This document shows positions 1 through 59,547 of a stretch of 59,547 nucleotides of DNA, piece after piece. The DNA is taken from contig JACPWF010000034.1 in assembly GCA_016197155.1 (NCBI GenBank), forward strand, positions 1-59,547. Direction: 5' to 3'. Under the pieces are notes generated by a model that saw only the letters and a program-made list of their open reading frames with translations, did not search any database and was not told the DNA's origin. A program made the position numbers and the translations under genes. Numbering within the stretch: position 1 is the first letter of the stretch; each line of letters begins with the position of its first letter. This stretch comes from Candidatus Omnitrophota bacterium (GTDB lineage Bacteria; Omnitrophota; Gorgyraeia; 2-02-FULL-51-18).

Positions 1-65
1 ATTTGTACCACGGCCGGATCAAGGCGTTCGCCGACGCCGCGCGCGAAGCGGGACTTTCATTTTAA
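1..65 (+). CDS. rplR: 50S ribosomal protein L18, C-terminal fragment (starts upstream of window)
   Basis: Frame 3 reads LYHGRIKAFADAAREAGLSF*, the conserved L18 C-terminus. It lies directly upstream of rpsE, as in spc operons. Confidence 0.7.
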   Translation, partial: LYHGRIKAFADAAREAGLSF

Positions 66-83
66 AAAAGAGGGGTCGTTCGA

Positions 84-707
84 GTGGAAAATAAAGATTT
101 TAAATCCAAAGCCAAGGCCAAACCGGCCGTCAAGTCCGAGACCCTTCAGGCCCCGGTCGGTCAGGCGGCCGTGGTGGCCGTGACCGAGGAAGTCGCGGAG
201 ACGATCAAAAAACCCGGCCTTCCGGCGCGCCATTCCAGAAGGCCTTTCCGGAACGAAGGGCCGCAGGAATTCGCGGAGAAGGTCGTGGCCGTCAACCGCG
301 TGGCCAAGGTCGTCAAAGGCGGCAAGCGGTTTTCGTTCAGCGCGCTCGTGGTGGTCGGCGATTTCAAGGGCCGCGTGGGTTTCGCGCTCGGCAAGGCCAA
401 CGAGGTCCAGGACGCGATCAAAAAAGGTATTTTTCAGGCCAAGAAAACTTTTTTCAAGGTGCCGCTCAAGGGCACGACGATCCCGCACGAGGTGATCGGG
501 CATTTCGGCGCCGCGCGCGTTTTGATGAAGCCCGCGATGCCGGGGACGGGCGTCATTTCGGGGGGCGCCGTGCGCGCCATTTGCGAATCGGCGGGGATCA
601 AGGACATTTTGACCAAGTCGCTCGGGTCCGACAACGCGATCAACGTCGTGCGCGCGACCTGTGACGGTTTGAAAAGACTGATGGGGCCGGCCGATGCCGC
701 TCAATAA
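84..707 (+). CDS. rpsE: 30S ribosomal protein S5 with about 45-aa Lys/Ala-rich N-terminal extension
   Basis: The ORF has a GTG start. The core [27 protein letters not shown]...[13 protein letters not shown] is typical S5, and the operon context fits. Confidence 0.9.
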
Positions 708-1146
708 TTTAAAAAGACCCCGGGGCTCGAAGAAGAGGCCCAAGATCGTGGGCCGCGGCCGCGGCTCGGGACACGGGAAGACATCGGGCCGGGGAAACAA
801 GGGGCAAAACGCGCGCGCCTCCGGCGGAGTCCGTCCGGGTTTTGAGGGCGGGCAGATGCCGCTGATCCGCAGGGTGCCCAAGCGGGGTTTTACATTCACC
901 CCGAAGGCCAAATACCAGATCGTGCCGCTCGAGCGTTTGAGCGGTTTTGCGTCCGGCGCGGAGGTCACGCCGGAAATTTTGCATCAGGCCGAGGTGATCG
1001 GCAAAAAAAATTTTCCCGTTAAAATTTTGGGCGACGGCGATCTGAAGCACGCGCTGAAAATAAAGGCGCACGCGTTTTCAAAGTCGGCGCTCGAGAAAAT
1101 CAAAAAGGCGGGCGGCACCGCGGAAGTGATCGGGCGGACCCGGTAA
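694..1146 (+). CDS. rplO: 50S ribosomal protein L15
   Basis: [38 protein letters not shown] is the L15 signature. The gene overlaps the rpsE end by 14 nt. Confidence 0.9.
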
Positions 1147-2505
1147 ATGCTTCAGGCATTCGCGAATTCGTTTAAAATTCCGGATCTCCGAAGAAAACTT
1201 TTGGTCACGTTCGGCATCATCGCGGTGTATCGCTTTGGCACCTACATCCCGACACCCGGGATCGACGGCGCGAAGCTCGCGGTGTTCTTTGACAATCTGG
1301 CGCGCACGCAGGGCGGCACCCTTTTCGGGATGATGAATCTCTTTTCGGGGGGCGCGATTCACCGGCTCACGATCTTCGCGCTCGGGATCATGCCGTACAT
1401 CTCAAGCTCCATCATCATGCAGCTTTTGACCGTGGTGATCCCGGCGCTCGAAAAACTGGCCAAAGAGGGCCAGACCGGCTACAAAAAAATCAATCAGTAC
1501 ACGCGCTACGGAACGATTGTTTTATCCGTCATCCAGTCGTTTTTCATCGCGCTTTGGCTGGAAAACCCGAGCCGTTTCGGCGGGCTCCAGATCGTGGAGT
1601 TTCCCGGATGGCCGTTTCGGCTTTTGACGGTGCTCACGCTGACCACCGGGTCGGCGTTCATCATGTGGCTGGGCGAACAGATCCAGGAGAAGGGCATCGG
1701 AAACGGGATGTCGCTCATCGTGGCGGCGGGTATTTTGTCGCGCGCGCCGACGGCGGTTTTTCAGATCATCGCCCTCATGCGGCCGGGACAGTCCGCGCGC
1801 GGGCAGATGGATATCCTGACGGTCGGTTTCATGCTCGTCATCATGGTCGCGGCGGTGGTCGCGACGGTTCAGCTCACGCAGGGTGAGCGGAAAATTCCCG
1901 TTCAATACGCCAAGCGCGTGGTCGGCCGCAAGGTGTTCGGGGGCCAGTCGACCTTTATTCCATTCAAGGTGAATAACGGCGGCGTCATGCCGATCATCTT
2001 CGCGCAGTCGATCGTGCTTTTTCCGGCGACGATCGGCGTGTTTGTCCCGAACCGGTTCATCCAGCAGGCGGCCGCGGCCCTGTCGCATCAAAACGCGGGT
2101 TACATGATCCTGATCGTGCTCCTCATTGTTTTCTTCAGTTATTTTTATACCGCGATCGCGTTCAATCCGGTGGACGTCGCGGAGAACATGAAAAAATACG
2201 GCGGTTTCATTCCGGGCGTGCGGCCGGGCAAGCCGACGTCGGATTTTTTTGATTTCATCATCAACCGCATCACGCTACCGGGCGGGATATTTCTCGCGCT
2301 CATCGCGATCGCGCCGGACTTGATCGGGAAATGGCTCAACATTCCGAATCAGGTCGCGGACTTTTTCGGCGGCACGGCGCTTCTCATCGTGGTCGGCGTG
2401 AGTCTCGACACGATCAAGCAGATCGAGTCCCAGCTTCTCATGCGGCACTATGAGGGGTTCATGAAGCGCGGCCGGATCCGCGGCAGGCAGCAGAGGTCTT
2501 TTTGA
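1147..2505 (+). CDS. secY: preprotein translocase subunit SecY
   Basis: A 452-aa multi-TM protein with SecY motifs (GIMPYISSSIIMQLL, GNGMSLI). It sits at the canonical position after rplO. Confidence 0.95.
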   Translation: MLQAFANSFKIPDLRRKLLVTFGIIAVYRFGTYIPTPGIDGAKLAVFFDNLARTQGGTLFGMMNLFSGGAIHRLTIFALGIMPYISSSIIMQLLTVVIPALEKLAKEGQTGYKKINQYTRYGTIVLSVIQSFFIALWLENPSRFGGLQIVEFPGWPFRLLTVLTLTTGSAFIMWLGEQIQEKGIGNGMSLIVAAGILSRAPTAVFQIIALMRPGQSARGQMDILTVGFMLVIMVAAVVATVQLTQGERKIPVQYAKRVVGRKVFGGQSTFIPFKVNNGGVMPIIFAQSIVLFPATIGVFVPNRFIQQAAAALSHQNAGYMILIVLLIVFFSYFYTAIAFNPVDVAENMKKYGGFIPGVRPGKPTSDFFDFIINRITLPGGIFLALIAIAPDLIGKWLNIPNQVADFFGGTALLIVVGVSLDTIKQIESQLLMRHYEGFMKRGRIRGRQQRSF

Positions 2506-3188
2506 GATTAGTCCTTTTGGGGCCTCCGGGCGCGGGCAAGGGCACGCACGCGCAGGTTCTTTCCAAAGAGTTTGGCGTCGCGCATGTCTCGACGGGAGAC
2601 ATGCTGAGAGAGGCCTTGAAGGCGGCGACCCCGCTGGGGTTAAAGGCCAAGGCCACCATGGAAAAGGGGCTCCTCGTGCCGGATGACGTGGTGATCGCGC
2701 TCGTGCGCGAAAGGCTTTCCGGGCCCGACGCGAAAAAAGGTTTTATTCTCGACGGGTTTCCGCGCACGCCGGAGCAGGCCAGGAGCTTGGACGCGACACT
2801 GCGGGATCTGGACATGCCGCTCTCGCTCGTCCTTTATTTTAAAACGAGCCTGCCGGTGATTATCCGGCGGCTCTCGGGGCGGCGCGTGTGCGGCGCGTGC
2901 GGGAAAAATTATCACCTCCTTAATTTTAAGCCCAAGGCCGAGGGGATTTGCGACGCCTGCGGCGGCAAACTCGTTCAGCGTCCCGATGACCGCGAGGAAA
3001 CGATCGAAAACCGGCTCAAAGTTTACGAAGCGGAGACGACGCCGCTCATTGATTATTATCAAAAATTGAAACTCCTGACGCAGGTTTCGGGAGACTTGGA
3101 AGTGCGGGAATTGAATCGCGATCTGTTGGACGTGTTTCGCCGGAAAGGCTTGCTTGGGCCTGGAGTTAAAGACCCCCAAAGAGCTTGA
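2502..3188 (+). CDS. adk: adenylate kinase (Zn-lid type)
   Basis: P-loop GPPGAGKGT, and a lid with CGACGKNYH...CDACGG. TTG start overlapping the secY stop. Confidence 0.95.
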   Translation: MRLVLLGPPGAGKGTHAQVLSKEFGVAHVSTGDMLREALKAATPLGLKAKATMEKGLLVPDDVVIALVRERLSGPDAKKGFILDGFPRTPEQARSLDATLRDLDMPLSLVLYFKTSLPVIIRRLSGRRVCGACGKNYHLLNFKPKAEGICDACGGKLVQRPDDREETIENRLKVYEAETTPLIDYYQKLKLLTQVSGDLEVRELNRDLLDVFRRKGLLGPGVKDPQRA

Positions 3189-3900
3189 GATCATGCGCCG
3201 CGCGGGCCGCGTGGTGGCGGGGCTTCTCCGGTTTCTGGAGACCCAGGCGCGTCCCGGGGTGACGACGAAGCGGCTTGATGTTCTGGCCGAAGATTTTATC
3301 CGTTCGCAGGGAGCCGAGCCGGCGTTTAAAGGGTACTACGGGTACCCGGCCAGTATTTGTACCTCGGTGAACGAAGGCGTGGTGCACGGCATCCCGAACG
3401 ACCGGGCGCTCGAGGAGGGCGACATTGTCGGCGTCGACGTCGGGGTGAAGCTCGACGGCTATTATTCGGACGCCGCCAGAACCTTCGCGATCGGCGAAAT
3501 TGACAAAGAAAGCCGGCGGCTCGTGGACGCGACGCGCGAGGCGATGAGGCGCGGGATCGCCAAGGCCGTGGAGGGGAATCGCCTCTCGGATATTTCCTGG
3601 GCGGTTCAAAGCTACGCCGAGGGAAACGGGTTCTCGGTGGTGCGGCAGTACGTGGGCCACGGCATCGGCCGGAACCTGCACGAGGAACCGCAGGTGCCGA
3701 ATTTCGGAAGGCCCGGTCAGGGGCCGAGGCTCGTCGAGGGAATGACGCTGGCGATCGAGCCCATGATCAACGCGGGCACCGAAGAGGTCGAGACGCTTCT
3801 TGACGGGTGGACGGTGATCACGAAGGACCGCCGGCGCTCGGCCCATTTTGAACAAACCGTTTTTGTGGGAAAAACGGCGCCGGAAATTGTGACAGAATAA
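3154..3900 (+). CDS. map: type I methionine aminopeptidase
   Basis: [16 protein letters not shown]...HGIP...DVG...GHGIG...LAIEPM metal-ligand pattern. The start is uncertain (3154 or ATG 3193). Confidence 0.9.
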
Positions 3901-3908
3901 AAGGAGCC

Positions 3909-4127
3909 ATGTCTAAAGAGGAAGCCGTTCAAGTCGAGGGGATCGTGGCCGAGGCGTTGCCGAACGCCATGTTCCGCGTGGAACTGCAGAACCAGCACAA
4001 GGTGCTGGCGCATGTCTCGGGAAAGATGCGGATGAATTTTATCCGGATCCTTCCGGGCGACAAGGTGATGCTCGAGCTGTCGCCGTATGATTTGACCAGG
4101 GGCCGGATCATTTACAGGGTGAAATAA
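3909..4127 (+). CDS. infA: translation initiation factor IF-1
   Basis: The 72-aa protein has [45 protein letters not shown], a canonical IF-1 sequence. Confidence 0.95.
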
Positions 4128-4241
4128 ATGAAAGTCAGAAGCAGTGTTAAAAAAATTTGTGACCATTGCAAAATCGTCCGCCGCAAGCGTGTCGTGCGGG
4201 TGATTTGCTCGAATCCCAAACACAAGCAAAGACAAGGATAG
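4128..4241 (+). CDS. rpmJ: 50S ribosomal protein L36
   Basis: Not in the ORF track because it is under 60 aa. My translation is [37 protein letters not shown]. The ATG abuts the infA stop. Confidence 0.9.
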
Positions 4242-4244
4242 ACC

Positions 4245-4664
4245 ATGCCAAGAATCGTCGGGGTGGACATCCCCAAAGAGAAAAAAATTTTCGTGGCGCT
4301 GGGCTACATTTACGGCATCGGCCGGCCCGCCGCGATCAAGATCTTGAAACAGGCGGGTATCAGCCCCGATGTCCGGGCCAAGAACCTGACCGAGGACGAG
4401 GTGTCGCGGATCACCACGATCATCCAAAAAGACTACCGCACCGAGGGGACTCTCCGGCGCGAGATCTCGGTCAACATCAAGCGGCTCATGGACATCCAGT
4501 CCTATCGCGGCATGCGGCACAAACGGGGACTGCCGGTGCACGGCCAGCGCACGCGCACCAACGCCCGCACGCGGAAAGGTCCGAAGAAAACCATCGGCGC
4601 GCAGAGAAAGAAAGAGACCCCGGCGGCCAAGCCCGCGGCCGCCCCCGAGGGCAAAAAGGCTTAA
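4245..4664 (+). CDS. rpsM: 30S ribosomal protein S13 (Lys/Ala-rich C-terminal tail)
   Basis: [26 protein letters not shown]...[19 protein letters not shown] is typical S13. Confidence 0.95.
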
Positions 4665-4690
4665 ACCGTTAAGGAGGTTAGACAGGTCCA

Positions 4691-5083
4691 GTGGCAAAGA
4701 CAAAAAAATTTAAATCACGCAAGAAAATACTCCGCAGTGTGAGCGAAGGGGTCGCGCATATTTTGGCGACGTTCAACAACACGCTCGTCACGATCACCGA
4801 CCGCGGGGGGAACGTGCTCGTCTGGGCGAGCTGTGGCTCGGCCGGATTTTCGGGCTCGAAGAAATCGACCCCGTTCGCCGCTCAGGTGACGGCCGAGTCC
4901 GCCGCCAAGAAAGCGGTGGAGCGCGGAATGAAAACCGTCGAGGTTTATGTGAAAGGGCCGGGTTCGGGCCGGGAATCCGCCATCCGCGCGCTTCAGGCGG
5001 CGGGTCTTTCCATCAGCCTCATCAAGGACGTGACGCCCATTCCTCACAACGGGTGCCGCCCTCCGAAGAGAAGGAGAGTCTAA
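4691..5083 (+). CDS. rpsK: 30S ribosomal protein S11
   Basis: [24 protein letters not shown]...[11 protein letters not shown] signature. GTG start after AAGGAGG. Confidence 0.95.
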
Positions 5084-5709
5084 TGGGACGTTATCACGCA
5101 TCGGTGTGCCGGTTGTGCCGCCGCGAAAAAATGAAATTGTTCCTCAAAGGCTCGCGCTGTTACACGCCCAAGTGCGCGGTGGAGAAGCGGGAATACGTGC
5201 CCGGCATGCACGGCCAGGGCCGCCAGAAACTTTCCGATTATGGCGTTCAGTTGCGCGAAAAACAAAAGGTGAAAAGAATTTACGGCGTCCTCGAGAAGCA
5301 GTTCAAATTTTATTTCAAAAAAGCCGGCCGGTCCAAAGGGGTCACGGGCGCGGCTCTCCTGACGACTCTGGAGCGGCGACTGGACAACGTGATCTACCGG
5401 ATGGCGATGGCCGCCTCGCGTTCCGAGGCCCGGCAGGTCGTGAAACACGGCCACGTCACGGTGAACGACAGGGGCGTCAATATCCCTTCCTTTTCCGTCA
5501 GCGTCGGCGACGTCATCGCGGTCAAGGGCAGTGACAAGATGAAGGAGCGCTTCAAAGCGGTGCTCGAACAGACCAAAGACCAGAAAAGGGCGGAGTGGCT
5601 CGAGGTCGACGCGGCCGCGTTTAAGGCCAAGGTGAAAAAACTTCCTGAGCGCAGGGATGTTCAGATGCCGATCCAGGAACAGCTGATCGTCGAACTTTAT
5701 TCAAAATGA
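5083..5709 (+). CDS. rpsD: 30S ribosomal protein S4
   Basis: The true start is taken at [23 protein letters not shown] (ATG 5083, overlapping the rpsK TAA). The ORF-track start at 5053 lies inside rpsK. Confidence 0.9.
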   Translation: MGRYHASVCRLCRREKMKLFLKGSRCYTPKCAVEKREYVPGMHGQGRQKLSDYGVQLREKQKVKRIYGVLEKQFKFYFKKAGRSKGVTGAALLTTLERRLDNVIYRMAMAASRSEARQVVKHGHVTVNDRGVNIPSFSVSVGDVIAVKGSDKMKERFKAVLEQTKDQKRAEWLEVDAAAFKAKVKKLPERRDVQMPIQEQLIVELYSK

Positions 5710-5778
5710 AGCGAGCAAACGCGAGCTTCATCCCGAGCGAAGTCGAGGGATCAAAAGTTTAAAGAGGAGACAAATAAA

Positions 5779-6786
5779 ATGGGAATTGCGCTGAGGTCAT
5801 TTGAAATACCCAAGAAACTCGAATGCGACGAGGAGTCGCTCACGGACCTGTACGGAAAGTTTGTCGCGGAGCCCTTTGAGAGAGGCTACGGCGTCACGAT
5901 CGGCAACTCCCTGCGCCGGGTCCTTTTGTCGTCGCTCGAAGGCGCGGCGGTGACCTCGATCAAAGTGGAGGGGGCCGCGCACGAGTTCGCGACGGTTCCG
6001 GGCGTCGTCGAGGACATGACGGAAATCATTTTGAACGTGAAGAGCCTGGTCCTTCGTTCCCACACCCGCGCGCCGAAGACCCTGAAAATCGAGGTGAGCC
6101 AAAAAAGGGCGATCACGGCCAAGGACATCGAGACCGACGACACGGTGGAGATCATCAATCCCGATCTCCACATCGCGACCCTGACCAAAAATGTGCCGTT
6201 CCGCATGGAGCTCGAGGTCCAAAAGGGCCGCGGCTACGTGCCGGCCGACCGGAACAAAAAAGAGGGCCAGCCCATCGGCGTCATCGCCGTCGATTCGATC
6301 TTTACCCCCGTGAAGAAAGTGAACTTTCACGTCGAAGACACGCGCGTCGGGCAGATGACCGATTACGACAAGCTGATCCTGGAAGTGTGGACCAACGGGA
6401 GCATTTCGCCGAAGGACGCGATCCTCTACGCCTCGAATATTTTCCAGAGGCACCTGGACGTGTTCGTGAATTTCGGAAAACTGCCCGAGGAAGACCTGGT
6501 CGCCGAGGTTTCGGACGACACCCAGAAGGAGCTCTACAAGCGTTTGGCCCAGCCGGTTTCGGAGCTGGAGCTCTCGGTGAGGAGCGCCAATTGCCTCCGC
6601 GAGGCCCACATCAAGACCATCGGGGAGCTTGTGAAAAAAACGGAAATGGAAATGCTGAAGTACCGGAATTTCGGCAAGAAATCGCTGACGGAGATCACGA
6701 ATATTCTGAAGGAAATGAACCTGCATTTCGGGATGGCCGTGGACTTGGAGAAGCTCGGGGCCTACACCGGCGAAGAGGCCGCGTGA
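5779..6786 (+). CDS. rpoA: DNA-directed RNA polymerase subunit alpha
   Basis: 335 aa with an AAGAGGAG Shine-Dalgarno. The N-terminal domain has GNSLRRVLLSS and the C-terminal domain has ELSVRSANCL. Confidence 0.95.
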   Translation: MGIALRSFEIPKKLECDEESLTDLYGKFVAEPFERGYGVTIGNSLRRVLLSSLEGAAVTSIKVEGAAHEFATVPGVVEDMTEIILNVKSLVLRSHTRAPKTLKIEVSQKRAITAKDIETDDTVEIINPDLHIATLTKNVPFRMELEVQKGRGYVPADRNKKEGQPIGVIAVDSIFTPVKKVNFHVEDTRVGQMTDYDKLILEVWTNGSISPKDAILYASNIFQRHLDVFVNFGKLPEEDLVAEVSDDTQKELYKRLAQPVSELELSVRSANCLREAHIKTIGELVKKTEMEMLKYRNFGKKSLTEITNILKEMNLHFGMAVDLEKLGAYTGEEAA

Positions 6787-7316
6787 GACACAACCGTCAA
6801 ACCCATCGCCTGGGAAGAAATCCCAAGGAGCGCCAGGCTCTTTTGGAGAATCTGGTTTCGAGCCTGCTCGTCCGGCAGGCCATCAAGACCACTTTGCAGA
6901 AGGCCAAGGCCGCTCAGCGCCTGGCGGACCGCGTGATTTCTCTGGGCAAAAAAGAAACGCTGGCCGCCCGCCGGCAGGCATTTGCCTACCTGCAGGATCA
7001 CCAACTCACCTCCAAACTTTTTAAGGAAGTGGCCCCTCGTTTCAAAAATAGGAACGGCGGTTACACCCGCATCCTGCGCCTTGACCGGCGAAAAGGCGAC
7101 GGCGCGACGCTCGCACTTCTCGAGCTCACGGAAAAAGAGATCCTCGTGAAAGAGGCTCCGAAAAAAGGCAAAAAGGCCGCGAGCCCTCCCGTGCCCGAAA
7201 CGCACGAGCACAAGGAGATGCCCAAACGGCCCGAAGCGAAGTCCGATAAGCCAAAGCCGAAGACCGGTTTTTTCAAGAATCTCAGCCGGTTTTTCAAAAA
7301 TAAGGGCGGGGGTTAA
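6783..7316 (+). CDS. rplQ: 50S ribosomal protein L17 with about 55-aa Lys/Pro-rich C-terminal extension
   Basis: GTG at 6783 overlaps the rpoA TGA and gives VRHNRQTHRLGRNPKERQALLENL. The longer ORF-track frame (6387) overlaps rpoA and is rejected. Confidence 0.85.
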   Translation: MRHNRQTHRLGRNPKERQALLENLVSSLLVRQAIKTTLQKAKAAQRLADRVISLGKKETLAARRQAFAYLQDHQLTSKLFKEVAPRFKNRNGGYTRILRLDRRKGDGATLALLELTEKEILVKEAPKKGKKAASPPVPETHEHKEMPKRPEAKSDKPKPKTGFFKNLSRFFKNKGGG

Positions 7317-7355
7317 TAAAGGGATCAACCCCTTGTTTGGCGGGAATGACAGATT

Positions 7356-7388
7356 AAAAAATTGCCTCTAAATGGGGCAATTTTTTTG
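7356..7388 (+). terminator. intrinsic terminator after rplQ
   Basis: aaaaaATTGCCtctaaatgGGCAATttttttt: a stem plus T-run immediately after the alpha operon. Confidence 0.65.
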
Positions 7389-7405
7389 TTATAATTGACC
7401 CTCCT

Positions 7406-8575
7406 ATGAAAATTTCCGAGCGAATGAAACAGGTGTCTCCGTCGGCGACGCTGAAACTCACCGCCAAGGCCAAAGAAATGAAAGCGAAGGGCCTGCCGGT
7501 CGTGAATTTCGGCGCCGGAGAGCCGGATTTTGACACGCCCGACCCCGTGAAAGAAGAGGGGGCAAGGGCCCTCCGCGCGGGTTTCACGAAGTACACGCCG
7601 ACCTCGGGGATCCCGGAACTGCGCGAGGCCGTGCGCAAAAAATTTGAAGAAGACCAGGGCCTGAAATATTCCGCCGAAAATGTCGTCATCTCCTGCGGCG
7701 CCAAGCACTCGCTTTACAATTTGATCCAGGTGCTTTGCGATCCGGGCGATGAGGTGATCGTCCCTTCGCCGTACTGGGTGAGCTACCCCGAGATGGTGCG
7801 CCTCGCCGGCGGCAAACCGGTTTTTGCCCAGACGTCGCAGAACGAAAGTTTCAGATTGACCGCGGAGGAATTAAAAAAAGCGCTCACGTCGCGCACCAAG
7901 ATTCTCATTTTGAACAGCCCCTCGAATCCGACCGGCGGGATTTTGGAGGAGAAGGATCTGAGGGCGCTGGCGGATCTTGTGGTCAAGCACGACCTGGTTT
8001 GCATCAGCGACGAGATCTACGAATATTATATTTACAATGGCTTAAAACACGTCTCGATCGCCTCGCTCGGCGAAGAAATCAAAAAACGCACGTTCGTCGT
8101 GAACGGCGCTTCAAAAAGTTATTCGATGACGGGCCTGCGCATCGGGTATCTCGCCGGCGACGCCGAGGTCGTGAAAAAAATCGGGATCCTGCAGGACCAT
8201 TCGACGTCCAATCCGTCATCGGTGAGCCAGAAAATGGCCGTGGCGGCGCTCGCACTTCCCAAAAGTTACCGCGCGGGCGTGCGGGACCTTTTTCAAAAAA
8301 GAAGCGTCCTCATGCAGAGTCTTTTTCAGCGCGCGAAGGGATTCAAACCGTTCAAACCCGAGGGCGCTTTCTACATTTTTTGCGACATTGAAAAAACGGG
8401 CCTTTCCTCCGAGCGGCTGTGCGAGCGGCTTCTGGAAGAGGCGAATGTGGCGGTGATCCCGGGGAAAAGTTTCGGGTCGGACCGGCACGCGCGTTTCAGT
8501 TTCGCGTGCGGCGAAAAGGACATCGAGGAAGGGATGAGGCGCGTCATCGACTGGTCGGAGAAAAACGTAAAATGA
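7406..8575 (+). CDS. aspartate aminotransferase (class I, PLP-dependent)
   Basis: [19 protein letters not shown] and the PLP-lysine motif [22 protein letters not shown] lies at 7390-7395, only 10 nt before the ATG. Confidence 0.85.
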
Positions 8576-9657
8576 AACGCAAAGTGACGCTGATCCCCGG
8601 GGACGGGATCGGGCCCGAAGTGTCGCTCGCCGCGCGGCGCTGTATCGAGGCGACGGGAGTGGCCATCGATTGGGAGATCGCCGAGGCCGGGAGCGACGTG
8701 ATGGAAAAAAAGGGGACGCCCCTGCCGGATGAGGTGATCGCGTCGGTCCGGAAAAACAAGATCGCGATCAAAGGCCCCGTGACGACGCCCGTGGGAAGTG
8801 GCTTCCGGTCGGTGAACGTGGCGCTCCGGAAAGAGCTGGATCTCTTCGCGTGCCTGCGCCCCTGCAAACTTTACGCCGGTGTGAGAGCGCTTCATCCGGC
8901 CATTGACCTCATCATTGTCCGTGAAAACACCGAGGATCTGTACGCGGGGATCGAGTTCGAAGAAAAATCGAAAGAGGCCGCGGCCCTCGTTCAAAAGATC
9001 AAAGAATGGAATCCGAAAGCCAGATTCAACCCCGACCCCGCGATCAGCATCAAACCGATTTCGGAAAGCGCCACGCGGCGCATCGTGCGGTTCGCTTTCG
9101 AGACCGCTCTCAAAAACGGCCGGAAAAAAGTGACCGCGGTCCACAAGGCGAACATCATGAAATGCACGGACGGACTTTTTTTGAGGACGGCCCGGGACGT
9201 CGCGAAGGCCTATGAGGGGAAGATTCAGTTTGAGGACCGCATCGTCGACAACATGTGCATGCAGCTCGTCCAGCGGCCGAACGATTATGACGTGCTGGTT
9301 CTGCCGAATTTGTACGGCGACATTATTTCGGACCTGTGCGCGGGCCTGATCGGGGGCCTCGGGATCGCGCCCGGCGCCAACATCGGCGACGACACGGCCC
9401 TTTTTGAGGCCACGCACGGAAGCGCCCCGAAGTACAAGGGCCTCAACAAGGCCAATCCGACCGCGATGATCCTCTCGGGTGTTCTCATGCTCCGTCACAT
9501 GGGCGAGGCCGCGGCCGCTGACCGTTTGGAAAACGCCGTCGCGAAAGTTTTAAAAGAGGGCCGCTCGGTGACCTATGATTTGAAAGCGGATCGGCACGAC
9601 CCCACGGCCGCCGGCACCAGCCAAATGGCCGATGCGGTCATCCGGGCGATGAAATAA
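8572..9657 (+). CDS. NAD(P)-dependent isocitrate/homoisocitrate dehydrogenase family protein
   Basis: The start is taken at [17 protein letters not shown] (ATGA overlap with the upstream stop). Motifs [13 protein letters not shown] and NLYGDIISD are typical of beta-decarboxylating dehydrogenases. Confidence 0.8.
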
Positions 9658-9660
9658 TTT

Positions 9661-10578
9661 ATGTCGAGAGCGCTGGCTGTCGAAGCGTTTGCGTCGCCCT
9701 CCAGGCGGCTTCCGGATTGGCTCAGGAAAACTATCGCCGTCGGGCGGGAGGCCGCGCGGACGGACGCGCTTTTGAAGACGCTCGGGCTTCACACGATCTG
9801 CGAGAGCGGGCGTTGTCCGAACCGCGACGAATGTTATTCGCAGAAGACCGCGACATTCATGGTGATGGGTGACGTTTGCACCCGCTCCTGCGGTTTCTGC
9901 TCGGTGTCGACGGGCCGGCCCGATGCGTTGGACGCGGGGGAGCCCGAACGCGTCGCCGAGGCGGCGCGGAGGCTGGGGCTCGAGCACGTGGTCGTGACGT
10001 CCGTCAACCGCGACGACCTTCCCGATGAAGGTGTCTTTCATTTTGTGCGCGTGATCGAAGAATTAAAAAAAATATCGGATGCGATCGTTATTGAAATCCT
10101 CACGCCCGATTTCCGGAGGACACAAACGGACGCTGTTCGCGCGCTGCTGGAGGCGGGGCCGGATATTTTCAATCACAACGTCGAAACGGTGCCGGGCCTT
10201 TACCGGCGCGTGAGGCCGCAGGGGGATTACGAGCGCTCGCTCGGGCTTTTTCGCGCGATCCGGAAACATTCGGGGACGGTTCTCACGAAAAGCGGCCTGA
10301 TGCTCGGACTCGGCGAGACCCGGGACGAGGTCCTCGCGGTTTTGGAGGATTTGCGGAGAGCCGGGTGCGACATTTTGACATTGGGGCAATATTTGCAGTC
10401 GAGTTCGGCGGGACTGCCCGTGGCGGAATACATTCATCCCGAAGTTTTCGAGGGCTGGAAAGCGCGCGCGCGGGAGATGGGATTCACGTGGGTGGAAAGC
10501 GCCCCCTTTGTGAGAAGTTCTTTTCACGCCAAAGAATCATTCAGCCGCTTAAGAGCCGTGTTAAAGGAGAGGAATTAA
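9661..10578 (+). CDS. lipA: lipoyl synthase
   Basis: Two cluster motifs are present: CESGRCPNRDEC and the radical-SAM CTRSCGFCSV. Confidence 0.9.
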   Translation: MSRALAVEAFASPSRRLPDWLRKTIAVGREAARTDALLKTLGLHTICESGRCPNRDECYSQKTATFMVMGDVCTRSCGFCSVSTGRPDALDAGEPERVAEAARRLGLEHVVVTSVNRDDLPDEGVFHFVRVIEELKKISDAIVIEILTPDFRRTQTDAVRALLEAGPDIFNHNVETVPGLYRRVRPQGDYERSLGLFRAIRKHSGTVLTKSGLMLGLGETRDEVLAVLEDLRRAGCDILTLGQYLQSSSAGLPVAEYIHPEVFEGWKARAREMGFTWVESAPFVRSSFHAKESFSRLRAVLKERN

Positions 10579-10579
10579 A

Positions 10580-11764
10580 ATGCAGGAAGCCAACCGTTTA
10601 AAAAGATTGCCGCTTTACCTTTTCACCATCATTGATGAACTGAAAAAACGCGCGCGCGAGCGCGGCGTCGACGTGATCGATTTTGGGATGGGCAGTCCCG
10701 ACAAGCCCGCGCCCGCCCATGTGGTGGAAAAATTGTGCGAGGCCGCACGCGTCACGGAGAATCACCGTTACTCGCGGCCGGACGGGGAAGTGGAGCGCCG
10801 CCTGCGCGAGGCGATCGCGCATTGGTACAAAGGACGCTTTGGCGTGACGCTCGATCCGCAGACCGAAGTCCTGCCGCTCATCGGGTCGAAAGAGGGGATC
10901 GCGCATCTGTCGCTGGCGTATCTGAACAACGACGATATCGCGCTTGTGCCGAGCCCCGCGTACCCCGTTCATTTTAACGGGGTCATCATGGCCGGCGGCA
11001 TTTTGTACAATATTCCCATCACGCCCGAAAAAGGTTTCCTGCCGGACCTGGAATCGATCCCCAAAGAAGTCGTGAAAATGGCCAAGCTCATGTTTCTGAG
11101 CTACCCGCACAATCCGACGGGCGCGGTCTGCGACATCCATTTTTTTGAGCGCGTCGTGAAATGGGCCGAGGGTAAAAATATCATCGTGGCGCACGACCTC
11201 ACGTATTCGGACATCGTGTTTGACGGCTACAAGGCGCCGAGTTTTCTTCAGGTGAAGGGCTCAAGAGAGCTCGGGATTGAATTCCACACCCTTTCCAAAT
11301 CCTACAACATGGCCGGCTGGCGGATCGGGTTCGTCGTCGGCAACGCCCAGATCCTGAAAACCCTTTCCAAGACGAAAAGCTACGTTGACTTCGGCATCTT
11401 CCGCGCCGTTCAGGAGGCCGCGACCGCCGCGCTCGAGGGCCCGCAGGACTGTGTCACGGACATGGTGAAACTTTACAAGGAAAGGCGTGACGCGCTCGTG
11501 GACGGCCTGAACGCCATCGGCTGGAAAACGGCAAAGCCCAAGGCCACGTTCTACGTGTGGACGAAGATTCCGCCGAAATATTCGGCGCTCACGGCTTTGG
11601 AATTTGCGACACTGCTGGTGGACGAAATCGGCGTGGCCGTGGCGCCCGGCACGGGCTTCGGCGATTATGGCGAGGGATGGGTGCGTTTCGCGCTCGTCGA
11701 AGACACCCAAAGGATCAAGGCCGCGATCGGAAAAATAAAAAGACTGCTCGAAGAACCGGCTTAA
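10580..11764 (+). CDS. class I/II aminotransferase (LL-diaminopimelate/alanine aminotransferase-like)
   Basis: LPLYLFTIIDELK...DFGMGSPD...GSKEG...SYPHNPTG...HTLSKSYNMAGWRIGF. Confidence 0.75.
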   Translation: MQEANRLKRLPLYLFTIIDELKKRARERGVDVIDFGMGSPDKPAPAHVVEKLCEAARVTENHRYSRPDGEVERRLREAIAHWYKGRFGVTLDPQTEVLPLIGSKEGIAHLSLAYLNNDDIALVPSPAYPVHFNGVIMAGGILYNIPITPEKGFLPDLESIPKEVVKMAKLMFLSYPHNPTGAVCDIHFFERVVKWAEGKNIIVAHDLTYSDIVFDGYKAPSFLQVKGSRELGIEFHTLSKSYNMAGWRIGFVVGNAQILKTLSKTKSYVDFGIFRAVQEAATAALEGPQDCVTDMVKLYKERRDALVDGLNAIGWKTAKPKATFYVWTKIPPKYSALTALEFATLLVDEIGVAVAPGTGFGDYGEGWVRFALVEDTQRIKAAIGKIKRLLEEPA

Positions 11765-11766
11765 AC

Positions 11767-12864
11767 GTGCGCATTCTCCTCATGTATGTGCATGAGTATT
11801 CAGGACATCATCACGCGGCGTTGGCTTTGGAAAAGGCATTCGTTCAATTAAACCCCCGCGCGGAATGCCGCCTAGTCGACGCGCTTCGCTACACCCACCC
11901 CATTTTGGAAGGCTTCATCCGGCGCGCGTATCTTGAAATTGTCCAAAAAAGGCCCGAGGTTTGGGAATACCTTTACGATAATCCCGCCGTTGTCGGATAC
12001 GTCCGGCGCTTCCGGCGTCTGGTCCGCGAATCTCAGTCGACGAAACTAAAGCGTCTCTTAAATGAATTCAAACCCGACGCCGTTGTTTGCACGCAGGCCT
12101 TTCCCTGCGGGATCGTGTCGGATTATAAGGAAGCGCATGGTTACAGACCGCCGCTTTACGGCGTGCTCACCGATTATTTTCCTCATTCTTACTGGATCCT
12201 CGGCCACGTCACGCGTTATTTCGTGCCCACCGAGGAGGCCGGGGAGCTTCTGCGCAAAAACGGCGTGTTCCGCCACCGCGTTTCCGTGACGGGCATCCCG
12301 GTCGAAGCCTCCGATGCTCCCAAGGACGGCCGTCCGAAAAATAAAACGCCGGTGGTTTTGGTAATGGGGGGCAGCCAGGGGATCGGCCCGATAGAAAAAA
12401 TCGTGACGGCCCTCGACCGCCTGCCGGAAAATTTTACGATCACCGTGACGGCGGGCCGGAATGAAAAATTGTTCGGCGCCTTGCGCGCTTTCGCGGCGTC
12501 GTCGCGGAAGCCCATCCGCGTGCTTCCTTATGTGGAGGGGGCCGAGACGCTGATGCGCGAGGCGGATATTTTAATCTCAAAGCCGGGGGGGCTCACGATC
12601 ACGCAGGCCCTGAACGCCAAACTCCCGACGATTTTTATTGATCCCATTCCGGGGCAGGAGGCCAAAAACGCGTCGTTTTTGCTCGCGCACAGGGCCGCGC
12701 TCGAGGCGAGGTCCGCTTCGGACACGGCCGTTTTGACAAGCCAGCTTCTGCGCTCTCCGGCGAAGGCCCAAATCATGAAAAAAAATATGGCGTTTCTCGC
12801 CAAACCCGACGCCGCGCTTCGCATCGCCCGGAGCATTTTAAAAAGAGGGCCCCTCCGCACGTGA
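11767..12864 (+). CDS. MGDG-synthase/UgtP-like diacylglycerol glycosyltransferase (GT28)
   Basis: GTG start giving VRILLMYVHEYSGHHHAALAL. The C-terminal part has VMGGSQGIGP...SKPGGLTITQAL...PGQE, typical of the GT28 C-terminal domain. Confidence 0.7.
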   Translation: MRILLMYVHEYSGHHHAALALEKAFVQLNPRAECRLVDALRYTHPILEGFIRRAYLEIVQKRPEVWEYLYDNPAVVGYVRRFRRLVRESQSTKLKRLLNEFKPDAVVCTQAFPCGIVSDYKEAHGYRPPLYGVLTDYFPHSYWILGHVTRYFVPTEEAGELLRKNGVFRHRVSVTGIPVEASDAPKDGRPKNKTPVVLVMGGSQGIGPIEKIVTALDRLPENFTITVTAGRNEKLFGALRAFAASSRKPIRVLPYVEGAETLMREADILISKPGGLTITQALNAKLPTIFIDPIPGQEAKNASFLLAHRAALEARSASDTAVLTSQLLRSPAKAQIMKKNMAFLAKPDAALRIARSILKRGPLRT

Positions 12865-13706
12865 AACGTTTTTATTTTTACGCGGTTGCCCGCGCGTTGT
12901 CGCGCGTTCTCCCGAAACCCGCCGCCGCCGCGCTGGCGAAAGGCGCGGCCGCGCTTTACGGGAATTTTTTTTCGAAGGACCTCCCGGCCATCCAAAGCAA
13001 TTTGCGGGCCGTCCTGCCGGCCGGCAGTGACACGCAGAAAGAATCCCGGGCGCTTATCGCCTCTTTTTTTCTCTATTTTGTCGATCTTTTTTACGGCCGG
13101 TCGCTCTCGGCGGAATGGATCGAAAAAAAAGTCCGCATCACCGGCCGGCCATACCTGGACGAGGCGCTCGCGCGAAAAAAAGGCGTGATCCTCGTGTCGG
13201 GGCATGTGGGCAATTGGGAACTGGGCGGGATGGTGCTCGCCGCGCTCGGATACCGCCTGCACGGGATCGCGATCGAGCACGCGGACAAACGCATCGAGCG
13301 GATCTTCCGGGATCGCCGCGCGCGTCACGGCCTCGGGGTGATTCCGCACCATTCTCCGGCCAGGCGCTATTTCGAGGTGTTGAATAAAAACGAGATTTTG
13401 GCGCTCAACGCCGACCGGCTTTTTCGCGGCGAGGGTGTCCCCGCCGATTTTCTGGGGAGGCGCGTCTTTTTTCCGGGCGGTTTCCCGCGGATTGCCGCGT
13501 CGTCGGGCGCCCCGGTAGTCCCCGTGTTTTTTGTGTCGACCCCGGACGGCGGGTATGAGCTGGATATCCAGGAACCGATCCCGCTTTCCACGACCGAAGA
13601 GATGGTTCAAAATTTCGCCTCGCGCCTCGAGAAAAAAATAAAACAGCGCCCGCGCCAGTGGTTTATCTTCGAACCTTTCTGGGAGCCGCCGCGATGGCCG
13701 GTTTGA
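12861..13706 (+). CDS. lysophospholipid/lipid A (LpxL-HtrB family) acyltransferase
   Basis: The acyltransferase catalytic region is VSGHVGNWELGG, in a 281-aa protein. There is a GTGA overlap with the upstream gene. Confidence 0.7.
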   Translation: MKRFYFYAVARALSRVLPKPAAAALAKGAAALYGNFFSKDLPAIQSNLRAVLPAGSDTQKESRALIASFFLYFVDLFYGRSLSAEWIEKKVRITGRPYLDEALARKKGVILVSGHVGNWELGGMVLAALGYRLHGIAIEHADKRIERIFRDRRARHGLGVIPHHSPARRYFEVLNKNEILALNADRLFRGEGVPADFLGRRVFFPGGFPRIAASSGAPVVPVFFVSTPDGGYELDIQEPIPLSTTEEMVQNFASRLEKKIKQRPRQWFIFEPFWEPPRWPV

Positions 13707-14368
13707 CCGAAAAAGACGTTTGCGTTCTCATCCCCGCGTACAACGAAGCGGAAAATATCCGGCGCGTCGCGAAGGCCGCGGAGGATCTGGGTTTTCCGGT
13801 GCTCGTCGTGGATGACGCTTCGACCGACGGCACCGCGGATCGGGTCAGGGATTTAAAGGCGGCGCTTTTGATTTCCGAGGTCAATGAGGGAAAGGGCGCC
13901 GCGCTTCGCCGCGGATTCCGGTGGGTCCTCGAAAGGGATTTTAAGGCGGTGATTCTCATGGACGCCGACGGCCAGCACGATCCGGAGGAGCTTAAAAATT
14001 TTTTACTGGCGCTCAATGAAAGTGATTGTGATATGATCATCGGAGACCGCATGCATCGCCCGGAGAAGATGCCGGCCGTGCGCCGCGCCACGAACCTTTT
14101 TTTATCCGGGCTCATCTCATTCATGGCTCGGCGGCGCGTGCCGGACAGCCAATGCGGTTACCGCGCCCTCCGGCGTGCGGTATTGGAACGCGTCGAGTTA
14201 TCCACGGAGCGTTTTGAGACCGAGTCCGAGATGATTTTGGAGGCGGCGCGGCGGGGATTTCGCATCGGATCCATTCCGATCCGTTCGGTGTACGAGGGAT
14301 CGGCCAGTCAGATCCATCCGGTGCGCGACACGCTTCGTTTTTTTCGTTTTTTGGCCAAACGCGTCTAG
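13694..14368 (+). CDS. family 2 glycosyltransferase (polyprenyl-phosphate sugar synthase-like)
   Basis: [12 protein letters not shown]...[10 protein letters not shown]...DADGQHDP. The start is taken at MAGLTEKD (ATG 13694). Confidence 0.8.
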
Positions 14369-14397
14369 TGTCAAGCGCAAAAATAAGCGCCAAATAA

Positions 14398-14413
14398 CCA
14401 CAATATATAGTAT
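14398..14413 (+). promoter_or_regulatory. candidate NrdR box
   Basis: CCACAATATATAGTAT matches 14 of 16 positions of my recollection of the NrdR-box consensus acaCwAtATaTwGtgt. It abuts the nrdB -35. No second box was found. Confidence 0.4.
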
Positions 14414-14417
14414 TTTC

Positions 14418-14446
14418 TTGACATCGGCCCCCGGCGGGGCTAAACT
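14418..14446 (+). promoter_or_regulatory. sigma70-type promoter of nrdBA (near-leaderless)
   Basis: TTGACA-17 nt-TAAACT. The nrdB ATG lies 7 nt after the -10 and there is no Shine-Dalgarno. Confidence 0.55.
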
Positions 14447-14453
14447 GAATCTC

Positions 14454-15422
14454 ATGGAAAAAAATAAAGAGCTTCTCCTCGAAGAAAACCGCGACCGCTT
14501 CGTTCTTTTCCCCATCCGGCATGAAGATCTCTGGAAGATGTACAAAAAAGCGGAGGCGAGTTTCTGGACCGCCGAGGAAATCGACCTCTCGCATGACCTG
14601 AAGGACTGGGACAGGCTTTCGGACAACGAGCGCTTTTTCATCACGCGTGTTTTGGCCTTTTTCGCGGCGTCCGACGGCATCGTGAACGAAAATCTGGCCG
14701 TGAATTTCATGCGCGAGGTCCAGCTTCCCGAGGCGCGCTGTTTTTACGGTTTTCAGATCATGATCGAGAACATCCATTCCGAGACCTACTCGCTTCTCAT
14801 CGACACGTACATCAAGGACCCGGCCGAAAAAGACAAGTTGTTCCGCGCGATCGACACGGTGCCCTGCGTGAAAAGAAAAGCGGAGTGGGCGCTCCGGTGG
14901 ATTGGGCAGGGGAGCTTCGCCGAGCGCCTCGTCGCGTTCGCGGCGGTCGAGGGGATTTTTTTCTCCGGCAGTTTTTGCTCGATCTTCTGGCTCAAGAAAC
15001 GCGGCCTCATGCCGGGCCTCAGTTTTTCCAACGAACTCATCTCCCGCGACGAAGGCCTTCACTGCGATTTTGCCTGCCTGTTGTACGGCATGATCCAGGA
15101 TAAACTTTCCGCCGAGGCGATCGACGGGCTGATCGGGAACGCCGTCGAGATTGAAAAAGAATTTGTCGTCGACGCCCTGCCGGTGAGCCTGATCGGCATG
15201 AACGCGAAGATGATGTGCCAGTACATCGAGTTTGTGGCCGACCGCCTGCTCGTGGCGCTGGGATATTCCAAAAAGTACCATGCCATCAATCCCTTTGATT
15301 TCATGGAGTTGATTTCGCTTCAGGGAAAAACGAATTTCTTCGAAAAAAGAGTCGGCGAATACCAAAAAGCCGGCGTCACGAACAAAGAATCCTATTCCTT
15401 CAGTCTCGAAGAAGATTTTTAA
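14454..15422 (+). CDS. nrdB: ribonucleotide reductase class Ia small subunit, eukaryote-like R2
   Basis: [91 protein letters not shown] and the C-terminal FSLEEDF. Confidence 0.9.
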
Positions 15423-15446
15423 CCCACCTTTAAGAGGGCCTAAACG

Positions 15447-17822
15447 ATGTATGTCCTGAAAAGAGACGGTCGTCGCGAGTCTGTCAAATTTGACAAGATC
15501 ACCGCGCGGATCGAGCGGCTTTCCTATTCTTTAGACCCCACTCATGTCGATCCGGCGGACGTCGCCAAAAAAGTCGTGGAGGGCGTTTATGACGGCGTCA
15601 CGACCTCGGAGCTCGACAATCTCGCGGCCGAGATCGCGGCCTCGCTCACGACCAAGCATCCCGACTACGCGTTACTCGCCTCACGCATCGCGATCTCCAA
15701 CCTTCACAAAAACACGACCAAATCTTTTTCCGCGACGATGCGCGACCTTTATCAGTACATCGACCAGAAAAGCGGCAAAAAAGCGCCGCTCATCGCGGAC
15801 GACGTCTACGCGATCATCGAAAAAAACGCGGAGCTTCTGGACTCGACGATCATTTACGACCGCGATTTTGATTATGATTATTTCGCGTTTAAGACCCTCG
15901 AAAAATCCTATCTTCTCAAAATAAACGGCCGGGTGGTCGAGCGGCCCCAGCACATGCTGATGCGCGTCGCCGTCGGCATTCACAAGGAAGACATCGACGG
16001 GGCGATCGAGACGTACAATCTCATGTCCGAACGCTGGTTCACCCACGCCACTCCCACGCTTTTCAACGCGGCCACGCCCAAGCCCCAGCTCTCGTCGTGT
16101 TTTTTGATCGCCATGAAAGACGACTCGATCGAGGGGATTTACGACACGCTCAAATCCTGCGCGAAGATTTCCCAGTCGGCCGGCGGGATCGGCCTCAGCC
16201 TCCACAACATCCGCGCCACCGGCTCCTACATCCGCGGCACCAACGGCACCTCGAACGGCATCGTGCCGATGCTGAGGGTTTTTAACGACACCGCGCGCTA
16301 CGTGGACCAGGGCGGCGGCAAGCGAAAGGGCTCGTTCGCGGTTTACCTCGAGCCGTGGCACGCCGACGTGTTCGAGTTTCTGGAGCTTAAGAAAAATCAT
16401 GGCAAGGACGAACTGCGCGCGCGCGATCTTTTTTACGCGCTTTGGATCTCCGATCTTTTCATGCGGCGCGTCGAACAGAACGAAAAGTGGTCGCTTTTCT
16501 GTCCGAACGAGGCGCCGGGATTGGCGGAGGCCTGGGGCAAGGATTTTGAAAAACTCTACGAGACCTACGAAAAAGAGGGCCGCGCGCGAAAAACCGTGAA
16601 GGCGCAGGACCTGTGGTTTGCGATTCTCGAATCGCAGATCGAGACCGGCACGCCGTACATTTTATTCAAAGACGCCGCCAACGCCAAATCCAACCAGCAG
16701 AATCTCGGCACGAGCAAAAGCTCCAATCTCTGCACGGAGATCATGGAGTACACCTCGAAAGAGGAGGTCGCCGTCTGTAATCTCGGCTCGCTGTCGCTCC
16801 CGCGTTTTGTGATTGACGGAAAATTTGATCACGGGAAATTGTTTCAAGTCACGCAGGTCATGACGAGGAACCTGGACAAGGTCATCGATGTCAATTATTA
16901 TCCGGTGGAGGAGGCGCGCCGCTCAAACCTGCGCCACCGGCCGATCGGGATCGGCGTGCAGGGACTGGCGGACGCGTTTATCTTGCTCGGCATGCCGTTT
17001 GATTCCGACCAGGCGCGCGCGCTGAACCGGGATATTTTTGAGACGGTTTATTTCGCGGCGATGACGGCCTCGAAGGATCTGGCCAAACTCCGCGGCCCTT
17101 ACGAGACGTTTAAGGGCTCGCCGCTTTCGGCGGGTCTTTTTCAATTTGACCTCTGGGGGGCCATGCCCTCCGCGCGCTGGGATTGGGAAACCCTGCGGCG
17201 GGAGGTAAAGGCCCATGGCGCGCGGAATTCGCTTCTGGTGGCCCCCATGCCGACGGCGTCGACCTCGCAGATTTTGGGGAATAACGAATGTTTCGAGCCG
17301 TACACGTCCAATATTTACACGCGGCGTGTCCTGTCCGGCGAATTTGTCGTGGTCAACAAATACCTTCTCAAGGATCTCGTGAAGCTCGGGATTTGGAACG
17401 CAAAATTGAAAGACAAGATCGTCGCCGATAACGGCTCGATCCAAAACATTCCCGAGATCCCTCAGGCGGTCAAAGATTTGTACAAAACCGTTTGGGAGAT
17501 CAAGCAGAGAATACTCATCGACATGGCCGCCGACCGCGGCCCTTTCATCTGCCAGTCCCAGTCGCTCAATCTTTTCATTCAGGAACCGAATTTCGCGAAG
17601 CTCACCTCGATGCATTTCTATTCCTGGAAGAAGGGCCTGAAAACCGGCATGTATTATCTGCGGACCAAGGCCGCCGCGGATGCCATCAAGTTCACGGTCG
17701 AACGCCAGGCTGAGGCGCCGCTCGAGCCGCTGGTGGCCAAAGAAGAAGCCAAGGACAAGAAAATGAGCGACATCACCTGCTCGCTCGACAATAAGGACGA
17801 TTGTATCGCCTGCGGTAGCTGA
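15447..17822 (+). CDS. nrdA: ribonucleotide reductase class Ia large subunit, eukaryote-like R1
   Basis: 791 aa with an ATP-cone at the N-terminus ([16 protein letters not shown]). Also [38 protein letters not shown] and a C-terminal CxxC tail. Confidence 0.95.
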
Positions 17823-17845
17823 GAAATCAGCCTTAGCCCCTTCTC

Positions 17846-18421
17846 ATGCAAAAGCCCGTCATCGTGTTTCTCGCTTTCTCGCTTGCCGCGCACGGCCTGG
17901 CGGGCGTTTGGCTCGCCGGCGGTTTGAACGCCGAAAAAACCCCCGACCCGGTGGTCATTTCTTACGTCCGGCAGGAAAGGCCGGAGAAGTTGGTTCCGCG
18001 CGCGCGGCCCGAAATAAAACCTCCCGATAAACCGGCCAGGCCCCTCAGTCTGGTGAAAAAATTATCCGTGCCGCAAAGGCCGGTCGACGCGGAAACGCTT
18101 CTGGCCGATCCCGAAAAAAAAGAATTTCTCGCCGGCTATTTTGATTTCATCAAAGAAAAGATCCACGCGGCGTTCGAGACGCGCTACATCCGCGAGCCGC
18201 GCCGCGGCGAGACCGTGACGCTTTGGTTTGTTTTGGGAGAGGCCGGAGACCTTCGCGCGATGGGGGTCGTGGAAAAGGCTTCCGCGCCGAACCCCCGTTT
18301 TCGGGAAATCGCCGAAGACTGCGTGCGCCGCTCGGCCCCTTTTCCGCGTTTCCCCAAAGCGCTCGCCTTCGACAGCATTTCTTTTAAACTCTCGTTTGTT
18401 TTTAATGAGCCGTCGTCCTAA
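17846..18421 (+). CDS. TonB-family C-terminal domain protein
   Basis: N-terminal TM anchor, then a Pro/Lys-rich linker, then a C-terminal segment (TVTLWFVLGEAGDLRAMGVV...) resembling a TonB C-terminal domain. The family assignment is tentative. Confidence 0.5.
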   Translation: MQKPVIVFLAFSLAAHGLAGVWLAGGLNAEKTPDPVVISYVRQERPEKLVPRARPEIKPPDKPARPLSLVKKLSVPQRPVDAETLLADPEKKEFLAGYFDFIKEKIHAAFETRYIREPRRGETVTLWFVLGEAGDLRAMGVVEKASAPNPRFREIAEDCVRRSAPFPRFPKALAFDSISFKLSFVFNEPSS

Positions 18422-20333
18422 AAAAAGACCTGCCTTGCCGCGTCCCGCCGCCGGACGCGCGGCAAGGGGGCCGCTTGTCGGGATTTTATCGGCGGCGTTT
18501 GTCCTTCGGATCGCCTACTGGTTTTTCAGCCAAAAAAGCCCTTTCTACGAGCCGCTTCTGCTCGACCCGGCCTACTACGAGGGCTGGGCCGCGCGGATTT
18601 TACGCGGCGATTTCGTGGGAGAGGGCGTTTTTTACGGCCTGCCGCTTTATCCTTTTTTCCTCGCCGCGCTTTACAAACTTTCCAGCCACGCGCTCGCGGC
18701 CGTAAAGGCCGCGCAGATTTTTCTCGGGCTTCTCAATATTTTTTTCATTTATAAAATTGGCAAAAAAATGGCCGATGAAAAAACGGGGCTTGTGGCCGCC
18801 TCGCTCGCGGCGTTTTACGGGCCTTTCTTTTTTCACGAGGGGATCCTGATCCCCGAGACGCTCGGACTTTTTTTATACACCGTGAGTTTTTACGGTGTTT
18901 GTCTTTTTCTCGAGCGCCCGACCGCGAAGGGGGGCGCGTGGCTGGGTCTGGCGTTCGGCCTGGCGGCCCTCACGAAGGCCGGGATTCTCTTTTTTGTGTC
19001 CGGATTTCTCATTTATTTTTTCATTCGGTTCCTGAAGACCAAAAAAAGCGTCCGGCCCGCGGCGGCTTGCGCGCTCACCTTTCTGCTGGTGCTCGCGCCG
19101 GTGGCCGCGCACAACCGGATCTACGGAAAGGACACGGTTTTACTCACCGCGCACTCGGGATTCAATTTTTACATCGGCAACAATCCCGATGCCGAGGGCG
19201 TTTTTAAGGCGCCGCCGGGCACCGGCACGAACGTCGATTCCCAGCGCGAGGATTCGCGCGCGCTCGCGGAAAAAGCGCTCGGCCGTACGCTCAAGCCCTC
19301 GGAGGTGTCGAAATACTGGTCGGACAAGGCCCGGGATTGGATCGCCGAGAACCCGGGGGCGTTTTTGAAACTGGCTTCCAGAAAACTTGTTTTATTTTTT
19401 GACGCGCGCGAGATATCCGATGTCGATGATTACGCCTTCGGCGCGAAGTTTAATCCGCTCCTCAAATTTCCGTGGCCGAATTTCGCGTGGCTCGGCCCGT
19501 TTTTCCTTTTGGGGATTTTTCTTTCGCGCGGGGCGGCCGTGCGCCACCGGTGGGCCGCCGTTTTTTGGATCGCCGGCTACACGGCCGGTGTTCTTATGTT
19601 TTTCGTCAACGCGCGCTACCGCCTGCCGATCCTCGGCGTGTTTTTTCCGTTCGCGGCCTTGGGGATTCTAAAATTTTATGAAAGCATCCGGGAAAACCGC
19701 TGGGGAGGCGTTTTGGCGCGCGGCGCGGTTCTCGCCGGGGGGATTTTGGTCACGCAGGCGAATCTCGTCGGCACGGATTGGGCGAGGGATTACGTGAACG
19801 CGGGCGACATTTTCGTTAAAAAAGAGGATTTGGAGCAAGCGGTGGAATTCTACCGCGAGGCGCTCAAAGCCGAGCCTCATTCCGCGGTGGCGAATCAGGC
19901 GATGGGGGTGGCGCTCACAAAGATGGGGCGCTCCGAAGAGGCGAGGGATTATTATGAGAAGACCATTGCCGAAGACCCGCTGGACGGCCTGGCCTACAAC
20001 AACCTGGGCCTTTGGCATGACAATCACGGGGACTCCGAAACGGCCGAGAAATATTTTTTGAAGGCGATTGAGCTGAAACCCGCCTCCTACCAGGCGCACA
20101 ACAACCTGGGGATGGTTTACGGAAAGCGCGGCGACAATGAAAAAGCGCTCGCCGAATTTGAGGCCTCGCTCAAAATCAACCCCTCCAACCCCCGCGCCTG
20201 CACGAACCTCGGCCTCATCTATCACCGGATGGGCCGCGAGGCCGACGCCCGCGCGGCCTGGCGGCGGGCGCTTGCGATCGATCCCGATTGGAAGGACGCC
20301 CGCCGCGCGCTCGATCTGAGCGAGTCGGCGTAA
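18405..20333 (+). CDS. ArnT/PMT-family (GT39/GT83-like) membrane glycosyltransferase fused to C-terminal TPR repeats
   Basis: The start is taken at MSRRPKKRP. About 11 or more TM helices with YYEGWA...GLPLYPFFL, followed by five or more TPR units (AxxNLGxxYxxxGxxxxA). Confidence 0.75.
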   Translation: MSRRPKKRPALPRPAAGRAARGPLVGILSAAFVLRIAYWFFSQKSPFYEPLLLDPAYYEGWAARILRGDFVGEGVFYGLPLYPFFLAALYKLSSHALAAVKAAQIFLGLLNIFFIYKIGKKMADEKTGLVAASLAAFYGPFFFHEGILIPETLGLFLYTVSFYGVCLFLERPTAKGGAWLGLAFGLAALTKAGILFFVSGFLIYFFIRFLKTKKSVRPAAACALTFLLVLAPVAAHNRIYGKDTVLLTAHSGFNFYIGNNPDAEGVFKAPPGTGTNVDSQREDSRALAEKALGRTLKPSEVSKYWSDKARDWIAENPGAFLKLASRKLVLFFDAREISDVDDYAFGAKFNPLLKFPWPNFAWLGPFFLLGIFLSRGAAVRHRWAAVFWIAGYTAGVLMFFVNARYRLPILGVFFPFAALGILKFYESIRENRWGGVLARGAVLAGGILVTQANLVGTDWARDYVNAGDIFVKKEDLEQAVEFYREALKAEPHSAVANQAMGVALTKMGRSEEARDYYEKTIAEDPLDGLAYNNLGLWHDNHGDSETAEKYFLKAIELKPASYQAHNNLGMVYGKRGDNEKALAEFEASLKINPSNPRACTNLGLIYHRMGREADARAAWRRALAIDPDWKDARRALDLSESA

Positions 20334-20349
20334 GCGGCCCGTTTAAGCC

Positions 20350-20372
20350 ACCTCCGCGGGGGGTTTTCTTTT
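20350..20372 (+). terminator. possible intrinsic terminator
   Basis: ACCTCCgcgGGGGGT stem followed by TTTCTTTT. It overlaps the gap promoter -35. Confidence 0.4.
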
Positions 20373-20399
20373 GACACCTTTCCTCCCAGCGTCTATAAT
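20371..20399 (+). promoter_or_regulatory. consensus sigma70 promoter of gap-pgk-tpiA-secG
   Basis: Perfect TTGACA-17 nt-TATAAT, about 60 nt upstream of the gap GTG (Shine-Dalgarno ACGGAGGG). Confidence 0.7.
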
Positions 20400-20420
20400 A
20401 ATTTTTTAAATTTCTCTTAA

Positions 20421-21488
<1,068 letters not shown>

Positions 21489-21494
21489 TCATTA

Positions 21495-22679
21495 ATGAAG
21501 AAGACCCTGCGCGATTTTGATCTCGGCGGGAAACGGGTCCTGATCCGCGTCGATTTCAACGTTCCGCTCGACAAAAATCTCAACATCACCGACGACAGCC
21601 GCATCCGCGCGACCCTTCCCACCATCCGCCACGCTTTGGAAAAAGGGGCCCGGGTGATTCTCATGAGCCACCTCGGCCGCCCGGACGGGAAACCGGTTTC
21701 GTCGATGAGCCTTTCGCCGGCCGCCAAGCGGCTTTCCGAACTTTTGGGAATGGAAGTGATCCAGTGCTCGGACTGCGTGGGCCCGCGCGTGAAAGAGGAA
21801 CTGCGCGATCTCGGGGGCCGCTCGTCGGTGGCGCTCCTCGAAAATTTGAGATTCAACCCCGACGAGGAAAAAAATACGCCGTCCTTTGCTCAGGAACTTG
21901 CCGAGAACGGCGACATTTACATCAACGACGCGTTTGGGTCAAGCCACCGCGCGCACGCCTCGATCGAAGGCGTCACGCGCTTTCTGCCCTCGGGCGCGGG
22001 ATTCCTGCTCGAAAAAGAGATCCGCTATCTGGGCGAGGCGATGCAGAATCCGCAAAAGCCCTTTGTCGCGATCCTGGGCGGCTCGAAGGTTTCGGACAAG
22101 ATCGGCGTCGTCGAAAACCTGATCGCGAAAGTGGACACGATCATGATCGGCGGGGCGATGGCGTACACGTTTTTGAAAGTCCGCGGCGTCGAGATCGGCA
22201 ATTCAAAGTACGAAAAAGATAAAATCGATTTGGCGAAAAAGATTTTGGACAAGGCGGCCGCCGCGCGCGTCGAGATCCTCCTGCCGGTGGATCACGTGTG
22301 CGTCCAAAAGGTGGACGAGAACGCGGTGGTGAAGATTGAAGGCCCTTCGATTTCCGCGGGCTGGTTCGGCGTGGACATCGGCCCGAAGACGATCGAGCTT
22401 TTTACCAGGCAGTTGGATTCGGCGAAGACCGTGGTGTGGAACGGCCCGATGGGAATTTTTGAAATGAAACCTTTTTCCAAGGGCTCTTATGAAATTGCGG
22501 AGAAACTCGCCAATTTGAAAGGGGCCACAACCGTCGTCGGCGGCGGAGACACGGCCGCCTGCGTGGCCGGTTTTGGCCTCGGGGACAAGATGTCGCATAT
22601 CTCGACGGGCGGCGGGGCGTCGCTCGAATATCTGGAAGGCAAGGCCCTGCCCGGGATTGCCGCGCTCGAGGACAAATGA
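21495..22679 (+). CDS. pgk: phosphoglycerate kinase
   Basis: RVDFNVPLD...SHLGRP...GGGDTA...STGGGASLE. Confidence 0.95.
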   Translation: MKKTLRDFDLGGKRVLIRVDFNVPLDKNLNITDDSRIRATLPTIRHALEKGARVILMSHLGRPDGKPVSSMSLSPAAKRLSELLGMEVIQCSDCVGPRVKEELRDLGGRSSVALLENLRFNPDEEKNTPSFAQELAENGDIYINDAFGSSHRAHASIEGVTRFLPSGAGFLLEKEIRYLGEAMQNPQKPFVAILGGSKVSDKIGVVENLIAKVDTIMIGGAMAYTFLKVRGVEIGNSKYEKDKIDLAKKILDKAAAARVEILLPVDHVCVQKVDENAVVKIEGPSISAGWFGVDIGPKTIELFTRQLDSAKTVVWNGPMGIFEMKPFSKGSYEIAEKLANLKGATTVVGGGDTAACVAGFGLGDKMSHISTGGGASLEYLEGKALPGIAALEDK

Positions 22680-23452
22680 TGAGCCGCAAACCCATCGTCG
22701 CCGGGAATTGGAAGCTCAATAAAACCATTAAGGAAGCCATAGATCTCGTCACACAGCTCAAGCGCCTCATTTCCGGCACGCAGAATGTGGAAGTGGTGGT
22801 TTGCCCGCCGTACACCGCACTCGGCGAAGTCTCCGAAGTTTTGATGGAGTCGGGAATCCACACGGGCGCGCAGGATTTATTTTGGGAGGAAAAAGGCGCT
22901 TTCACGGGCGAGGTGTCGGCGACGCTCATTAAGGAAGCCGGCGCTCGTTTTGTGATCGTCGGCCATTCGGAGCGCCGGCAGTTTTTTCAGGAAACGGATG
23001 AGACGGTGAATAAAAAAACCAGGGCCGCGCTCGCGGGCGGCCTCACCCCGATCGTCTGCGTCGGAGAGACGCTCAGCCAGCGCGAGGGGGGAAAGACGTT
23101 TGCGGTGGTCGGCGCTCAGGTGAAGGGCGCCTTCGCCGGTTTTTCGGCAGACCAAATGGGAAGGCTCGTCGTTGCCTATGAGCCGGTTTGGGCGATCGGC
23201 ACCGGGAAAGTGGCCACGCCCGCGCAGGCCCAGGAAGCGCACGGATTCATCCGGAAGGAAGTCGGAAAAATGTTTGGGGACGAGGTTTCGGGGAGTTTAC
23301 GGATCCAGTACGGGGGCAGTGTGAAGCCCGAAAATATCGCGGAGTTGATGCGGGAGCCGGACATCGACGGGGCGCTCGTGGGCGGGGCGAGCCTCGAGGC
23401 GGCCGGTTTCGCCGACATTGTGAAAAACGCCGGGATCGCGGCGCTGAAATGA
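22676..23452 (+). CDS. tpiA: triosephosphate isomerase
   Basis: AGNWKLNK, VGHSERR, AYEPVWAIGTG, YGGSV. Confidence 0.95.
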   Translation: MMSRKPIVAGNWKLNKTIKEAIDLVTQLKRLISGTQNVEVVVCPPYTALGEVSEVLMESGIHTGAQDLFWEEKGAFTGEVSATLIKEAGARFVIVGHSERRQFFQETDETVNKKTRAALAGGLTPIVCVGETLSQREGGKTFAVVGAQVKGAFAGFSADQMGRLVVAYEPVWAIGTGKVATPAQAQEAHGFIRKEVGKMFGDEVSGSLRIQYGGSVKPENIAELMREPDIDGALVGGASLEAAGFADIVKNAGIAALK

Positions 23453-23462
23453 GGGGATAAAC

Positions 23463-23834
23463 ATGTACATTTTTCTGATTGGTTTGCATGTGATGGCGTG
23501 TCTGGTGTTGATTTTAGTCGTGCTCTTGCAGGCGGGCCGCGGCGGTGGATTCTCCGAGATGGCCGGCGGGGGACAGCCGCAGAGCATTTTTGGGACGCAG
23601 ACGAACACGTTCATGACCCGCGCGACGGAGGTGTGCGCGGTGATCTTTATCATCACCTCGCTTTCGCTCGGGATCGTGTCCACCCAGCGCGGCAAGTCGC
23701 TCATGGAGCGTCGGAGAATCGCGGCTGTGCCGCCGCCCGCGCCTGCGCCGGCCGCCGCCGTGCCCGCCGCGTCTCAACCGGAAACCGCCTCCGGACCCGC
23801 GGCACCGGCGCCCGCCGATGCGAGTTCGAAATAG
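23463..23834 (+). CDS. secG: preprotein translocase subunit SecG with Ala/Pro-rich tail
   Basis: LVVLLQAGRGGGFS...FGTQ and two TM helices. It takes the canonical position after tpiA. Confidence 0.85.
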   Translation: MYIFLIGLHVMACLVLILVVLLQAGRGGGFSEMAGGGQPQSIFGTQTNTFMTRATEVCAVIFIITSLSLGIVSTQRGKSLMERRRIAAVPPPAPAPAAAVPAASQPETASGPAAPAPADASSK

Positions 23835-25407
23835 GGCATTTTTTCTTTTTCTATTTTTATTTTCCGCGCCGGTTTTCGCCTCCGCCGATGAAAGGCGGGG
23901 TGACGCCTTTGTCACTTCCTCGATCGCCGAACCGTCCAATTTAATTCCCTTCCTCGCCTCCGATTCCGCCTCCGCCGAAGTCTCGAGGCTCCTTTTTAAC
24001 GGCCTTGTCAAATACGATAAAAATTTAAAACTCACCGGCGACCTGGCCTCGGACTGGGATATTGAGGAGGGGGGCCTCGTGATCGTTTTTCATTTGAGAA
24101 AAAACGTGCGCTGGCAGGACGGCGAGCCCTTCACCGCGCGCGACGTCGCGTTCACGTTCCGGGCGCTCACGAATCCCTCGGTGCCCACGCCCTACGGCGG
24201 CGATTTTGAAAAGGTGGTGTCGCTCGAAACCCCCGATCCCCACACCGTGAGAGTCCGTTATAAGGAGCCTTTCTCGCCGGGCCTGGCGAGTTGGTCGGTC
24301 GGCATCGTGCCGGAGCATTTGCTGAAAGACGCCGACTGGCCGGCCACCGGTTTCTCGAGAAACCCCGTCGGCACCGGACCCTACAAACTTGTCCAATGGA
24401 CCAGCGGCGAAAAATTAGTTCTTCGGGCGAATCCCGATTATTTCGAAGGCGCGCCGTTCATCGCGCGCGTCGTTTACCGCATCCTTCCCGAACCGACGAC
24501 GGCTTTTTTGGAACTCGAAACGGAAAATATCGATTCCGCGGCGCTTTCACCGCTCCAATTCAAACGCCAAACCGGCACGCCTTTTTTCAAAACCCATTAC
24601 GCCAAATACGCGTTCCCGAGTTTCAGTTACACCTACATCGGTTACAATCTGCGGAATCCGCTTTTCGCCGATAAAAAAGTCCGAAAGGCGATCGGGCTTG
24701 CGATCCACAAACAGGAGATCATCGACACGGTACTTCTGGGCTACGGCCGCGCGGCCACGGGGCCGTTTCTCGCGGACGGCTGGGCGGCCGACCCGGCCAT
24801 TGGCCCGTCCGGTTTTGACCCTTCGCGCGCGAAAGCGCTTTTGGCCGAGGCCGGCTGGCGTGACACGAGCGGCGACGGCATCCTGGACAGGGGCGGACGG
24901 CGTTTTTCTTTCACGATTTTGACCAATTGGGGAAACACCGACCGCAAAATGGCCTGCGAGATCATTCAAAAGAGATTGAGAGACGTCGGCATCGAAATGA
25001 ATATTCAAACGCTCGAGTGGAGCGTCCTTTTAAGGGAATTCATCGGCAAAAAAAGATTCGAGGCCGTGCTTCTGGGGTGGCAACTTTCGCCGGAGCCCGA
25101 CCCGTACGACATTTTTCATTCGTCGAAGACGGGCCCCGGCCAGTTCAATTTTGTATCCTATAAAAATGAGGAGGCCGATCGGTTGATGGAGGAGGCCCGG
25201 CGGATTTTTCCGGAGGCCGAACGGGCAAAAATTTATCACAGGCTTCACGGCATTTTAAGCGAAGATGAGCCGTACACTTTTTTGTACGTGCCGGAGTCGC
25301 TCGTCGCCCTTCACCGGCGCTTCAAGGGAGTGGAGCCGGCGCCGGCGGGCATCGGGCACAATTTCATCGAGTGGTATGTGCTGAAGAACGAGAGAAAGTA
25401 CCGATGA
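23818..25407 (+). CDS. ABC transporter substrate-binding protein, family 5 (peptide/nickel type)
   Basis: Signal peptide, then LVKYDKNLKLTGDLASDW...WQDGEPFTARDV, typical of OppA/DppA-family binding proteins. Confidence 0.85.
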   Translation: MRVRNRAFFLFLFLFSAPVFASADERRGDAFVTSSIAEPSNLIPFLASDSASAEVSRLLFNGLVKYDKNLKLTGDLASDWDIEEGGLVIVFHLRKNVRWQDGEPFTARDVAFTFRALTNPSVPTPYGGDFEKVVSLETPDPHTVRVRYKEPFSPGLASWSVGIVPEHLLKDADWPATGFSRNPVGTGPYKLVQWTSGEKLVLRANPDYFEGAPFIARVVYRILPEPTTAFLELETENIDSAALSPLQFKRQTGTPFFKTHYAKYAFPSFSYTYIGYNLRNPLFADKKVRKAIGLAIHKQEIIDTVLLGYGRAATGPFLADGWAADPAIGPSGFDPSRAKALLAEAGWRDTSGDGILDRGGRRFSFTILTNWGNTDRKMACEIIQKRLRDVGIEMNIQTLEWSVLLREFIGKKRFEAVLLGWQLSPEPDPYDIFHSSKTGPGQFNFVSYKNEEADRLMEEARRIFPEAERAKIYHRLHGILSEDEPYTFLYVPESLVALHRRFKGVEPAPAGIGHNFIEWYVLKNERKYR

Positions 25408-26381
25408 ACTATTTTCTCAAACGATCGGGGGGCCTTGTTGTTTTATTTTTCGGAATCACGCTCATCAGTTTTGCCGTGATTCATCTGGCGCCGGGGGGCC
25501 CGACCGATATTTATTCGCAGATGAATCCGAAAGTCTCCGCCGAGGCCGCCGAGAAAATGCAGAAACTCTACGGCCTCGACAGGCCTCTTTTGGAACAGTA
25601 CGGTTCGTGGGCGAAGCGCGTTTTCTTTTTTGATTTCGGCCGGTCGTTTCGCGACGGCCGGCCGGTGACGAAAAAAATCGCCGCGGCGATTCCCGTCACG
25701 CTTCTCATGAGCGTTCTGTCGCTCCTTTTCATTTTGGCCGCGGGGATCCCGCTTGGGATTTACGGCGCCGTGCACGAGGGGACCCGGCGGGACGGCGTTC
25801 TGTCCGCGGTGTTGTTGGCGGGATTTTCACTGCCGGTGTTTTGGGCCGCGCTTTTGGCGATGTCCTATTTCGGGGTGGGTCTGCGGGTCCTGCCGGTGGC
25901 CGGGATCCATTCGCTTTTTTTCGATGAGATGACTTTTTTTGAAAAAATAAGAGACGTCGCCTGGCATTTGATCCTGCCGGTTTCGCTGTCGGCGCTCGCG
26001 GGCCTGGCGGGAATCTCGCGGTTCATGCGCGCGAATTTGATTCAGGTTTTAAAGGAAAATTACATCCGCACCGCGCGCGCCAAAGGGCTTTCCGAAAGAA
26101 AAGTCCTTTACGGGCATGCCCTGCCCAACGCGATTTTGCCGCTTTTGACCCTTTTGGGCCTCTCGGTGCCGGGGCTTTTGGGAGGGAGCGTTATTTTTGA
26201 ATCCATTTTTTCGATCCCCGGCATGGGACGGCTTTTTTTCGATTCGGTTTTCGCGCGGGATTACCCGGTCATCATGGGGGTCCTGGTGCTGGGCGCGATT
26301 TTGACGCTTTTGGGGAATTTCCTCGCCGATTGGGCCTACGCGGCGTGTGACCCGCGGATTCGGCTCGGGGAAAAATTTTAA
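25404..26381 (+). CDS. ABC peptide transporter permease (OppB/DppB-like)
   Basis: The start is taken at MNYFLKR (ATGA overlap). EAA-loop region: YIRTARAKGLSERKVLYGHALPNA. Confidence 0.85.
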   Translation: MNYFLKRSGGLVVLFFGITLISFAVIHLAPGGPTDIYSQMNPKVSAEAAEKMQKLYGLDRPLLEQYGSWAKRVFFFDFGRSFRDGRPVTKKIAAAIPVTLLMSVLSLLFILAAGIPLGIYGAVHEGTRRDGVLSAVLLAGFSLPVFWAALLAMSYFGVGLRVLPVAGIHSLFFDEMTFFEKIRDVAWHLILPVSLSALAGLAGISRFMRANLIQVLKENYIRTARAKGLSERKVLYGHALPNAILPLLTLLGLSVPGLLGGSVIFESIFSIPGMGRLFFDSVFARDYPVIMGVLVLGAILTLLGNFLADWAYAACDPRIRLGEKF

Positions 26382-27151
26382 TGAAACATTTTGCGAAGGC
26401 GTGGTTTTTGATTCTGGCGGCCGTGCTTTTAGGCTCGCCCTTTTTCGCGGAGAGGGCGGGTGCGATGGATTTTTCACGGATCCTGGAGCCGCCCTCACTC
26501 AGCCATTTTTTGGGAACGGATTCTTTGGGGCGCGATCTTTTCGCGCGCCTGGTTTGCGGCGCGGGCGTGTCCGTCGGCGTGAGTTTTTTGGCTGTTTTCA
26601 TTTCTATTTTTTTGGGCACGCTCCTGGGCGCTGTGGCGGGTTATTTCGGAAAAGGGATCGATAAGCTCGTGATGGGTCTCACGGACCTGGCGCTTTGTTT
26701 TCCCGTTTTCTTTCTGATCCTAGCCGTGATCGCCGTTTTGGGACCGGGTTTTTGGAAGATCGCCGTCATCATCGGCCTCACCGGTTGGATGGGCACGGCG
26801 CGGCTCGTGCGCGCGGAGGTGTTGAGCTTAAGGGAAAGGGAATTTGTGCTGGCGGCGCGGGCGCTGGGCGCCGGTGCGCCGCGGATCATTTTCCGGCACC
26901 TGGTCCCGAATGCCGCGCGGCCCATTGTCGTGAACGCGGTCCTGGGGATTTCCTCCGCGATCCTAACCGAGGCGGCCCTGAGCTTTTTGGGCATCGGCGT
27001 CCGGCCGCCCGCGCCGAGCTGGGGGAATATTTTGAACGACGCGCGCGCGACGCTGGGTGTGGCATGGTGGCTCGCTTTGTTTCCGGGGGCGGCGATTTTT
27101 TTGACGGTCTTGTCGGCAAATGTTTTAGGCGAGGACATCGGGAAGCCGTGA
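26381..27151 (+). CDS. ABC peptide transporter permease (OppC/DppC-like)
   Basis: HFLGTDSLGRDLFARL and REREFVLAARALGAG motifs. Confidence 0.85.
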   Translation: MKHFAKAWFLILAAVLLGSPFFAERAGAMDFSRILEPPSLSHFLGTDSLGRDLFARLVCGAGVSVGVSFLAVFISIFLGTLLGAVAGYFGKGIDKLVMGLTDLALCFPVFFLILAVIAVLGPGFWKIAVIIGLTGWMGTARLVRAEVLSLREREFVLAARALGAGAPRIIFRHLVPNAARPIVVNAVLGISSAILTEAALSFLGIGVRPPAPSWGNILNDARATLGVAWWLALFPGAAIFLTVLSANVLGEDIGKP

Positions 27152-27939
27152 CATTGCGGATCAATCATTTAAAAATTGCTTTTGAGAATAAGCGCCCCGT
27201 CGTCGAGGACCTGTCGCTCGCAGTGGAGGAGCGATCGTTCACCGCGCTGGTGGGGGAGTCGGGCTCCGGAAAAACCGTCACCGCGCTTTCGGTTTGCCGG
27301 TTGATCCGGCCGGCGGTCTTGACCGGCGAAATTTTATTCTCCGGAAAAAATCTCCTGTCGCTCGACGAAAAAGAACTGCTCCGTGTGAGGGGCGGCGGGA
27401 TCAGCCACATTTTTCAGGACCCTTTTTCGTCGCTCAATCCCGTTCTCCCGGCCGGACGTCAGATCGAAGAGGCGTTTCGGATTCATCATCCCCGCGCTCC
27501 GAAAAGCGAGGCTCGGAACGAAGCCCTCGCCGCGCTTGGCGACGCCGCGATCCCGGACCCCGAGCGGGTTTGTCGCAGTTTTCCGCACGAGCTCTCGGGC
27601 GGCCTGTGCCAGCGCGCGATGATCGCGATGGCGCTTGTTTCCCGGCCGAAGGTTCTCATCGCCGACGAGCCGACGACCGCGCTCGACACGGCGACGCAGG
27701 ACCAGATCATGAGGCTTTTGGCGCGGCTTTCGGCCGAGCGGAATCTCGCGGTTTTTTTCATCACGCACGATCTGGGCCTGGCGCGGGACTGGGCGGAAGT
27801 CATTTATGTTTTGGAGAAGGGCCGCCTCGTCGAAAGATTGACGAAAGAGGAAAAATTCACGCCGCGCGAGCCTTACACGAAAAAATTATTCCGCGCCGAA
27901 CTCATTGACCAAAAACCCAAGACATTCATCGAGATTTAA
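27148..27939 (+). CDS. ABC transporter ATP-binding protein (OppD-like)
   Basis: GTG start overlapping the upstream TGA. Walker A GESGSGKT, signature LSGGLCQR, Walker B LIADEPT. Confidence 0.85.
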   Translation: MTLRINHLKIAFENKRPVVEDLSLAVEERSFTALVGESGSGKTVTALSVCRLIRPAVLTGEILFSGKNLLSLDEKELLRVRGGGISHIFQDPFSSLNPVLPAGRQIEEAFRIHHPRAPKSEARNEALAALGDAAIPDPERVCRSFPHELSGGLCQRAMIAMALVSRPKVLIADEPTTALDTATQDQIMRLLARLSAERNLAVFFITHDLGLARDWAEVIYVLEKGRLVERLTKEEKFTPREPYTKKLFRAELIDQKPKTFIEI

Positions 27940-28623
27940 ATGGAAACGATCCTGGAAGCCAACCATTTAAGGAAAACCTTCAAGAAACACGGCGTGAAGG
28001 CCGTCGATGACGTGACGCTCGCGATCCCGAAAGGTCGCACGCTCGGCCTCGTCGGCGAATCCGGATGCGGCAAGTCGACGCTGGCCAAACTTTTGCTCGG
28101 ACTTTTGCCCGCCGACGGGGGAGAGGTGTTCTTCGGCGGCCAAAAGATCGCGGCGTTAAAAGGCGCGGGCTTGAAAAACTTCCGCAAAAACGCGCAGATC
28201 ATTTTTCAGCATCCCCACGCGTCGCTTGACCCACGCCTCCGCGTGCGGGAAATTCTGGCCGAGCCTTTTTGGATTCACGGAAGGCCGGACGCTTCTTTTT
28301 TGAAACAAAAAGTCGCGGAACTTTTGGAAAGGGTCGGCCTGCCGCCACATTTTTCGGAACGCCTGCCGCGCGAACTTTCGGGCGGCGAATGCCAGCGCGT
28401 GGCGATCGCGCGGGCCGTGAGCCTCGACCCGGCGCTCGTCATTTGCGACGAACCGGTGTCGTCGCTGGACGCGCTCGTTCAGGCGGGGATCCTGAACCTT
28501 CTCCTTCGTCTCCAGAGGGAAAAGGGCATCGCCTGCCTTTTCATCTCGCACGATCTCCGCGTCGTGCGCCACATGAGCGATGAGATTCTTCGGATGAAAT
28601 GTGGTAAAATTGGACGTTTTTAA
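27940..28623 (+). CDS. ABC transporter ATP-binding protein (OppF-like)
   Basis: Walker A GESGCGKST, signature LSGGECQR, Walker B VICDEPVSSLD. Confidence 0.85.
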   Translation: METILEANHLRKTFKKHGVKAVDDVTLAIPKGRTLGLVGESGCGKSTLAKLLLGLLPADGGEVFFGGQKIAALKGAGLKNFRKNAQIIFQHPHASLDPRLRVREILAEPFWIHGRPDASFLKQKVAELLERVGLPPHFSERLPRELSGGECQRVAIARAVSLDPALVICDEPVSSLDALVQAGILNLLLRLQREKGIACLFISHDLRVVRHMSDEILRMKCGKIGRF

Positions 28624-28632
28624 GGGACTGAC

Positions 28633-29862
28633 ATGAAAAAACTTTTAACCTTCATCATGGCCGGCGGCAAGGGGGAGCGGCTTCACCCCTTGACGAAGGA
28701 CCGCGCCAAGCCCGCGGTGCCGTTCGGCGGCATCTACCGGATCATCGATTTTACGCTTTCGAATTGCATCCATTCCGGTATCCGCCGCATCCATGTGCTC
28801 GTGCAGTACAAATCGATGTCGCTCGCGCGCCACATCCGCATGGGCTGGAACATTCTCAATTCCGAAGTCGGCGAATACGTCGAGGTCCTCCCGGCCCAGC
28901 AGAGGATCGACGAACATTGGTATCAGGGCACGGCGGACGCGATCTACCAGAATCTTTATTCGATCCACATCGAGGACCCCGAACAGATTCTGATTCTGGC
29001 CGGCGACCATGTTTACAAAATGGATTACGCGCTCATGCTCGACGCGCATCGCCGATCGAAAGCGGACCTCACGATCGGCGTCGTGCGCGTTCCCGCGGAA
29101 GAATCGCAGGGCGTGGGCGTGATTGAGGCGGACGCCGGGGACGCGGTCGTGGGATTTGAGGAAAAACCGGCCGTCCCGAAAACCATCCCGGGCGACGCCG
29201 ACCACGTGTACGGCTCGATGGGCATTTACATTTTTGACCGCAAAGTTTTGGAGGAGGAGCTCGGGGAAGACGCCAAAAGCAGGGAGGGCTCCCACGATTT
29301 CGGGAAGGACATCATTCCGCGGATGATCCGGAAAAAAGCGCGGCGCGTCGTGGCCTACAATTTTGTGGACGTGAACAATAAGGAAACGCTTTACTGGCGC
29401 GACGTGGGAACACTCGACGCGTATTACGAGGCGAACATGGACCTCGTGCAGGTGACGCCTCAATTTAATCTCTACGACCGCGACTGGCCGATCCGTACCT
29501 ACCAGATGCAGTACCCGCCCGCGAAATTTGTGTTCGCCGATCCGATCGGCGGCCGGCGCGGGACGGCGCTGGATTCGCTGGTTTCGGACGGGTGCATTCT
29601 TTCGGGGAGCGTGATTCAGCGCTCGATCCTCTCGCAGAATGTGCGCGTGAACAGTTACGCCGAGGTTGAAAATTCTCTTTTGCTGGAAGGCGTGGACATC
29701 GGCCGGCACGCGAAAGTGAAAAACGCGATCATCGATAAAAATACAAAGGTCATGCCCAACGCCCAGATCGGTTATGATTTGGAACTCGACCGGAAGCGGT
29801 TCACCGTGACGCCGAAAGGGATCGTCGTGGTGGAAAAAGGCTCGGTGGTCGAGGCGGTTTAG
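28633..29862 (+). CDS. glgC: glucose-1-phosphate adenylyltransferase
   Basis: [36 protein letters not shown], and a C-terminal left-handed beta-helix region. Confidence 0.9.
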
Positions 29863-29866
29863 TTTA

Positions 29867-30652
29867 ATGGAAAACGACATTTTAAAAATCGGGAATTTTT
29901 CGCTCCGCTCGCGGCTCATCGCCGGGACGGGAAAATACGCCTCGTTTGAAATAATGGAAAAGGCGCTCGCGGCCTCAGGCGCCCAAATGGTGACGGTCGC
30001 GGTGCGGCGGGTGAATCTCGACCGGACGAAAGAGTCTTTGCTGGATTATGTGGACCCCAAAAAGTATATTTTACTGCCCAACACGGCGGGTTGTTATTCA
30101 AAGGAAGAGGCCGTGCGCGTGGCGCGTCTCGGACGGGCGGCGGGCCTTTCGAATCTCGTGAAGCTCGAAGTGATCGGCGACGAGAAAACGCTCCTGCCGG
30201 ATAACGTGGCGCTCTTGGAGGCGACGGGAGAGCTTGTGAAAGAGGGTTTTGTCGTCATGCCCTACACGACCGACGACCCGATCATGGCCAAGCGCCTCGA
30301 GGACGCGGGCGCCGCGTGTGTCATGCCGCTTGCCGCGCCCATCGGCTCGGGGCAGGGGATTTTAAACCGGCTCAACATCCGTCTGATTCTTGAAAAAGTG
30401 AGGGTCCCCGTCATCGTGGACGCGGGGGTGGGGACGGCTTCGGACGCCGCGATCGCGATGGAGCTGGGCGCCGACGGGGTTTTGATGAACACGGCCATCG
30501 CCGGCGCGAAGGACCCCGTCAAAATGGCCGAGGCGATGAAGCTGGCCGTTCGCGCGGGACGCCTGGCGCACGAGGCCGGGCGCATCGAGAAAAAAATGTA
30601 CGCCAATGCCTCCAGTCCGGCGGAGGGGCGGGTGGGGATGTCCATCGAGTAG
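29867..30652 (+). CDS. thiG: thiazole synthase
   Basis: [10 protein letters not shown]...LPNTAGC...VKLEVIGD...[13 protein letters not shown]...VIVDAGVGT. Confidence 0.9.
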
Positions 30653-30656
30653 CGGT

Positions 30657-30703
30657 CTTGACAGAAGGCCTTTTATGATGTATGATGTATAATGTATAAA
30701 AGA
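30657..30703 (+). promoter_or_regulatory. vapBC promoter with iterated ATGTAT operator-like repeats
   Basis: TTGACA-17 nt-TATGAT, overlapped by tGATGTATGATGTATAATGTATAaa (three GTAT-containing repeats). Confidence 0.45.
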
Positions 30704-30713
30704 AGGGGCAAAA

Positions 30714-30971
30714 ATGAGCCATCTCCATCGGACGCAAATCTACATTGAAGACGAACAAATGAGTCACCTGAAATTTGAGGCGTCAAAAGCAAGGGTGGCA
30801 GTTTCGGAACTGATCCGCAGGGCAGTCGATGCTTTTTTGCGCCGCGGCGAACAAAAGCATGATTGGAATAAAGACCCGCTTGTGAAAGCCATCGGCAAGA
30901 TCCGGCTTGCCTCCAAAGATGCCTCGGCACGGCACGATTTTTATCTTTACGGAGAGGGGAAGCGTCGGTAA
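30714..30971 (+). CDS. ribbon-helix-helix (CopG/VapB-type) antitoxin
   Basis: The N-terminal RTQIYIEDEQMSHLKFEASKARVAVSELIRRAVDAFL is an RHH fold pattern. The gene is directly followed by a PIN gene. Confidence 0.75.
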   Translation: MSHLHRTQIYIEDEQMSHLKFEASKARVAVSELIRRAVDAFLRRGEQKHDWNKDPLVKAIGKIRLASKDASARHDFYLYGEGKRR

Positions 30972-31379
30972 TTGGAAAAGATCTTTGTCGATACGGGCGG
31001 TTGGGCGGCTCTTTTAGTGGAAAATGACGAAAGACACAAAGAGGCCGTTTCCATCTTCGGGCGTCTGAAAGAATCGAGAGCCTCTCTTTATACGTCGGAT
31101 TACGTGATTGATGAGACCCTCACTTTAATCGGAGTCCGCGGCGGACACGCCCATTCGGTTCGGGCGGGAAAGGCGATTCTTGAAAGCTCGCTTGTAAAAA
31201 TTGTCACTGTCGTGCCGGATTACTTTCAAGATACATGGGCTCTCTACCAAAAATACAAAGATAAAAAATTCAGCTTTACGGATGTCAGCAGTCTCTGCAT
31301 CATGAATACGCTAAAAATCAAAAAACTTTTCGGGTTTGACAGAGAATTCGAAAAGGTGAGCGTGGAGTTATTGACATGA
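30972..31379 (+). CDS. PIN-domain toxin (VapC family)
   Basis: The acidic PIN residues are in context: FVDTGG, DYVIDET, FTDVSS. TTG start abuts the antitoxin stop. Confidence 0.8.
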   Translation: MEKIFVDTGGWAALLVENDERHKEAVSIFGRLKESRASLYTSDYVIDETLTLIGVRGGHAHSVRAGKAILESSLVKIVTVVPDYFQDTWALYQKYKDKKFSFTDVSSLCIMNTLKIKKLFGFDREFEKVSVELLT

Positions 31380-32431
31380 AAAATTACAAAATTGCGGTGA
31401 TCGCCGGTGATGGAACGGGGCCCGAGGTGACGGCCGAGGCCCTGAAGGTTCTTGAGGCCGCATCAAAGAAAAATAATTTTCGGCTGGACCTGACTTCTTT
31501 TGATTACGGCGGCGAGCGCTATTTGAAAACCGGAAAGGTTCTGACCGACAGGGAACTGGCGGGCCTTAAAAAATTCGGCGCGATTTTGCTGGGCGCGGTC
31601 GGGCATCCCGATGTCCGGCCCGGCATTTTGGAGAAGGGCCTGCTTCTTAAGATCCGTTTCGGCCTTGAGCAGTACATCAACCTGCGTCCGGTGAAATTGT
31701 ACCCCGGCGTGTGGACGCCGCTTCGCGACAAGGGGCCGGACGACATTGATTTCGTCGTCGTCCGCGAAAATAACGAAGGCCTTTACGTGGGCGAGGGGAA
31801 ATTTATTCATAAAGGAAAAAAGAACGAGGTGGCCCTCCAGGTGTCGCGCAACACGCGAAAAGGGGTCGAGCGCTGTGTGCGTTACGCGTTCGAAGCCACG
31901 CGCCGGCGGAACAAAAGAAAAAAGCTCACCCTTTGCGGAAAGACCAACGTGCTGACTTACGCGCATGACCTATGGTGGCGGGTTTTTAATGAAGTAGCCA
32001 AGGAATACAAAGACATCCAGACCGACTACGCGCACGTCGACGCCACCTGCATGTGGATGGTGAAAAATCCAGAATGGTTCGACGTGATCGTGACCGACAA
32101 CATGTTCGGCGACATCATCACGGACCTGGGCGCCATGATTCAGGGCGGGATGGGCATCGCCGCGGGCGGCAATCTGAACCCAAAAGGCGTGTCCATGTTC
32201 GAGCCCATCGGCGGTTCGGCGCCGAAATACACGGGGAAAAACGTGATCAACCCGCTCGCCGCGATCTGCGCGGGCGCCATGCTGCTCGATCATCTCGGCG
32301 AAACCCTCGCCGCGTCCCAAATCGAAAAAGCGGTGATGGACGTGACGCAGAATAAACTGAAGTCGCTCGCGGCGGGGAAGATGGGTTATGGAACCAAAGA
32401 AGTCGGGGATTTGGTGGCGGAGAGAATATAA
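31376..32431 (+). CDS. 3-isopropylmalate/tartrate dehydrogenase family protein
   Basis: [13 protein letters not shown]...NLRP...VRENNEGLY...[12 protein letters not shown]...GSAPKY. ATGA overlap with the vapC stop. Confidence 0.8.
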
Positions 32432-33445
32432 ATGTTTAAGAAAAAATCAAAATACAACGTCGCGGTGATGGGCGCCACGGGCGCCGTGGGCGAGGAGATG
32501 CTGAAAATCCTCGAGGAGAGGCGTTTTCCCGTCGACAGGCTTGTGCTTTTGGCCTCTGCGCGTTCTTTGGGGAAAAAATATTCTTTCCACGGAAAACAAA
32601 TTGCCGTAGAAGAATTGAAAGAAAATTCCTTTAACGGCATTGACATTGTTTTGGCGAGTGCCGGTGGGTCTATTTCCAAAAAATTTGCGCCCTTTGCGGT
32701 GAAAGCAGGCGCTATCGTGATCGACAACACGAGCGCCTACCGCATGGACCCGAACGTGCCTTTGGTGATTCCTGAAATCAATCCCGAAGACATTCAAAAA
32801 CACAAAGGCATTATCGCCAATCCCAACTGCTCCACGATCATCATGCTGGTTCCGGTTTATCCGATTCATAAAACCAACCGCGTGAAACGTATTTTTGTTT
32901 CTACTTATCAGTCTGCCTCCGGCGCGGGGGCGCGGGCCATGCGTGAGCTGGAAGAGCAGTCGCGCGACGTTCTGGCCGGGCGTCCGGCAAAAAAAGAAAT
33001 TTTTCCTCACCAGATCGCGTTCAATCTTTTTTCGCACAACAGCGCCATTAAAGACGAGGGCTACAACGAAGAAGAGCTCAAGATGGTGAAAGAGACGCAG
33101 AAAATTTTCCACGACACCAAAATCAAAATCACGCCGACCACGGTGCGGGTGCCGGTATTTCGGGCGCATTCCGAATCTATTTATCTTGAGCTTGAAAAAA
33201 CGCCGGACATTGCGCGCATCCGTAAGATTTTATCCAAAGCGCCGGGCGTCAAAGTGGTTGATGACCGTGAGAAAAATTATTTTCCGATGCCGCTTGAAGC
33301 CAGCGGTCAGGACGACGTGCTTGTCGGACGTTTGCGGAAAGATCTGTCTTCCTCGAAGGGCCTGTGTCTTTTTGTTTCCGGCGACCAGCTTCGCAAGGGA
33401 GCCGCTCTAAACGCTGTCCAGATCGCGGAAATTTTAATCCAGTAA
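32432..33445 (+). CDS. asd: aspartate-semialdehyde dehydrogenase
   Basis: VAVMGATGAVG, active site IANPNCSTI, SGAG, and RVPVFRAHSESI. Confidence 0.9.
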   Translation: MFKKKSKYNVAVMGATGAVGEEMLKILEERRFPVDRLVLLASARSLGKKYSFHGKQIAVEELKENSFNGIDIVLASAGGSISKKFAPFAVKAGAIVIDNTSAYRMDPNVPLVIPEINPEDIQKHKGIIANPNCSTIIMLVPVYPIHKTNRVKRIFVSTYQSASGAGARAMRELEEQSRDVLAGRPAKKEIFPHQIAFNLFSHNSAIKDEGYNEEELKMVKETQKIFHDTKIKITPTTVRVPVFRAHSESIYLELEKTPDIARIRKILSKAPGVKVVDDREKNYFPMPLEASGQDDVLVGRLRKDLSSSKGLCLFVSGDQLRKGAALNAVQIAEILIQ

Positions 33446-33446
33446 T

Positions 33447-33514
33447 GTCATTGCGAGAAGCGCAGCGACGAAGCAATCTTTGTGGAGAGATTGCTTCGCT
33501 TTGCTCGCAATGAC
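33447..33514. repeat. 68-nt palindromic element forming a two-stem hairpin
   Basis: GTCATTGCGAG (33447-57) pairs perfectly with CTCGCAATGAC (33504-14). GAAGCAATCT (33470-79) pairs perfectly with AGATTGCTTC (33488-97). Confidence 0.75.
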
Positions 33515-33519
33515 CCGAG

Positions 33520-34254
33520 ATGCGGACCATCAAGCTCGTTATCGGTTACAACGGCGAGCGCTATGAAGGTTGGCAGAGCCAGCGCAACAGTAAAACCCTT
33601 CAAGAGCTTTTCGAGAAGACCTTAAGCCGCATTCTCAAAGAAAAGACAGACCTTATTTCTGCCTCCCGCACGGACAGCGGGGTCCACGCGCTGGGGCAGA
33701 CAGCCCATTTCAAAACAAAAAACCCTCTTCCCGTCGCAAGAATAAAGTCAGCGCTCAATTTCTACCTCCCGAAAGACGTGGTTGTTTTTTCGGCTAAAGA
33801 GATGCCCGCCAATTTTCACGCTCGTTACCAAGCGCGCTCAAAGGTTTACCACTATGACATTTGGAACAGCCCCACGCGCCCGCTCTTTGAAGCGCCTTTT
33901 ACGCTTTGGCATCCCGGGAAACTTGATGCGGCCTCGATGAATCGTGCTACGCGCCACCTTAAAGGAAAACACGATTTCAACGCTTTTAAGGCCATTGACG
34001 GCGAAACAAAAAGCTCTGTGCGTGAAATAAAACGCATTTCCGTAAAGAAAATAAAAACGCTTATCCGCATCGAAATAAAAGGCGACGGTTTTCTCAAGCA
34101 CATGGTCCGCATCATCGCCGGCACGCTCATCGAAGTGGGCCGAAAAAAGCTGAAGCCTCAAGCCATTCAACAAATTTTATCCTCCAAAGACCGCACCAAA
34201 GCCGGTCCCACCGCCAAACCCCAAGGCCTCACCCTCCTCAAAATTACTTATTAA
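33520..34254 (+). CDS. truA: tRNA pseudouridine(38-40) synthase
   Basis: YNGERYEGWQSQ...SRTDSGVHALGQ...FLKHMVRIIAG. Confidence 0.9.
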   Translation: MRTIKLVIGYNGERYEGWQSQRNSKTLQELFEKTLSRILKEKTDLISASRTDSGVHALGQTAHFKTKNPLPVARIKSALNFYLPKDVVVFSAKEMPANFHARYQARSKVYHYDIWNSPTRPLFEAPFTLWHPGKLDAASMNRATRHLKGKHDFNAFKAIDGETKSSVREIKRISVKKIKTLIRIEIKGDGFLKHMVRIIAGTLIEVGRKKLKPQAIQQILSSKDRTKAGPTAKPQGLTLLKITY

Positions 34255-34260
34255 CGATCA

Positions 34261-34384
34261 AAAAGGGACAGTCCCCAAGAAGACAGGGGACAGTCCCCAA
34301 TTGGGCCCTTCCTCATAGATAAGCCTGTCCCTTTTTGCCCCAAAAGGGACAGTCCCCAATGACTAAGGGGACAGTCCCCTGTAA
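34261..34384. repeat. array of four GGGACAGTCCCC palindromes in two 43-nt units
   Basis: The copies lie at 34265, 34287, 34346 and 34368. Spacing is 22 bp within each pair and 81 bp between pairs. A half-site CCTGTCCCTTTTT lies at about 34325. Confidence 0.85.
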
Positions 34385-34463
34385 AACGAAAAAAATTTAG
34401 AAATAGTTTGAACGAAAATGGCACCCCTTGTCGTCTAGTATAGTGGGAGGGTGTTATGACATC

Positions 34464-34706
34464 ATGAAAATTCTCATCCATTATCATTCCAAACGGCAGA
34501 ATAAGGGGCTTTTGCTGGTGTTTCATAAGATGACTATAGAAGAAGTCCGGGAAATTATTCAGGAAAAGGACCGCCTAGTGGCTATCGGGCGGCTGGTAGT
34601 TAAGGCCGACAAGGTGGAGCAGGTTCCCCAGGGGCGTTACCGGCGCATCCGGGCCTCGGCTGATTTTGTTGTCAGCGAGCGTTACACAATGGAGCGGTTG
34701 GGGTAG
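34464..34706 (+). CDS. 80-aa hypothetical protein (paralog of 40934-41176)
   Basis: GGGAGGG Shine-Dalgarno upstream. The protein MKILIHYHSK...ASADFVVSERYTMERLG aligns end to end with the ORF at 40934. Confidence 0.55.
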   Translation: MKILIHYHSKRQNKGLLLVFHKMTIEEVREIIQEKDRLVAIGRLVVKADKVEQVPQGRYRRIRASADFVVSERYTMERLG

Positions 34707-34714
34707 AATGCAAT

Positions 34715-34743
34715 TTGACAATTTGTATGTTATAGAATACACT
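34715..34743 (+). promoter_or_regulatory. candidate promoter of the higBA-like/recQ unit
   Basis: TTGACA-17 nt-TACACT, about 18 nt upstream of the GTG at 34761. Confidence 0.4.
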
Positions 34744-34760
34744 CTTGTTGAGAGCCTTTA

Positions 34761-35105
34761 GTGCCAGAGTTTAAAAAGAGACTCTTTTTCTATCAAACTT
34801 TAAATGGTAAAAGGCCATTTGAGGAGTGGTTTTCCGGCTTCAAAGACAAAAGAACTTATGCGTTACTCGCGGCAAAACTTGACCGTTTGGAACGCTATGG
34901 ACATACGGGTCGGTACAGATCTGTACAAGACGGCATTTATGAGTTAAAAATCGATCATGGGCCTGGGTATCGGGTTTATTTTGCTGAGCAGAGGAGTGCG
35001 GCTATTCTTCTTCTTGTGGGAGGAGATAAAAGCACTCAGCATCGCGATATTGAAAAGGCCGTTGAATATTGGAAGGATTATAAGGAGCGGGTGAATGAAA
35101 CTTAA
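34761..35105 (+). CDS. RelE/ParE-superfamily toxin (HigB-like addiction module killer protein)
   Basis: GKRPFEEWF...AKLDRLERYGHTGRYRSVQDGIYELKIDHGPGYRVYF...LLLVGGDKSTQHRDIEKA matches the addiction-module killer family pattern. Confidence 0.8.
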   Translation: MPEFKKRLFFYQTLNGKRPFEEWFSGFKDKRTYALLAAKLDRLERYGHTGRYRSVQDGIYELKIDHGPGYRVYFAEQRSAAILLLVGGDKSTQHRDIEKAVEYWKDYKERVNET

Positions 35106-35406
35106 AGCCTATCATGAGAGTCTCATCGAAGCCTTGAAAGACCCTAAGCAGGCGGCCGAATATTTAAATGTCGCCCTCGAAGAAGGGGACCCAAAAATGT
35201 TTTTGGTGGCTCTCAGGAATGTTGCAGAAGCTTGCGGCGGGATGTCCAAAGTTTCCCGGCGCACAAAACTCAACCGTGCCAACCTCTACAAAATCTTTTC
35301 CAAATCGGGTAACCCGGAAGTCCAAACACTCTCGCACATTCTTAAGACTTTTGGTTTGAGATTGGCCGTGGAAACGATGTCCTCACAAACTCTTAAGGCC
35401 GCATAA
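35095..35406 (+). CDS. HTH antitoxin (HigA-like addiction module antidote protein)
   Basis: YLNVALEEGDPKMFLVALRNVAEACGGMSKVSRRTKLNRANLYKIFSKSGNPEVQTL. The gene overlaps the toxin by 11 nt. Confidence 0.8.
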   Translation: MKLKAYHESLIEALKDPKQAAEYLNVALEEGDPKMFLVALRNVAEACGGMSKVSRRTKLNRANLYKIFSKSGNPEVQTLSHILKTFGLRLAVETMSSQTLKAA

Positions 35407-35409
35407 GGT

Positions 35410-36978
35410 ATGTTATTAGCCAAAGAAATATTAAAAAACCGTTTTGGTTACGATGATTTTCGTTTGGATCAGGAGAAGATCATTGGGGCGGTTTTGGAAA
35501 AAAAAGACGTGTTGGCGCTCATGCCCACGGGTGGGGGCAAGTCACTGTGTTATCAGATTCCGGCGCTTTTGTTTCCCGGGCTTACCGTGGTCATTTCGCC
35601 GCTCATCGCTTTGATGAAAGATCAGGTGGGGGCGCTGAAGCTGAATGGCATTCCTTCTGCTTTTTTAAATTCTTCTCTTACGGGCCGCGAACAGTCGGAT
35701 ATTCTTTTGGCGGCGGAGGCCGGTGAGCTTAAACTCCTTTACGTGGCTCCCGAGAGACTTTTTTCTCAGGACCCGCCGTTTCTGGAGTTTTTGAAACGGT
35801 TATCGGTGTCCCTTTTTGCGATCGACGAGGCGCGTTGCATCTCTCAGTGGGGTCATGATTTCCGGCCTGAATACATGAAGCTTGCGGCGCTCAAGCGCCA
35901 TTTTCCGGAGGTGCCGGTGATGGCTTTGACGGCGACGGCGGATGAGTTGACGCGGAAAGATATTTTGGAGAAATTGCAGTTAAATGCGCCCGCTGTTTTT
36001 ATTTCGAGCTTTGACAGGAAAAATATTTATTACTTCGTCCGTCCCAAGAAAAATTCCCGCCCGCGGCTTCTCGCTTATCTGAGCGCACGCCGGCAGGAGT
36101 CGGGCATCATTTACGTATTGTCACGGCGCTCGGCGGAACGTTGGTCGGATGAGCTTGAAGCGCGGGGATTTTCGGTAAAGCCGTATCACGCGGGCCTCGA
36201 TAGCCAAACGCGCGCCGAAAACCAGGAGCTTTTCATTCAGGACAAGGTCAAAATCATGGTGGCGACCATCGCGTTCGGCATGGGCATCGACAAGTCCAAC
36301 GTCCGCTACGTGGTTCATCTCGACATGCCAAAAAATATTGAGGGCTATTATCAAGAGACCGGACGGGCCGGCAGGGACGGTTTGAAGAGCGAGGCGGTTT
36401 TATTTTACAGCCCGGGCGACGTGATTAAATTGAAGCATTTCGCGCGCGTGTCCGGCAATCCGAACCAGACTCGAATTTTATTTAAGAAATTAAATCAGAT
36501 GGCGGATTTCTGCGAAATCAAAACCGTCTGCCGCCGCAACCGGCTTCTTAATTATCTGGGCGAAGATTCTCCCGACCGCTGTGACGCTTGCGACGTGTGT
36601 TTGGGTCGTGTGGGGGAGGAGGTGGTGGTTGCCGAAGCGCCCTATGAAGCCGAGCTTTTCAAAATACTGAGAGCGATGCGCATGGACCTCGCCCGGGAGG
36701 CGGGAATGCCGGCCTTTGTGATTTTTTCGGATGCGACGCTGGTTGAGCTTTGCGCCTACCTGCCCCAAACGATGGAAGATCTGCGCCGCATTTCCGGTTT
36801 TGGGGAGGTAAAGCTTGCCCGTTACGGGACTCTCTTCCTTAAAGCTGTCACGGATTACTCCCGCGAGCGTGGTCTCTCCTCGCGCATCGAAAAAAAATAC
36901 ACGGGACAAGCCGCCGGTGACATTCGCGCCGCGGTCAACCGTTTAAAATTCAACAAAACCGCGCAAGCTCGTATATAA
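35410..36978 (+). CDS. recQ: ATP-dependent DNA helicase RecQ (short form with Zn-binding and HRDC domains)
   Basis: MPTGGGKSLCYQIPA, motif II DEARCISQWGHDFRPEY, TATA, ATIAFGMGIDK, QETGRAGRDG, a Cys4 cluster, and a C-terminal HRDC domain. Confidence 0.9.
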   Translation: MLLAKEILKNRFGYDDFRLDQEKIIGAVLEKKDVLALMPTGGGKSLCYQIPALLFPGLTVVISPLIALMKDQVGALKLNGIPSAFLNSSLTGREQSDILLAAEAGELKLLYVAPERLFSQDPPFLEFLKRLSVSLFAIDEARCISQWGHDFRPEYMKLAALKRHFPEVPVMALTATADELTRKDILEKLQLNAPAVFISSFDRKNIYYFVRPKKNSRPRLLAYLSARRQESGIIYVLSRRSAERWSDELEARGFSVKPYHAGLDSQTRAENQELFIQDKVKIMVATIAFGMGIDKSNVRYVVHLDMPKNIEGYYQETGRAGRDGLKSEAVLFYSPGDVIKLKHFARVSGNPNQTRILFKKLNQMADFCEIKTVCRRNRLLNYLGEDSPDRCDACDVCLGRVGEEVVVAEAPYEAELFKILRAMRMDLAREAGMPAFVIFSDATLVELCAYLPQTMEDLRRISGFGEVKLARYGTLFLKAVTDYSRERGLSSRIEKKYTGQAAGDIRAAVNRLKFNKTAQARI

Positions 36979-37045
36979 TTTGTTTGCGTGCATTTGAATG
37001 AAAGTATACTTTACAAATAGACGTACTTAATGTATACTTCATCTC

Positions 37046-38182
37046 ATGGTCAATAGGCCCCAATGGAAAAAGAGGATTCATAACGCATGGAAAGAGGCGT
37101 CCATCGTCTGGCTTTCCGGCGTGCGCCGCTCGGGTAAGACGACGCTCGCGCGGAGTCTCGGAGGTCCGGAGGAGATTCTCTACGTCAACTGCGACCTTCC
37201 CGCGGCCGAGGAGCGGCTTCGAGACCCTGAGTTTTTCTTTCGAAGCTGTGAAAAATCCATTATCGTTTTCGACGAAATCCACCAACTTCGGGATCCGAGC
37301 CGTGTTCTCAAGATCGGCGCCGATCTCTTTCCGCGCCTGAGAATATTGGCCACCGGGTCCTCGACGCTTGCGGCCGGCAGAAAATTCAGGGACACGCTGA
37401 CGGGACGAAAGAGGCTCGTTCATCTTCTGCCGGTTCTCTGGACGGAGCTCGAAGATTTCTCCTGCAAGGATCTGACAAGACGGCTTTTTCAGGGCGGCTT
37501 GCCCCCGGCGCTTCTGACGGCCTCCAAAAAAAACTCTTTTTACCGGGAGTGGCTGGATTCCTTTTTCGCCCGGGACGTGCAAAAGCTTTTTTCGTTCCGC
37601 GACGCGGATAAGTTCAACGCGCTTTTTGAATATCTCCTCAGGCAGAGCTCGGGCCTGTTTGAGACTTCCAGGGCCGCGTCTGATCTCAAGATCAGCCGGT
37701 TGACGATTGAAAATCATCTCCAAGCGCTCGAGACGATGCACGCCATCGCGCGCATTCGGCCTTTTTTCGGAAGCGGACAGAGGGAGATCGTGAAAATGCC
37801 GAAAATCTACGGTTTTGACACGGGTTTCGTCACCTTTGCCCGCGGCTGGGATCCTCTGCGTCCGCAGGATCACGGCGTCTTGTGGGAGCATTTGGTTTTG
37901 GAATATTTACAGGCTTATTTTCCGGACGAGACCATCCGGTATTGGCGCGACAAGGCGGGAAGGGAAGTGGATTTTATTTTGGCCCGGCGCAGGGATCATG
38001 TGGATGCGATCGAATGCAAATGGAACCCGCTGGATTTCGATAGTTCGGCGCTTAGGGAATTTCGTTCTCATTACCCGAAAGGCGTAAATTACCTGGTGAC
38101 TCCTTCGGCAAGACCCGCTTACGTAAAACGTTATGGAAGTCTAACCGTTAAAATTTGCGAGCCTTCCAGCTTGGCCGCCTAA
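37046..38182 (+). CDS. AAA+ ATPase with C-terminal PD-(D/E)xK-like domain (COG1373/DUF4143 type)
   Basis: Walker A GVRRSGKTT, Walker B IIVFDEIH, and a C-terminal EVDFIL...AIECKW. TATACT lies 7 nt before the ATG and there is no Shine-Dalgarno. Confidence 0.8.
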   Translation: MVNRPQWKKRIHNAWKEASIVWLSGVRRSGKTTLARSLGGPEEILYVNCDLPAAEERLRDPEFFFRSCEKSIIVFDEIHQLRDPSRVLKIGADLFPRLRILATGSSTLAAGRKFRDTLTGRKRLVHLLPVLWTELEDFSCKDLTRRLFQGGLPPALLTASKKNSFYREWLDSFFARDVQKLFSFRDADKFNALFEYLLRQSSGLFETSRAASDLKISRLTIENHLQALETMHAIARIRPFFGSGQREIVKMPKIYGFDTGFVTFARGWDPLRPQDHGVLWEHLVLEYLQAYFPDETIRYWRDKAGREVDFILARRRDHVDAIECKWNPLDFDSSALREFRSHYPKGVNYLVTPSARPAYVKRYGSLTVKICEPSSLAA

Positions 38183-38311
38183 AGACCTCTCGCAGTCCGG
38201 CCTCACTCTCTTGTTGAAATTATCTATTAACATGGTCTTCGGTAGCGCCGCTTAAAATTCAGCAAACCCGCATAAATTCGTATATAATTTAGTCTCAATG
38301 GGAAAAACTCA

Positions 38312-40747
38312 ATGATGCTTTATCTCGTAAGCCTGTCTTTCGCCAGCTTGTTTTCTTTGGTTCTCGGAGCCTTCGTTTTCTATAAGAATCCGGCGAGCCG
38401 TGTGAATCGAACGTGGGGGCTTTCCTGTTTGGGTTGTTGCGTTTGGAGTTTGTTTTTTGTATTGATGATCCGCGCCCACACTTACAAAAGCGCGCTTTTA
38501 TTTTCCAAAATCTGTAATTTGTCAGCGGCATATATGATCGTTCTCGTCGCCCATTTTTGCAAAGAAGTCGCGAGCTTCAATACAAAAAAAATGGGGTTGA
38601 TCAAATTGGGATATTTGAACGGCGTTTTATTGACACTCTCGGCATTTACAGACTATTTTTGTTCCGCAAGGCCAATTTTAAATTTTGACTATTTTGTATC
38701 CGCCAGACCCGTCTACCATCTTTTCACGGCTCACTTCTTCTTTTATATTTTTTATTCCGAGTACGTCCTGATTAGAGGGATGGCCTATCTGTCCGAGGAG
38801 CGAAAGAATCAGATCAAATACATCATTGTCGCTCTGACCAGCGGTTATGTTGGCGGCGGTTTGACGTTTCTCCCTGCCTATGGAATCCCGTTTCAGCCTG
38901 TTTCCGTGCATTTTGTGTGGGTATACGCCGCAATCATCTCGTACGCTATTTTGAAGTATCAATTAATGGACATTAAGGTAGTAATCAAAAAGACCCTTTT
39001 TTATTCTTTGCTGGTTTTTTTGGTTTCCGCACTCTATTTTATGGCGGTTTTTATGACTCACAAACTATTGATAAGTCCCTGGGATCTGCAAACTTGTTTG
39101 ATGAATGGTTTAAAGGGAGTGGAAATTTTATCTCAAATGATTACAAAAAATTTGTTTACTCTTACCAGTTTTCTATGCGGTGTGGCGTCTATGGGTCTGG
39201 CCGTCTTTGGACTGATTGTTGGCAGAACGAAGGCCCAAAGACTGTTTATGGTTTTTAACGCGGCGGTTGCCATATGGGGTTTTGGAAATTTCGTTGCAGG
39301 TTCTTCCGAGACTTCTGCTGGGGCTGTTATTGGATGGAGATCCGCTTATATAGGAGGGTTCTTTTTAAGTGCCATTTTTTGTCATTTGACGCAGGTATTT
39401 TTTGAGATCAGAAATAGAAAAATTCTCTTCATTGCGTATCTGCAGGCGATTGTGTTTTCCTCAGCCATGGTCTTTCACCCGCAAAGTCTTGTTTCTCAAA
39501 CCAGGCTGGCTTTTGGCGTGCACTATAACGTGATTACCGGAATGATGGCTACGGCGATAGCGATGTTTTTATTGATAGTAATTATCACCTATAAAAATCT
39601 TTTAGAGTATTTGCAAGTAGCTACAGAAGGTCGCCAGACGCAAGCGAAATATTTTATTTTTGGTTTTGCGTTCGGGTTTATCGGAGGAGCAACAACTTTA
39701 TTACCTCCGTTTGGTATTGATGTCATTTACCCGGCGGGAAATCTGGGTGTTGGTATTTATGCATTTATTTTAGTGTACGCAATGTTTCGGCATCAGATTT
39801 TGGATGTGAGGATTGTAATAAAAAGGACCATTTTTTATTCGCTCACGACGCTGTTTATTTCCATAGCTTATATTTTGGTCATATTTGTACTGCATAAGTT
39901 ATTCCTATTGGAAAATATCATTAAACCCACGGTACCAAACAGCATTATTTTAGTTGTGTTGATAATGGTATTTTTGAAACCGGTAGAAATATTTTTGCAT
40001 AGATTTTTGGATAAGAAATTTTTTAAAGGCACCATTACGGAAATTGCTAAGCAAAAACAGCTTTTGGAAACAGAGCTCGAACGCCGCGAGCGCCTGAAAA
40101 GCGTCGGCATCCTCGCCGCCGGCATGGCGCACGAGATCAAAAATCCCATCACGGCGATCAAGACCTTCGCGGAGTATCTGCCGGCGAAGTACGACGACCC
40201 CGGCTTTCGGGAAAAGTTTTCCAAGATCATCGTCGAGGAATCCGAGCGCGTCTCAAGGATCGTGCAGGACCTTCTTTTATTTTCAAAGCCGTCCGAACCC
40301 CGCCGCTGTCTCTGCGACGTGCACCGGCTTTTGCGCGACACGCTCGACCTTTTGAGCGGGGATATTCTGAAAAATAAAATAACGGTCGTGACCGATTTTG
40401 ATCCCGCCGCCGGGAAAAGCCATGTCGACGCGGGCCAGATGAAGCAGGCGTTTCTCAATCTTCTCATGAACGCGATAGAGGCCATGCCAAACGGCGGCGC
40501 CCTTAAGGTTTCTACTTCTCTGACCGCTGATTTGGGTCTGCTGATCACCGTCTCCGACACGGGCCCCGGCATTTCCTCCGACAAACTCCCGCATCTTTTC
40601 GACCCTTTCTTTACGGACAAGGACGAGGGGACGGGTCTGGGCCTGGCCATCACGCATGCCATCATCGAGAAAAACGGGGGAAAGATCACCGTTCAAAGCG
40701 CATTCGGAAAAGGCGCGTCCTTTCTCATCACGCTTCCTCCGGCCTGA
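38312..40747 (+). CDS. sensor histidine kinase with two tandem 7TM-type membrane modules
   Basis: 811 aa with about 14 TM helices. The junction motif occurs twice (YAILKYQLMDIKVVIKKTLFYS and YAMFRHQILDVRIVIKRTIFYS). H-box AAGMAHEIKNPIT, and HATPase N, G1 and G2 boxes. Confidence 0.85.
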   Translation: MMLYLVSLSFASLFSLVLGAFVFYKNPASRVNRTWGLSCLGCCVWSLFFVLMIRAHTYKSALLFSKICNLSAAYMIVLVAHFCKEVASFNTKKMGLIKLGYLNGVLLTLSAFTDYFCSARPILNFDYFVSARPVYHLFTAHFFFYIFYSEYVLIRGMAYLSEERKNQIKYIIVALTSGYVGGGLTFLPAYGIPFQPVSVHFVWVYAAIISYAILKYQLMDIKVVIKKTLFYSLLVFLVSALYFMAVFMTHKLLISPWDLQTCLMNGLKGVEILSQMITKNLFTLTSFLCGVASMGLAVFGLIVGRTKAQRLFMVFNAAVAIWGFGNFVAGSSETSAGAVIGWRSAYIGGFFLSAIFCHLTQVFFEIRNRKILFIAYLQAIVFSSAMVFHPQSLVSQTRLAFGVHYNVITGMMATAIAMFLLIVIITYKNLLEYLQVATEGRQTQAKYFIFGFAFGFIGGATTLLPPFGIDVIYPAGNLGVGIYAFILVYAMFRHQILDVRIVIKRTIFYSLTTLFISIAYILVIFVLHKLFLLENIIKPTVPNSIILVVLIMVFLKPVEIFLHRFLDKKFFKGTITEIAKQKQLLETELERRERLKSVGILAAGMAHEIKNPITAIKTFAEYLPAKYDDPGFREKFSKIIVEESERVSRIVQDLLLFSKPSEPRRCLCDVHRLLRDTLDLLSGDILKNKITVVTDFDPAAGKSHVDAGQMKQAFLNLLMNAIEAMPNGGALKVSTSLTADLGLLITVSDTGPGISSDKLPHLFDPFFTDKDEGTGLGLAITHAIIEKNGGKITVQSAFGKGASFLITLPPA

Positions 40748-40933
40748 CCTATTTTTGATCCATAGATTTTTCCTATCAGAATTAAGCCCGATTCAGCGAA
40801 GTTTTTCCCGCCGCTTTCAAAAACTTTTAATATTCGCTTAAAGAAGCTAAAAATTATTTCCTTCCGCTCTTGAAAACGGAGAAATCCTGTGCCAAACTTT
40901 TTGGGCAATGGAAAACAGAACCGGGAGAAGCGG

Positions 40934-41176
40934 ATGAAAGTATTTGTGTGCCAAAGGCGCGGGCTCGGAAAACACCTGATCCTGACGTTTGACAAAACCA
41001 TCACGGCCGCCGAGGTGAGAAAAATTTTGGACGGGGAAGACACGGACGCGGCGATCCGGCGGCTCATCGCCCGATCGACCGGCCTGGCCCACGTGCCGGC
41101 CCGGCACGAGAAAAAAATGCGCGCGGCGTCCAAATTCACCGTGAGCGAGAAATATGTGGCGGAAAAACTCGGTTAA
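40934..41176 (+). CDS. 80-aa hypothetical protein (paralog of 34464-34706)
   Basis: GGGAGA Shine-Dalgarno. The protein is MKVFVCQRRGLGKHLILTFDKTITAAEVRKIL...AASKFTVSEKYVAEKLG. Confidence 0.55.
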   Translation: MKVFVCQRRGLGKHLILTFDKTITAAEVRKILDGEDTDAAIRRLIARSTGLAHVPARHEKKMRAASKFTVSEKYVAEKLG

Positions 41177-41230
41177 AAGGGCGGAGCGGGAGGCGTGGGT
41201 GGTCGCCAGAGATCGGGAAGTCTGCCGGAC

Positions 41231-42385
41231 CTAGGGGATGGCCGATCCGATACGGTTCAGCGGCACGACGGACACCCGCTTGTCCAGCGCGTACTCAGTC
41301 TCCCCGGGGTATACCACCCATAAATGGGCCAACTCCAATTCGTCGATCGCGGCCTTCATCGACTGGGTCAAAGTCGGAGCGTCGCCGTATTTCGCTTCGA
41401 CGCCCCACAGCTTGCCGTTTCGCTGGAACACCAGATCCAATTCCCCTCCGGTATGCACGCCCCAGTAGAAAACTTCTTCCTGTCGGAGAGACAAGTGCTG
41501 GATGGCCTGTTCAATTGAGAATCCCTCCCATGAGGCCCCGAGCTTGGGATGAACAAGGAGATCCGCGCGGTTTTGCGCCGAGATCAGCGCATGGAAAAGC
41601 CCGGAATCCCTGAAGTATATTTTGGGCCGTCTGAGGAGTCTTTTTTTTGTGTTGTAAAACCAGGGCTGAAGCTGGCGGATTAAAAAGGTCCCGCAAAGAA
41701 TATCCAGGTAATGCCGCGCGGCCGTCTCCGAGGCGCCGAGACTGCGCGCGATCTCCGAGGCGTTGAAAATTTGGCCGTGGTAGTGGGCCAGCATGATCCA
41801 GAACCGGCGCAGGGTGCCGGCCGGAACGCGGATCCCCAGAGCCGGGACGTCCCTTTCAAGGAAGGTCGTGATGAAATCCTGGCGCCACGCGAACGAGGCC
41901 TGGTCGTTCTTTGACAGGAACGACCGAGGAAACCCGCCGCGGATCCAAAGTTTTTGATCAGATGGTTTGGGGAGGCTGTCCAATGAGAGGCCGCCCAGTT
42001 CGAGATAGGCGATGCGCCCTGCGAGCGACTCCGAACTTTGAGCCAGGAGACTTCCCGACGCGCTGCCGAGGATGAGATACTTGGCTTCCCTGTTTTTGTC
42101 GACAAGCACGCGCAAGATCGGAAAAAGCTCCGGTCTGCGTTGGATCTCATCGATGACGATGAGGCCTTTTAAGGATTCCAAGGCCAACAGGGGATTTTCG
42201 AACTGCGCCAAATCCCGTGGATTTTCAAGGTCAAAACGGTGGATGGGACGGAACCGGCTTTTCCTCGCCCACTGACGGGCCAGCGTGGTCTTCCCGCATT
42301 GCCTGGGCCCGACAATGGCGACAACCGGCGCTTCGCGAAATCGCCGCGCCAAAAACTGAAGTTCCTTTGTCCGCTCGATTTCCAT
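41231..42385 (-). CDS. AAA+ ATPase with C-terminal PD-(D/E)xK-like domain (COG1373/DUF4143 type)
   Basis: Walker A GPRQCGKTT, Walker B LIVIDEIQ, C-terminal ELDLVF...GVEAKY. On the minus strand, TATGCT lies 6 nt before the ATG. Confidence 0.8.
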   Translation of the reverse strand: MEIERTKELQFLARRFREAPVVAIVGPRQCGKTTLARQWARKSRFRPIHRFDLENPRDLAQFENPLLALESLKGLIVIDEIQRRPELFPILRVLVDKNREAKYLILGSASGSLLAQSSESLAGRIAYLELGGLSLDSLPKPSDQKLWIRGGFPRSFLSKNDQASFAWRQDFITTFLERDVPALGIRVPAGTLRRFWIMLAHYHGQIFNASEIARSLGASETAARHYLDILCGTFLIRQLQPWFYNTKKRLLRRPKIYFRDSGLFHALISAQNRADLLVHPKLGASWEGFSIEQAIQHLSLRQEEVFYWGVHTGGELDLVFQRNGKLWGVEAKYGDAPTLTQSMKAAIDELELAHLWVVYPGETEYALDKRVSVVPLNRIGSAIP

Positions 42386-42496
42386 CGAAAAAGCATACCA
42401 TGAAATTTCGATGATAGCAATAGAAATTTCACCCCTTCAAATTTAACTTACCTATTAAATATTCAGGCATAAAATACCCCCTTGGTTAGCCGATAA

Positions 42497-42535
42497 TTTA
42501 TGTAAAATGAATTTTTAATTTGCATTTTACATAAA
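42497..42535. promoter_or_regulatory. perfect 13-bp inverted repeat in the divergent ATPase promoter region
   Basis: TTTATGTAAAATG-13 nt-CATTTTACATAAA, located between the divergent genes 41231-42385 and 42554-43729. Confidence 0.6.
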
Positions 42536-42553
42536 TTGGTGTATACTCCTCCC

Positions 42554-43729
42554 ATGACAAGAAAGTACCTGAAACGCACACTTGAGCTTGAAATAAAAAA
42601 AGCGGCGCGGCAGTTTCCGGTCGTGGTCCTGACGGGGCCGCGCCAAACGGGCAAATCCACGCTCCTCAAGAAGCTGTTTCCGCGGCATCATTATGCGGAG
42701 CTGGATGATCCGCTGACCCGGCAGGCCATAAAAAGGGATCCGCAGCTTTTTCTTGAAAATCACGCACCCCCTTTGGTTCTTGACGAAATTCAGGAGTCGC
42801 CGAAGATACTGCCCTATATCAAAATGTGGGTTGACGCCAACCGGTCCAAAAACGGCCAGTTTATCCTGACCGGGTCGCAGGTATTTCCGGTGATGGCGGG
42901 CATTACCGAGTCGCTGGCCGGCCGGGCGGCGCTGTTTGAGCTTTTGGGATTTTCCTGGGAAGAACTTGGGAAGAAGTCCGATTCTTTCAAGGCCTGCTTT
43001 CATCAGATTTTTAAAGGCTTCTATCCCGATCCGGCCGTGCACGGCGTACAACCCGGCAATTACTACAGCGCTTATCTTAAAACTTATCTTGAGAGGGACA
43101 TCCGGCAAATCAAGTCCGTTCACGACCTCACGGTTTTTCATAATTTTCTTGAACTCGTAGCTTCCCGCGTGGGTTCGCTTTTGAATTTGAACGAGATCTC
43201 GAAAGAAAGCGGCATCAGCCACACCACGGCCCGGCAATGGCTGTCGCTTCTGGAAAGCACGCGCATCATTTATCTTTTACGGCCCTATTTCAGAAATATT
43301 TCCAAACGGGTGGTCAAAAGTCCCAAGATTTATTTCACGGACACAGGCCTTCTTTCGTATCTTCTTAAATTTGGCGGTCCGGAGGCTGTGGCGGCGGGTC
43401 CCATGGGCGGCGCTTTTTTTGAAAACATGGTGGTTGTCGAGCTTCTTAAGGAAAAATTTCATAGAAATAAAAGGGGGGAGCTTTATTTTTACAGGGACTC
43501 CAATCATAACGAAGTGGATGTTCTCATCGACGAGGGCATGAATAAAACGCTCATCGAAATTAAAATGGCTAAAACACTGCGTCCGGAGCATGCGGATTTT
43601 TTAAGCCGGTTCCAGAAGAAAATCCCTCATTCTTCCGCGTATCTGGTCAGCCTCTGCGGAGACCGCACCCGTCTTTTTAAAAATGTCTGGGCCATCCCCT
43701 GGTCCGATGCTCATGAGCTGTTGCATTGA
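42554..43729 (+). CDS. AAA+ ATPase with C-terminal PD-(D/E)xK-like domain (COG1373/DUF4143 type)
   Basis: Walker A GPRQTGKST, Walker B LVLDEIQ, C-terminal EVDVLI...LIEIKM. The start is taken at ATG 42554, 6 nt after TATACT (the ORF track gives TTG 42536). Confidence 0.8.
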   Translation: MTRKYLKRTLELEIKKAARQFPVVVLTGPRQTGKSTLLKKLFPRHHYAELDDPLTRQAIKRDPQLFLENHAPPLVLDEIQESPKILPYIKMWVDANRSKNGQFILTGSQVFPVMAGITESLAGRAALFELLGFSWEELGKKSDSFKACFHQIFKGFYPDPAVHGVQPGNYYSAYLKTYLERDIRQIKSVHDLTVFHNFLELVASRVGSLLNLNEISKESGISHTTARQWLSLLESTRIIYLLRPYFRNISKRVVKSPKIYFTDTGLLSYLLKFGGPEAVAAGPMGGAFFENMVVVELLKEKFHRNKRGELYFYRDSNHNEVDVLIDEGMNKTLIEIKMAKTLRPEHADFLSRFQKKIPHSSAYLVSLCGDRTRLFKNVWAIPWSDAHELLH

Positions 43730-44005
43730 TGGTTAAAAAAGCGCGGAGAGAAGCGTGGGTCGTCGCGAAGAGGCCCGGGGGCTCGAGGGGCCTACAAGAT
43801 ATGGTGGGCCAAGCGGCGCTCATTGCCATATACATGATTTGTTAGAACTGTTAAGTTTTCATCAAAAAACATTGACAGAGAATAAAGAATTAAGCTAGAC
43901 TCCTTCCTACGGGCAGACCCAAAAAAGAAGCCATTCAATAAGACCAAACGGAACATAAAGCGGGATAAAAGAACATAAGATTTTTTGTCCTAATCGGCGG
44001 TAAAA

Positions 44006-44257
44006 ATGAAGGTGATGGAAATGCAAATGAAAGAGGTTCATTCGAAGAACGGCGACAAGGTTTACACCGTGCCGGAGCTGGCGCGGTACCTGCGCATGCA
44101 GCCGCTCACGATTTACAAGCACGCCTCGAGCGGCAAACTGCCGGGTTTTAAGATCGGCTCCCACTGGCGTTTCAAGAAAAAAACCATCGACCGGTGGATT
44201 CACGAGCAGGAGCGGTCGCGCACTAAGACAAACGGAAATATTTTAACAAACCCATGA
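44006..44257 (+). CDS. excisionase-family helix-turn-helix DNA-binding protein
   Basis: YTVPELARYLRMQPLTIYKHASSGKLPGFKIGSHWRFKKKTIDRWI is the MerR/excisionase-type HTH pattern. The start is ambiguous among four in-frame ATGs. Confidence 0.7.
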   Translation: MKVMEMQMKEVHSKNGDKVYTVPELARYLRMQPLTIYKHASSGKLPGFKIGSHWRFKKKTIDRWIHEQERSRTKTNGNILTNP

Positions 44258-44301
44258 CCCGAGCGGGGAGGGTGGGTTTTTTGGTTTAGAAGGGTCGTTT
44301 A

Positions 44302-44358
44302 GTGTTTCATGATTTGTCTGGCAAGGTGGCCGTGGTAACAGGGGGATCCAAAATTTGA
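44302..44358 (+). pseudogene. 18-codon remnant of a short-chain dehydrogenase N-terminus
   Basis: VFHDLSGKVAVVTGGSKI*: the SDR Rossmann motif GKVAVVTGGS is cut off exactly where GC content drops. Confidence 0.5.
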
Positions 44359-44388
44359 AAAACCGGTTTTTATGAACATAACAACGTA

Positions 44389-45351
44389 ATGAATTACGAA
44401 AATAAGATATTACCTAGCTATCTTATAGAACCTTTGTTTGGAACTAGCAGAGACGGCAGTTCTCCATATGTCCCGACACTTGGAGAAGTAATAGTTGAGT
44501 GGTTAGACGCTATTAATTTTATTAAATATCCAACTCGCTGTTTGGCAGCTCTGAGCTTACTTTTTCATGGAATGACTTTTATATTATTAATAGTATATTT
44601 CGCAAAATTTATTTCAAAACCTAGCCTTATCTTCATGATAGCATCAATTTATTTCCTCGGAAATATTTATAATACGGTTTGGTATCATCGCTATTGTTCC
44701 CATGCGGCATATTCTTTTAAAAGAGCATGGTGCCCACAATTCTTTCTGTGGACGAACCCATTCTTTTTTAGAGAAGAGAGTTATGCCATACCTCATTTTA
44801 TCCATCATCAAAGAACCGAGAAACCCGGAGACCCGTATGGCCCACATTTGGGGTGGCTGGGTAGTTATTTAGCCTCAGAATCACAACAAAAAATGAATAC
44901 GAATATTACCAGAGATCAATACGATCTTTTAAAGGCTAAGGTAAAGCATATTGGCATAATACTTAATTCTTACCCTGAGTTCAAAAGGACTGGATCAGTA
45001 GAAAAAGTAGCGTTTTTTATTTTAAGAAGTATCTTTGCGCAGGTGCTCTATGTGTTAGTTTTTTACGCTCTTGGCGGAATCCCTTTCGTGCTTGCCTGGT
45101 ATGCAGCTGTCTTTATTATTTTCTTTCTGATTCGCGATTTCAATTGGCGTGGTCACGGAGGAAATTTCCGTAAAAAAAAGAAAGCGGGATGGGAATTCGA
45201 CACCAATAGTTATGCATTAAATCAACATTTTTATGGATATCTTGCATCAGAATGGCATGACAATCATCATAGATATCCAGCATCAGCCAATAATGGATTT
45301 TTGCCTGGCCAGACAGATGTTGCTTTTGCTTTTATAAAACTCTTGCACTGA
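44389..45351 (+). CDS. membrane fatty-acid desaturase (delta-9 acyl-CoA/acyl-lipid desaturase family, divergent)
   Basis: Three His boxes sit in the canonical order and spacing: HRYCSH, HFIHHQRTEKPGDP, EWHDNHHRYP. TM hairpins are present. The gene is AT-rich. Confidence 0.8.
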   Translation: MNYENKILPSYLIEPLFGTSRDGSSPYVPTLGEVIVEWLDAINFIKYPTRCLAALSLLFHGMTFILLIVYFAKFISKPSLIFMIASIYFLGNIYNTVWYHRYCSHAAYSFKRAWCPQFFLWTNPFFFREESYAIPHFIHHQRTEKPGDPYGPHLGWLGSYLASESQQKMNTNITRDQYDLLKAKVKHIGIILNSYPEFKRTGSVEKVAFFILRSIFAQVLYVLVFYALGGIPFVLAWYAAVFIIFFLIRDFNWRGHGGNFRKKKKAGWEFDTNSYALNQHFYGYLASEWHDNHHRYPASANNGFLPGQTDVAFAFIKLLH

Positions 45352-45534
45352 GTGGGGTTAGTTGAATCTATCATAGACGCCAAGCCTAAGTTTTGCATGG
45401 ATAGAAATTAAGTACGTTTAATCCGGAGAATAGTTATTCAGCTAAAATGGTAATAATACTGAAAATTCAGTTTTTGTGTAGGTTATGAGTCTAAGCCAAC
45501 TTTCTTGGCAGGCGTATTTATGGGCGGGGTTTTT

Positions 45535-46911
45535 ATGAAGGAGGATAGCGACGTGTTGGGATCTATAGATAGGCGGTCGGCCCCAAGGATTAGTTACCAT
45601 TCAAATATTAATGTTTGTAAGGATGTCCATGGCAACCTGCTTAATATATCGCCAAATGGATTAGCTTTTGTTACAAAAAATAGGCTCACGAAAGGCTTAA
45701 AAATAACTGTTGAAATTTCTCTTCCGCCAAGGAAACTAAATCTTGATTTGGAAATTAAATGGTGCAAGGAAAGCATCGATGAAAATTTCATTTGCGGAGC
45801 CGTGCTAGTTGCTTCAGAGGCAGAGATAAATCTTATACGAAAAGTTATGGTTATAACTGAGTTTCGAAGTGTGTTACGCAAGGTTAAAAATAAAGATCAT
45901 CGAAAATATATTTGTCGATTTGCCAAACACATCAAATTTTATATATCCGGACTTTTTGATTTAATAACAAACGTAGAGTCAAAAAATATATCGGAGAAAG
46001 ATATTCTGGGCAGGCTCGCTGAGCTTACCAATTCAATAGTTGTGGAAGGGGATCATCTGAGCAATCAGCTGTCAGATAGGCTTTTGATGAGTGCAATTAA
46101 AAAAGAATTTAGAATTTTGGTAAGCCCATGGGCATATAAGAGTTTGATTGTTAAAAGAAGTTATGACAAACCGCGCGGCTATCCCGGTGATTATAGGGTT
46201 ATGGAAGCGATTTATAACAAAAATATTATTTCGCCTAAAGCAGATAACCTCGGAAGATATTTTGATGAATATTTTCTGAACAATCCCTATGCGGAGGCGG
46301 TTCGAAATAGGAAGGATGTTTTAAGAGAGTATTTACGGACATTTATCTCTTCTAGAACGAATGTGCGAATATTGAATATAGCATGTGGTTCATGTCGCGA
46401 GGTTCGTGAACTTTTGTCCGATATTAATATGGTAACTAGCCTTGTGGGTAAAAAAGTGCTTATTTCCTGTCTCGATTGGGACGATGAGGCATTGGAATTT
46501 TCCAAGGCGGAACTTTGTAAAATAAACGCTTCTTCGGTTGAGTTAGAGTTCGTGAAGGAAGATATTTTTCAGATCTTTAAAAACAGGGATTTTTTTCAGA
46601 AACATGGTAAGTACGATTTGATATACAGTATTGGTTTAGCGGATTATTTGCCAGATCGTGTAATCAAAAAAATTGTAGAGAGCTCCTTTAACAACTTAAA
46701 TGTTAAAGGTACGCTTCTTTTAGCGCACAAAGATAAAGAAATCCGTTTTTCTCGTCTACCTCCGGAATGGTTTTGTGACTGGGAGTTCATTCTGAGAAAT
46801 CAAGAGGAGTTTATCAAGTTGGTTGCATCCGCGACTCGCGAAGCTTTTGACCTCTCTATTCAAAGGGATGCCACAGGGGACGTTTTTTTTACGGAAATAA
46901 TGAGATGCTAG
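45535..46911 (+). CDS. PilZ domain fused to class I SAM-dependent methyltransferase (PhcB-like?)
   Basis: PilZ motifs RRSAPR and NISPNGLAF. Methyltransferase motif I is ILNIACGSCRE, the acidic post-I motif is CLDWDDEA, and motif II is DLIYSIGLADYLPD. Upstream of these is KPRGYPGDYRVMEAIY. The start is uncertain: TTG 45505, ATG 45535, or GTG 45553 (preceded by AGGAGG). Confidence 0.75.
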   Translation: MKEDSDVLGSIDRRSAPRISYHSNINVCKDVHGNLLNISPNGLAFVTKNRLTKGLKITVEISLPPRKLNLDLEIKWCKESIDENFICGAVLVASEAEINLIRKVMVITEFRSVLRKVKNKDHRKYICRFAKHIKFYISGLFDLITNVESKNISEKDILGRLAELTNSIVVEGDHLSNQLSDRLLMSAIKKEFRILVSPWAYKSLIVKRSYDKPRGYPGDYRVMEAIYNKNIISPKADNLGRYFDEYFLNNPYAEAVRNRKDVLREYLRTFISSRTNVRILNIACGSCREVRELLSDINMVTSLVGKKVLISCLDWDDEALEFSKAELCKINASSVELEFVKEDIFQIFKNRDFFQKHGKYDLIYSIGLADYLPDRVIKKIVESSFNNLNVKGTLLLAHKDKEIRFSRLPPEWFCDWEFILRNQEEFIKLVASATREAFDLSIQRDATGDVFFTEIMRC

Positions 46912-46933
46912 ACCGTTTGAGATATTTTTTCCA

Positions 46934-49066
46934 ATGACTCCAATAGGCATTAGCGGGCTAATCAACTTTATTTCTAGTATTTTGTTAGGCATTTTTGTTT
47001 TATTTCGGAATCCCAAAGCGCCAACCAATAGGTCTTATTTTTATTTAAATTTTAGTGTTGCTTTTTTTAGCTTTTGGTATTTCTTTTGGCAACTTGCTTC
47101 CAACAAAGGTAGTGCGTTGCCACTTTTTAAACTCCTGACCTTGGGCATTATTTTCATCAACGTTACTTATTTGCATTTTGTTTTTAATTTTTTAAATATT
47201 TATCGGTCTAAAAAAACGTTCCTGTTAGTCTGTTATATAATAAACTTTTATTTCGTTTATTTAGATTTTTCTATGAATCTTTTCAGTGATTTACGACCAA
47301 AATATGGATTTGGCTATTGGCCTGTTGCCACACCTTACTTTAATATTTTTTTGATCTTTTGGTTGGTGCAATGTTTTTATGGTTTTTTCTTCTTACTAAG
47401 CCGTTTTAAAGACACCTCTGATACCTTGGAAAAAAAACAAATCAATTATTTTATAACGGCAGCTATTATAGGTTTTATAGGGGGATCAACGAATTGGCCC
47501 CTTTGGTATAACATACCGTTCCCACCTTATTTCAATATTCTTATAACTCTTTACATTGGCTTGGTAGCTTATGCCATTGTTAAGCACCAACTAATGGATA
47601 TCGAAGTTGCCATAAAGCGTACAGCTGTATTTGCGGGATTATTTGCGTTCGTATATGGCACCTTTACTGTGGTAACGATTATAGGCCAGGAATTTTTTAA
47701 ACGGTCACTTGGATGGAATCAGTGGACAGCATTAATTCCAACCGTTTTTGTAATTACTTTTGCCCTTCGCCCGCTAGAGATTTTCCTCACCAACGCCACG
47801 GAAAAATTTTTATTTCAAAAAAAGTACGACTACCGCGTGCTCCTCAAAACGTTCACCAACGAAATCCTCACCGTTTTGGATTTGAAAGAGTTGTGCGACC
47901 AGACCGTGGCGGAACTGGTGAAGATTTTGAAGCTCGAGGCGGCCAGCGTGATCCTGCTCGACAAAGACACGAAGCTGTACAAAATTATTTCAGCGATGGG
48001 CGTCAAAGATAAAAACATCGTTTTTAAAGACGAAGACGAGCTGATCGCGTTTCTCAAAACTTCCGGCCAGCCGATCGTGAAGGACAAGAGCGTCGATAAA
48101 ATCGAGGGCGACGGCGAGCTGAAAACCACATTTAAACAGCTGAATGCCCAGCTCTGCCTGCCGATCTCGCTCCACGATCAGCTGATCGGCGTCCTTTCTC
48201 TGGGCGCCAAAAAGTCCGGTGAGGAGTACACGCAGGAGGACATTGACATTTTGACGACGCTCGCGCGCACCGAGGCCATCGCCATCTCCAACGCCCGTCT
48301 CTTCGATGAGCTTTCCAAAACGCAGGCCGAGGCCGCCCAGCGCGAGAAAATGGCCGTGATCGGCACGCTCGCCGCGGGGATCAATCACGAGATCTGTAAT
48401 CCGCTGGGCATCGTTCGCGGCCAGTGCGAAATGTTCCTTTTGAATCTCCGCGACGGAATATTCGACAAAACCTCGAAAGACGAGCTTCTCAAAATATCCA
48501 GCGAGGTGATGAACAAGGTCATCAAGGAAACCGACCGCGCGACGGGCATCACCAAGCGCCTTTCCGGTTTCGCGAAACCCTCCAAGCGCAACGAGCTCGA
48601 GGAGGTTTTCGTAGAGAAAGAAGTGGGCGAGGTCCTAAACCTCATCGGCCACGATTTGAAACTGAGCAACATCGACGTGCAGACCGATTTTCCGCTTCAC
48701 TTCCCGCCGATCCTGGCTGACAAGAAACAGATCCAGGAGGTTCTCTTCAACATCATCCGCAACGCCGCGCAGGCGATGGACGAGTCGCGCCGCGGACGCA
48801 TCCTCGTCTCCGGCGTCTCCGAAAACGGCTCGACGATGATCCGGATCGCCGACAATGGCAGTGGCATCCCGCCGGACAAGATTAGTCAAATCTTTAACCC
48901 CTTCTACACGACCAAGGCCCCCGGCAAAGGCACGGGCCTGGGCCTTTTCATCGTGAAACAGGTGGTCGAGCGCAATAAAGGCGTCATCGGCGTCGAAAGC
49001 CAGGCCGGCGCCGGCACGACCTTCACTTTGAGTTTTCCGAAAGTTTCGGAACTGGCCGCGGCCTGA
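46934..49066 (+). CDS. 7TM-GAF sensor histidine kinase
   Basis: AT-rich 7TM N-terminus ending in YAIVKHQLMDIEVAIKR. GAF-like middle region (LCLPISLHDQLIGVLSLG). H-box AAGINHEICNPL, plus a HATPase domain. Confidence 0.85.
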   Translation: MTPIGISGLINFISSILLGIFVLFRNPKAPTNRSYFYLNFSVAFFSFWYFFWQLASNKGSALPLFKLLTLGIIFINVTYLHFVFNFLNIYRSKKTFLLVCYIINFYFVYLDFSMNLFSDLRPKYGFGYWPVATPYFNIFLIFWLVQCFYGFFFLLSRFKDTSDTLEKKQINYFITAAIIGFIGGSTNWPLWYNIPFPPYFNILITLYIGLVAYAIVKHQLMDIEVAIKRTAVFAGLFAFVYGTFTVVTIIGQEFFKRSLGWNQWTALIPTVFVITFALRPLEIFLTNATEKFLFQKKYDYRVLLKTFTNEILTVLDLKELCDQTVAELVKILKLEAASVILLDKDTKLYKIISAMGVKDKNIVFKDEDELIAFLKTSGQPIVKDKSVDKIEGDGELKTTFKQLNAQLCLPISLHDQLIGVLSLGAKKSGEEYTQEDIDILTTLARTEAIAISNARLFDELSKTQAEAAQREKMAVIGTLAAGINHEICNPLGIVRGQCEMFLLNLRDGIFDKTSKDELLKISSEVMNKVIKETDRATGITKRLSGFAKPSKRNELEEVFVEKEVGEVLNLIGHDLKLSNIDVQTDFPLHFPPILADKKQIQEVLFNIIRNAAQAMDESRRGRILVSGVSENGSTMIRIADNGSGIPPDKISQIFNPFYTTKAPGKGTGLGLFIVKQVVERNKGVIGVESQAGAGTTFTLSFPKVSELAAA

Positions 49067-49068
49067 CC

Positions 49069-49437
49069 ATGCCCAGAATTTTGGCGATCGACGATGAAGT
49101 GGAATTCACCGGGCTCATTCAAAGTTATTTCGGCGCGCGCGGGTACGAGGTGCTTGTGGCCAATCAGGGCGATGAGGGCCTGCGCCTGGCGAAAAAAGAA
49201 AAACCGGACGTGTGTCTCATTGACCTCAAGATGCCGGGCATCCACGGGGATGATGTCCTCCGGGAAATTCTTCTGGCCCAACCCAAGGCCAAGTGCATCA
49301 TGATCACGGCCTCCGAGGGAGAGGGCAAGACGCGCGAGCGGCTCATGGAGATGGGGGCGTACACCTGCTTCGACAAGCCGCTCACGTCGCTGAAGGATTT
49401 GGAGGCGAAGATTAAAGAGGCGATGAATAAAAAGTAA
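49069..49437 (+). CDS. single-domain CheY-like response regulator
   Basis: 122 aa. Acidic pocket ILAIDDE, phospho-acceptor context CLIDLKMPG, and T and K positions (MITAS, FDKP). Confidence 0.9.
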   Translation: MPRILAIDDEVEFTGLIQSYFGARGYEVLVANQGDEGLRLAKKEKPDVCLIDLKMPGIHGDDVLREILLAQPKAKCIMITASEGEGKTRERLMEMGAYTCFDKPLTSLKDLEAKIKEAMNKK

Positions 49438-49442
49438 AGGCG

Positions 49443-49822
49443 GGTATCAGGGAATCAGAGGATCAGGATGCAGGATACCAGGACATCAGAATATCAGGAA
49501 AAAGAAAAAATAAAGCCGGTCGCCGGTTTTGAAAAGCTCTGGGTGTGGCAAAAGGCGCACAAACTGATGCAGGAAATTCAAGGGTTTTAATGTAGCGAGG
49601 AAAGAAGCCGGTGAAACTCAAAACCATATTCGCACAATGCTCGGCAAAGAGTATCTGAACGCGAAGCGCTCTCAGGATTTGGTGGAGCAGTATGAAGAGG
49701 TGATTAGAGGGATTAATGGTTATGTTCGGTACGTTCGGGAAAAAAAGGCGCTGAGAGGTAGAATTACCTGATATCCTGAAACCTGATATCCTGCTTCCCG
49801 ATTTCCTGATCCCCTGATAACC
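49443..49822 (+). mobile_element. IVS-like element: about 57-nt imperfect inverted arms of ATCAGG-type repeats enclosing a decayed four-helix-bundle gene
   Basis: The left arm (49443-49498) and the reverse complement of the right arm (49766-49822) align over their whole length with a few mismatches and indels. The terminal ATATCAGG / CCTGATAT and GGTATCAGGG / CCCCTGATAACC segments pair. Confidence 0.6.
49510..49771 (+). pseudogene. four-helix-bundle protein (23S rRNA intervening-sequence protein / Avd-like family), internally deleted and frameshifted
   Basis: The N-terminal piece is FEKLWVWQKAHKLMQEIQGF*. The C-terminal piece ARKEAGETQNHIRTMLGKEYL...INGYVRYVREKK lies in another frame. The central helices are missing. 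Confidence 0.6.
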
Positions 49823-49845
49823 GAACTAACGCGGAAGAGGTTCTT

Positions 49846-50229
49846 ATGCGAAAACGCCCCAGGCTCCTTGTCGTCGACAACGAAATCGACATCTGCAATT
49901 TCGTGAAATCCTTTTTCCAGGTGAGAGGCTTTAAAGTGGTCACGGCCCTAAACGGCGACGAGGCGATGGAAAAATTGGCGGCCGAAAAACCGGACATCGT
50001 CATTTTGGACATCATGATGCGTACCGCCCGGGAAGGTTTGGATTACCTGCCGAAAATTAAAAAAGCCCTGCCCTCCGCGAAGGTCCTCATGATCACCGCC
50101 GTCGAAGACAACGAAGCGATTGACACCGCGAAAAAAATGGGCGCGGACGACTACATCACCAAGCCCCTCGTTCTCGAATATCTGGAGACGACCGTACTGG
50201 AAAAGATTAAAAGTCTGAGAACAAGTTAG
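49846..50229 (+). CDS. single-domain CheY-like response regulator
   Basis: 127 aa with LLVVDNE, IVILDIMM, MITAV and ITKP receiver landmarks. Confidence 0.9.
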   Translation: MRKRPRLLVVDNEIDICNFVKSFFQVRGFKVVTALNGDEAMEKLAAEKPDIVILDIMMRTAREGLDYLPKIKKALPSAKVLMITAVEDNEAIDTAKKMGADDYITKPLVLEYLETTVLEKIKSLRTS

Positions 50230-50230
50230 T

Positions 50231-50290
50231 AGCTGGAAGTTAGTAGTTAGAAGCAAAACCTAAATAGCTTCCAGCCACTAGCTTCTAACC
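50231..50290 (+). other. long imperfect stem-loop built from degenerate 9-mers
   Basis: GCTGGAAG and GTTAGAAGC on the left are complementary to CTTCCAGC and GCTTCTAAC on the right. No U-tract follows. Confidence 0.4.
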
Positions 50291-50361
50291 GCTTCTCAGA
50301 GGAGATTGACATTTATACTAAAATCGACTATCAAGAAGCCCTCTTAAACGCCTCAAAGGGA

Positions 50362-51534
50362 ATGATCCGAGTCAAGGACCCGGTCGTTCTTCTTAAAATC
50401 ATCACCCGCTTTATCGACCGGCAGATGGGCGTGACGCACGTCGCGGTGATTCTCTACGACAAAAAGCGCGGTGCCTACACGCTCATCGACAGCAAAGGCG
50501 AGGGCGGCGCCAAGATTCCCATCGGCTACGTGAAAGTCCCCGCGGACAATCCGATCGTCAATTTTTTTAAATCCTCCCACAACGGGGCCTTCGCGCGCCG
50601 CGAGGCGCTGGTCTACAAAGAGATCGACCCCATCCAAAATTTTGAGATCCTCGTGAACAAAAAAGAGGGCCGCGCGATCCATTACGAGGACATTAAAAAA
50701 CAGATGAATTATCTGCGCGCGGCGGTGTGCGTGCCGAGTTTTTACAAAAAGGAACTGATCGGCATTCTCATTTTGGGCGAAAAGCTTTCGGGCGACGTTT
50801 ACCACGAGGAGGAGATCAGCCTCTTCGTGACGCTGGCCAACGACGTGGCGATGGCCGTGAAAAACGCCGAGTTGATCCACGATTTGAGAACGGCGTACGA
50901 GAAAGAGCACAGCCTTTTTATCAATACGTCCATTGCCCTCGCGACCGCGATCGACGCGCGCGACCGCTACACGCACGGCCACTCCGAGCGCGTCTCGCAC
51001 TACAGCCTTGTCATCGTGAAGGAGCTCATTGACTCGGGAAAAATGCAGTTTGACCGCGAATTCATGGAAACGGTCCAGCTCTCGGGGCTTTTGCATGATG
51101 TGGGAAAGATCGGGATTCGGGATGAGATTTTAAATAAGCCCGCCAAACTCACCGGCGAAGAATTTGAAATCATGAAAACCCACGTGAAGATCGGCGCCAG
51201 CATCGTCAAACCCGTGAAGGGCCTGAAGCACCTGGAGGACGGCATCCTGTATCATCACGAACGCTTTGACGGGGGAGGCTATCCGTTTGGGCTGAAGGGG
51301 AAGGACATTCCCATTATCGGGAGGATCGTGAGCGTGGCCGACACTTACGACACCATCGTGACGGCGCGTTCCTATAAAGAGGCCGAGGCCGCGGAGGCCG
51401 CTTTTGAAGAAATGAAACGCTCGTCCGGCGCTCAGCTCGACCCCGAAATCGTCGAGGCCTTTCACCGCGCGTACAAAAAAGGAAAAATCACGCGCCGCGA
51501 GTACCTCAGCTTCGATTTTTCAAAAATACACTAA
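50362..51534 (+). CDS. GAF-like domain + HD-GYP c-di-GMP phosphodiesterase
   Basis: HGHSERVSHYS...LLHDVGKIGI...HHERFDGGGYPFGL...VADTYDT. The reading frame stays open upstream to 50251, so the N-terminus is uncertain. Confidence 0.85.
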   Translation: MIRVKDPVVLLKIITRFIDRQMGVTHVAVILYDKKRGAYTLIDSKGEGGAKIPIGYVKVPADNPIVNFFKSSHNGAFARREALVYKEIDPIQNFEILVNKKEGRAIHYEDIKKQMNYLRAAVCVPSFYKKELIGILILGEKLSGDVYHEEEISLFVTLANDVAMAVKNAELIHDLRTAYEKEHSLFINTSIALATAIDARDRYTHGHSERVSHYSLVIVKELIDSGKMQFDREFMETVQLSGLLHDVGKIGIRDEILNKPAKLTGEEFEIMKTHVKIGASIVKPVKGLKHLEDGILYHHERFDGGGYPFGLKGKDIPIIGRIVSVADTYDTIVTARSYKEAEAAEAAFEEMKRSSGAQLDPEIVEAFHRAYKKGKITRREYLSFDFSKIH

Positions 51535-53122
51535 ACGCCGTCCCTTTTCCCGATCTGCTTTCCACCTCGATCTTCCCGCCGTGTTCCTTAATGATGCCGT
51601 GCACAATCGAAAGTCCCAGGCCCGTTCCGGATTCCTTCGTCGTGAAAAAGGGGTCAAAGATGTGGGGGAGCTGGTCTTCCGCGATCCCACAGCCGGTGTC
51701 GGAGACAGTGGTCAGTAGACAGGAGTCAGCAGTCAGGGACGTGGAAATCGTGAGCGTGCCGCCGCCCGGCATGGCCTGGATGCCGTTCAGGAAAAGATTC
51801 AGAAACGCCTGTTTCAACTGATTTTTATCCAGCGCCAATTCCGCATCCGCGCCGTAATTTTTGACGACGTTGATCCGATGCTCCAGCAGATTTTTATTCA
51901 GAAGGGCCAGCGTGTCATCGATGATCGGGCAAAGATGCTGACGCCGGAGCTCGAGCTCCTTGGGTTTTGAAAAATCAAGAAGCTGTTGGACGATATTGTT
52001 CACCCGGTCCACCTCATCAACCACAATTCTCTTAAACTTTTCTCTAAACTCCGGATCACCGTGTTTATAGGGCAAATATTCCGCGAAGGTTTTGATGGAC
52101 GTGAGAGGATTTTTGATCTCATGGGCCATCCCCGCGGCGAGGGTCGCCACGGATTTCATCCGGTCCTGTTTCTGGGCCTCGATTTTAAAGAGCTCGTTTT
52201 CGCGCAGGATTTTTTCAGGATCCATTTTGAAAAAATATTTGTCGAGCGTGTTTTGAATCCTCAGGCGCAAAGGATTGAAAACCAGCGCGATGAAGAGAGA
52301 GGCCATGAGCGCCACGACGATTGACCGGTAGCCGAGATAGGATTGGAAAAGGCGTTCGCTGATTAAAATAATGAAGAGATAAATAGCCGTCATGATGAAA
52401 ATAAGCGAGGAATAAATAAAGCCTCTTCGGACGATGATGTCGATGTCCAGCAACCTATGGCGCACGATGGCATAGGTGATCAGCGAAGAAAAGGCGCCTA
52501 CGAAGACGTAGCCAAACGGATAAATAGGCACATTAAACTTTGGAAGGTAATCCATGGCGGCGATGACAAAAATGCCGATGGACAGGGCGTAGTATTTGAA
52601 ACGCTGATAGTTTTCGTCCTGTAGTCTGCTTTTGGCGATAGCCGAGGCTTTAACCAAAACGTGGATAATGCGGCTGGCCAAGGCAAAAGTAAACAGCACG
52701 TAAGCCAGCATCAGCGGGCCGCCCCGAGGGTAGTAGCCCCAGTAAAACCGCTCTATTTTTGGCATGTAAAGGGGCGACGTGTATAGGCTTATCAGACTGA
52801 AAATACAAAAAAGAACGCTGAAGCAAGCCATGCGGACGTCGAATTTTTCTTTCAAATCGCCCAAGGCTTCGAGCGTGAAAAAATAGATGGTTGGCGATAA
52901 AAGAACAGCCATGGCGTGACCAAGTCTGAGAAAATTTAAAATTTGATTGAAATCACTTAGCGAATAAGCAAGCCCATAGGAGAAAAGCCATCCAAAGCTC
53001 CAAAGTGTAACCAGAAAACAAAGCTGATTTTTTTTCTTCGTCGGGTTGGACAGGAGGACAAATATTCCCAAAGCGATGTTGTAAATCGAAACAATAAAAT
53101 TGGGAATAGAGTAGGGGTTCAT
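51506..53122 (-). CDS. 7TM sensor histidine kinase
   Basis: 538 aa. The 7TM N-terminus ends in YAIVRHRLLDIDIIVRR. H-box AAGMAHEIKNPLT, plus a HATPase domain. ATGA overlap with the upstream kinase. Confidence 0.85.
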   Translation of the reverse strand: MNPYSIPNFIVSIYNIALGIFVLLSNPTKKKNQLCFLVTLWSFGWLFSYGLAYSLSDFNQILNFLRLGHAMAVLLSPTIYFFTLEALGDLKEKFDVRMACFSVLFCIFSLISLYTSPLYMPKIERFYWGYYPRGGPLMLAYVLFTFALASRIIHVLVKASAIAKSRLQDENYQRFKYYALSIGIFVIAAMDYLPKFNVPIYPFGYVFVGAFSSLITYAIVRHRLLDIDIIVRRGFIYSSLIFIMTAIYLFIILISERLFQSYLGYRSIVVALMASLFIALVFNPLRLRIQNTLDKYFFKMDPEKILRENELFKIEAQKQDRMKSVATLAAGMAHEIKNPLTSIKTFAEYLPYKHGDPEFREKFKRIVVDEVDRVNNIVQQLLDFSKPKELELRRQHLCPIIDDTLALLNKNLLEHRINVVKNYGADAELALDKNQLKQAFLNLFLNGIQAMPGGGTLTISTSLTADSCLLTTVSDTGCGIAEDQLPHIFDPFFTTKESGTGLGLSIVHGIIKEHGGKIEVESRSGKGTAFSVFLKNRS

Positions 53123-54735
53123 GGAAATGACAGAGCGAATGTGGTGCCCTGGCCGGGTTGGCTGATGGCTGATATTTTCCCCCCATGCTCCTCAATGATC
53201 CCGTGAACAATCGACAGCCCCAGCCCCGTCCCGCCCTGCTTTTTGCTGAAGAACGGGTCGAAAATGTGGGGCAGGTCTTCGGGGGCGATACCGGTGCCGG
53301 TGTCAGAAACAGTAGTCAGTAGACAGGAGTCAGAATTCAGGGAGGTCGAGACCGTGAGCGTGCCGCCGCCCGGCATGGCGTCGAGGCTATTCAGAAATAA
53401 ATTTAAAAAAACCTGCTTGAGCTGTTTTTTGTCGCCGGAGATTTTGTGATCGGAGGCGTCCATCTTTTTTTCCACGCGAATATTCTTTTTTACAAATTCG
53501 CCGGAGAGTAGATCGAGAGTCTCGTTTAGAATCTGCTCGATGAGAACCGGTTCGAGGCGCGGGGGAGTCGGCTTGGAGAATTCGAGCAGTTGCCGGACAA
53601 TGGAGTCAATTTTATTCACCTCAGCGGTCACGATTTGATCAAACTTATTTATAAACCCGGGGTCGCCCGACCTCGCGGGTAGCTGTTCCGTGAAAGTTTT
53701 GATGGCCGTGAGAGGATTCTTGATCTCATGGGCCATCCCCGTGGCGAGGGTCGCCACGGATTTCATCCGGTCCTGTTTCTGCGCCTCGATTTTAAAGAGC
53801 TCGTTTTCGCGCAGGATTTTTTCAGGATCCATTTTGAAAAAATATTTGTCGAGCGTGTTTTGAATTCTCAGGCGCAAAGGATTGAAAACCAGAGCGATGA
53901 ACAAGGAGGCTGTAAGAGCTATTAGAATCGATCGGTAGCCGAAGTATGACCGAAAAATTTGTTCGCTAATAAGTATTATTGCAAGATAAATGAAGGTGAT
54001 TATGAAGATGAGAACAGAATAAATGAAGCTACGGCGAATGATGATGTCAATGTCAAACAGTCGGTGTTTGACGATGGCATAGGTGGTCGTAGAGGCAAAA
54101 ACGGTTATAAAAATAAAGCCCATTGGGTAATATTCGATCCCATAGACGGGTAGCCAGTCGGTGGATGCGATCAGGGCTATCATGAATGACCAGAACACAT
54201 AGCGAATTCGGTTTTTTTCTTCGGGAGGAGTTTCTGGGTTTTGAATGGTTTTTCTTAGAAGAATGAAACAATAAATGAAAATGCTAAAAAAATAAGCCAA
54301 ATACAAATTGTTCAGGTAACCCGCTTTTGTTTGATACCCCCAATAGAGTTTTTGCAAGCCCACCAAAAACCCCTCCATCTCGTATAGAGAAAATACAAAA
54401 AAGATTCCAATGAGATATTGAATAAAAATTTTTCCGGAGCTATTTTTGGTTGAGAGCAAGCGATTGGTAAAATGGAAAAAAGTAATGGGAATAAATATAA
54501 CGCCTGTATAGAGAAATTTATAAATGATTTTTGCCGTGGCCTCATCATTTGTGGAGTACAACATGAAATATCCGAAGAGCCAAACGAAAACCGAGAGCGT
54601 AAGGAAGAAAAAAGTCCTATTGACGGCTGAGGCGCTGTTTTTGAACAAGACAAAAATGCCGACAGAGATCATGACTAATGAGACAACAAGCGGAGGGTAG
54701 GAGTATATTGTCGGGGAGAGGTGAGGGAACAACAT
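53119..54735 (-). CDS. 7TM sensor histidine kinase (tandem paralog)
   Basis: 538 aa. The AT-rich 7TM N-terminus ends in YAIVKHRLFDIDIIIRR. H-box ATGMAHEIKNPLT, plus a HATPase domain. Confidence 0.85.
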   Translation of the reverse strand: MLFPHLSPTIYSYPPLVVSLVMISVGIFVLFKNSASAVNRTFFFLTLSVFVWLFGYFMLYSTNDEATAKIIYKFLYTGVIFIPITFFHFTNRLLSTKNSSGKIFIQYLIGIFFVFSLYEMEGFLVGLQKLYWGYQTKAGYLNNLYLAYFFSIFIYCFILLRKTIQNPETPPEEKNRIRYVFWSFMIALIASTDWLPVYGIEYYPMGFIFITVFASTTTYAIVKHRLFDIDIIIRRSFIYSVLIFIITFIYLAIILISEQIFRSYFGYRSILIALTASLFIALVFNPLRLRIQNTLDKYFFKMDPEKILRENELFKIEAQKQDRMKSVATLATGMAHEIKNPLTAIKTFTEQLPARSGDPGFINKFDQIVTAEVNKIDSIVRQLLEFSKPTPPRLEPVLIEQILNETLDLLSGEFVKKNIRVEKKMDASDHKISGDKKQLKQVFLNLFLNSLDAMPGGGTLTVSTSLNSDSCLLTTVSDTGTGIAPEDLPHIFDPFFSKKQGGTGLGLSIVHGIIEEHGGKISAISQPGQGTTFALSFP

Positions 54736-54779
54736 TTATTTAAGCCAAATATGGATTCAAGAAAATGCCTTTGTTAAAG

Positions 54780-55151
54780 CTACTTCAAAACATGAGCGAT
54801 GGATTTGAGGAGGTGTTTGCTGTCAAACGGCTTCGCGATGTAGTCGGAGGCGCCGTTGCGGATGGCTTCCTGGGCCATCTCGACGCTTTGGTAGCCGGTG
54901 ACGATGATGACGGGAAGTTTGGGTTTTCTCTTTTTGATTGTCTTTAAAATTTCCATGCCGTGGAGTTTGGGCATCTTGATGTCGAGTAGCATCGCGTCGG
55001 GCGAGAAGGTCTTCAAAAGCTCGAGCGCCTCGACGCCGTTGGTCACCAGGCGCAGGTCGTAGTCATCCGAGAGGACGAGCTTGAAGGACTCGCGCACGCC
55101 CTCTTCGTCGTCGCAAATCAGGATAGTGGGTCTTTTAGATGGAAGCGCCAT
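54780..55151 (-). CDS. single-domain CheY-like response regulator
   Basis: 123 aa with ILICDDEE, MLLDIKMPK, IIVTGY and IAKP. Confidence 0.9.
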   Translation of the reverse strand: MALPSKRPTILICDDEEGVRESFKLVLSDDYDLRLVTNGVEALELLKTFSPDAMLLDIKMPKLHGMEILKTIKKRKPKLPVIIVTGYQSVEMAQEAIRNGASDYIAKPFDSKHLLKSIAHVLK

Positions 55152-55160
55152 GAGACCTCC

Positions 55161-55696
55161 TTATAATGAAGACGGTGTCAAAACCGACAGGCACCAGGAC
55201 TCGCTGTTCAGCGGGTTGCGGAAATGGTGGGGCAGGGAGGCCTGGAAATAAAGGCTCGCGCCGTGCTTCAGGACCTGCCTCTCATTTCCCAGAGTCAGCT
55301 CGATCGTTCCTTTTAGAATGTAAATAAACCGCTCGGCGCCGCCGGAAAATTCCTCGGTCTCGGTGTGGCCTTTTCCCTTTAATTTCAGAAGGATCGGCGT
55401 CATCTTTTTCTGGAGGACTCCGGTGGTGAGCAACTGGGCGACCGCGCCGCTCGAATGCGAAAACGTTTCGAGTTTTCGCCGCGCCGCTTTTTCCTTCATT
55501 TCCTCAATGCGGGAAAGGACGTCCTTGTAGAGGTCGGGCAGGTGGATGCCGAGCGCGGCGGCGATCCGCGTGTGCGAATCGAGCGTGCCGGTCATCCGGC
55601 CGTTTTCGATGCGGCTCCGGTTTTCTCCGCCACCTGGACAAGGGTAAGGGCCCGCTCTTTCCGCAGGCGTTTGATGCGTTCTCCGAGGCCTTTCAT
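55161..55696 (-). pseudogene. XRE-HTH + cupin transcriptional regulator, disrupted in the HTH
   Basis: The N-terminal piece MKGLGERIKRLRKERALTLVQVAEKTGAASKTAG* (55696-55592) breaks where the recognition helix should be. The downstream frame continues RIENGRMTGTL...cupin (intact ORF 55161-55595). Confidence 0.55.
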
Positions 55697-55715
55697 GACT
55701 CCAGTCTACATTAAA

Positions 55716-55732
55716 TTTGATTAAAAATCAAA
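55716..55732. promoter_or_regulatory. palindromic operator candidate
   Basis: TTTGAT-TAAAA-ATCAAA is a perfect palindrome in the divergent intergenic region. An extra ATCAAA half-site at 55754-55759 lies next to the -35. Confidence 0.5.
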
Positions 55733-55765
55733 GTAATCTGAATATGAAAAAAAATCAAATTAGAC

Positions 55766-55794
55766 TTGACAAATAAACAATTATCCTGTATAGT
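55766..55794 (+). promoter_or_regulatory. sigma70-type promoter of the giant repeat-protein gene
   Basis: TTGACA-17 nt-TATAGT, about 50 nt upstream of ATG 55844. Confidence 0.6.
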
Positions 55795-55843
55795 TCCCGC
55801 AGAGAGTGAGACTAATTAAAAGGGGGCCGCCTCTTGAACAAGG

Positions 55844-57187
55844 ATGTTTCGTCGGGTATACTTCCTCCCAGTTATGAGTAAAGGCGCCACGGATCAATGC
55901 ATCAGCCTGCTTCCCAGAGCAGGCTTTTTTGATGTCAAAAAATCCCGGCTTAAAAAACTTTTTATAAAGAGCGTTGCGCTGACGCTCATTTTCACAACGG
56001 GCTCTTCCCAGCTTCTTTTTGCCGGCGATCCGAGGCAGATGCTTGAGGACGCCAAGCGTTCCTTCCTGACCTACCAAAGCACGCGGCGGCCGGGCGGCTC
56101 GGAGCCGGGTGACTATGATTTTCAAAGGCGCCAACAGGACGAGATTGACCGCCAGGAGGCGCTTCAAAATCTGGACAAACTGAATTTCACGCTGACGACC
56201 AAAGGCGACGATCTTCTCCGGTACGTGGACGGCAAGCTTTTCCAGATCGTGAGGCTGGACGGATCGGTTTTGAAAAATCTACAGACCGACGCGAACGGAA
56301 ATATTTTAAATACGGATTTCAAGTTCCCCGATAATTCCGTCCAAATTTACCGCGACGGCAAAGTGATCGGCTACGAGATGCCGGATGGCACGCAGGTTCT
56401 CTACGACGGCCCACGCGTGCAGAAAACGGTTTCGAAGGCCGGCGTGGAGACGGTTTATTCGTACACGAACGACGCGGATGGGAAAATTATCCAAACGATC
56501 CTCGACTCCCCGACGTATCACTCGATTTACGACAAAGACGGCAAATTAAAAGAAGTCCTCGAAAAAGGCACCGGCACCAAAACGTTTTATGCCGCCGGGC
56601 TCATCGACAAAATTCTTAAGAGCGACGGGTCGCAGTTTATTTTTAACCGGCAGATTTCCGCGAACGGTGAAGCGCTGGTTAATTTTGGAAAATACATCGA
56701 TCCCGCCGGAAATCAATTTGATTTTAATGGCGACACGATTTCAAGCGTCACCCTGCCTGACGGTTCGGCCCTTGAAAATATTGTCTGGAAAGACGATGGC
56801 ACGATTGATTCGGCGACGAAAATAAAAGACGGCAATAAATATTTCTACGTTAAAAACATTCTCGATAAAATCGTTTTTTTCGACACCTCCACTTTGGAGA
56901 GCCTAACCTGGAACGCTGATAAATCCCTCCACCAGGCCCTTCTCACGGACGCCGGACGCGTCAAATCACTTTATCTGGACGGCAGTGTCGCTCAAATTCA
57001 GGCGCTTGACGGGTCTGTCATTAGAAATATTGTGTGGGACTCCAATAAACGCATCAAAGACGGCGTGCTGACTGATTCGACGGGAATCGAATTTTATTAT
57101 CGTGACGGTGTTGTCTACCCATTGACAAAGCCACCCTCATCGACACAAAAAGCCGCCGTTTTTATTATGACAAAGCGGTGGCGGTGA
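55844..57187 (+). CDS. secreted repeat protein, N-terminal part (signal peptide + 42-aa YD/RHS-like repeats)
   Basis: Hydrophobic signal-like segment KKLFIKSVALTLIFTTGSSQLLFA. Repeats of the type GNxFxYxxGxVxxIxLpDGSxLxxIxWxxDGxIkxAxLxD follow. Confidence 0.7.
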   Translation: MFRRVYFLPVMSKGATDQCISLLPRAGFFDVKKSRLKKLFIKSVALTLIFTTGSSQLLFAGDPRQMLEDAKRSFLTYQSTRRPGGSEPGDYDFQRRQQDEIDRQEALQNLDKLNFTLTTKGDDLLRYVDGKLFQIVRLDGSVLKNLQTDANGNILNTDFKFPDNSVQIYRDGKVIGYEMPDGTQVLYDGPRVQKTVSKAGVETVYSYTNDADGKIIQTILDSPTYHSIYDKDGKLKEVLEKGTGTKTFYAAGLIDKILKSDGSQFIFNRQISANGEALVNFGKYIDPAGNQFDFNGDTISSVTLPDGSALENIVWKDDGTIDSATKIKDGNKYFYVKNILDKIVFFDTSTLESLTWNADKSLHQALLTDAGRVKSLYLDGSVAQIQALDGSVIRNIVWDSNKRIKDGVLTDSTGIEFYYRDGVVYPLTKPPSSTQKAAVFIMTKRWR

Positions 57188-59547
57188 AAGTGGAATTTCC
57201 CGGCGGGTCGGTGCTTACGGCTATCGTTTGGGACAGCAACAATCATGTCAAGAGCGGGCTTTTAACGGACGGCGCCGGCGTTCAGTGGACGTACGCCGAC
57301 GGCCAGACGAATACGGCAAAGTTGGCCGACGGGACGGTTGTAAAAAATATTGTCTGGAACACCGACGGTTCGGTTCAAAAGGCCGTGTGGGTGGAGGCGA
57401 AGGGGAATGAATTTTATTTTGAAGGGGACACCGTCACCAAGATTGTGCTGGTCGGCGGGGCGGTCGTGACGGCGATCGAGTGGGCAACGGACGGAAAGAT
57501 GGCGAAGGCTTTGCTGACGGATTCTCAGGCCAATAAATTTTATTATGAAAACGGCGTTGTCGTTAAAATCGTTTTGGCTGACGGCCGCAGTTTGGTGTCC
57601 CTCACGTGGACTGCTGCCGGGAAAATTGAAAAGGCTGTGCTTATTGATTTGTCGGGCAATCGTTATTTTTATGTGAACGGAACCGTTTCACAAATTGACT
57701 CCACTGATGGGTCGCGGATCACGTCCCTGGTTTGGTCGGCCGCGGGACTGGCCCTTGAAGCGGATATTTTGGACGCCGCGGGAATTCATTCCCTTTATAA
57801 AGACGGAAGCGTTTACAAGATTGTTTTGCCAAATGGGTCTGTCACCGATTCGATTGTGTGGAACGCGGACGGCTCTATTAAGGAAGCGATTCTGACAAAC
57901 ATTCAGGGGGATAAATTTACTTTCAACGCCGGAGCGGTGTCCGAAATCCGTCTGAAGGCGGGGGAGACGATTCAAAATATCGAGTGGGACGCGCTGGGGC
58001 ACATTAAAAAAGCCGTTTATACGGGTCTGACCGGAATCGTATTTAATTTTGACAACAGCGCGGTGACTAAAATCACACTGCCGGGAGGCGCTCTCATTAA
58101 GGACATCACGTGGGATGCCGGAAAAATCAAAAAAGGTACGTTTGTTGACGCGGCAAAGAATGAATTTTTTTACGACCAGTCCGTGTTTTCTCAAATTAAA
58201 CTTTTAAACGGAAAAGTTTTGACGGACATCGTGTGGGGCGGCGACGGCACGATTAAAAAAGCGACGCTGATCGATCTTTCGGGAAATAAGTTTTTTTACG
58301 ACAACAATGTTATTTATCGAATTAATCTGGCCTCCGGATCCGACATTAAAAATATCAAATGGGACGGCGCCGGCAAGATCACGGAAGCCGTGCTTGTGGA
58401 TTTGCAGAACAACGAATTTTCTTTCACTGCGGGGGATGTGTCCCAAATTAAATTTCCGGACGGGGCGGTGCTGGACGGGCTGGTCTGGAACGCCGATAAG
58501 TCGCTCAAGTTCGGGACATTGACGGATGTCACAAAAAATAAATATTTTTATGAAAACGGGACTGTCACCAAAATACAAAGACCGGACGGATCATGGCTTC
58601 AGCAAATCACGTGGAATCCCGACGGCACGCTCAAAAAGCTGACGCTCATCGATCTTTCCAACAATCAATTTTTGTATGAGAACGGCGCGATGACCCAGAT
58701 TCGTCTTCCCGACGGCAGTGTCATGGACGGGATTAATCTCGACGCCAATAAAAAAGTCAAAGACGCACGCCTTACGGATCCTCTGGGCAATGTTTACATT
58801 TATCAAAACGGCGAGATTACGCGGATCACGAGGCCCGACGGGTCACTTTTTCAAGGCATCACATGGAATCCACAGAATCAAATAAAAGACGGGACGCTCA
58901 CGGACACTAATGGCAATCAGTTTGTTTTTCAGGCGGGCGAGCTTCTTAATATCAGGCTGGCTGCCGGAGGCATTCTCTCCAATATTGTTTGGGACAGCCA
59001 AAACAAGTTAAAGAAATTTATTTATACCAACGTTAATGGCATTAAATTCTTGCATGAGGATGGGGTTGTCACAAAAATCATGTTGCCGCAGGGGGGTATC
59101 ACAGAAATTACCTGGGACAATTCCAACCCTCCGGCGCTTAATAATTTTAAGGTGACGGATGGAGAAGGAAACCAGATTTTTTACGAAAATAAAAAAACGG
59201 TGAGGATTGTTCTGTCGGGAGGCCGGGGAGTGATAAGCGATATCGTTTTGGACTCGACTCCGACTCCAACCACTCAACCTATCGAAACTTATACTTACAC
59301 AGACGGATCGGGAGTCGTGTGGACTTACGTGAAAAATGTAGTCACACTAATTACTTTTCCGAACGGCGCCAAAGTAAAGAATCTAAGCTTTAACTCAAGC
59401 GGGGCTATTACAGACTGCACCTATGAACAAGACGCTCAAACCACCTGGACCATGGCAAACAGCCTCTGGACCCAGATCCAAACTTCAAACGGGCTTCTCT
59501 CAAACCTCATCTTTGACTCCACCACCAAAGCCTTAACCGGCTACACA
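57121..59547 (+). CDS. same repeat protein, continuation in another frame; open at the window end
   Basis: I translated 809 codons without a stop, from IDKATLIDTKSRRFYYDKAVAVKVEFPGG to the last base. The same 42-aa periodicity continues. The ORF track lacks it because it has no stop and no ATG. Confidence 0.7.
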   Translation, partial: MDKATLIDTKSRRFYYDKAVAVKVEFPGGSVLTAIVWDSNNHVKSGLLTDGAGVQWTYADGQTNTAKLADGTVVKNIVWNTDGSVQKAVWVEAKGNEFYFEGDTVTKIVLVGGAVVTAIEWATDGKMAKALLTDSQANKFYYENGVVVKIVLADGRSLVSLTWTAAGKIEKAVLIDLSGNRYFYVNGTVSQIDSTDGSRITSLVWSAAGLALEADILDAAGIHSLYKDGSVYKIVLPNGSVTDSIVWNADGSIKEAILTNIQGDKFTFNAGAVSEIRLKAGETIQNIEWDALGHIKKAVYTGLTGIVFNFDNSAVTKITLPGGALIKDITWDAGKIKKGTFVDAAKNEFFYDQSVFSQIKLLNGKVLTDIVWGGDGTIKKATLIDLSGNKFFYDNNVIYRINLASGSDIKNIKWDGAGKITEAVLVDLQNNEFSFTAGDVSQIKFPDGAVLDGLVWNADKSLKFGTLTDVTKNKYFYENGTVTKIQRPDGSWLQQITWNPDGTLKKLTLIDLSNNQFLYENGAMTQIRLPDGSVMDGINLDANKKVKDARLTDPLGNVYIYQNGEITRITRPDGSLFQGITWNPQNQIKDGTLTDTNGNQFVFQAGELLNIRLAAGGILSNIVWDSQNKLKKFIYTNVNGIKFLHEDGVVTKIMLPQGGITEITWDNSNPPALNNFKVTDGEGNQIFYENKKTVRIVLSGGRGVISDIVLDSTPTPTTQPIETYTYTDGSGVVWTYVKNVVTLITFPNGAKVKNLSFNSSGAITDCTYEQDAQTTWTMANSLWTQIQTSNGLLSNLIFDSTTKALTGYT

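What the first reader, a model, noticed from the sequence alone, without database searches (positions are those of the whole stretch)
36939..38290. AAA+/nuclease gene sits in a cassette flanked by 43-nt direct repeats that duplicate the recQ 3' end
Seen in sequence: 36939-36981 (CCGTTTAAAATTCAACAAAACCGCGCAAGCTCGTATATAATTT, which includes the last 12 recQ codons and the stop) recurs at 38248-38290 (CCGCTTAAAATTCAGCAAACCCGCATAAATTCGTATATAATTT). I count 36 of 43 identical positions with no gaps. The about 1.27-kb segment between the copies contains only the DUF4143-type ATPase gene 37046-38182 and its own promoter. The second copy supplies the TATAAT in front of kinase 38312. Inference: this is the footprint of a site-specific or homology-mediated insertion (attL/attR-like) of a single-gene cassette between recQ and the kinase.
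Basis: partly seen in the sequence, partly recalled or inferred. Interest (0 to 1): 0.65.

Follow-up and report, generated by a model that had tools for sequence, protein, structure and literature searches.

The report
Single-gene defence cassette with flanking duplication
A 1.3-kb unit made of one promoter and one ATPase-nuclease gene (a very common but untested candidate anti-phage gene) has been inserted between recQ and a sensor kinase and is bracketed by two copies of the recQ end; related cassettes in other microbes often carry the same kind of host-derived flanking repeats, which suggests the gene moves as a small mobile module without any recognisable recombinase.

Summary
36939-36981 and 38248-38290 are ungapped 43-nt direct repeats (36/43) with sharp edges. 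They are the only two copies in the window and score above all 1000 shuffles. Between them lie only a conserved promoter and one AAA_14/DUF4143 (PADLOC PDC-S01) gene.

This is not an isolated case. Among homologous cassettes in metagenomes, 11 of 59 distinct genes have locus-specific, host-derived flanking direct repeats (41-134 nt). The rate is 2 of 357 for control genes (Fisher p about 1e-8). A 115-nt repeat at 98% identity flanks a 77%-identical relative. In the window itself, a weaker 36-nt repeat brackets the ATPase2+ATPase3 pair.

Near-identical cassettes in unrelated contexts lose homology near -47 (or about -85) and near the stop codon. The mobile unit is therefore promoter plus ORF, about 1.2 kb. 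It has no terminal inverted repeats, no fixed duplication length, no recombinase and no tRNA.

Differences between repeat copies are biased to third codon positions. This favours insertion-duplication by recombination of DNA carrying a host segment over a transposase-type target duplication, but the mechanism is not settled. No empty site could be found, because the organism has no close relative in the databases.

The cassette-insertion reading is well supported. The attL/attR site-specific reading is not.

The parts
35410..36978 (+). recQ helicase gene (522 aa; DEAD, Helicase_C, RecQ_Zn_bind, HRDC). Its last 12 codons and stop lie inside repeat copy 1.
   Evidence: Pfam hits. The tail is not alignable to the closest RecQ homologs, which carry an extra C-terminal domain of about 100 aa.
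36939..36981 (+). Repeat copy 1 (upstream copy). It is part of the intact recQ 3' end plus 3 nt, and contains a promoter-like TCAACA-18-TATAAT.
36982..36998 (+). Left spacer of 17 nt between the repeat and the family-conserved cassette. It is not conserved in any relative.
   Evidence: DNA homology to the closest cassettes starts at 36999-37001. The alignment of 68 upstream regions supports this.
36999..37045 (+). Cassette promoter, conserved across the family: -35 TTTACA at 37010-37015, 17-nt spacer, -10 TATACT at 37033-37038, then 7 nt to the ATG with no Shine-Dalgarno sequence. A leaderless mRNA is inferred.
   Evidence: the same motif appears in L183-L190
37046..38182 (+). ATPase 1: an AAA_14 (STAND/ORC-like P-loop) domain, a winged helix and a DUF4143 PD-(D/E)XK nuclease domain; PADLOC candidate PDC-S01. 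Walker A G30-K31-T33, Walker B D76-E77 and nuclease residues D309, E323 and K325 are invariant.
   Evidence: Pfam, PADLOC, alignments, AF2 model with pLDDT 79.5, fold matches
38183..38247 (+). Right spacer of 65 nt between the ATPase stop and repeat copy 2. It is not conserved in relatives and has no similarity to recQ.
38248..38290 (+). Repeat copy 2 (downstream copy). It is an orphan relic of the recQ end with a premature stop in the recQ frame, and carries a TATAAT (38283-38288) 23 nt upstream of the kinase ATG.
38312..40747 (+). 7TM-receptor histidine kinase (HisKA_7TM, HisKA, HATPase_c); the first gene of a signalling cluster that is syntenic with relatives.
41171..41206 (+). Second instance, copy A of a 36-nt imperfect direct repeat (28/36). 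It covers the stop codon of the small ORF 40889-41176.
   Evidence: score 16; none of 1000 shuffles reach it; 10 of 357 control genes do
41231..42385 (-). ATPase 2, a paralogous AAA_14/DUF4143 gene (23% identical to ATPase 1).
42554..43729 (+). ATPase 3, a paralogous AAA_14/DUF4143 gene (25% identical to ATPase 1), with its own TATACT at a similar short distance from the ATG.
43731..43766 (+). Second instance, copy B of the 36-nt repeat. It starts 1 nt after the ATPase 3 stop codon.
   Evidence: Relatives L082 and L084 go from the kinase directly to the HTH_17 gene, so this block is an insertion.

Best explanation
The 43-nt repeats mark where a small mobile unit entered the chromosome between recQ and the kinase gene. 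The unit is a promoter plus one gene for a STAND-like ATPase with a winged helix and a PD-(D/E)XK nuclease domain (PDC-S01 type). It arrived together with a few dozen bases of foreign flank on each side.

The insertion duplicated the last 43 nt or more of the recQ region. Copy 1 keeps recQ intact. Copy 2 is an orphan relic that now lies in front of the kinase.

The most likely mechanism is insertion-duplication by recombination, not transposition. In this model a DNA fragment or circle from a related genome carries the cassette next to a stretch of host-homologous DNA. It recombines through that stretch, either by a Campbell-type single crossover or by one homologous end plus one illegitimate join. 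The result is one donor-type and one resident copy of the stretch, and the non-functional copy then erodes.

Shown: the repeat; the recurrence of such repeats across the family; the discrete cassette boundaries; and the absence of transposon or integrase hallmarks.

Inferred: the direction of events, the recombination mechanism, the leaderless expression and the defence function.

My sub-probabilities are about 0.8 that this is the footprint of a cassette insertion with duplication, and about 0.4-0.45 that the mechanism is the homology-based one.
For: 1. The repeat is real and non-random.

2. It recurs across the family. In 80 metagenome loci with 62-79% identical ATPases, 11 of 59 distinct genes with adequate flanks have flanking direct repeats scoring 25 or more, against 2 of 357 control genes (Fisher p 1.2e-8). 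The repeats are 41-134 nt long, 77-97% identical and different at every locus.

3. The repeats are host DNA. They include gene 3' ends with stop codons (L121, L137), a gene 5' end with RBS and ATG (L096), and an internal fragment of gap (L132); the host gene stays intact on one side.

4. L172, from the same clade (77% identity), has a 115-nt repeat at 113/115.

5. A second, weaker instance brackets ATPase2+3 in this window. Relatives L082 and L084 lack that block.

6. The cassette is a discrete module. Pairs 93-97% identical in unrelated flanks lose homology at -47 to -53 (or -84 to -87) and within about 50 nt of the stop. Family-wide conservation spans only -47 to the stop.

7. ATPase 1 has more than 6400 relatives with E<=1e-60, the best 120 of them 68-81% identical. 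The flanking genes have none above 65% and 57%. Many ATPase relatives lie on 1.2-1.5 kb contigs.

8. The cassette occurs as a lone insertion among housekeeping genes: inside a sulfate-assimilation cluster, after NAD synthase, and near mutS.

9. For the homology-based mechanism: differences between copies are biased to third codon positions. L132 has 8 synonymous and 2 non-synonymous differing codons, with positions [1,1,8]. L137 has positions [4,4,14]. Pooled, P=4.5e-5 against a uniform spread and 0.006 against a decay model.

10. The variable spacers, variable repeat length and lack of conserved termini also favour recombination.
Against: No empty site was recovered for this or any other locus, so the direction of events (insertion versus some other rearrangement) is inferred.

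About 80% of homologous cassettes show no detectable flanking repeat, including tight insertions such as L186 and L190.

The window's own repeat is short (43 nt, longest perfect runs 13 and 10 nt). That is too short for RecA-type recombination unless it is an eroded remnant. Its differences show no synonymous bias: 2 synonymous versus 4 non-synonymous.

The third-position bias could also arise if the functional copy was later replaced by a diverged allele through ordinary homologous recombination.

L132 does not fit a simple Campbell product, because the orphan copy lacks the adjacent gap 3' part.

Some flanking similarities may be tandem paralogs: L183 (pilin-like genes) and L127 (repeated small-gene modules).

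All comparative data come from metagenome contigs.
Confidence: 0.6

Rival explanations
1. This is a long, variable target-site duplication made at the moment of insertion. Two nicks 17-134 nt apart in the target are filled in around a captured DNA fragment. The breaks might be made by the cassette's own ATP-driven PD-(D/E)XK nuclease, or the fragment might be captured by end joining. The copies start identical and then diverge.
For: The most recent-looking event (L172) has an essentially perfect 108-nt repeat. Host genes stay intact, as in any target duplication. The protein carries an intact nuclease motif and an ATPase with some McrB-like fold similarity. The window's repeat is too short for classical homologous recombination.
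Against: The repeats do not abut fixed cassette ends: spacers are 16-174 nt on the left and 2-538 nt on the right. No terminal repeats or conserved end motifs were found. The length is not fixed. The third-position bias of differences is not expected from neutral decay of one copy. In L132 the duplicated piece lies 281 nt away from the insert on one side, with gap intact in between. The fold is closest to STAND/ORC-type sensors, and no transposase or integrase appears among the listed fold matches.
Confidence: 0.2
2. This is the remnant of site-specific integration by a tyrosine or serine recombinase acting in trans, or since lost. In that case the repeats are attL and attR of a small cis-mobilisable element that targets the 3' end of recQ.
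For: Integration into gene 3' ends with a replacement end carried by the element gives exactly this geometry. Several other loci also involve gene 3' ends. An HTH_17 (excisionase-like fold) gene lies at about 44007-44256, near the second pair.
Against: No integrase lies in the cassette or among the scanned ORFs of the 59.5-kb window. The repeats have a different sequence at every locus and include a 5' gene end, an internal gene fragment and intergenic DNA. In 13 or more independent cases the only shared content is the ATPase gene. There is no tRNA association. The HTH_17 gene is also present in relatives that lack the ATPases.
Confidence: 0.08
3. No insertion occurred. The two 43-mers are similar because both are promoters or regulatory sites kept alike by selection, or because of chance or a local segmental duplication unrelated to the ATPase gene.
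For: Copy 1 scores as a sigma-70-like promoter, and both copies keep TCGTATATAATTT perfectly. Some flanking similarities in other loci may be tandem paralogs (L183, L127).
Against: Copy 1 is coding sequence of recQ. The similarity extends over 43 nt with sharp edges, and none of 1000 shuffles reach the score. The family-wide enrichment of locus-specific flanking repeats (p about 1e-8 against controls that include paralog effects) is not explained. The motif does not recur elsewhere in the window.
Confidence: 0.05
4. This is an assembly artefact. The contig joins two strain variants in which the cassette sits at slightly different positions, so no single genome carries both copies.
For: The copies look like allelic variants (84-98% identity, often synonymous differences). 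All the data are short-read metagenome assemblies. Logan unitigs break exactly at the shared k-mers of the repeats.
Against: For the window, an independent assembly gives the same structure at uniform depth of about 9.6x, and no near-identical variant contigs exist in that run. Junction k-mers must exist in reads. It would require two independent neighbouring insertions in co-occurring strains at 13 or more loci from different studies and assemblers. In X4 the cassette depth equals the host depth.
Confidence: 0.04

Closest known systems
PADLOC candidate defence system PDC-S01 (AAA_14 + DUF4143, COG1373)
   Same: ATPases 1-3 all match the PDC-S01 HMMs (E 1e-52 to 1e-99) and both Pfam domains above threshold. 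The single-gene architecture, ATPase fused to a PD-(D/E)XK nuclease, is as described (PMC12988326; PMC3424549).
   Different: Published work treats it as an abundant, experimentally untested defence candidate. I found no description of its promoter-plus-ORF modularity or of host-derived flanking repeats.
Campbell-type insertion-duplication and homology-facilitated illegitimate recombination (my own knowledge of transformation genetics in pneumococcus and Acinetobacter)
   Same: Heterologous DNA ends up flanked by two copies of a host segment. The copies can differ by donor-recipient divergence. No dedicated recombinase or defined ends are needed, and host genes stay intact.
   Different: Those are laboratory or sporadic events. 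Here the outcome recurs for one gene family, with very small inserts (1.3-1.9 kb) and short remaining repeats. No circular or donor form was observed.
Integrative islands and cis-mobilisable elements at gene 3' ends (attL/attR)
   Same: The 3' end of a host gene is duplicated on both sides of the insert, and the gene is kept intact by one copy.
   Different: There is no integrase and no conserved att core. Targets are of every kind, repeat length is variable, and there are spacers between repeat and cargo.
Integron gene cassettes
   Same: A compact single-ORF mobile unit. Some loci look like arrays of small cassettes at a hotspot (L127, L149).
   Different: The repeats are host coding or intergenic DNA. 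They are not attC hairpins with conserved core sites. The cassette carries its own promoter, and no integron integrase was found.
Phage morons (autonomous promoter-gene units inserted between genes)
   Same: A self-contained transcription unit dropped between unrelated genes.
   Different: The context is chromosomal, not phage. There are no close relatives in IMG/VR and only distant ones in phage and plasmid records. Flanking duplications are not a described moron feature (my knowledge).
Insertion sequences and transposons with target-site duplications
   Same: Direct repeats of target DNA flank an inserted segment.
   Different: There is no transposase fold, no terminal inverted repeats, and no fixed duplication length. 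The repeats do not abut constant ends.

Membership tests
PDC-S01 / AAA_14-DUF4143 (COG1373) proteins | N-terminal AAA_14 P-loop domain and C-terminal DUF4143 domain above the curated thresholds | tested here: met
   PF13173 scores 77.6 bits (cut-off 27) and PF13635 scores 111.6 bits (cut-off 28.1) for 37046-38182. ATPases 2 and 3 also pass.
PDC-S01 / AAA_14-DUF4143 (COG1373) proteins | Match to the PADLOC PDC-S01 profile HMMs | tested here: met
   PDLC04789 at E 8.6e-52 over residues 1-352; the paralogs reach down to 3.7e-99.
PDC-S01 / AAA_14-DUF4143 (COG1373) proteins | Intact Walker A/B motifs and PD-(D/E)XK catalytic residues | tested here: met
   G30, K31, T33, D76, E77, D309, E323 and K325 are invariant in 36 sequences, including the two distant paralogs.
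PDC-S01 / AAA_14-DUF4143 (COG1373) proteins | Anti-phage activity | not testable with these tools
   The literature states that validation is pending (PMC12988326).
IS element / DNA transposon | Encodes a transposase (DDE, HUH, serine or tyrosine type) | tested here: not met
   The only gene is a STAND/ORC-like ATPase with a winged helix and a nuclease. The best fold matches are Apaf-1, PAB2304 and McrB.
IS element / DNA transposon | Terminal inverted repeats or conserved ends | tested here: not met
   No inverted repeat joins the cassette ends. Nothing is conserved beyond -47 or beyond the stop in 67-68 loci.
IS element / DNA transposon | Target-site duplication of fixed length abutting the ends | tested here: not met
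   Repeats are 17-134 nt long and separated from the cassette by variable spacers.
Integrative element with attL/attR (tyrosine or serine recombinase) | Recombinase gene within or next to the element | tested here: not met
   None lies between the repeats, and none is among the Pfam-scanned ORFs of the window.
Integrative element with attL/attR (tyrosine or serine recombinase) | The same att core at independent integrations | tested here: not met
   The repeat sequence is unrelated between loci, and there is no shared junction motif.
Integron cassette | attC recombination site (imperfect palindrome with conserved core sites) at the cassette boundary | tested here: not met
   The repeats are recQ coding sequence here, and gap, gene ends or intergenic DNA elsewhere. 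By my reading, the one GTT-initial heptamer in the window's repeat (GTTTAAA) does not fit the GTTRRRY core, and the repeat is shorter than typical attC sites. No covariance-model search for attC was run.
Campbell-type insertion-duplication | Heterologous DNA flanked by direct copies of a host segment, with the host gene intact on one side | tested here: met
   This holds for the window, L121, L137, L096, L147 and L172.
Campbell-type insertion-duplication | The two copies derive from donor and recipient, with ortholog-like divergence | tested here: inconclusive
   There is a third-position bias in L132 and L137 (pooled P 0.006 against the decay model) but none in the window. Later allele replacement is an alternative cause.
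Campbell-type insertion-duplication | A circular or donor intermediate carrying one copy | tested here: inconclusive
   In contig L178, the ATPase 3' end is followed by a repeat copy with the upstream-type right end. That is compatible with a circle or a tandem form, but the contig ends there.
Diversity-generating retroelement (TR/VR) | Reverse transcriptase, and adenine-specific mismatches between the repeats | tested here: not met
   There is no RT. The mismatches are T>C, A>G, A>C, G>A, C>T, G>A and C>T.

The most novel reading that the evidence does not exclude
The AAA_14/DUF4143 (PDC-S01) gene is a self-mobilising single-gene element. In this reading, its own ATP-driven PD-(D/E)XK nuclease makes the breaks that let the promoter-plus-ORF unit insert next to gene ends, with long, variable duplications. 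Its status as the fourth most common 'defence system' would then partly reflect selfish spread and not immunity.
Probability: 0.12. Interest if true: 0.9.

Novelty: new variant of a known kind. Interest (0 to 1): 0.62.

Why it matters
PDC-S01 is reported as one of the most abundant candidate defence genes in bacteria and archaea, yet nothing is known about how it works or how it spreads. If it travels as a 1.2-kb promoter-plus-ORF module that inserts beside host gene ends and leaves host-derived direct repeats, three things follow.

First, there is a concrete signature for recognising recent acquisitions. Second, there is a way to date them and to find donors. Third, the question of whether the gene is a defence gene, a selfish element or both becomes testable.

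It would also add a recombinase-free route by which single defence genes colonise core chromosome regions outside classical islands. For this window, it explains why an accessory gene sits between recQ and a conserved signalling cluster, and why a recQ-end relic precedes the kinase.

Tried and rejected
**Empty-site searches, all without result**
- The RecQ scan of 185,579 species genomes gave a best match of 65% identity and no synteny.
- Kinase orthologs are at most 57% identical and are preceded by a paralogous kinase, not recQ.
- Contigs of three runs from the source study show no form that skips the cassette.
- For L121 and L096, Logan unitigs are too fragmented, or break at the repeat k-mers, so they cannot phase occupied and empty forms.
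- For L172, the upstream host gene has only one other relative (71% identical), and that locus (L182) is not syntenic.

**Other tests**
- Inferring the ancestral RecQ tail from homologs failed, because the last 26 or so residues are lineage-specific.
- tRNA association: none.
- Rfam families in the window: none.
- Viral contigs: no relatives of ATPase 1 or ATPase 3.
- Plasmid and phage records hold only relatives below 30% identity.
- PDB sequence search: no homolog.

**Readings rejected:** DGR, integron, IS and tyrosine-integrase; the reasons are in the membership table.

**Other checks**
- Automated choice of host reading frames in GC-rich contigs was unreliable, so I replaced it with manual frames.
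- No shared junction motif or microhomology was seen across events.
- No further recQ-like similarity was found in the spacer next to copy 2, in DNA or in the three translated frames.


Full report
**1. The observation**

They match at 36 of 43 positions without gaps and start 1309 nt apart.

Similarity ends abruptly on both sides. A gapped local alignment of 500 nt against 300 nt around the copies returns only these 43 nt.

Copy 1 holds the last 12 codons of recQ (RLKFNKTAQARI), its TAA stop and three more bases. In the same register, copy 2 reads RLKFSKPA*, so it is an orphan with a premature stop.

The repeat is not a common motif. A 20-nt degenerate core occurs only at these two places in 59.5 kb, against 0.02 expected.

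The local alignment score between the 600-nt flanks of the enclosed gene is 25.5. A thousand dinucleotide-preserving shuffles gave a mean of 10.05, an sd of 1.1 and a maximum of 16.

The same arrangement is present in an independently built Logan contig from the same run (L001). That run shows uniform depth of about 9.6x and no near-identical variant contigs.

**2. What lies between and around the repeats**

The 1266 nt between the copies contain one gene, 37046-38182, with Pfam AAA_14 and DUF4143. All three such genes in the window match PADLOC's candidate defence family PDC-S01.

An AlphaFold model (pLDDT 79.5, pTM 0.80) resembles STAND/Apaf-1-type and archaeal PAB2304 Walker ATPases, followed by a MarR/ArsR-like winged helix. 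Pfam assigns the C-terminal part to DUF4143, a PD-(D/E)XK nuclease family (PMC3424549). Walker A/B and nuclease residues (D309, E323, K325) are invariant. No transposase or integrase appears among the listed fold matches.

Upstream lies a sigma-70-like promoter: TTTACA, 17 nt, TATACT (37010-37038). Only 7 nt separate the -10 element from the ATG, and there is no Shine-Dalgarno sequence. A leaderless mRNA is therefore inferred.

The wider window is core chromosome: secY, adk, map, rpsD, rpoA, RNR, gap-pgk-tpi, an opp-type transporter, thiG, leuB, asd and truA. Then come a HigB/HigA-like pair, recQ, ATPase 1 and a two-component signalling cluster.

No integrase or transposase was found among the scanned ORFs, and there is no tRNA and no Rfam family.

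The sample is a groundwater metagenome. Several of the named best ATPase hits are labelled Candidatus Omnitrophica, which suggests, but does not prove, the phylum.

**3. The pattern is a property of the gene family**

ATPase 1 has more than 6400 relatives with E<=1e-60, and the best 120 listed are 68-81% identical. The best RecQ and kinase relatives are only 65% and 57% identical. Many of the ATPase relatives lie on 1.2-1.5 kb contigs, which is how multicopy or variably placed units usually assemble.

I fetched 80 metagenome loci with 62-79% identical homologs. For each, I aligned the 600 nt upstream of the gene against the 600 nt downstream.

Twenty of 81 loci, about 14 independent events plus the window, have a significant direct repeat. 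After removing duplicate gene sequences and loci with short flanks, 11 of 59 reach a score of 25 or more. Among 357 control ORFs of 300-500 aa in the same collection of contigs, only 2 do (Fisher p = 1.2e-8).

Across all 20 loci the repeats are 17-134 nt long and 77-100% identical; the 11 that score 25 or more are 41-134 nt long and 77-97% identical. Each locus has a different repeat sequence. They are host DNA:
- the 3' end of a 599-aa ORF with its stop (L121, 126 nt);
- another gene's 3' end (L137 and its diverged relative L131, 129 nt);
- the RBS, ATG and first 16 codons of an 857-aa gene (L096, 64 nt, 62/64);
- the 3' end of a convergent gene (L147);
- an internal 134-nt piece of gap (L132).

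In each case, one copy is continuous with an intact host gene and the other is an orphan.

A further relative from the window's own clade (L172, 77% identical protein) is bracketed by a 115-nt intergenic repeat at 113/115. This is effectively a perfect 108-mer.

Of three more loci from NCBI MAGs, one (L183) has flanking similarity, though there it may reflect two pilin-like paralogs. The other two show tight insertions without detectable repeats, one inside a sulfate-assimilation cluster and one after NAD synthase. Flanking duplication is therefore frequent, at roughly one in five, but not universal.

**4. A second instance in the same window**

The divergent pair ATPase 2 (41231-42385, minus strand) and ATPase 3 (42554-43729) is bracketed by a 36-nt imperfect repeat (28/36). 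Copy A (41171-41206) spans the stop codon of the small ORF 40889-41176. Copy B (43731-43766) begins one base after the ATPase 3 stop.

None of 1000 shuffles reaches its score of 16, but 10 of 357 control genes do, so this instance is suggestive only.

In the two relatives that share the signalling cluster (L082, L084), the kinase is followed within 150-255 nt by the HTH_17 gene. In the window, 3.27 kb (the small ORF, ATPase 2 and ATPase 3) intervene. This is the nearest thing to an empty-site comparison that the data allow, and it shows that these ATPases are accessory insertions.

**5. The mobile unit**

An alignment of 68 upstream regions shows conservation only from about -47 to the ATG. 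The consensus is GCTAyCaTACTTTACAttTGGT, a spacer, TATAGT, then 7-8 nt to the ATG. Nothing is conserved beyond the stop codon.

The more telling evidence comes from cassettes that are 93-97% identical yet sit in different flanks. They lose homology abruptly:

| Pair | Identity | Homology from | Homology to |
|---|---|---|---|
| L129/L149 | 96.8% | -47 | +28 |
| L134/L139 | 96.3% | -53 | -13 |
| L113/L114 | 92.9% | -49 | +8 |
| L110/L116 | 92.8% | -47 | -9 |
| L122/L147 | 95.1% | -84 | -33 |
| L126/L135 | 94.3% | -87 | +49 |

At such identities, neutral flanks would still align if they were shared. The unit that moves is therefore essentially promoter plus ORF, about 1.2 kb.

In the window, this unit is 36999-38182. 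The repeats lie 17 nt to its left and 65 nt to its right. In other loci the spacers range from 16 to 174 nt on the left and from 2 to 538 nt on the right.

There are no terminal inverted repeats and no shared junction motif.

**6. Mechanism**

A classical transposon or IS is excluded. There is no transposase, no defined ends, no fixed duplication length, and the repeats do not abut constant ends.

A site-specific integrase is unlikely. The repeats share no core, targets are of every kind, and no recombinase is present.

Integron attC sites and DGR repeats also fail their defining tests (see the membership table).

Two models remain.

*Model (a): insertion-duplication by recombination.* A fragment or circle from a related genome carries the cassette next to host-homologous DNA. 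It integrates by a single crossover, or by one homologous end plus one illegitimate join. This leaves a donor-type copy and a resident copy.

*Model (b): a long, variable target duplication.* It is created at staggered breaks and followed by divergence.

The codon test favours (a). In L132 the orphan copy differs from the functional gap copy at 10 codons, 8 of them synonymous, with positions [1,1,8]. L137 gives positions [4,4,14]. Pooled, the third-position excess has P = 4.5e-5 against a uniform spread. It has P = 0.006 against a model in which one copy decays neutrally.

In L147, the orphan copy is closer (50/51) to the allele of the related genome L122 than to its own genome's functional copy (43/46). 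The numbers are too small for significance.

Several points count against (a) or leave it open:
- Later replacement of the functional copy by ordinary allelic recombination would give the same bias.
- The window's own 43 nt show no bias and are too short for RecA unless eroded.
- L132 is not a simple Campbell product.
- L172's repeat is essentially perfect.

I therefore put about 0.8 on cassette insertion with duplication of the target region, about 0.4-0.45 on (a), and about 0.2 on (b).

**7. Function**

Inferred from the architecture, the protein is a STAND-like nucleotide-dependent sensor with a DNA-binding winged helix and a nuclease effector, as in many abortive-infection or defence proteins.

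The literature lists PDC-S01 as the fourth most common defence candidate across prokaryotes, with no experimental validation (PMC12988326, PMC13356809). DUF4143 is listed as a PD-(D/E)XK family of unknown function (PMC3424549). COG1373 appears among genes co-shared by horizontal transfer (PMC10782964).

I found no paper that describes flanking repeats or the promoter-plus-ORF modularity.

**8. Limits**

- No empty site was found for any event.
- All comparative loci are short-read metagenome contigs.
- Some flanking similarities may be paralogs (L127, L183).
- The mechanism is inferred.
- Whether copy 2 serves as the kinase promoter is untested. Copy 2 fails the promoter-scan threshold that copy 1 passes.

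**9. Verdict**

The cassette-insertion interpretation is supported and generalises to the family. The site-specific attL/attR version is not supported.

The thing itself is a new variant of known kinds: insertion-duplication on the one hand, mobile defence cassettes on the other. It is of moderate to high interest, because it concerns one of the most abundant uncharacterised candidate defence genes.

Noticed in passing
window 41171-41206 and 43731-43766: A 36-nt imperfect direct repeat (28/36) brackets the divergent ATPase2/ATPase3 pair. Copy A spans the stop of the small ORF 40889-41176, and copy B starts right after the ATPase3 stop. Relatives L082 and L084 lack the whole 3.27-kb block.
   Followed up: partly
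window 36999-37045; also 42500-42553: The ATPase cassettes carry a conserved promoter with only 7-8 nt between the -10 element and the ATG and no Shine-Dalgarno sequence, which implies leaderless mRNAs. GTATAC palindromes (AAGTATACTT) occur upstream of ATPase 1, and TGTATACT occurs upstream of ATPase 3.
   Followed up: partly
window 34761-35406: A HigB/Gp49-like toxin and a HigA-like (dnstrm_HI1420) antitoxin pair lie directly upstream of recQ, ending 4 nt before its start. Together with the three PDC-S01 genes this makes a small accessory and defence-like patch next to core genes.
   Followed up: no
window 36898-36978: The RecQ here ends about 26 residues after the HRDC region, with a tail that aligns to no homolog. 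Its closest relatives (63-65% identical) continue with a C-terminal helix-turn-helix-like extension of about 100 aa. The recQ 3' end may therefore have been remodelled.
   Followed up: partly
window 38250-40050: The 5' two thirds of the kinase gene have 31-45% GC, against about 55% in its 3' third and in the neighbouring genes. There is also an internal 66-nt repeat (38941-39006 and 39775-39840, 71%).
   Followed up: no
window 51506-54735: Two tandem, same-length (538 aa) 7TM histidine kinase paralogs lie on the minus strand, with 260-300-nt stretches at 77-87% identity.
   Followed up: no
window 56834-59078: A long run of repeats with a 126-nt period (42-aa units). The ORF 55844-57187 has no Pfam match.
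   Followed up: no
L149 2058-2614 (compared with L129 4294-4676): Next to the ATPase cassette, a segment of about 430 nt that is not an ATPase gene is itself flanked by a 31-65-nt direct repeat of the host flank. L129, whose flank is 98.6% identical, lacks it. Small DR-flanked inserts may therefore accumulate at the same hotspots.
   Followed up: no
L172 3721-3867 and 5135-5254; L178: The 115-nt repeat contains a 9-bp inverted repeat and a GTTGCGC-GTAA-GCGCAAC hairpin. A third, partial copy (30 nt) follows the upstream copy. In contig L178, from another sample, the ATPase 3' end joins a repeat copy with the upstream-type right end. That fits a circle or tandem form, but the contig ends there.
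   Followed up: partly
L127 633-6453: A repeat of about 150-210 nt occurs four times in 6 kb around the ATPase gene, probably as paralogous small-gene modules. The flanking similarity in that locus is therefore part of a larger array.
   Followed up: partly
L185-L187, L190, L183: Cassettes of the same clade sit alone between housekeeping genes: between ATP-sulfurylase and a sulfate ABC transporter, after NAD synthase, and between mutS and pilin/secretin genes. These are not classical defence islands.
   Followed up: partly
L165-L171: In an uncultured Lamprocystis lineage, the identical ATPase protein (P0149) is found in more than 15 contigs, always between a TIR-STAND-TPR protein and an IS630-like transposase plus a TIR protein. 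That is a defence-island context.
   Followed up: no

Follow-up and report, generated by a model that had tools for sequence, protein, structure and literature searches.

In the 59,547-nucleotide stretch of Omnitrophota DNA analysed here (the window), the segment 44,350–47,824 is probably one of many alleles of a replaceable cassette within a signalling locus that Omnitrophota have conserved. This locus consists of an HTH_17 gene, a variable block comprising lipid-type enzyme genes and the 7TM sensor part of a histidine kinase, the GAF-kinase core of that same kinase, two response regulators, and a GAF-HD-GYP protein. The order HTH_17, enzyme(s), kinase, response regulator, response regulator, HD-GYP is conserved across Omnitrophota, and the ~710-residue 7TM-GAF-kinase architecture together with this gene order recurs in more than 100 Omnitrophota homologues; the kinase is therefore not a newly made chimera, as the first-pass annotation had implied. 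Pfam verified HisKA_7TM, GAF, HATPase_c, PilZ, Response_reg and HD_5 in the window, where the relevant features are the following:

38312–40747, forward strand: second kinase of the locus, with two HisKA_7TM modules, then HisKA and HATPase_c (Pfam; GC3 step)
44006–44257, forward strand: HTH_17 (excisionase-family) DNA-binding protein (Pfam HTH_17, E 8.7e-15; TIGR01764, 46 bits)
44302–44358, forward strand: remnant of a FabG-like short-chain dehydrogenase (SDR), 18 codons (GTG start at 44,302, VFHDLSGKVAVVTGGSKI, stop)
44389–45351, forward strand: membrane fatty-acid-desaturase-like protein, 320 residues (His boxes HRYCSH, HFIHH and HDNHH)
45535–46911, forward strand: fusion of PilZ and a class I SAM-methyltransferase-like domain, 458 residues (RRSAPR and NISPNG motifs; Pfam PilZ, 27.3 bits)
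46934–47824, forward strand: low-GC 5′ part of the kinase gene, HisKA_7TM sensor and TM6-7/linker as far as LFQKKYDY (Pfam HisKA_7TM, 37.6 bits; GC3 0.34)
47825–49066, forward strand: high-GC 3′ part of the kinase gene, with GAF, HisKA (H485) and HATPase_c (Pfam; GC3 0.78)
49069–49437 and 49846–50229, forward strand: single-domain response regulators (Pfam Response_reg)
50362–51534, forward strand: GAF-HD-GYP c-di-GMP phosphodiesterase (Pfam HD_5, E 7.8e-30; motif HHERFDGGGYP)

At the left border, the likelihood change point in GC content lies at nt 44,350 (0.49 to 0.37), and the GC profile of the window falls from 0.52 at 44,000–44,299 to 0.36 at 44,300–44,599. GC3 drops from ~0.7 to 0.3 at the same position (~44,350), directly 3′ of the 18-codon SDR remnant, as the first-pass annotation had described. 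The HTH_17 gene has background composition (GC3 0.71) and forms a conserved flank on the left of the cassette slot; the locus starts with it in L001, L003, L004, L085, L086, L087, L167, L090 and L113. The remnant is recognizable by the SDR pattern [KR][VIT][AV][VIL][VI]TG[GA][ST], which occurs once in the six frames of the window and in none of 200 shuffles. The motif stands 6–7 residues past the start codon, as in the intact SDRs of related loci, and the remnant matches the N-termini of these 245–255-residue enzymes (tblastn E 0.006–0.07). In locus L088, whose kinase core is 74% identical to that of the window, an intact 255-residue SDR gene lies immediately 3′ of HTH_17, at the exact site of the remnant; homology between the window and L088 ends at ~44,281–44,350 and restarts at ~47,534. 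This agrees with the earlier claim that resident DNA was replaced, since L088 keeps the whole gene where the window has 18 codons.

The right border lies inside the kinase ORF (46934–49066). In the frame of the kinase, the GC3 change point is nt 47,824 (support 47,821–47,830), with 0.34 before it and 0.78 after it, and the step falls at codon ~297, within the invariant motif LFQKKYDY. The edge had previously been placed at 47,760–47,800, correctly inside the ORF but ~30–60 nt to the left of the true step. GC3 expected from amino-acid composition and the contig's own codon usage is 0.68–0.73. The observed values are 0.29–0.32 for the desaturase-like gene, 0.345 for the PilZ-methyltransferase gene and, within the kinase, 0.29 for residues 1–205, 0.33 for residues 206–280 and 0.77 for residues 301–710. 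The deficit amounts to z-scores of −8 to −17, and the shift is seen in all 18 amino acids that have synonymous codons. The trough is a shift in codon usage, and amino-acid composition, which the first-pass annotation had named as a possible cause, does not explain it. Membrane codon usage was also considered as a cause and rejected: a SecY-like gene at 1147–2505 has a GC3 of 0.79, and 0.83 in its predicted TM segments, and three further multi-pass membrane proteins have values of 0.68–0.73.

Within the kinase, residues 1 to ~205 of the sensor are variable, and the TM6-7/linker that follows is conserved. The core is 74–77% identical to those of many Omnitrophota kinases whose sensors are only 35–45% identical. 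The nearest database sensor, that of P0002, is only 70% identical, too distant to point to a donor or to date the event. In the tree of residues 1–205, the window kinase, P0002, P0003 and 10 clade-B proteins form a 13-member clade with bootstrap 100. In the tree of residues 301–710, those 10 proteins fall in the 27-member clade B (bootstrap 90), and the window kinase lies outside it in 199 of 200 replicates. Separate trees of the kinase halves, as the first-pass annotation had suggested, are thus incongruent, and the N- and C-terminal parts appear from their sequences to have conflicting histories. The breakpoint in protein phylogeny falls at residue ~205–215, ~85 codons upstream of the GC3 step at residue ~297. 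Residues 206–297 resemble the resident clade A as protein and yet are AT-rich, which counts against our main reading; a single simple crossover fits only if the donor was a clade-A genome. The proposal of in-frame recombination with a resident core therefore stands as to the in-frame junction and the conflicting trees, but the GC3 step and the phylogenetic breakpoint differ. Distances from the window to clade B are 0.69–0.87 for the sensor versus 0.68–1.0 for the core; the sensor being as distant as the core, an old sensor type kept by vertical descent would also be compatible with these data.

Comparison with related loci suggests that the region from the end of HTH_17 to kinase residue ~205–300 is a replaceable cassette. 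Sensor type tracks the upstream enzyme family, not the phylogeny of the kinase core. All 10 loci with the most similar sensors (40–66% identity) have the PilZ-methyltransferase family upstream, at core identities of 43–74%, whereas the closest cores (68–75%) with other enzymes have sensors just 17–29% identical to that of the window. Mean sensor identity is 0.32–0.39 for pairs with the same enzyme family versus 0.22–0.25 for other pairs, a contrast that holds in every core-identity bin containing same-family pairs. At least 8 enzyme versions occur among cores that are 68–75% identical. Additionally, two related contigs from a single metagenome, L090 and L093, have HTH_17 in common and are 88.7% identical in DNA from kinase residue ~208 on. 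Their kinases are 85–100% identical over residues 241–708 and 15–33% identical over residues 1–200, the enzyme genes between HTH_17 and the kinase are unrelated, and the GC3 change points (residues ~216–224) coincide with the homology break. The pair thus shows a swap of the entire cassette between near-identical cores.

With respect to the enzymes, the desaturase-like protein is 62% identical over 311 residues to residues 152–461 of P0122, a PilZ-desaturase fusion in the corresponding slot of L167/L085; unlike this closest relative, it has no PilZ domain. Its homologues are named stearoyl-CoA or fatty-acid desaturases in their sources, and the protein itself gave no Pfam match at E ≤ 0.01 and a weak match to the DesA family. 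As its best relative sits in another cassette type, the desaturase is of different cassette ancestry. For the adjacent fusion protein, the PilZ match exceeds the Pfam cut-off and the methyltransferase matches all fall under theirs; the family profile matches a SAM methyltransferase structure, PDB 1wzn (E 6.7e-4), as well as the PilZ domain of Alg44 (E 1.4e-3). The family comprises 525 homologues, and all that have a source name are from Omnitrophota. One relative is labelled a 3-OH-PAME biosynthesis (PhcB-type) protein by JGI, and some family members carry a fusion to HTH_17 (P0335, P0337) or a receiver domain (P0347, P0349, P0359), which speaks for functional coupling. The PilZ-methyltransferase is a candidate c-di-GMP-controlled signal- or lipid-modifying enzyme, the methyltransferase call coming from sub-threshold matches. 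Its ORF may begin at a TTG at 45505. The idea that synthase and sensor were acquired as a unit is supported for the PilZ-methyltransferase and the sensor, which covary independently of the core, but not for the desaturase. The enzyme types found in the cassettes are desaturase, ketoacyl synthases, ACP, FabG-like SDR and ICMT/PEMT-like methyltransferase.

The GC3 trough is a property of the whole family. In 42 of 43 distinct loci the sensor has a lower GC3 than the core (means over the 43 loci: sensor 0.33, linker 0.39, core 0.50; Wilcoxon p 4e-12), and in 35 of 35 a lower GC3 than the downstream genes. Relatives only ~50% identical carry the trough at the matching place (in L087, methyltransferase 0.24, sensor 0.20–0.33 and core 0.53–0.72). 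Low GC3 is therefore no proof of recency or outside origin, and the earlier view of the segment as foreign DNA survives in the sense that another allele of the locus came in, but not from outside the lineage. Sensor GC3 tracks the background weakly (slope 0.23). The change points in relatives are sharp and lineage-specific, lying −113 to +237 residues from the motif. The step in the window kinase (0.31 versus 0.78, 9-nt support) is the sharpest and has the largest contrast among the 43 loci, in keeping with a joint of comparatively recent date in a GC-rich genome. Counting against the main reading, GC3 in L146 and L152 declines gradually over the enzyme genes with no block. All four HisKA_7TM kinases of the window are AT-rich in their sensors, and those without adjacent enzyme genes hint at a more general cause. 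Whatever their type and whichever of the sampled lineages they come from, cassettes have AT-rich synonymous sites; the trough is therefore a feature of the cassette pool, or of a regime of suppressed recombination around the cassette, and is no signature of recent alien DNA.

We propose that the lineage of the window exchanged an older cassette, headed like that of L088 by a FabG-like SDR gene, for one carrying the desaturase, the PilZ-methyltransferase and a 'type I' 7TM sensor, most probably through recombination between alleles of one locus. The left joint would lie 48 nt into the SDR gene and the right crossover within LFQKKYDY, where the kinase is most conserved, so that reading frame and architecture were preserved. 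We infer recombination as the mechanism, as well as its direction and age. It is rather unlikely that there was no exchange in this lineage, with an old, vertically inherited cassette whose low GC3 is a maintained local equilibrium. Divergent alleles that cannot recombine would then escape GC-biased gene conversion or codon selection and reach an AT-rich mutational equilibrium, while the conserved flanks go on recombining and remain GC-rich. The universality of the trough, its weak tracking of background, the gradients in L146 and L152, the AT-rich yet clade-A residues 206–297, the trough in four of four HisKA_7TM kinases even where enzyme genes are lacking, and the equal distances of sensor and core from clade B all favour such an equilibrium. 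Recombining bacterial genes do have raised GC3, although the differences reported concern core genes and the effect needed here is 0.45 (PMC4450053). However, the SDR remnant and the intact L088 gene at its site show replacement in this lineage, L090 and L093 demonstrate the swap of a complete cassette between near-identical cores, and the GC3 steps are sharp and lineage-specific in position. A local equilibrium can also be combined with cassette replacement, as the reason why cassettes remain AT-rich.

The strict form of the earlier proposal, in which alien DNA recently acquired by horizontal transfer from an AT-rich organism made a new chimeric kinase here, is very unlikely. It would account for the largest contrast of the 43 loci and for the conflict between N- and C-terminal trees, and the block does resemble a classical genomic island in its atypical composition, sharp borders and truncated gene at the left edge. 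However, no integrase, transposase, tRNA or flanking repeats were found at the low-GC block, what it carries is one allele of a locus present in every relative, and orthologous segments in distant, 50%-identical relatives show the same anomaly. The architecture and gene order are, moreover, ancestral and phylum-wide, and the best relatives of all cassette genes lie in the corresponding slot of other Omnitrophota loci. It is scarcely credible that the contig is a chimera in which the assembly merged two co-occurring Omnitrophota populations at conserved sequence. The assembly is of metagenome type, no other record contains the exact kinase, and the right joint falls within the most conserved motif, the easiest site for a mis-join; but two joints would be required here and more in other kinases, just a dozen or so bases are shared at the motif given the codon usage on either side, the pattern recurs in independent NCBI, ENA, JGI and Logan assemblies, and synteny is unbroken on both sides.

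As to function, we tentatively suggest that the enzymes synthesize or alter a lipid signal soluble in the membrane (e.g. a fatty-acid methyl ester), which is detected by the matched 7TM sensor. Such lipid signalling would be tied to c-di-GMP through the PilZ domain of the enzyme and through the HD-GYP protein, and alternative cassettes would then represent distinct signalling specificities. It is possible, if somewhat unlikely, that the enzymes remodel membrane lipids and that the 7TM kinase senses the resulting membrane state in a homeostatic loop, like that formed by DesK/DesR and the des desaturase of Bacillus subtilis; this alternative is independent of the evolutionary question. The lipid-type enzymes of the cassettes and the entirely membrane-embedded sensor would suit it, and covariation of enzyme and sensor is equally expected if the sensor reads the membrane product of its own enzymes. 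However, neither wholesale replacement between close relatives in one habitat nor at least 8 enzyme versions among such similar cores is expected of a housekeeping homeostat, PilZ and HD-GYP point to a behavioural switch, and one methyltransferase relative is named PhcB-type.

In staphylococcal agr, the hypervariable region takes in agrD together with part of agrB and the sensor half of agrC, leaving agrA and the kinase half of agrC conserved; unlike the locus described here, agr is a Gram-positive system with a peptide thiolactone signal and unrelated proteins. The in-frame joining of an enzyme and sensor cassette to a conserved kinase core resembles the arrangement of pheromone-type loci in Bacillus and Ralstonia. 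In comQXPA of B. subtilis, the signal-making genes and the 5′ membrane-sensor part of the kinase gene form a polymorphic block next to a conserved 3′ kinase part and a conserved regulator, and alternative alleles coexist in close relatives (PMC6334282, PMC4008528). The Omnitrophota variable block likewise ends in frame within the kinase, between sensor and core. However, ComX is a prenylated peptide made by ComQ, whereas the enzymes here are lipid-type; ComP has 8–10 TM helices and belongs to another family, in place of HisKA_7TM followed by GAF; the output here includes HD-GYP and PilZ; and entire enzyme sets, not sequences alone, vary between the Omnitrophota alleles, whose signalling is putative. 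In phcBSR(Q) of the Ralstonia solanacearum species complex, PhcB, a SAM methyltransferase making methyl 3-hydroxymyristate or -palmitate, is followed by the membrane histidine kinase PhcS and response regulators, and the grouping of PhcB and PhcS follows signal type, irrespective of strain phylogeny (PMC11960443, PMC8578825). The window has the same order of methyltransferase, membrane kinase and two response regulators, with enzyme and sensor covarying; the likeness to PhcB comes from this order, the covariation and the JGI name of one relative. In contrast to phcBSR(Q), the window enzyme has a PilZ domain at its N-terminus, the sensors belong to different families, and a LysR-type PhcA partner is not seen at the Omnitrophota locus. 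The Xanthomonas Rpf/DSF system (RpfF, RpfC, RpfG) couples a fatty-acid-type signal and a membrane sensor kinase to an HD-GYP c-di-GMP phosphodiesterase, with PilZ proteins downstream (PMC3749722, PMC4159695). Lipid enzymes, membrane kinase, HD-GYP protein and PilZ domain occur here in a single locus, but it has no RpfF-type crotonase, its HD-GYP protein carries GAF and not a receiver, and PilZ is fused to the enzymes, and the resemblance is one of analogy only, not membership.

The genes downstream of the kinase (49069 to 51534) have background composition, an order identical to that in relatives, and 66–79% identity to their counterparts in L001, L003 and L085. The second kinase of the locus has a GC3 step of its own, from 0.45 to 0.73 at nt 40,075 (support 40,051–40,102), and its orthologues in L003 and L085 show a matching GC3 profile.

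The low-GC segment of the contig holds two enzyme genes and the 5' part of a kinase ORF. Across 1-31 kb of the window, a complete contig of 59,547 bp, GC is 0.55-0.62 and gene GC3 0.65-0.82, and the right half is patchy. At the left edge of the segment, GC is 0.52 before nt 44,300 and 0.36 beyond it, the change point being placed at 44,350, and at the right edge the GC3 change point lies within the kinase ORF, at nt 47,824 (support 47,821-47,830). The first-pass annotation had described both the drop and the return; both are real, with the return placed 30-60 nt too far to the left. The genes concerned are as follows.

Genes of the low-GC segment and their GC3
44389-45351, desaturase-like gene, GC3 0.29-0.32
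45535-46911, PilZ-methyltransferase-like gene, GC3 0.345
46934-49066, kinase ORF, GC3 0.34 in the first ~297 codons and 0.78 in the remainder

Amino-acid composition, named in the first-pass annotation as a possible cause of the shift, is ruled out. The GC3 expected from amino-acid composition and the contig's own codon usage is 0.68-0.73 vs an observed 0.29-0.35, a deficit of 8-17 standard deviations in the trough segments that affects all 18 amino acids with synonymous codons. Codon usage typical of membrane proteins is likewise ruled out, as the contig's own housekeeping membrane proteins (a SecY-like one and others with multiple passes) have GC3 values of 0.68-0.79, or 0.70-0.83 inside TM segments, and the BacA, CDP-alcohol phosphatidyltransferase and VTT proteins of relatives lie near background. 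Since neither control accounts for the deficit, it reflects a genuine change in codon usage. Uneven composition in the right half of the contig is not confined to the cassette: in 31000-38200, which holds apparent housekeeping genes including an asd-like gene that adjoins the locus in relatives, gene GC3 is intermediate (0.58-0.64 vs 0.65-0.82 in 1-31 kb).

At the left edge, a GTG at 44,302 starts a reading frame, VFHDLSGKVAVVTGGSKI, that ends with a stop at 44,356-44,358. A six-frame translation of the window contains a single instance of the SDR cofactor-motif pattern, and 200 shuffles contain none. Only GKVAVVTGGS is left; the full TGxxxGxG and the catalytic YxxxK are absent. With the ORF stopping after 18 codons, short of the remaining motif positions and the catalytic residues, it is a remnant and not a gene. 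The slot of many relatives carries a FAS/PKS-like set that includes a FabG-like SDR of 245-255 aa, and the remnant matches the N-termini of these SDRs. The related locus L088, whose kinase core is 74% identical to that of the window, starts at its contig end with the 3' end of HTH_17, continues with a short, window-like spacer and has an intact 255-aa SDR exactly at the position of the 18-codon remnant. Homology between the two loci breaks off at ~44,281-44,350 and resumes at 47,534. L088 thus provides the intact SDR gene that the first-pass annotation had expected relatives to show, and confirms its proposal that resident DNA was replaced. Judged from sequence comparison, an SDR-led cassette was replaced in the window's lineage. 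The left joint coincides with a GGATCC (BamHI) site at 44,346-44,351. A cloning scar was considered and dismissed; the site simply encodes the Gly-Ser of the SDR motif and is probably a coincidence.

The FAS/PKS-like set of 5-8 genes lies between HTH_17 and the kinase in L113, L124, L130, L145, L146, L152, L154, L155, L163, L116 and L088. It comprises two ketoacyl synthases, an ACP, the FabG-like SDR, an extended-SDR reductase, a nitroreductase-like protein and a ~485-aa FAD oxidoreductase, and its GC3 falls toward the kinase.

Identities to relatives differ between the conserved genes and the cassette. The window's HTH_17, kinase core, regulators and HD-GYP genes are 75-79% identical to those of locus L085, 66-76% to those of L001/L003 and 47-58% to those of L086/L087. 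The corresponding values for the kinase sensor are 39% to L085, 70% to L001, 56% to L003, 54% to L086 and 49% to L087, and L085 has no homologue of the window methyltransferase. We built neighbour-joining bootstrap trees (numpy) of 102 full-length homologues for aa 1-205 and aa 301-710 separately. In the aa 1-205 tree, the window groups with the homologues P0002 and P0003 and with ten proteins of clade B, a kinase-core group, at a bootstrap of 100. In the aa 301-710 tree, those ten belong to a 27-member clade (bootstrap 90), and the window falls outside it in 199/200 replicates. The two splits are mutually incompatible. This conflict between separate phylogenies of the kinase halves, together with the GC3 step at nt 47,824, agrees with the in-frame joint that the annotation had placed inside the kinase.

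To survey further loci, a scan of genome contigs with the full-length kinase alignment gave 80 loci, only 3 of them from Omnitrophota, the patterns being generic kinase motifs. A scan of metagenomes with a family-specific linker alignment (A2) gave 79 loci. Among 43 distinct loci that contain both sensor and core, the ten sensors nearest to that of the window (40-66% identical) all have a member of the PilZ-methyltransferase family upstream (10/10), at core identities of 43-74%. The closest cores (68-75%) that occur with other enzymes (ICMT-like, SDR, or families F10, F16, F27, F43 and F47) have sensors 17-29% identical to the window's. Within one cassette type, sensor and core identities are nearly equal (e.g. 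0.55/0.54 and 0.53/0.46), which rules out a sensor that is simply fast-evolving.

A case of cassette swapping is seen in L090 and L093, two loci of one JGI metagenome (Ga0080064). Both carry HTH_17, and their DNA is 88.7% identical from kinase aa ~208 on, a level that suggests sister species rather than one population. The enzyme genes between HTH_17 and the kinase are unrelated, and the kinases are 85-100% identical over aa 241-708 vs 15-33% over aa 1-200, with the break at aa ~208-240 and coinciding GC3 change points at aa ~216-224. In both pairs (window/L088 and L090/L093), the variable block takes in the enzyme genes, and its end falls within the kinase gene, where the sensor gives way to the core. 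Elsewhere among relatives, GC3 change points are often sharp and differ in position from lineage to lineage, between -113 and +237 aa from the LFQKKYDY motif at the end of the linker, which fits separate crossover events. The covariation across the 43 loci and the L090/L093 swap bear out the earlier suggestion that a putative signal synthase and its sensor were acquired as one unit. We consider it probable, on balance, that an enzyme-plus-sensor cassette was replaced as a unit in a conserved locus.

The low GC3 itself is not peculiar to the window. In L087, whose conserved genes (kinase core, HD-GYP) are ~47-52% identical to the window's and whose background GC3 is 0.62-0.69, the methyltransferase-like gene has a GC3 of 0.24 and kinase aa 1-270 of 0.20-0.33, followed by 0.53-0.72. 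L085 shows 0.29 in its PilZ-desaturase gene, 0.30 in the ketoacyl synthase, 0.22 in the ICMT-like gene, 0.17-0.38 in the sensor and ~0.57 in the core; the profile of L003 runs 0.40, 0.28-0.48 and 0.67-0.73. Sensor GC3 is below core GC3 in 42/43 distinct loci (p 4e-12), with means of 0.33 for the sensor, 0.39 for the linker and 0.50 for the core, and is below that of downstream genes in 35/35 loci. It tracks background weakly (slope 0.23), and all four HisKA_7TM kinases of the window have a lower sensor GC3. Since the trough is common to the orthologous segments of relatives, low GC3 is a property of the class and gives no evidence of recent or alien origin. The reading of low GC as a mark of recently acquired foreign DNA, as in the first-pass annotation, does not hold.

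Related effects are seen in other kinases of the contig. The kinase at 38312-40747, with two tandem HisKA_7TM modules, has an in-frame GC3 step from 0.45 to 0.73 at nt 40,075 and no adjoining enzyme gene; its sensor part is hypervariable relative to L003 and L085, and only the C-terminal ~350 aa align with L085. Sensor GC3 is also reduced in the tandem 538-aa 7TM kinases at 51506-53122 (-) and 53119-54735 (-), and at this position the effect is much stronger in L087 (0.15-0.27 vs 0.6-0.7) and in L085.

The kinase belongs to an Omnitrophota 7TM-GAF histidine kinase orthogroup (~710 aa), and its relatives are named Candidatus Omnitrophota/Omnitrophica. An exact-sequence look-up returned no match. 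The full 7TM-GAF-HisKA-HATPase kinase has >100 collinear homologues (690-730 aa, coverage 96-100%). Its N-terminus is HisKA_7TM (PF16927, 37.6 bits vs a cut-off of 28.6, aa 12-223), and its core contains GAF_2 (42 bits) and HATPase_c (87 bits). The HisKA match, at 20 bits, is under the cut-off; H485 in the INHEICNPL box is nonetheless invariant. In relatives, the locus is arranged as follows.

Gene order of the locus in relatives
Main strand: 2x7TM kinase, variable slot, HTH_17, enzyme gene(s), 7TM-GAF kinase, two single-domain response regulators, GAF-HD-GYP
Opposite strand: more 7TM kinases, a regulator, an HTH-cupin protein

All of these parts are present in the window, and HTH_17 5' of the kinase with two response regulators and GAF-HD-GYP 3' of it recurs in L001, L002-4, L085, L086, L087, L167 and many of L088-L166. 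Given that the window has every part of the conserved locus and the usual kinase architecture, no new kinase architecture arose here, contrary to what the idea of a chimeric kinase had implied.

The right-hand GC3 step falls inside the LFQKKYDY motif, in which the family shows little or no variation at L293, F294, Q295, K296, Y298, D299 and Y300. A crossover between alleles would most likely occur here, in the best-conserved DNA, with the reading frame kept. Residues 206-297 are clade-A-like by protein (distance 0.16-0.25 vs 0.5-1.2 to clade B), yet AT-rich, so that either the donor itself belonged to clade A or part of the trough was maintained in place. The nearest known clade-A candidate for a donor is P0002/L001; no donor >70% identical was found. 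No other locus has a step as sharp or as large, consistent with a recent joint in a genome of high GC.

Insertion of a mobile element can be dismissed as the source of the cassette. Between 44,258 and 49,066 there are no integrase or transposase genes, and no repeats flank the segment; the window has no tRNA, and promoters and terminators are no more numerous than expected by chance. An assembly chimera, in which the two edges would be artificial joins, is judged unlikely. Allelic replacement of the enzyme-plus-sensor cassette between the HTH_17 and kinase-core anchors would be the evolutionary part of the mechanism, and the comparisons document most of it. Two routes to the AT-richness can be envisaged. 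The cassettes may form a circulating pool that has a composition of its own and is re-imported faster than amelioration proceeds. Alternatively, divergent alleles may block homologous recombination and hence GC-biased conversion, a process described for bacterial genes (PMC4450053).

The product of 44389-45351 carries three His boxes (HRYCSH, HFIHH, HDNHH) in a multi-pass membrane protein, and its homologues are named desaturases. Against curated models, it has no Pfam match at E <= 0.01 and scores 25 bits with the NCBIfam DesA-family model vs a cut-off of 400; it is best described as a putative, divergent desaturase-like protein. The desaturase part of P0122, a PilZ-desaturase fusion, shares 62% identity with it, and P0122 is encoded first in the cassette type of L085/L167 (HTH_17, PilZ-desaturase, ketoacyl synthase, ICMT-like, and a different sensor type). 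The window desaturase is without the PilZ part, and its pairing with a PilZ-methyltransferase is absent from the other 46 loci.

The methyltransferase family has 525 detected members, and those with a named source are all from Omnitrophota. The family has canonical PilZ motifs. In the window protein, the PilZ domain (PF07238, 27.3 bits vs a cut-off of 22.5), in which RRSAPR and NISPNG fit RxxxR and (D/N)xSxxG, is a predicted c-di-GMP receptor domain, and the family profile weakly matches the Alg44 PilZ domain in PDB. For a putative class I SAM-methyltransferase fold, Methyltransf_31 scores 24.5 bits, below the cut-off of 27, and a motif-I-like ILNIACGSC is present. A single-sequence PDB search gave no match for the methyltransferase; the family profile gave weak ones, among them the SAM methyltransferase 1wzn (E 6.7e-4). 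Many relatives carry PF13847 or PF12147. One relative of the methyltransferase, P0297 (37% identical to the window protein), is named by JGI for 3-hydroxypalmitic-acid-methyl-ester biosynthesis (PhcB-type), a database name that we treat as a lead. Fusions of the methyltransferase to HTH_17 (532-551 aa) or a receiver domain (587 aa) occur in P0335, P0337, P0347, P0349 and P0359, tying it to the neighbouring regulator and to two-component signalling.

As to function, the enzymes would make or modify a lipid signal, which the matched 7TM module would sense in the membrane; the kinase, two regulators and HD-GYP protein would then alter c-di-GMP, which would in turn feed back on signal production through the enzyme's PilZ domain. 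We put the chance that the enzymes are makers or modifiers of a lipid signal read by the matched module at slightly below even. The main functional rival is a DesK-type loop for membrane-lipid homeostasis.

The signalling reading has parallels in known systems. In comQXP of Bacillus, as proposed here, variable signal genes adjoin a variable 5' sensor part of a kinase gene whose 3' kinase part is conserved (PMC6334282, PMC4008528). The phcBSR locus of Ralstonia has a methyltransferase, a membrane kinase and regulators in the order seen here, and its enzyme and sensor group by signal type and not by phylogeny (PMC11960443, PMC8578825), much as enzyme and sensor covary here. The locus also recalls Rpf/DSF systems, in which a lipid signal is linked to HD-GYP/PilZ (PMC3749722, PMC4159695). 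Literature searches relevant to the locus returned no description of it in Omnitrophota, and HisKA_7TM was mentioned in only two papers, on archaeal two-component systems and on archaeal and eukaryotic histidine kinases.

A much broader interpretation, possible though in our view doubtful, is that of a phylum-wide, highly polymorphic lipid-signal 'dialect' system. One conserved two-component/c-di-GMP locus would accept at least 8 unrelated biosynthetic cassettes, from one PilZ-methyltransferase up to a seven-gene FAS/PKS-like set, each paired with its own 7TM receptor module and passed between lineages as a unit. Long-term balancing selection and suppressed recombination would keep the cassettes AT-rich, and the synonymous-site trough would mark specificity loci. 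Omnitrophota are an uncultured phylum of very small cells known mainly from metagenomes; were the interpretation true, it would give them a first candidate system of cell-cell or kin-specific signalling open to direct testing, with named enzyme-receptor pairs. Modular sensor swapping at a fixed in-frame joint is known from a few model systems (comQXP, agr, phcBS). Here it would operate far more extensively, the variable part being entire biosynthetic sets. There would also be a caution for island prediction: a sharp GC3 trough would be inherited stably with a class of loci, even among distant relatives, and composition alone would then mis-date and mis-assign the event. The conserved LFQKKYDY joint may offer a natural splice point for engineering chimeric sensor-kinases.

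Other parts of the locus are variable as well. A second variable slot lies between the 2x7TM kinase and HTH_17; in the window it is filled by two divergently oriented AAA_14/DUF4143 ATPase genes at 41231-42385 (-) and 42536-43729 (+). Its cargo in relatives is a PDDEXK_3 nuclease (L085/L167) or a pseudouridine synthase (L002/L004), and L085 has toxin-antitoxin pairs and a Y1 transposase nearby. The two response-regulator genes, adjacent in relatives, are separated in the window by a 408-nt spacer (49438-49845). It holds a broken gene of the four-helix-bundle (23S-rRNA-intervening-sequence) type, AGFEKLWVWQKAHKLMQEIQGF, stop, then ETQNHIRTMLGKEYL... in another frame, bordered by inverted arrays of ATCAGG-like short units. 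Intact genes of this type occur at other positions in L146, L088 and L130, so the spacer looks like a small decayed insertion. Finally, L116 (9377-15495) contains two 7TM-GAF family kinases (711 and 696 aa) ~4 kb apart, with a transposase-like ORF and a FAD oxidoreductase fragment in the interval, which may reflect duplication of a cassette or an exchange still under way.

Follow-up and report, generated by a model that had tools for sequence, protein, structure and literature searches.

A candidate polymorphic synthase-and-receptor cassette for a fatty-acid-derived signal in a two-component/c-di-GMP locus on a Candidatus Omnitrophota contig

In the agr groups of staphylococci and the comQXP pherotypes of Bacillus, a hypervariable stretch that takes in the genes for signal production and the sensor region of a kinase lies between conserved flanks, has a history unlike theirs and carries signs of recombinational exchange. 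A desaturase gene, des, adjoins desK-desR in Bacillus; in the DesK-DesR-des system of Bacillus subtilis, regulation acts on this desaturase, in response to bilayer thickness as read by the sensor. Ralstonia strains of different signal type are reported to vary jointly in PhcB and PhcS. PhcB, encoded in the phcBSRQ locus of Ralstonia and Cupriavidus, makes 3-OH fatty-acid methyl esters; PhcR (368-374 aa) consists of a receiver plus a kinase-like domain, and PhcQ has 336-337 aa (PMC8578825). In the DSF system of Xanthomonas (rpfF-rpfC-rpfG), a fatty-acid signal acts through a multi-pass membrane kinase and phosphotransfer on an HD-GYP c-di-GMP phosphodiesterase (PMC3749722, PMC5391125).

Here we analyze a contig of 59,547 nucleotides (JACPWF010000034.1, assembly GCA_016197155.1), referred to in its entirety as the window. 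With moderate confidence, we interpret one of its gene clusters as an allele of a polymorphic synthase-and-receptor cassette for a fatty-acid-derived signal, set in a conserved two-component/c-di-GMP locus whose host bacteria are most likely Ca. Omnitrophota.

Composition and conservation of the locus

The components of the locus are listed in Table 1. A sequence-only reading had described six of these genes, from the desaturase to the HD-GYP gene, as a phc-like signaling module, and all six were found where it had placed them. Its description of the genes as co-directional and tightly packed is exact for the spacings of 22 nt (methyltransferase to kinase) and 2 nt (kinase to REC1) but not for three wider gaps: 183 nt between desaturase and methyltransferase, 408 nt between REC1 and REC2, and 132 nt between REC2 and the HD-GYP gene. 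Within the 408-nt gap lie two short ORFs that, judged by eye, appear to derive from a gene of the 23S_rRNA_IVP family and are probably non-functional; an intact gene of this family occupies the equivalent region of locus L133. The same reading missed the HTH_17 gene, a member of the cassette that is 61-76% identical to its counterparts in L132, L133, L134, L006 and L002 and has a host-like GC3 of 0.73.

Table 1. Features of the cassette and its surroundings in the window
Feature	Coordinates	Strand	Description
HK811	38312..40747	+	Upstream backbone gene; 811-aa kinase; Pfam HisKA_7TM, HisKA, HATPase
HTH_17 protein	44006..44257	+	Small DNA-binding protein; PF12728, E 8.7e-15; conserved, delimits the variable module on its 5' side
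Low-GC3 tract	44389..47822		Desaturase, methyltransferase, sensor domain and ~80 conserved kinase codons; putative exchanged segment
Desaturase	44389..45351	+	320 aa; membrane di-iron desaturase, delta-9 (SCD/DesC) type; accessory part of this allele
Methyltransferase	45535..46911	+	458 aa; PilZ::PhcB-like, SAM-dependent; putative signal synthase
Histidine kinase	46934..49066	+	HisKA_7TM, GAF, HisKA, HATPase (Pfam)
Kinase residues 1-215	46934..47578	+	Variable HisKA_7TM sensor, of the type accompanying a PhcB-like methyltransferase
Kinase residues 216-710	47579..49066	+	Conserved part; two further membrane helices, GAF, phospho-acceptor domain, ATPase domain
REC1	49069..49437	+	Lone receiver domain; PF00072, E 8e-22
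Two short ORFs	49468..49771	+	Resemble remnants of a 23S_rRNA_IVP (four-helix-bundle) gene
REC2	49846..50229	+	Lone receiver domain; PF00072, E 2e-23
GAF-HD-GYP protein	50362..51534	+	Putative c-di-GMP phosphodiesterase; HD_5 (E 8e-30), HD, GAF
Downstream backbone	51506..55595	-	Four genes, as follows
HisKA_7TM kinase	51506..53122	-
HisKA_7TM kinase	53119..54735	-
Receiver	54780..55151	-
Cupin protein	55161..55595	-

Inspection of the sequences indicated that the catalytic motifs of the HD-GYP protein, the kinase and the receivers are all intact, among them the HD and GYP motifs (LLHDVGK and GGGYP) of the former and the acceptor Asp, with Thr and Lys, of REC1. Identities to orthologues are 72-75% for REC1 and 67-72% for REC2 (both relative to L132, L133 and L134), and 73-80% for the GAF-HD-GYP protein. 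The order HTH_17, PilZ-methyltransferase, 7TM-GAF kinase, REC, REC, GAF-HD-GYP was found in many contigs (for example L002, L006, L132 and L144), mostly annotated as Ca. Omnitrophota, and by this recurrence is more than a chance arrangement. The conserved backbone also includes a homologue of HK811 upstream of HTH_17 in L134/L137, L136, L139, L144 and L146, and the same four downstream genes after the HD-GYP gene in L133, L134, L135, L141, L144 and L149. The synteny anticipated by the sequence-only reading is thus present from the methyltransferase through the kinase and both receivers to the HD-GYP gene. It does not extend to the desaturase, an occasional extra that is absent from most alleles and turns up elsewhere only fused to PilZ, in another allele (PilZ::desaturase).

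The desaturase yielded no Pfam match at threshold. Of 120 homologues, 109-120 conserve its three histidine boxes (HRYCSH, HFIHH, HDNHH) and H256; hydrophobic segments are present, and its homologues, up to 62% identical, include several named delta-9 desaturases by JGI.

The putative signal synthase

Gene callers start the methyltransferase at ATG 45535 (P0001), and its longest frame is a 468-aa ORF from TTG 45505. A PilZ domain at residues 23-93 (27.3 bits versus a cutoff of 22.5) precedes weak Pfam matches to class I methyltransferases, and an AF2 model (pLDDT 88.7) resolves a beta-barrel (24-92), a helical domain (95-272) and a Rossmann fold (276-457). Both the PilZ c-di-GMP-binding motifs (R14xxxR18 and NxSxxG42) and the SAM-binding residues are invariant across the family alignment; the motifs are consistent with the earlier proposal that the synthase is gated by c-di-GMP, which the PilZ domain would bind.

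Aligned by hhalign with PhcB orthologues, on whose assignment from the gene order phcB-phcS-phcR (Cupriavidus gilardii and further Burkholderiales) the comparison rests, the family profile matched with 99.7% probability (E 1e-26) over the helical domain and Rossmann fold (residues 124-454 versus 124-462). The motifs KPxGYxGDY, RNRxD and GLxDYL are common to both families, and a homologue of the methyltransferase (P0057) bears the KEGG name phcB in its JGI annotation. Identity to PhcB is ~22-27%, so that the PhcB substrate is not transferable with confidence.

These matches place the enzyme with PhcB, as had been suggested, and not with protein or rRNA methyltransferases, and they bear on a different function that could be imagined for it, that of a c-di-GMP-controlled, CheR-like adaptation enzyme methylating the kinase or receivers instead of a lipid. 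A weak CheR match in the PhcB orthologues (PF01739, E 0.003), a CheR annotation on one distant plasmid homologue and the action of the PilZ protein MapZ on CheR in Pseudomonas, as cited in 10.1101/814665, lend this idea some plausibility. The similarity to PhcB nevertheless far exceeds that to any CheR profile; the best Foldseek matches in the PDB are an uncharacterized protein (3ocj), then small-molecule methyltransferases; a Pfam domain scan found no CheB-type demethylase in the cassette; and the same position is filled elsewhere by KS, ACP, KR, reductase and thioesterase genes, whose products could not modify proteins in this way. We consider protein methylation highly improbable.

Joint variation of enzyme sets and kinase sensor

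Orthologous loci whose backbone proteins share 70-86% identity carry different genes between HTH_17 and the kinase, and their kinases also differ over the first ~215 residues. Every alternative gene set represents fatty-acid or polyketide chemistry, drawing on KS, KR, ACP, acyl reductases, thioesterase, desaturase and ICMT- or PhcB-type methyltransferases. The combinations include a PilZ::desaturase with KS and an ICMT-type methyltransferase (L134); KR, KS, ACP, KS, FAD oxidase and a PilZ-less PhcB-like methyltransferase (L133, L161); ACP, fatty-acyl reductase and AMP-ligase (L135); ACP and thioesterase (L141, L146); an acyl-ACP-reductase-like protein with or without FadL (L139, L147); and a PKS-like KR-DH protein (L142). 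Modules span one to seven genes, the smallest being a lone PhcB-like methyltransferase, and L215 bears two more methyltransferase-7TM pairs in tandem. Regulatory fusions recur in other alleles, with PilZ on a desaturase, REC on a KS, and REC plus PilZ on a methyltransferase. Some alleles include or adjoin genes for FadL-type outer-membrane lipid channels, a hint of traffic across the envelope.

Such contents might also be expected of regulated specialized-metabolite clusters making bioactive lipids (antimicrobials or host-directed effectors), in which the kinase would sense the product, or some external cue, solely for control of production or self-protection. KS, KR, ACP and PKS-like multidomain proteins in several alleles would suit this possibility, and low GC3 with patchy distribution is typical of accessory metabolite clusters. 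We judge it improbable in view of the very small modules, the PilZ and REC input domains on enzymes, the conserved partners, which are all signaling proteins, and the closest characterized relative of the synthase, which makes an autoinducer (PMC8578825).

The type of sensor follows the enzyme set and not the kinase core. Residues 1-215 of the kinase are only 17-31% identical to most of 102 aligned homologues with cores 70-82% identical, and 41-66% identical to most kinases adjoining PhcB-like methyltransferases, whereas three sub-regions of the conserved part retain 65-89%, 60-70% and 70-82% identity to orthologues. Immediately before the kinase, a PhcB-like methyltransferase is encoded in each of 7 non-redundant loci with the sensor cluster of the window (cluster 1) and in 1 of 13 with other clusters (Fisher p = 1e-4, in a test that counts related loci as independent). 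The synthase genes and sensor domain, which the sequence-only reading had not seen as belonging together, are a single exchangeable, polymorphic unit, and this is the strongest evidence for their functional pairing.

This covariation weighs against surveillance of membrane lipids in the manner of DesK-DesR-des, where the 7TM domain would read a membrane property or the amount of a special membrane lipid and the adjacent enzymes would remodel that same lipid in cell-autonomous homeostasis. As in that system, a membrane desaturase gene adjoins a multi-pass kinase; the variable modules are all lipid enzymes, and a Pfam domain scan found no dedicated exporter in the allele of the window. A fluidity sensor, however, should need no enzyme-specific sensor domain; the expected products (methyl esters, fatty alcohols or aldehydes, free acids from thioesterases) would typically be diffusible molecules and not bilayer lipids; and the FadL-type channels are a further point against it. 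DesK-DesR-des itself has no methyltransferase, c-di-GMP components or sensor polymorphism. We regard surveillance as unlikely.

The proposed exchange of synthase and sensor as a unit has a counterpart in base composition. GC3 is 0.31 in the desaturase, 0.36 in the methyltransferase and 0.33 in the sensor domain (0.31-0.36 over the tract) versus 0.69-0.77 in the surroundings, and the tract ends sharply within the kinase gene, with a change point at codon 296 (nt 47822; support 295 to 298) separating values of 0.34 and 0.78. This switch inside conserved kinase sequence points to exchange of the segment through homologous recombination. Chance placement of a foreign low-GC fragment beside the kinase with no functional link, or a chimeric assembly at the junctions, might be suspected from so abrupt an in-gene jump, a pattern possible in chimeric metagenome contigs. 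We find this scarcely credible: a separate Logan assembly (SRR12113391) matches window positions 43263-48125, including both junctions, at 100% identity; the kinase reading frame is unbroken across the junction; and module and sensor GC3 lies below that of the backbone in 6 of 6 loci measured, the gene order and GC3 drop recurring in all five others, from other samples.

Relation to described systems and a proposed circuit

The proposed phcBSRQ-like layout is borne out insofar as the synthase gene, encoding a PhcB homologue of 458 aa (PhcB, 464-468 aa; PMC8578825), is followed at once by genes for a membrane histidine kinase, whose core shares 30% identity with the PhcS core, and for two receivers, in an order conserved across contigs. 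Sensor and regulators differ from those of PhcS, PhcR and PhcQ: the sensor, HisKA_7TM plus GAF, is unrelated to the PhcS sensor, and the regulators, of 122 and 127 aa, consist of a receiver domain alone. Further differences are the canonical PilZ N-terminus, to which the N-terminal domain of PhcB has no detectable similarity; an HD-GYP enzyme as output in place of the PhcA pathway; and the replacement of the synthase by quite different lipid enzyme sets.

Coupling of a lipid signal to c-di-GMP, which the earlier reading took to be undescribed, is textbook knowledge for DSF-RpfC-RpfG (PMC3749722, PMC5391125). With this precedent, the cassette would join an Rpf-like c-di-GMP output to polymorphic phc-like lipid signaling. 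The synthase here is a methyltransferase and not a crotonase like RpfF, and the receivers are separate from a GAF-bearing HD-GYP protein, whereas in RpfG the two domains are fused. To our knowledge, RpfF has no c-di-GMP receptor domain and the DSF system shows no allelic swapping of sensor and synthase. PilZ (or REC) on a signal synthase, for which literature searches yielded no description, may be a new element. The original idea is partly supported: phc-like lipid signaling persists, without the desaturase as a fixed member, a PhcS-type sensor, PhcR- and PhcQ-type regulators, or the novelty of coupling a lipid signal to c-di-GMP through HD-GYP.

In the circuit we propose, the PilZ::PhcB-like methyltransferase would, assisted in this allele by the desaturase, produce a small molecule derived from a fatty acid, with a methyl ester as the most plausible product. 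The molecule, which may act between cells, would partition into the membrane and be detected by the 7TM sensor of the adjacent kinase, which would phosphorylate one or both lone receivers; these would act on the GAF-HD-GYP phosphodiesterase to alter c-di-GMP, which would in turn feed back onto signal synthesis via PilZ, with HTH_17 as a possible transcriptional arm.

The closest parallel in genetic organization is with agr and comQXP, where a variable synthase-plus-sensor stretch likewise lies between conserved flanks of differing history, with signs of recombination; those systems use peptide signals in Firmicutes, while here lipid-biosynthesis enzymes vary and the specificity groups are putative. 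Synthase and sensor specificity, carried on one contiguous segment, may be swapped between lineages through homologous recombination; the crossovers would fall within HTH_17 or the spacer that follows it on one side, and within the conserved membrane-linker region of the kinase on the other. Related uncultured bacteria would then exchange enzyme genes and sensor jointly, rather as if every lineage spoke a chemical dialect of its own.

The putative signal cassette and its genes

All six co-directional ORFs that a sequence-only reading had assigned to a phcBSRQ-like signal module are present, and they form a unit with a small HTH_17 gene. In translation, the HD and GYP motifs can be read, as can the H-box of the kinase and the acceptor residues of the receivers. 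The tight packing claimed for these genes is exact for gaps of 22 nt (methyltransferase to kinase) and 2 nt (kinase to the first receiver, REC1), but the remaining gaps measure 183, 408 and 132 nt. A search of the entire window against Rfam gave no RNA family above threshold, and hence no c-di-GMP or SAM riboswitch; promoter and terminator scans were not clearly above shuffled expectation, and operon limits are not definable from them.

Features of the window, with positions in nucleotides (cassette genes lie on the forward strand)
Position	Feature	Profile source	Remark
34761-35406	Two small overlapping ORFs		Just upstream of RecQ; GC3 0.39 and 0.53
37046-38182	AAA_14/DUF4143 ATPase gene		
38312-40747	HisKA_7TM kinase		
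41231-42385	AAA_14/DUF4143 ATPase gene		
42536-43729	AAA_14/DUF4143 ATPase gene		
44006-44257	HTH_17 gene, small		Part of the cassette unit; absent from the sequence-only list
44389-45351	Desaturase	No Pfam match	First of the six ORFs
45535-46911	PilZ + class I methyltransferase	Pfam / NCBIfam	
46934-49066	Kinase, HisKA_7TM + GAF + HisKA + HATPase	Pfam / NCBIfam	
49069-49437	REC1, receiver domain only	Pfam / NCBIfam	122 aa
49468-49771	Two short ORFs		In the REC1-REC2 gap
49846-50229	REC2, receiver domain only	Pfam / NCBIfam	127 aa
50362-51534	GAF + HD_5 protein	Pfam / NCBIfam	
51506-53122	HisKA_7TM kinase		
53119-54735	HisKA_7TM kinase		

The two short ORFs in the 408-nt gap resemble halves of a 23S_rRNA_IVP gene (four-helix-bundle, bAvd-like) and are probably its remnants. 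Among the loci compared with the window, L133 carries an intact gene of that family between REC2 and the HD-GYP gene, and in L134 the same part of the backbone holds a GIY-YIG gene plus an additional receiver; from the receivers to the HD-GYP gene, the backbone seems to tolerate small insertions. On the other side of the cassette, the three AAA_14/DUF4143 genes surround an 811-aa kinase. Two interrupt the stretch from this kinase to HTH_17, a place that in related loci is either empty or occupied by a PDDEXK_3 gene. The overlapping ORFs upstream of RecQ look, from their sequence, like a RelE/HigB-type toxin and HTH antitoxin pair.

A PhcB-like methyltransferase with a PilZ domain

For comparison with PhcB we used six Burkholderiales orthologues assigned by phcB-phcS-phcR gene order, not curated Ralstonia sequence. 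A pattern derived from the published phcR H-box primer (PMC8578825, Table S6) matched at least 120 loci, with no Ralstonia among the matches listed; at six Burkholderiales loci among those listed, a relative of the methyltransferase adjoins a membrane kinase and a receiver-kinase protein in the phcB-phcS-phcR order. These phcBSR-like operons belong to Cupriavidus gilardii, Pseudorhodoferax, Massilia, Ramlibacter and a Comamonadaceae genome. Nothing in the genome contigs matched a degenerate pattern based on the phcB qPCR primer in the literature, and tblastn against PLSDB plasmids returned only distant class I methyltransferases (25-29% identity, mostly Rhizobium), none annotated as PhcB.

Profile alignment (hhalign) of 19 members of the methyltransferase family with the six orthologues gave 99.7% probability and E 1e-26 over 317 columns, pairing residues 124-454 with 124-462 of PhcB and thereby spanning the helical domain and the Rossmann fold. 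By tblastn the E-values were 1e-16 to 4e-22, and motifs including KPxGYxGDY and GLxDYL are common to both, at an identity of only about 22-27%. The enzyme therefore groups with PhcB, as the sequence-only reading had proposed, and it is against this grouping that a rival reading, a CheR-like protein methyltransferase, has to be weighed. More than 500 relatives were found, most with a PilZ-methyltransferase architecture of about 450 aa; the named organisms among the matches listed are all Ca. Omnitrophota, and one homologue bears the KEGG phcB name in JGI (PhcB-type, K19620). An AF2 model (pLDDT 88.7) comprises a beta-barrel, a long helical domain and a Rossmann fold. Foldseek placed an uncharacterised Bordetella protein (3ocj) first among PDB neighbours, followed by small-molecule methyltransferases, with no close characterised structure, and a PDB sequence search had no match. 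The 3ocj entry, a "possible exported protein" of Bordetella parapertussis, could be a PhcB-like protein of solved structure whose relation to PhcB has gone unnoticed.

The PilZ domain scores above the Pfam cutoff and carries the motifs R14xxxR18 and NxSxxG42 (consensus NxSExG), with R14, R18 and G42 invariant in 19/19 sequences; its six modelled strands occupy residues 24-92 at pLDDT above 80. By motifs and barrel it is predicted to be a canonical c-di-GMP receptor domain. The idea that the N-terminal domain of PhcB is a degenerate PilZ was dropped: profiles of the first 118 residues, over which the domains are of equal length, matched at 0.1% probability, and the orthologues had no Pfam PilZ match at E up to 1. 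Other alleles fuse PilZ to the desaturase, a receiver to the ketosynthase (KS), or both receiver and PilZ to the methyltransferase, which suggests that post-translational control of the first enzyme is a design common to these cassettes.

Several further gene arrangements concern this enzyme family. A complete genome (CP070807.1; L005:1217-4414) encodes in series a REC::ketoacyl-synthase, a carrier protein (ACP) and a second PhcB-like methyltransferase (452 aa, PilZ-less-looking), then a 7TM-GAF kinase, a receiver and a PilZ-methyltransferase, and so holds two PhcB-like enzymes in one cluster. In L215:2525-10917 the tandem order is REC, PilZ-methyltransferase, REC-PilZ-methyltransferase, 7TM-only gene, REC-PilZ-methyltransferase and 7TM-GAF kinase; here the methyltransferase-sensor pair occurs twice, with a receiver joined directly to the synthase. 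A plasmid labelled Roseateles (NZ_CP084754.1, UNVERIFIED_ORG; L008:3418-7829) encodes a 348-aa PilZ-less PhcB-like methyltransferase flanked by a GGDEF-EAL gene and a gene for a sensor diguanylate cyclase, and Rhizobium plasmids often carry related genes. The association of this family with c-di-GMP genes may reach into Proteobacteria.

Variable enzyme blocks and co-varying sensors

The locus is best read as a recombining, polymorphic lipid-signal synthase-sensor cassette on a conserved two-component and c-di-GMP chassis. When the window kinase was aligned with 102 relatives, most were 65-89% identical in the linker, 60-70% in the GAF domain and 70-82% in the kinase region, and only 17-31% identical in residues 1-215, the 7TM sensor; a smaller set showed the reverse, with sensors 41-59% identical and cores more distant. 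In the closest loci (L133, L134, L135, L139), HTH_17, REC1, REC2 and HD-GYP are 70-86% identical to those of the window. Many contexts share with the window one or two 7TM kinases, a receiver and a cupin protein on the opposite strand downstream, and several have RecQ and an 800-aa 7TM kinase upstream. These are orthologous loci, and what varies between them is the block from HTH_17 to the kinase, together with the kinase sensor domain.

Enzyme blocks found between HTH_17 and the kinase
Block	Loci
PilZ-methyltransferase alone	L002, L006, L132, L144
PilZ-less methyltransferase alone	L154
Desaturase + PilZ-methyltransferase	Window
PilZ::desaturase + KS + ICMT-type methyltransferase	L134, L130
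KR (ketoreductase-type) + KS + ACP + KS + FAD oxidase	L140, L149
KR + KS + ACP + KS + FAD oxidase + PilZ-less PhcB-like methyltransferase	L133, L161
ACP + fatty-acyl reductase + AMP-ligase	L135
ACP + thioesterase	L141, L146
KS + ACP + small ORF, N-terminus similar to the L141/L146 thioesterase	L150
Acyl-ACP-reductase-like protein, with or without FadL	L139, L147
KR + acyl reductase + GMC oxidoreductase	L157
PKS-like KR-DH protein	L142

All blocks examined belong to fatty-acid or polyketide chemistry; regulation of a specialised metabolite is one rival explanation of such a repertoire. In L133 and L161, where the PhcB-like methyltransferase is paired with KS, KR and ACP, the latter set would yield 3-hydroxyacyl-ACP, an indirect hint at a 3-hydroxy fatty-acid methyl ester as a possible product.

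The synteny from desaturase through methyltransferase and kinase to regulators recurs in part. The order HTH_17, PilZ-methyltransferase, 7TM-GAF kinase, REC, REC, GAF-HD-GYP is repeated in L002/L003, L006/L007, L132 and L144/L145, but the desaturase is absent from these loci, and is an accessory of the window's allele, not a conserved member. Its description as delta-9-type is in keeping with three histidine boxes (HX4H, HX2HH, HX2HH) and hydrophobic segments, but not by any curated family profile. Residues H100, H105, H136, H139, H140, H256, H290, H293 and H294 are kept in 109-120 of 120 homologues, the closest of which reach 62% identity; several are named delta-9 desaturases by JGI and three carry PF00487. 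The protein itself had no Pfam match even at E up to 1, scored 25 bits against NCBIfam DesA (cutoff 400), and retrieved nothing meaningful from PDB sequences. Because the curated Pfam FA_desaturase and NCBIfam profiles are not matched, it is placed on a divergent branch, as a putative delta-9 enzyme.

Direct placement of the methyltransferase gene upstream of the kinase recurs in L002, L004, L006, L132, L144, L154, L215 and Cupriavidus, a recurrence against which the rival of chance adjacency can be set. When sensors were clustered, a PhcB-like methyltransferase lay directly upstream in 7/7 non-redundant loci of the window's cluster, whose kinase cores are 49-76% identical to that of the window, and in 1/13 with other sensor types, several of whose cores are 75-76% identical (Fisher p = 1e-4, indicative only because the loci are related). 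Two further methyltransferase-7TM pairs stand in tandem in L215. This co-variation is the pattern expected of a cognate signal synthase-receptor pair. The main rival is cell-autonomous lipid surveillance, for which a generic membrane sensor would serve; against it, sensor type follows enzyme block. The locus thus has pherotype-like features: a variable synthesis and sensor block, conserved flanks, and a sensor type tied to the synthase type, resembling at the population level the agr and com pherotypes.

Downstream of the allele in L150 (13862-19475), five genes of 256-265 aa stand in tandem, followed by a sixth ORF cut by the locus end; the two genes scanned are HisKA_7TM without a kinase domain. 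Such proteins might serve as receptors in their own right or as a reserve of sensor modules.

Probable exchange of the block, the proposed circuit and its possible meaning

Composition also sets the block apart. Housekeeping genes in the window have a GC3 of about 0.7-0.8, and HTH_17, the remainder of the kinase, the receivers and HD-GYP 0.69-0.77; the desaturase (0.31), methyltransferase (0.36) and kinase sensor region (0.33) lie far lower. The maximum-likelihood change point within the kinase falls at codon 296 (nt 47822; support codons 295-298), some 80 codons into the part whose protein sequence is conserved, the expected site of a homologous crossover. The same relative drop occurred in all five other loci measured, and the block appears to circulate among lineages.

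Other origins for this pattern were considered and set aside. Membrane-protein coding was rejected as the source of low GC3, the soluble methyltransferase, KS, KR and ACP being equally low. A site-specific mobile element, with HTH_17 as excisionase, was rejected as the main mechanism because no integrase is among the ORFs examined beside the cassette, the 3' boundary lies in frame within a gene in conserved sequence, and HTH_17 is host-like in composition and 61-76% conserved. Artefact, in the form of an assembly chimera, is unlikely because both junctions occur at 100% identity in a separate Logan assembly of SRR12113391, which may stem from the same sample. Sharp in-gene compositional breaks in metagenome contigs can be real recombination joints, not chimeras.

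GC3 is also lower in sensor than in core in the three other HisKA_7TM kinases of the window; in the 811-aa kinase it is about 0.36-0.60 over the first 600 codons, rising to 0.64-0.84 over the last 200. Exchange of sensor domains may be widespread in this genome.

From the observed parts list, homologies and co-variation we infer a chemistry, ligand binding, phosphotransfer and an intercellular role. The methyltransferase, here with the desaturase, would produce a fatty-acid-derived methyl ester, sensed by the co-inherited 7TM domain; the kinase would phosphorylate the stand-alone receivers; and the GAF-HD-GYP enzyme would alter c-di-GMP, which would feed back on the synthase via PilZ. The GAF-HD-GYP protein, conserved in the cluster, has intact motifs and carries GAF and no receiver; its control by the kinase is presumed.

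The likeness to phcBSRQ holds for the synthase and gene order, but not for sensor domain, regulators or output. PhcS aligns with the window kinase by BLASTP in the kinase core only (30% identity), the membrane parts not aligning, and unlike that kinase has no HisKA_7TM or GAF match. PhcR (368-374 aa) and PhcQ (336-337 aa; PMC8578825) contrast with the bare receivers here, Cupriavidus PhcR being REC + HisKA + HATPase. PhcBSR is present in Cupriavidus and conserved in Burkholderiaceae (PMC10788593). In Pseudorhodoferax, Massilia, Ramlibacter and a Comamonadaceae genome (L117, L056, L127, L089, L125), a PhcR-type H-box has a phcB-like gene no more than 8 kb away, and phc may therefore be wider in Burkholderiales than the Burkholderiaceae, Cupriavidus and Polaromonas of that study.

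The proposed output logic matches that of DSF-RpfC-RpfG, in which a fatty-acid signal is coupled to an HD-GYP enzyme (PMC3749722, PMC5391125), so that the claim that a coupling of lipid signalling to c-di-GMP was undescribed was too broad; no RpfF-type crotonase (enoyl-CoA hydratase domain) occurs in the cassette genes or any allele examined. In the literature searched we came upon no account of a PilZ-PhcB fusion, of this cassette or of a HisKA_7TM ligand, nor of a loop joining a c-di-GMP receptor on a synthase to a phosphodiesterase output. Overall, the sequence-only interpretation is supported in part, notably in its PhcB homology and gene order, and the polymorphism of the locus, beyond anything it claimed, makes the locus more interesting than it proposed.

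Ca. Omnitrophota is known only from metagenomes, without cultured model organisms. Tentatively, and with something short of even confidence, we propose that this uncultured, very small-celled phylum carries a hypervariable lipid "language" locus, in which a two-component and c-di-GMP chassis takes interchangeable blocks of signal pathway and 7TM sensor, spread by homologous recombination, with synthesis gated by c-di-GMP or phosphorylation through PilZ or REC on the first enzyme. If true, this would be a lipid counterpart of the agr and com pherotypes and would assign a ligand class to the widespread, uncharacterised HisKA_7TM sensor family, for which the locus suggests lipid-derived ligands. 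With PilZ on the synthase and a phosphodiesterase for c-di-GMP at the output end, second messenger and cell-cell signalling would be joined in a closed loop, and matched synthase-sensor pairs on near-identical chassis would offer material for studying lipid recognition by membrane kinases and for orthogonal signalling channels. PhcB-type signalling would then reach from one plant-associated family of Betaproteobacteria to Ca. Omnitrophota.
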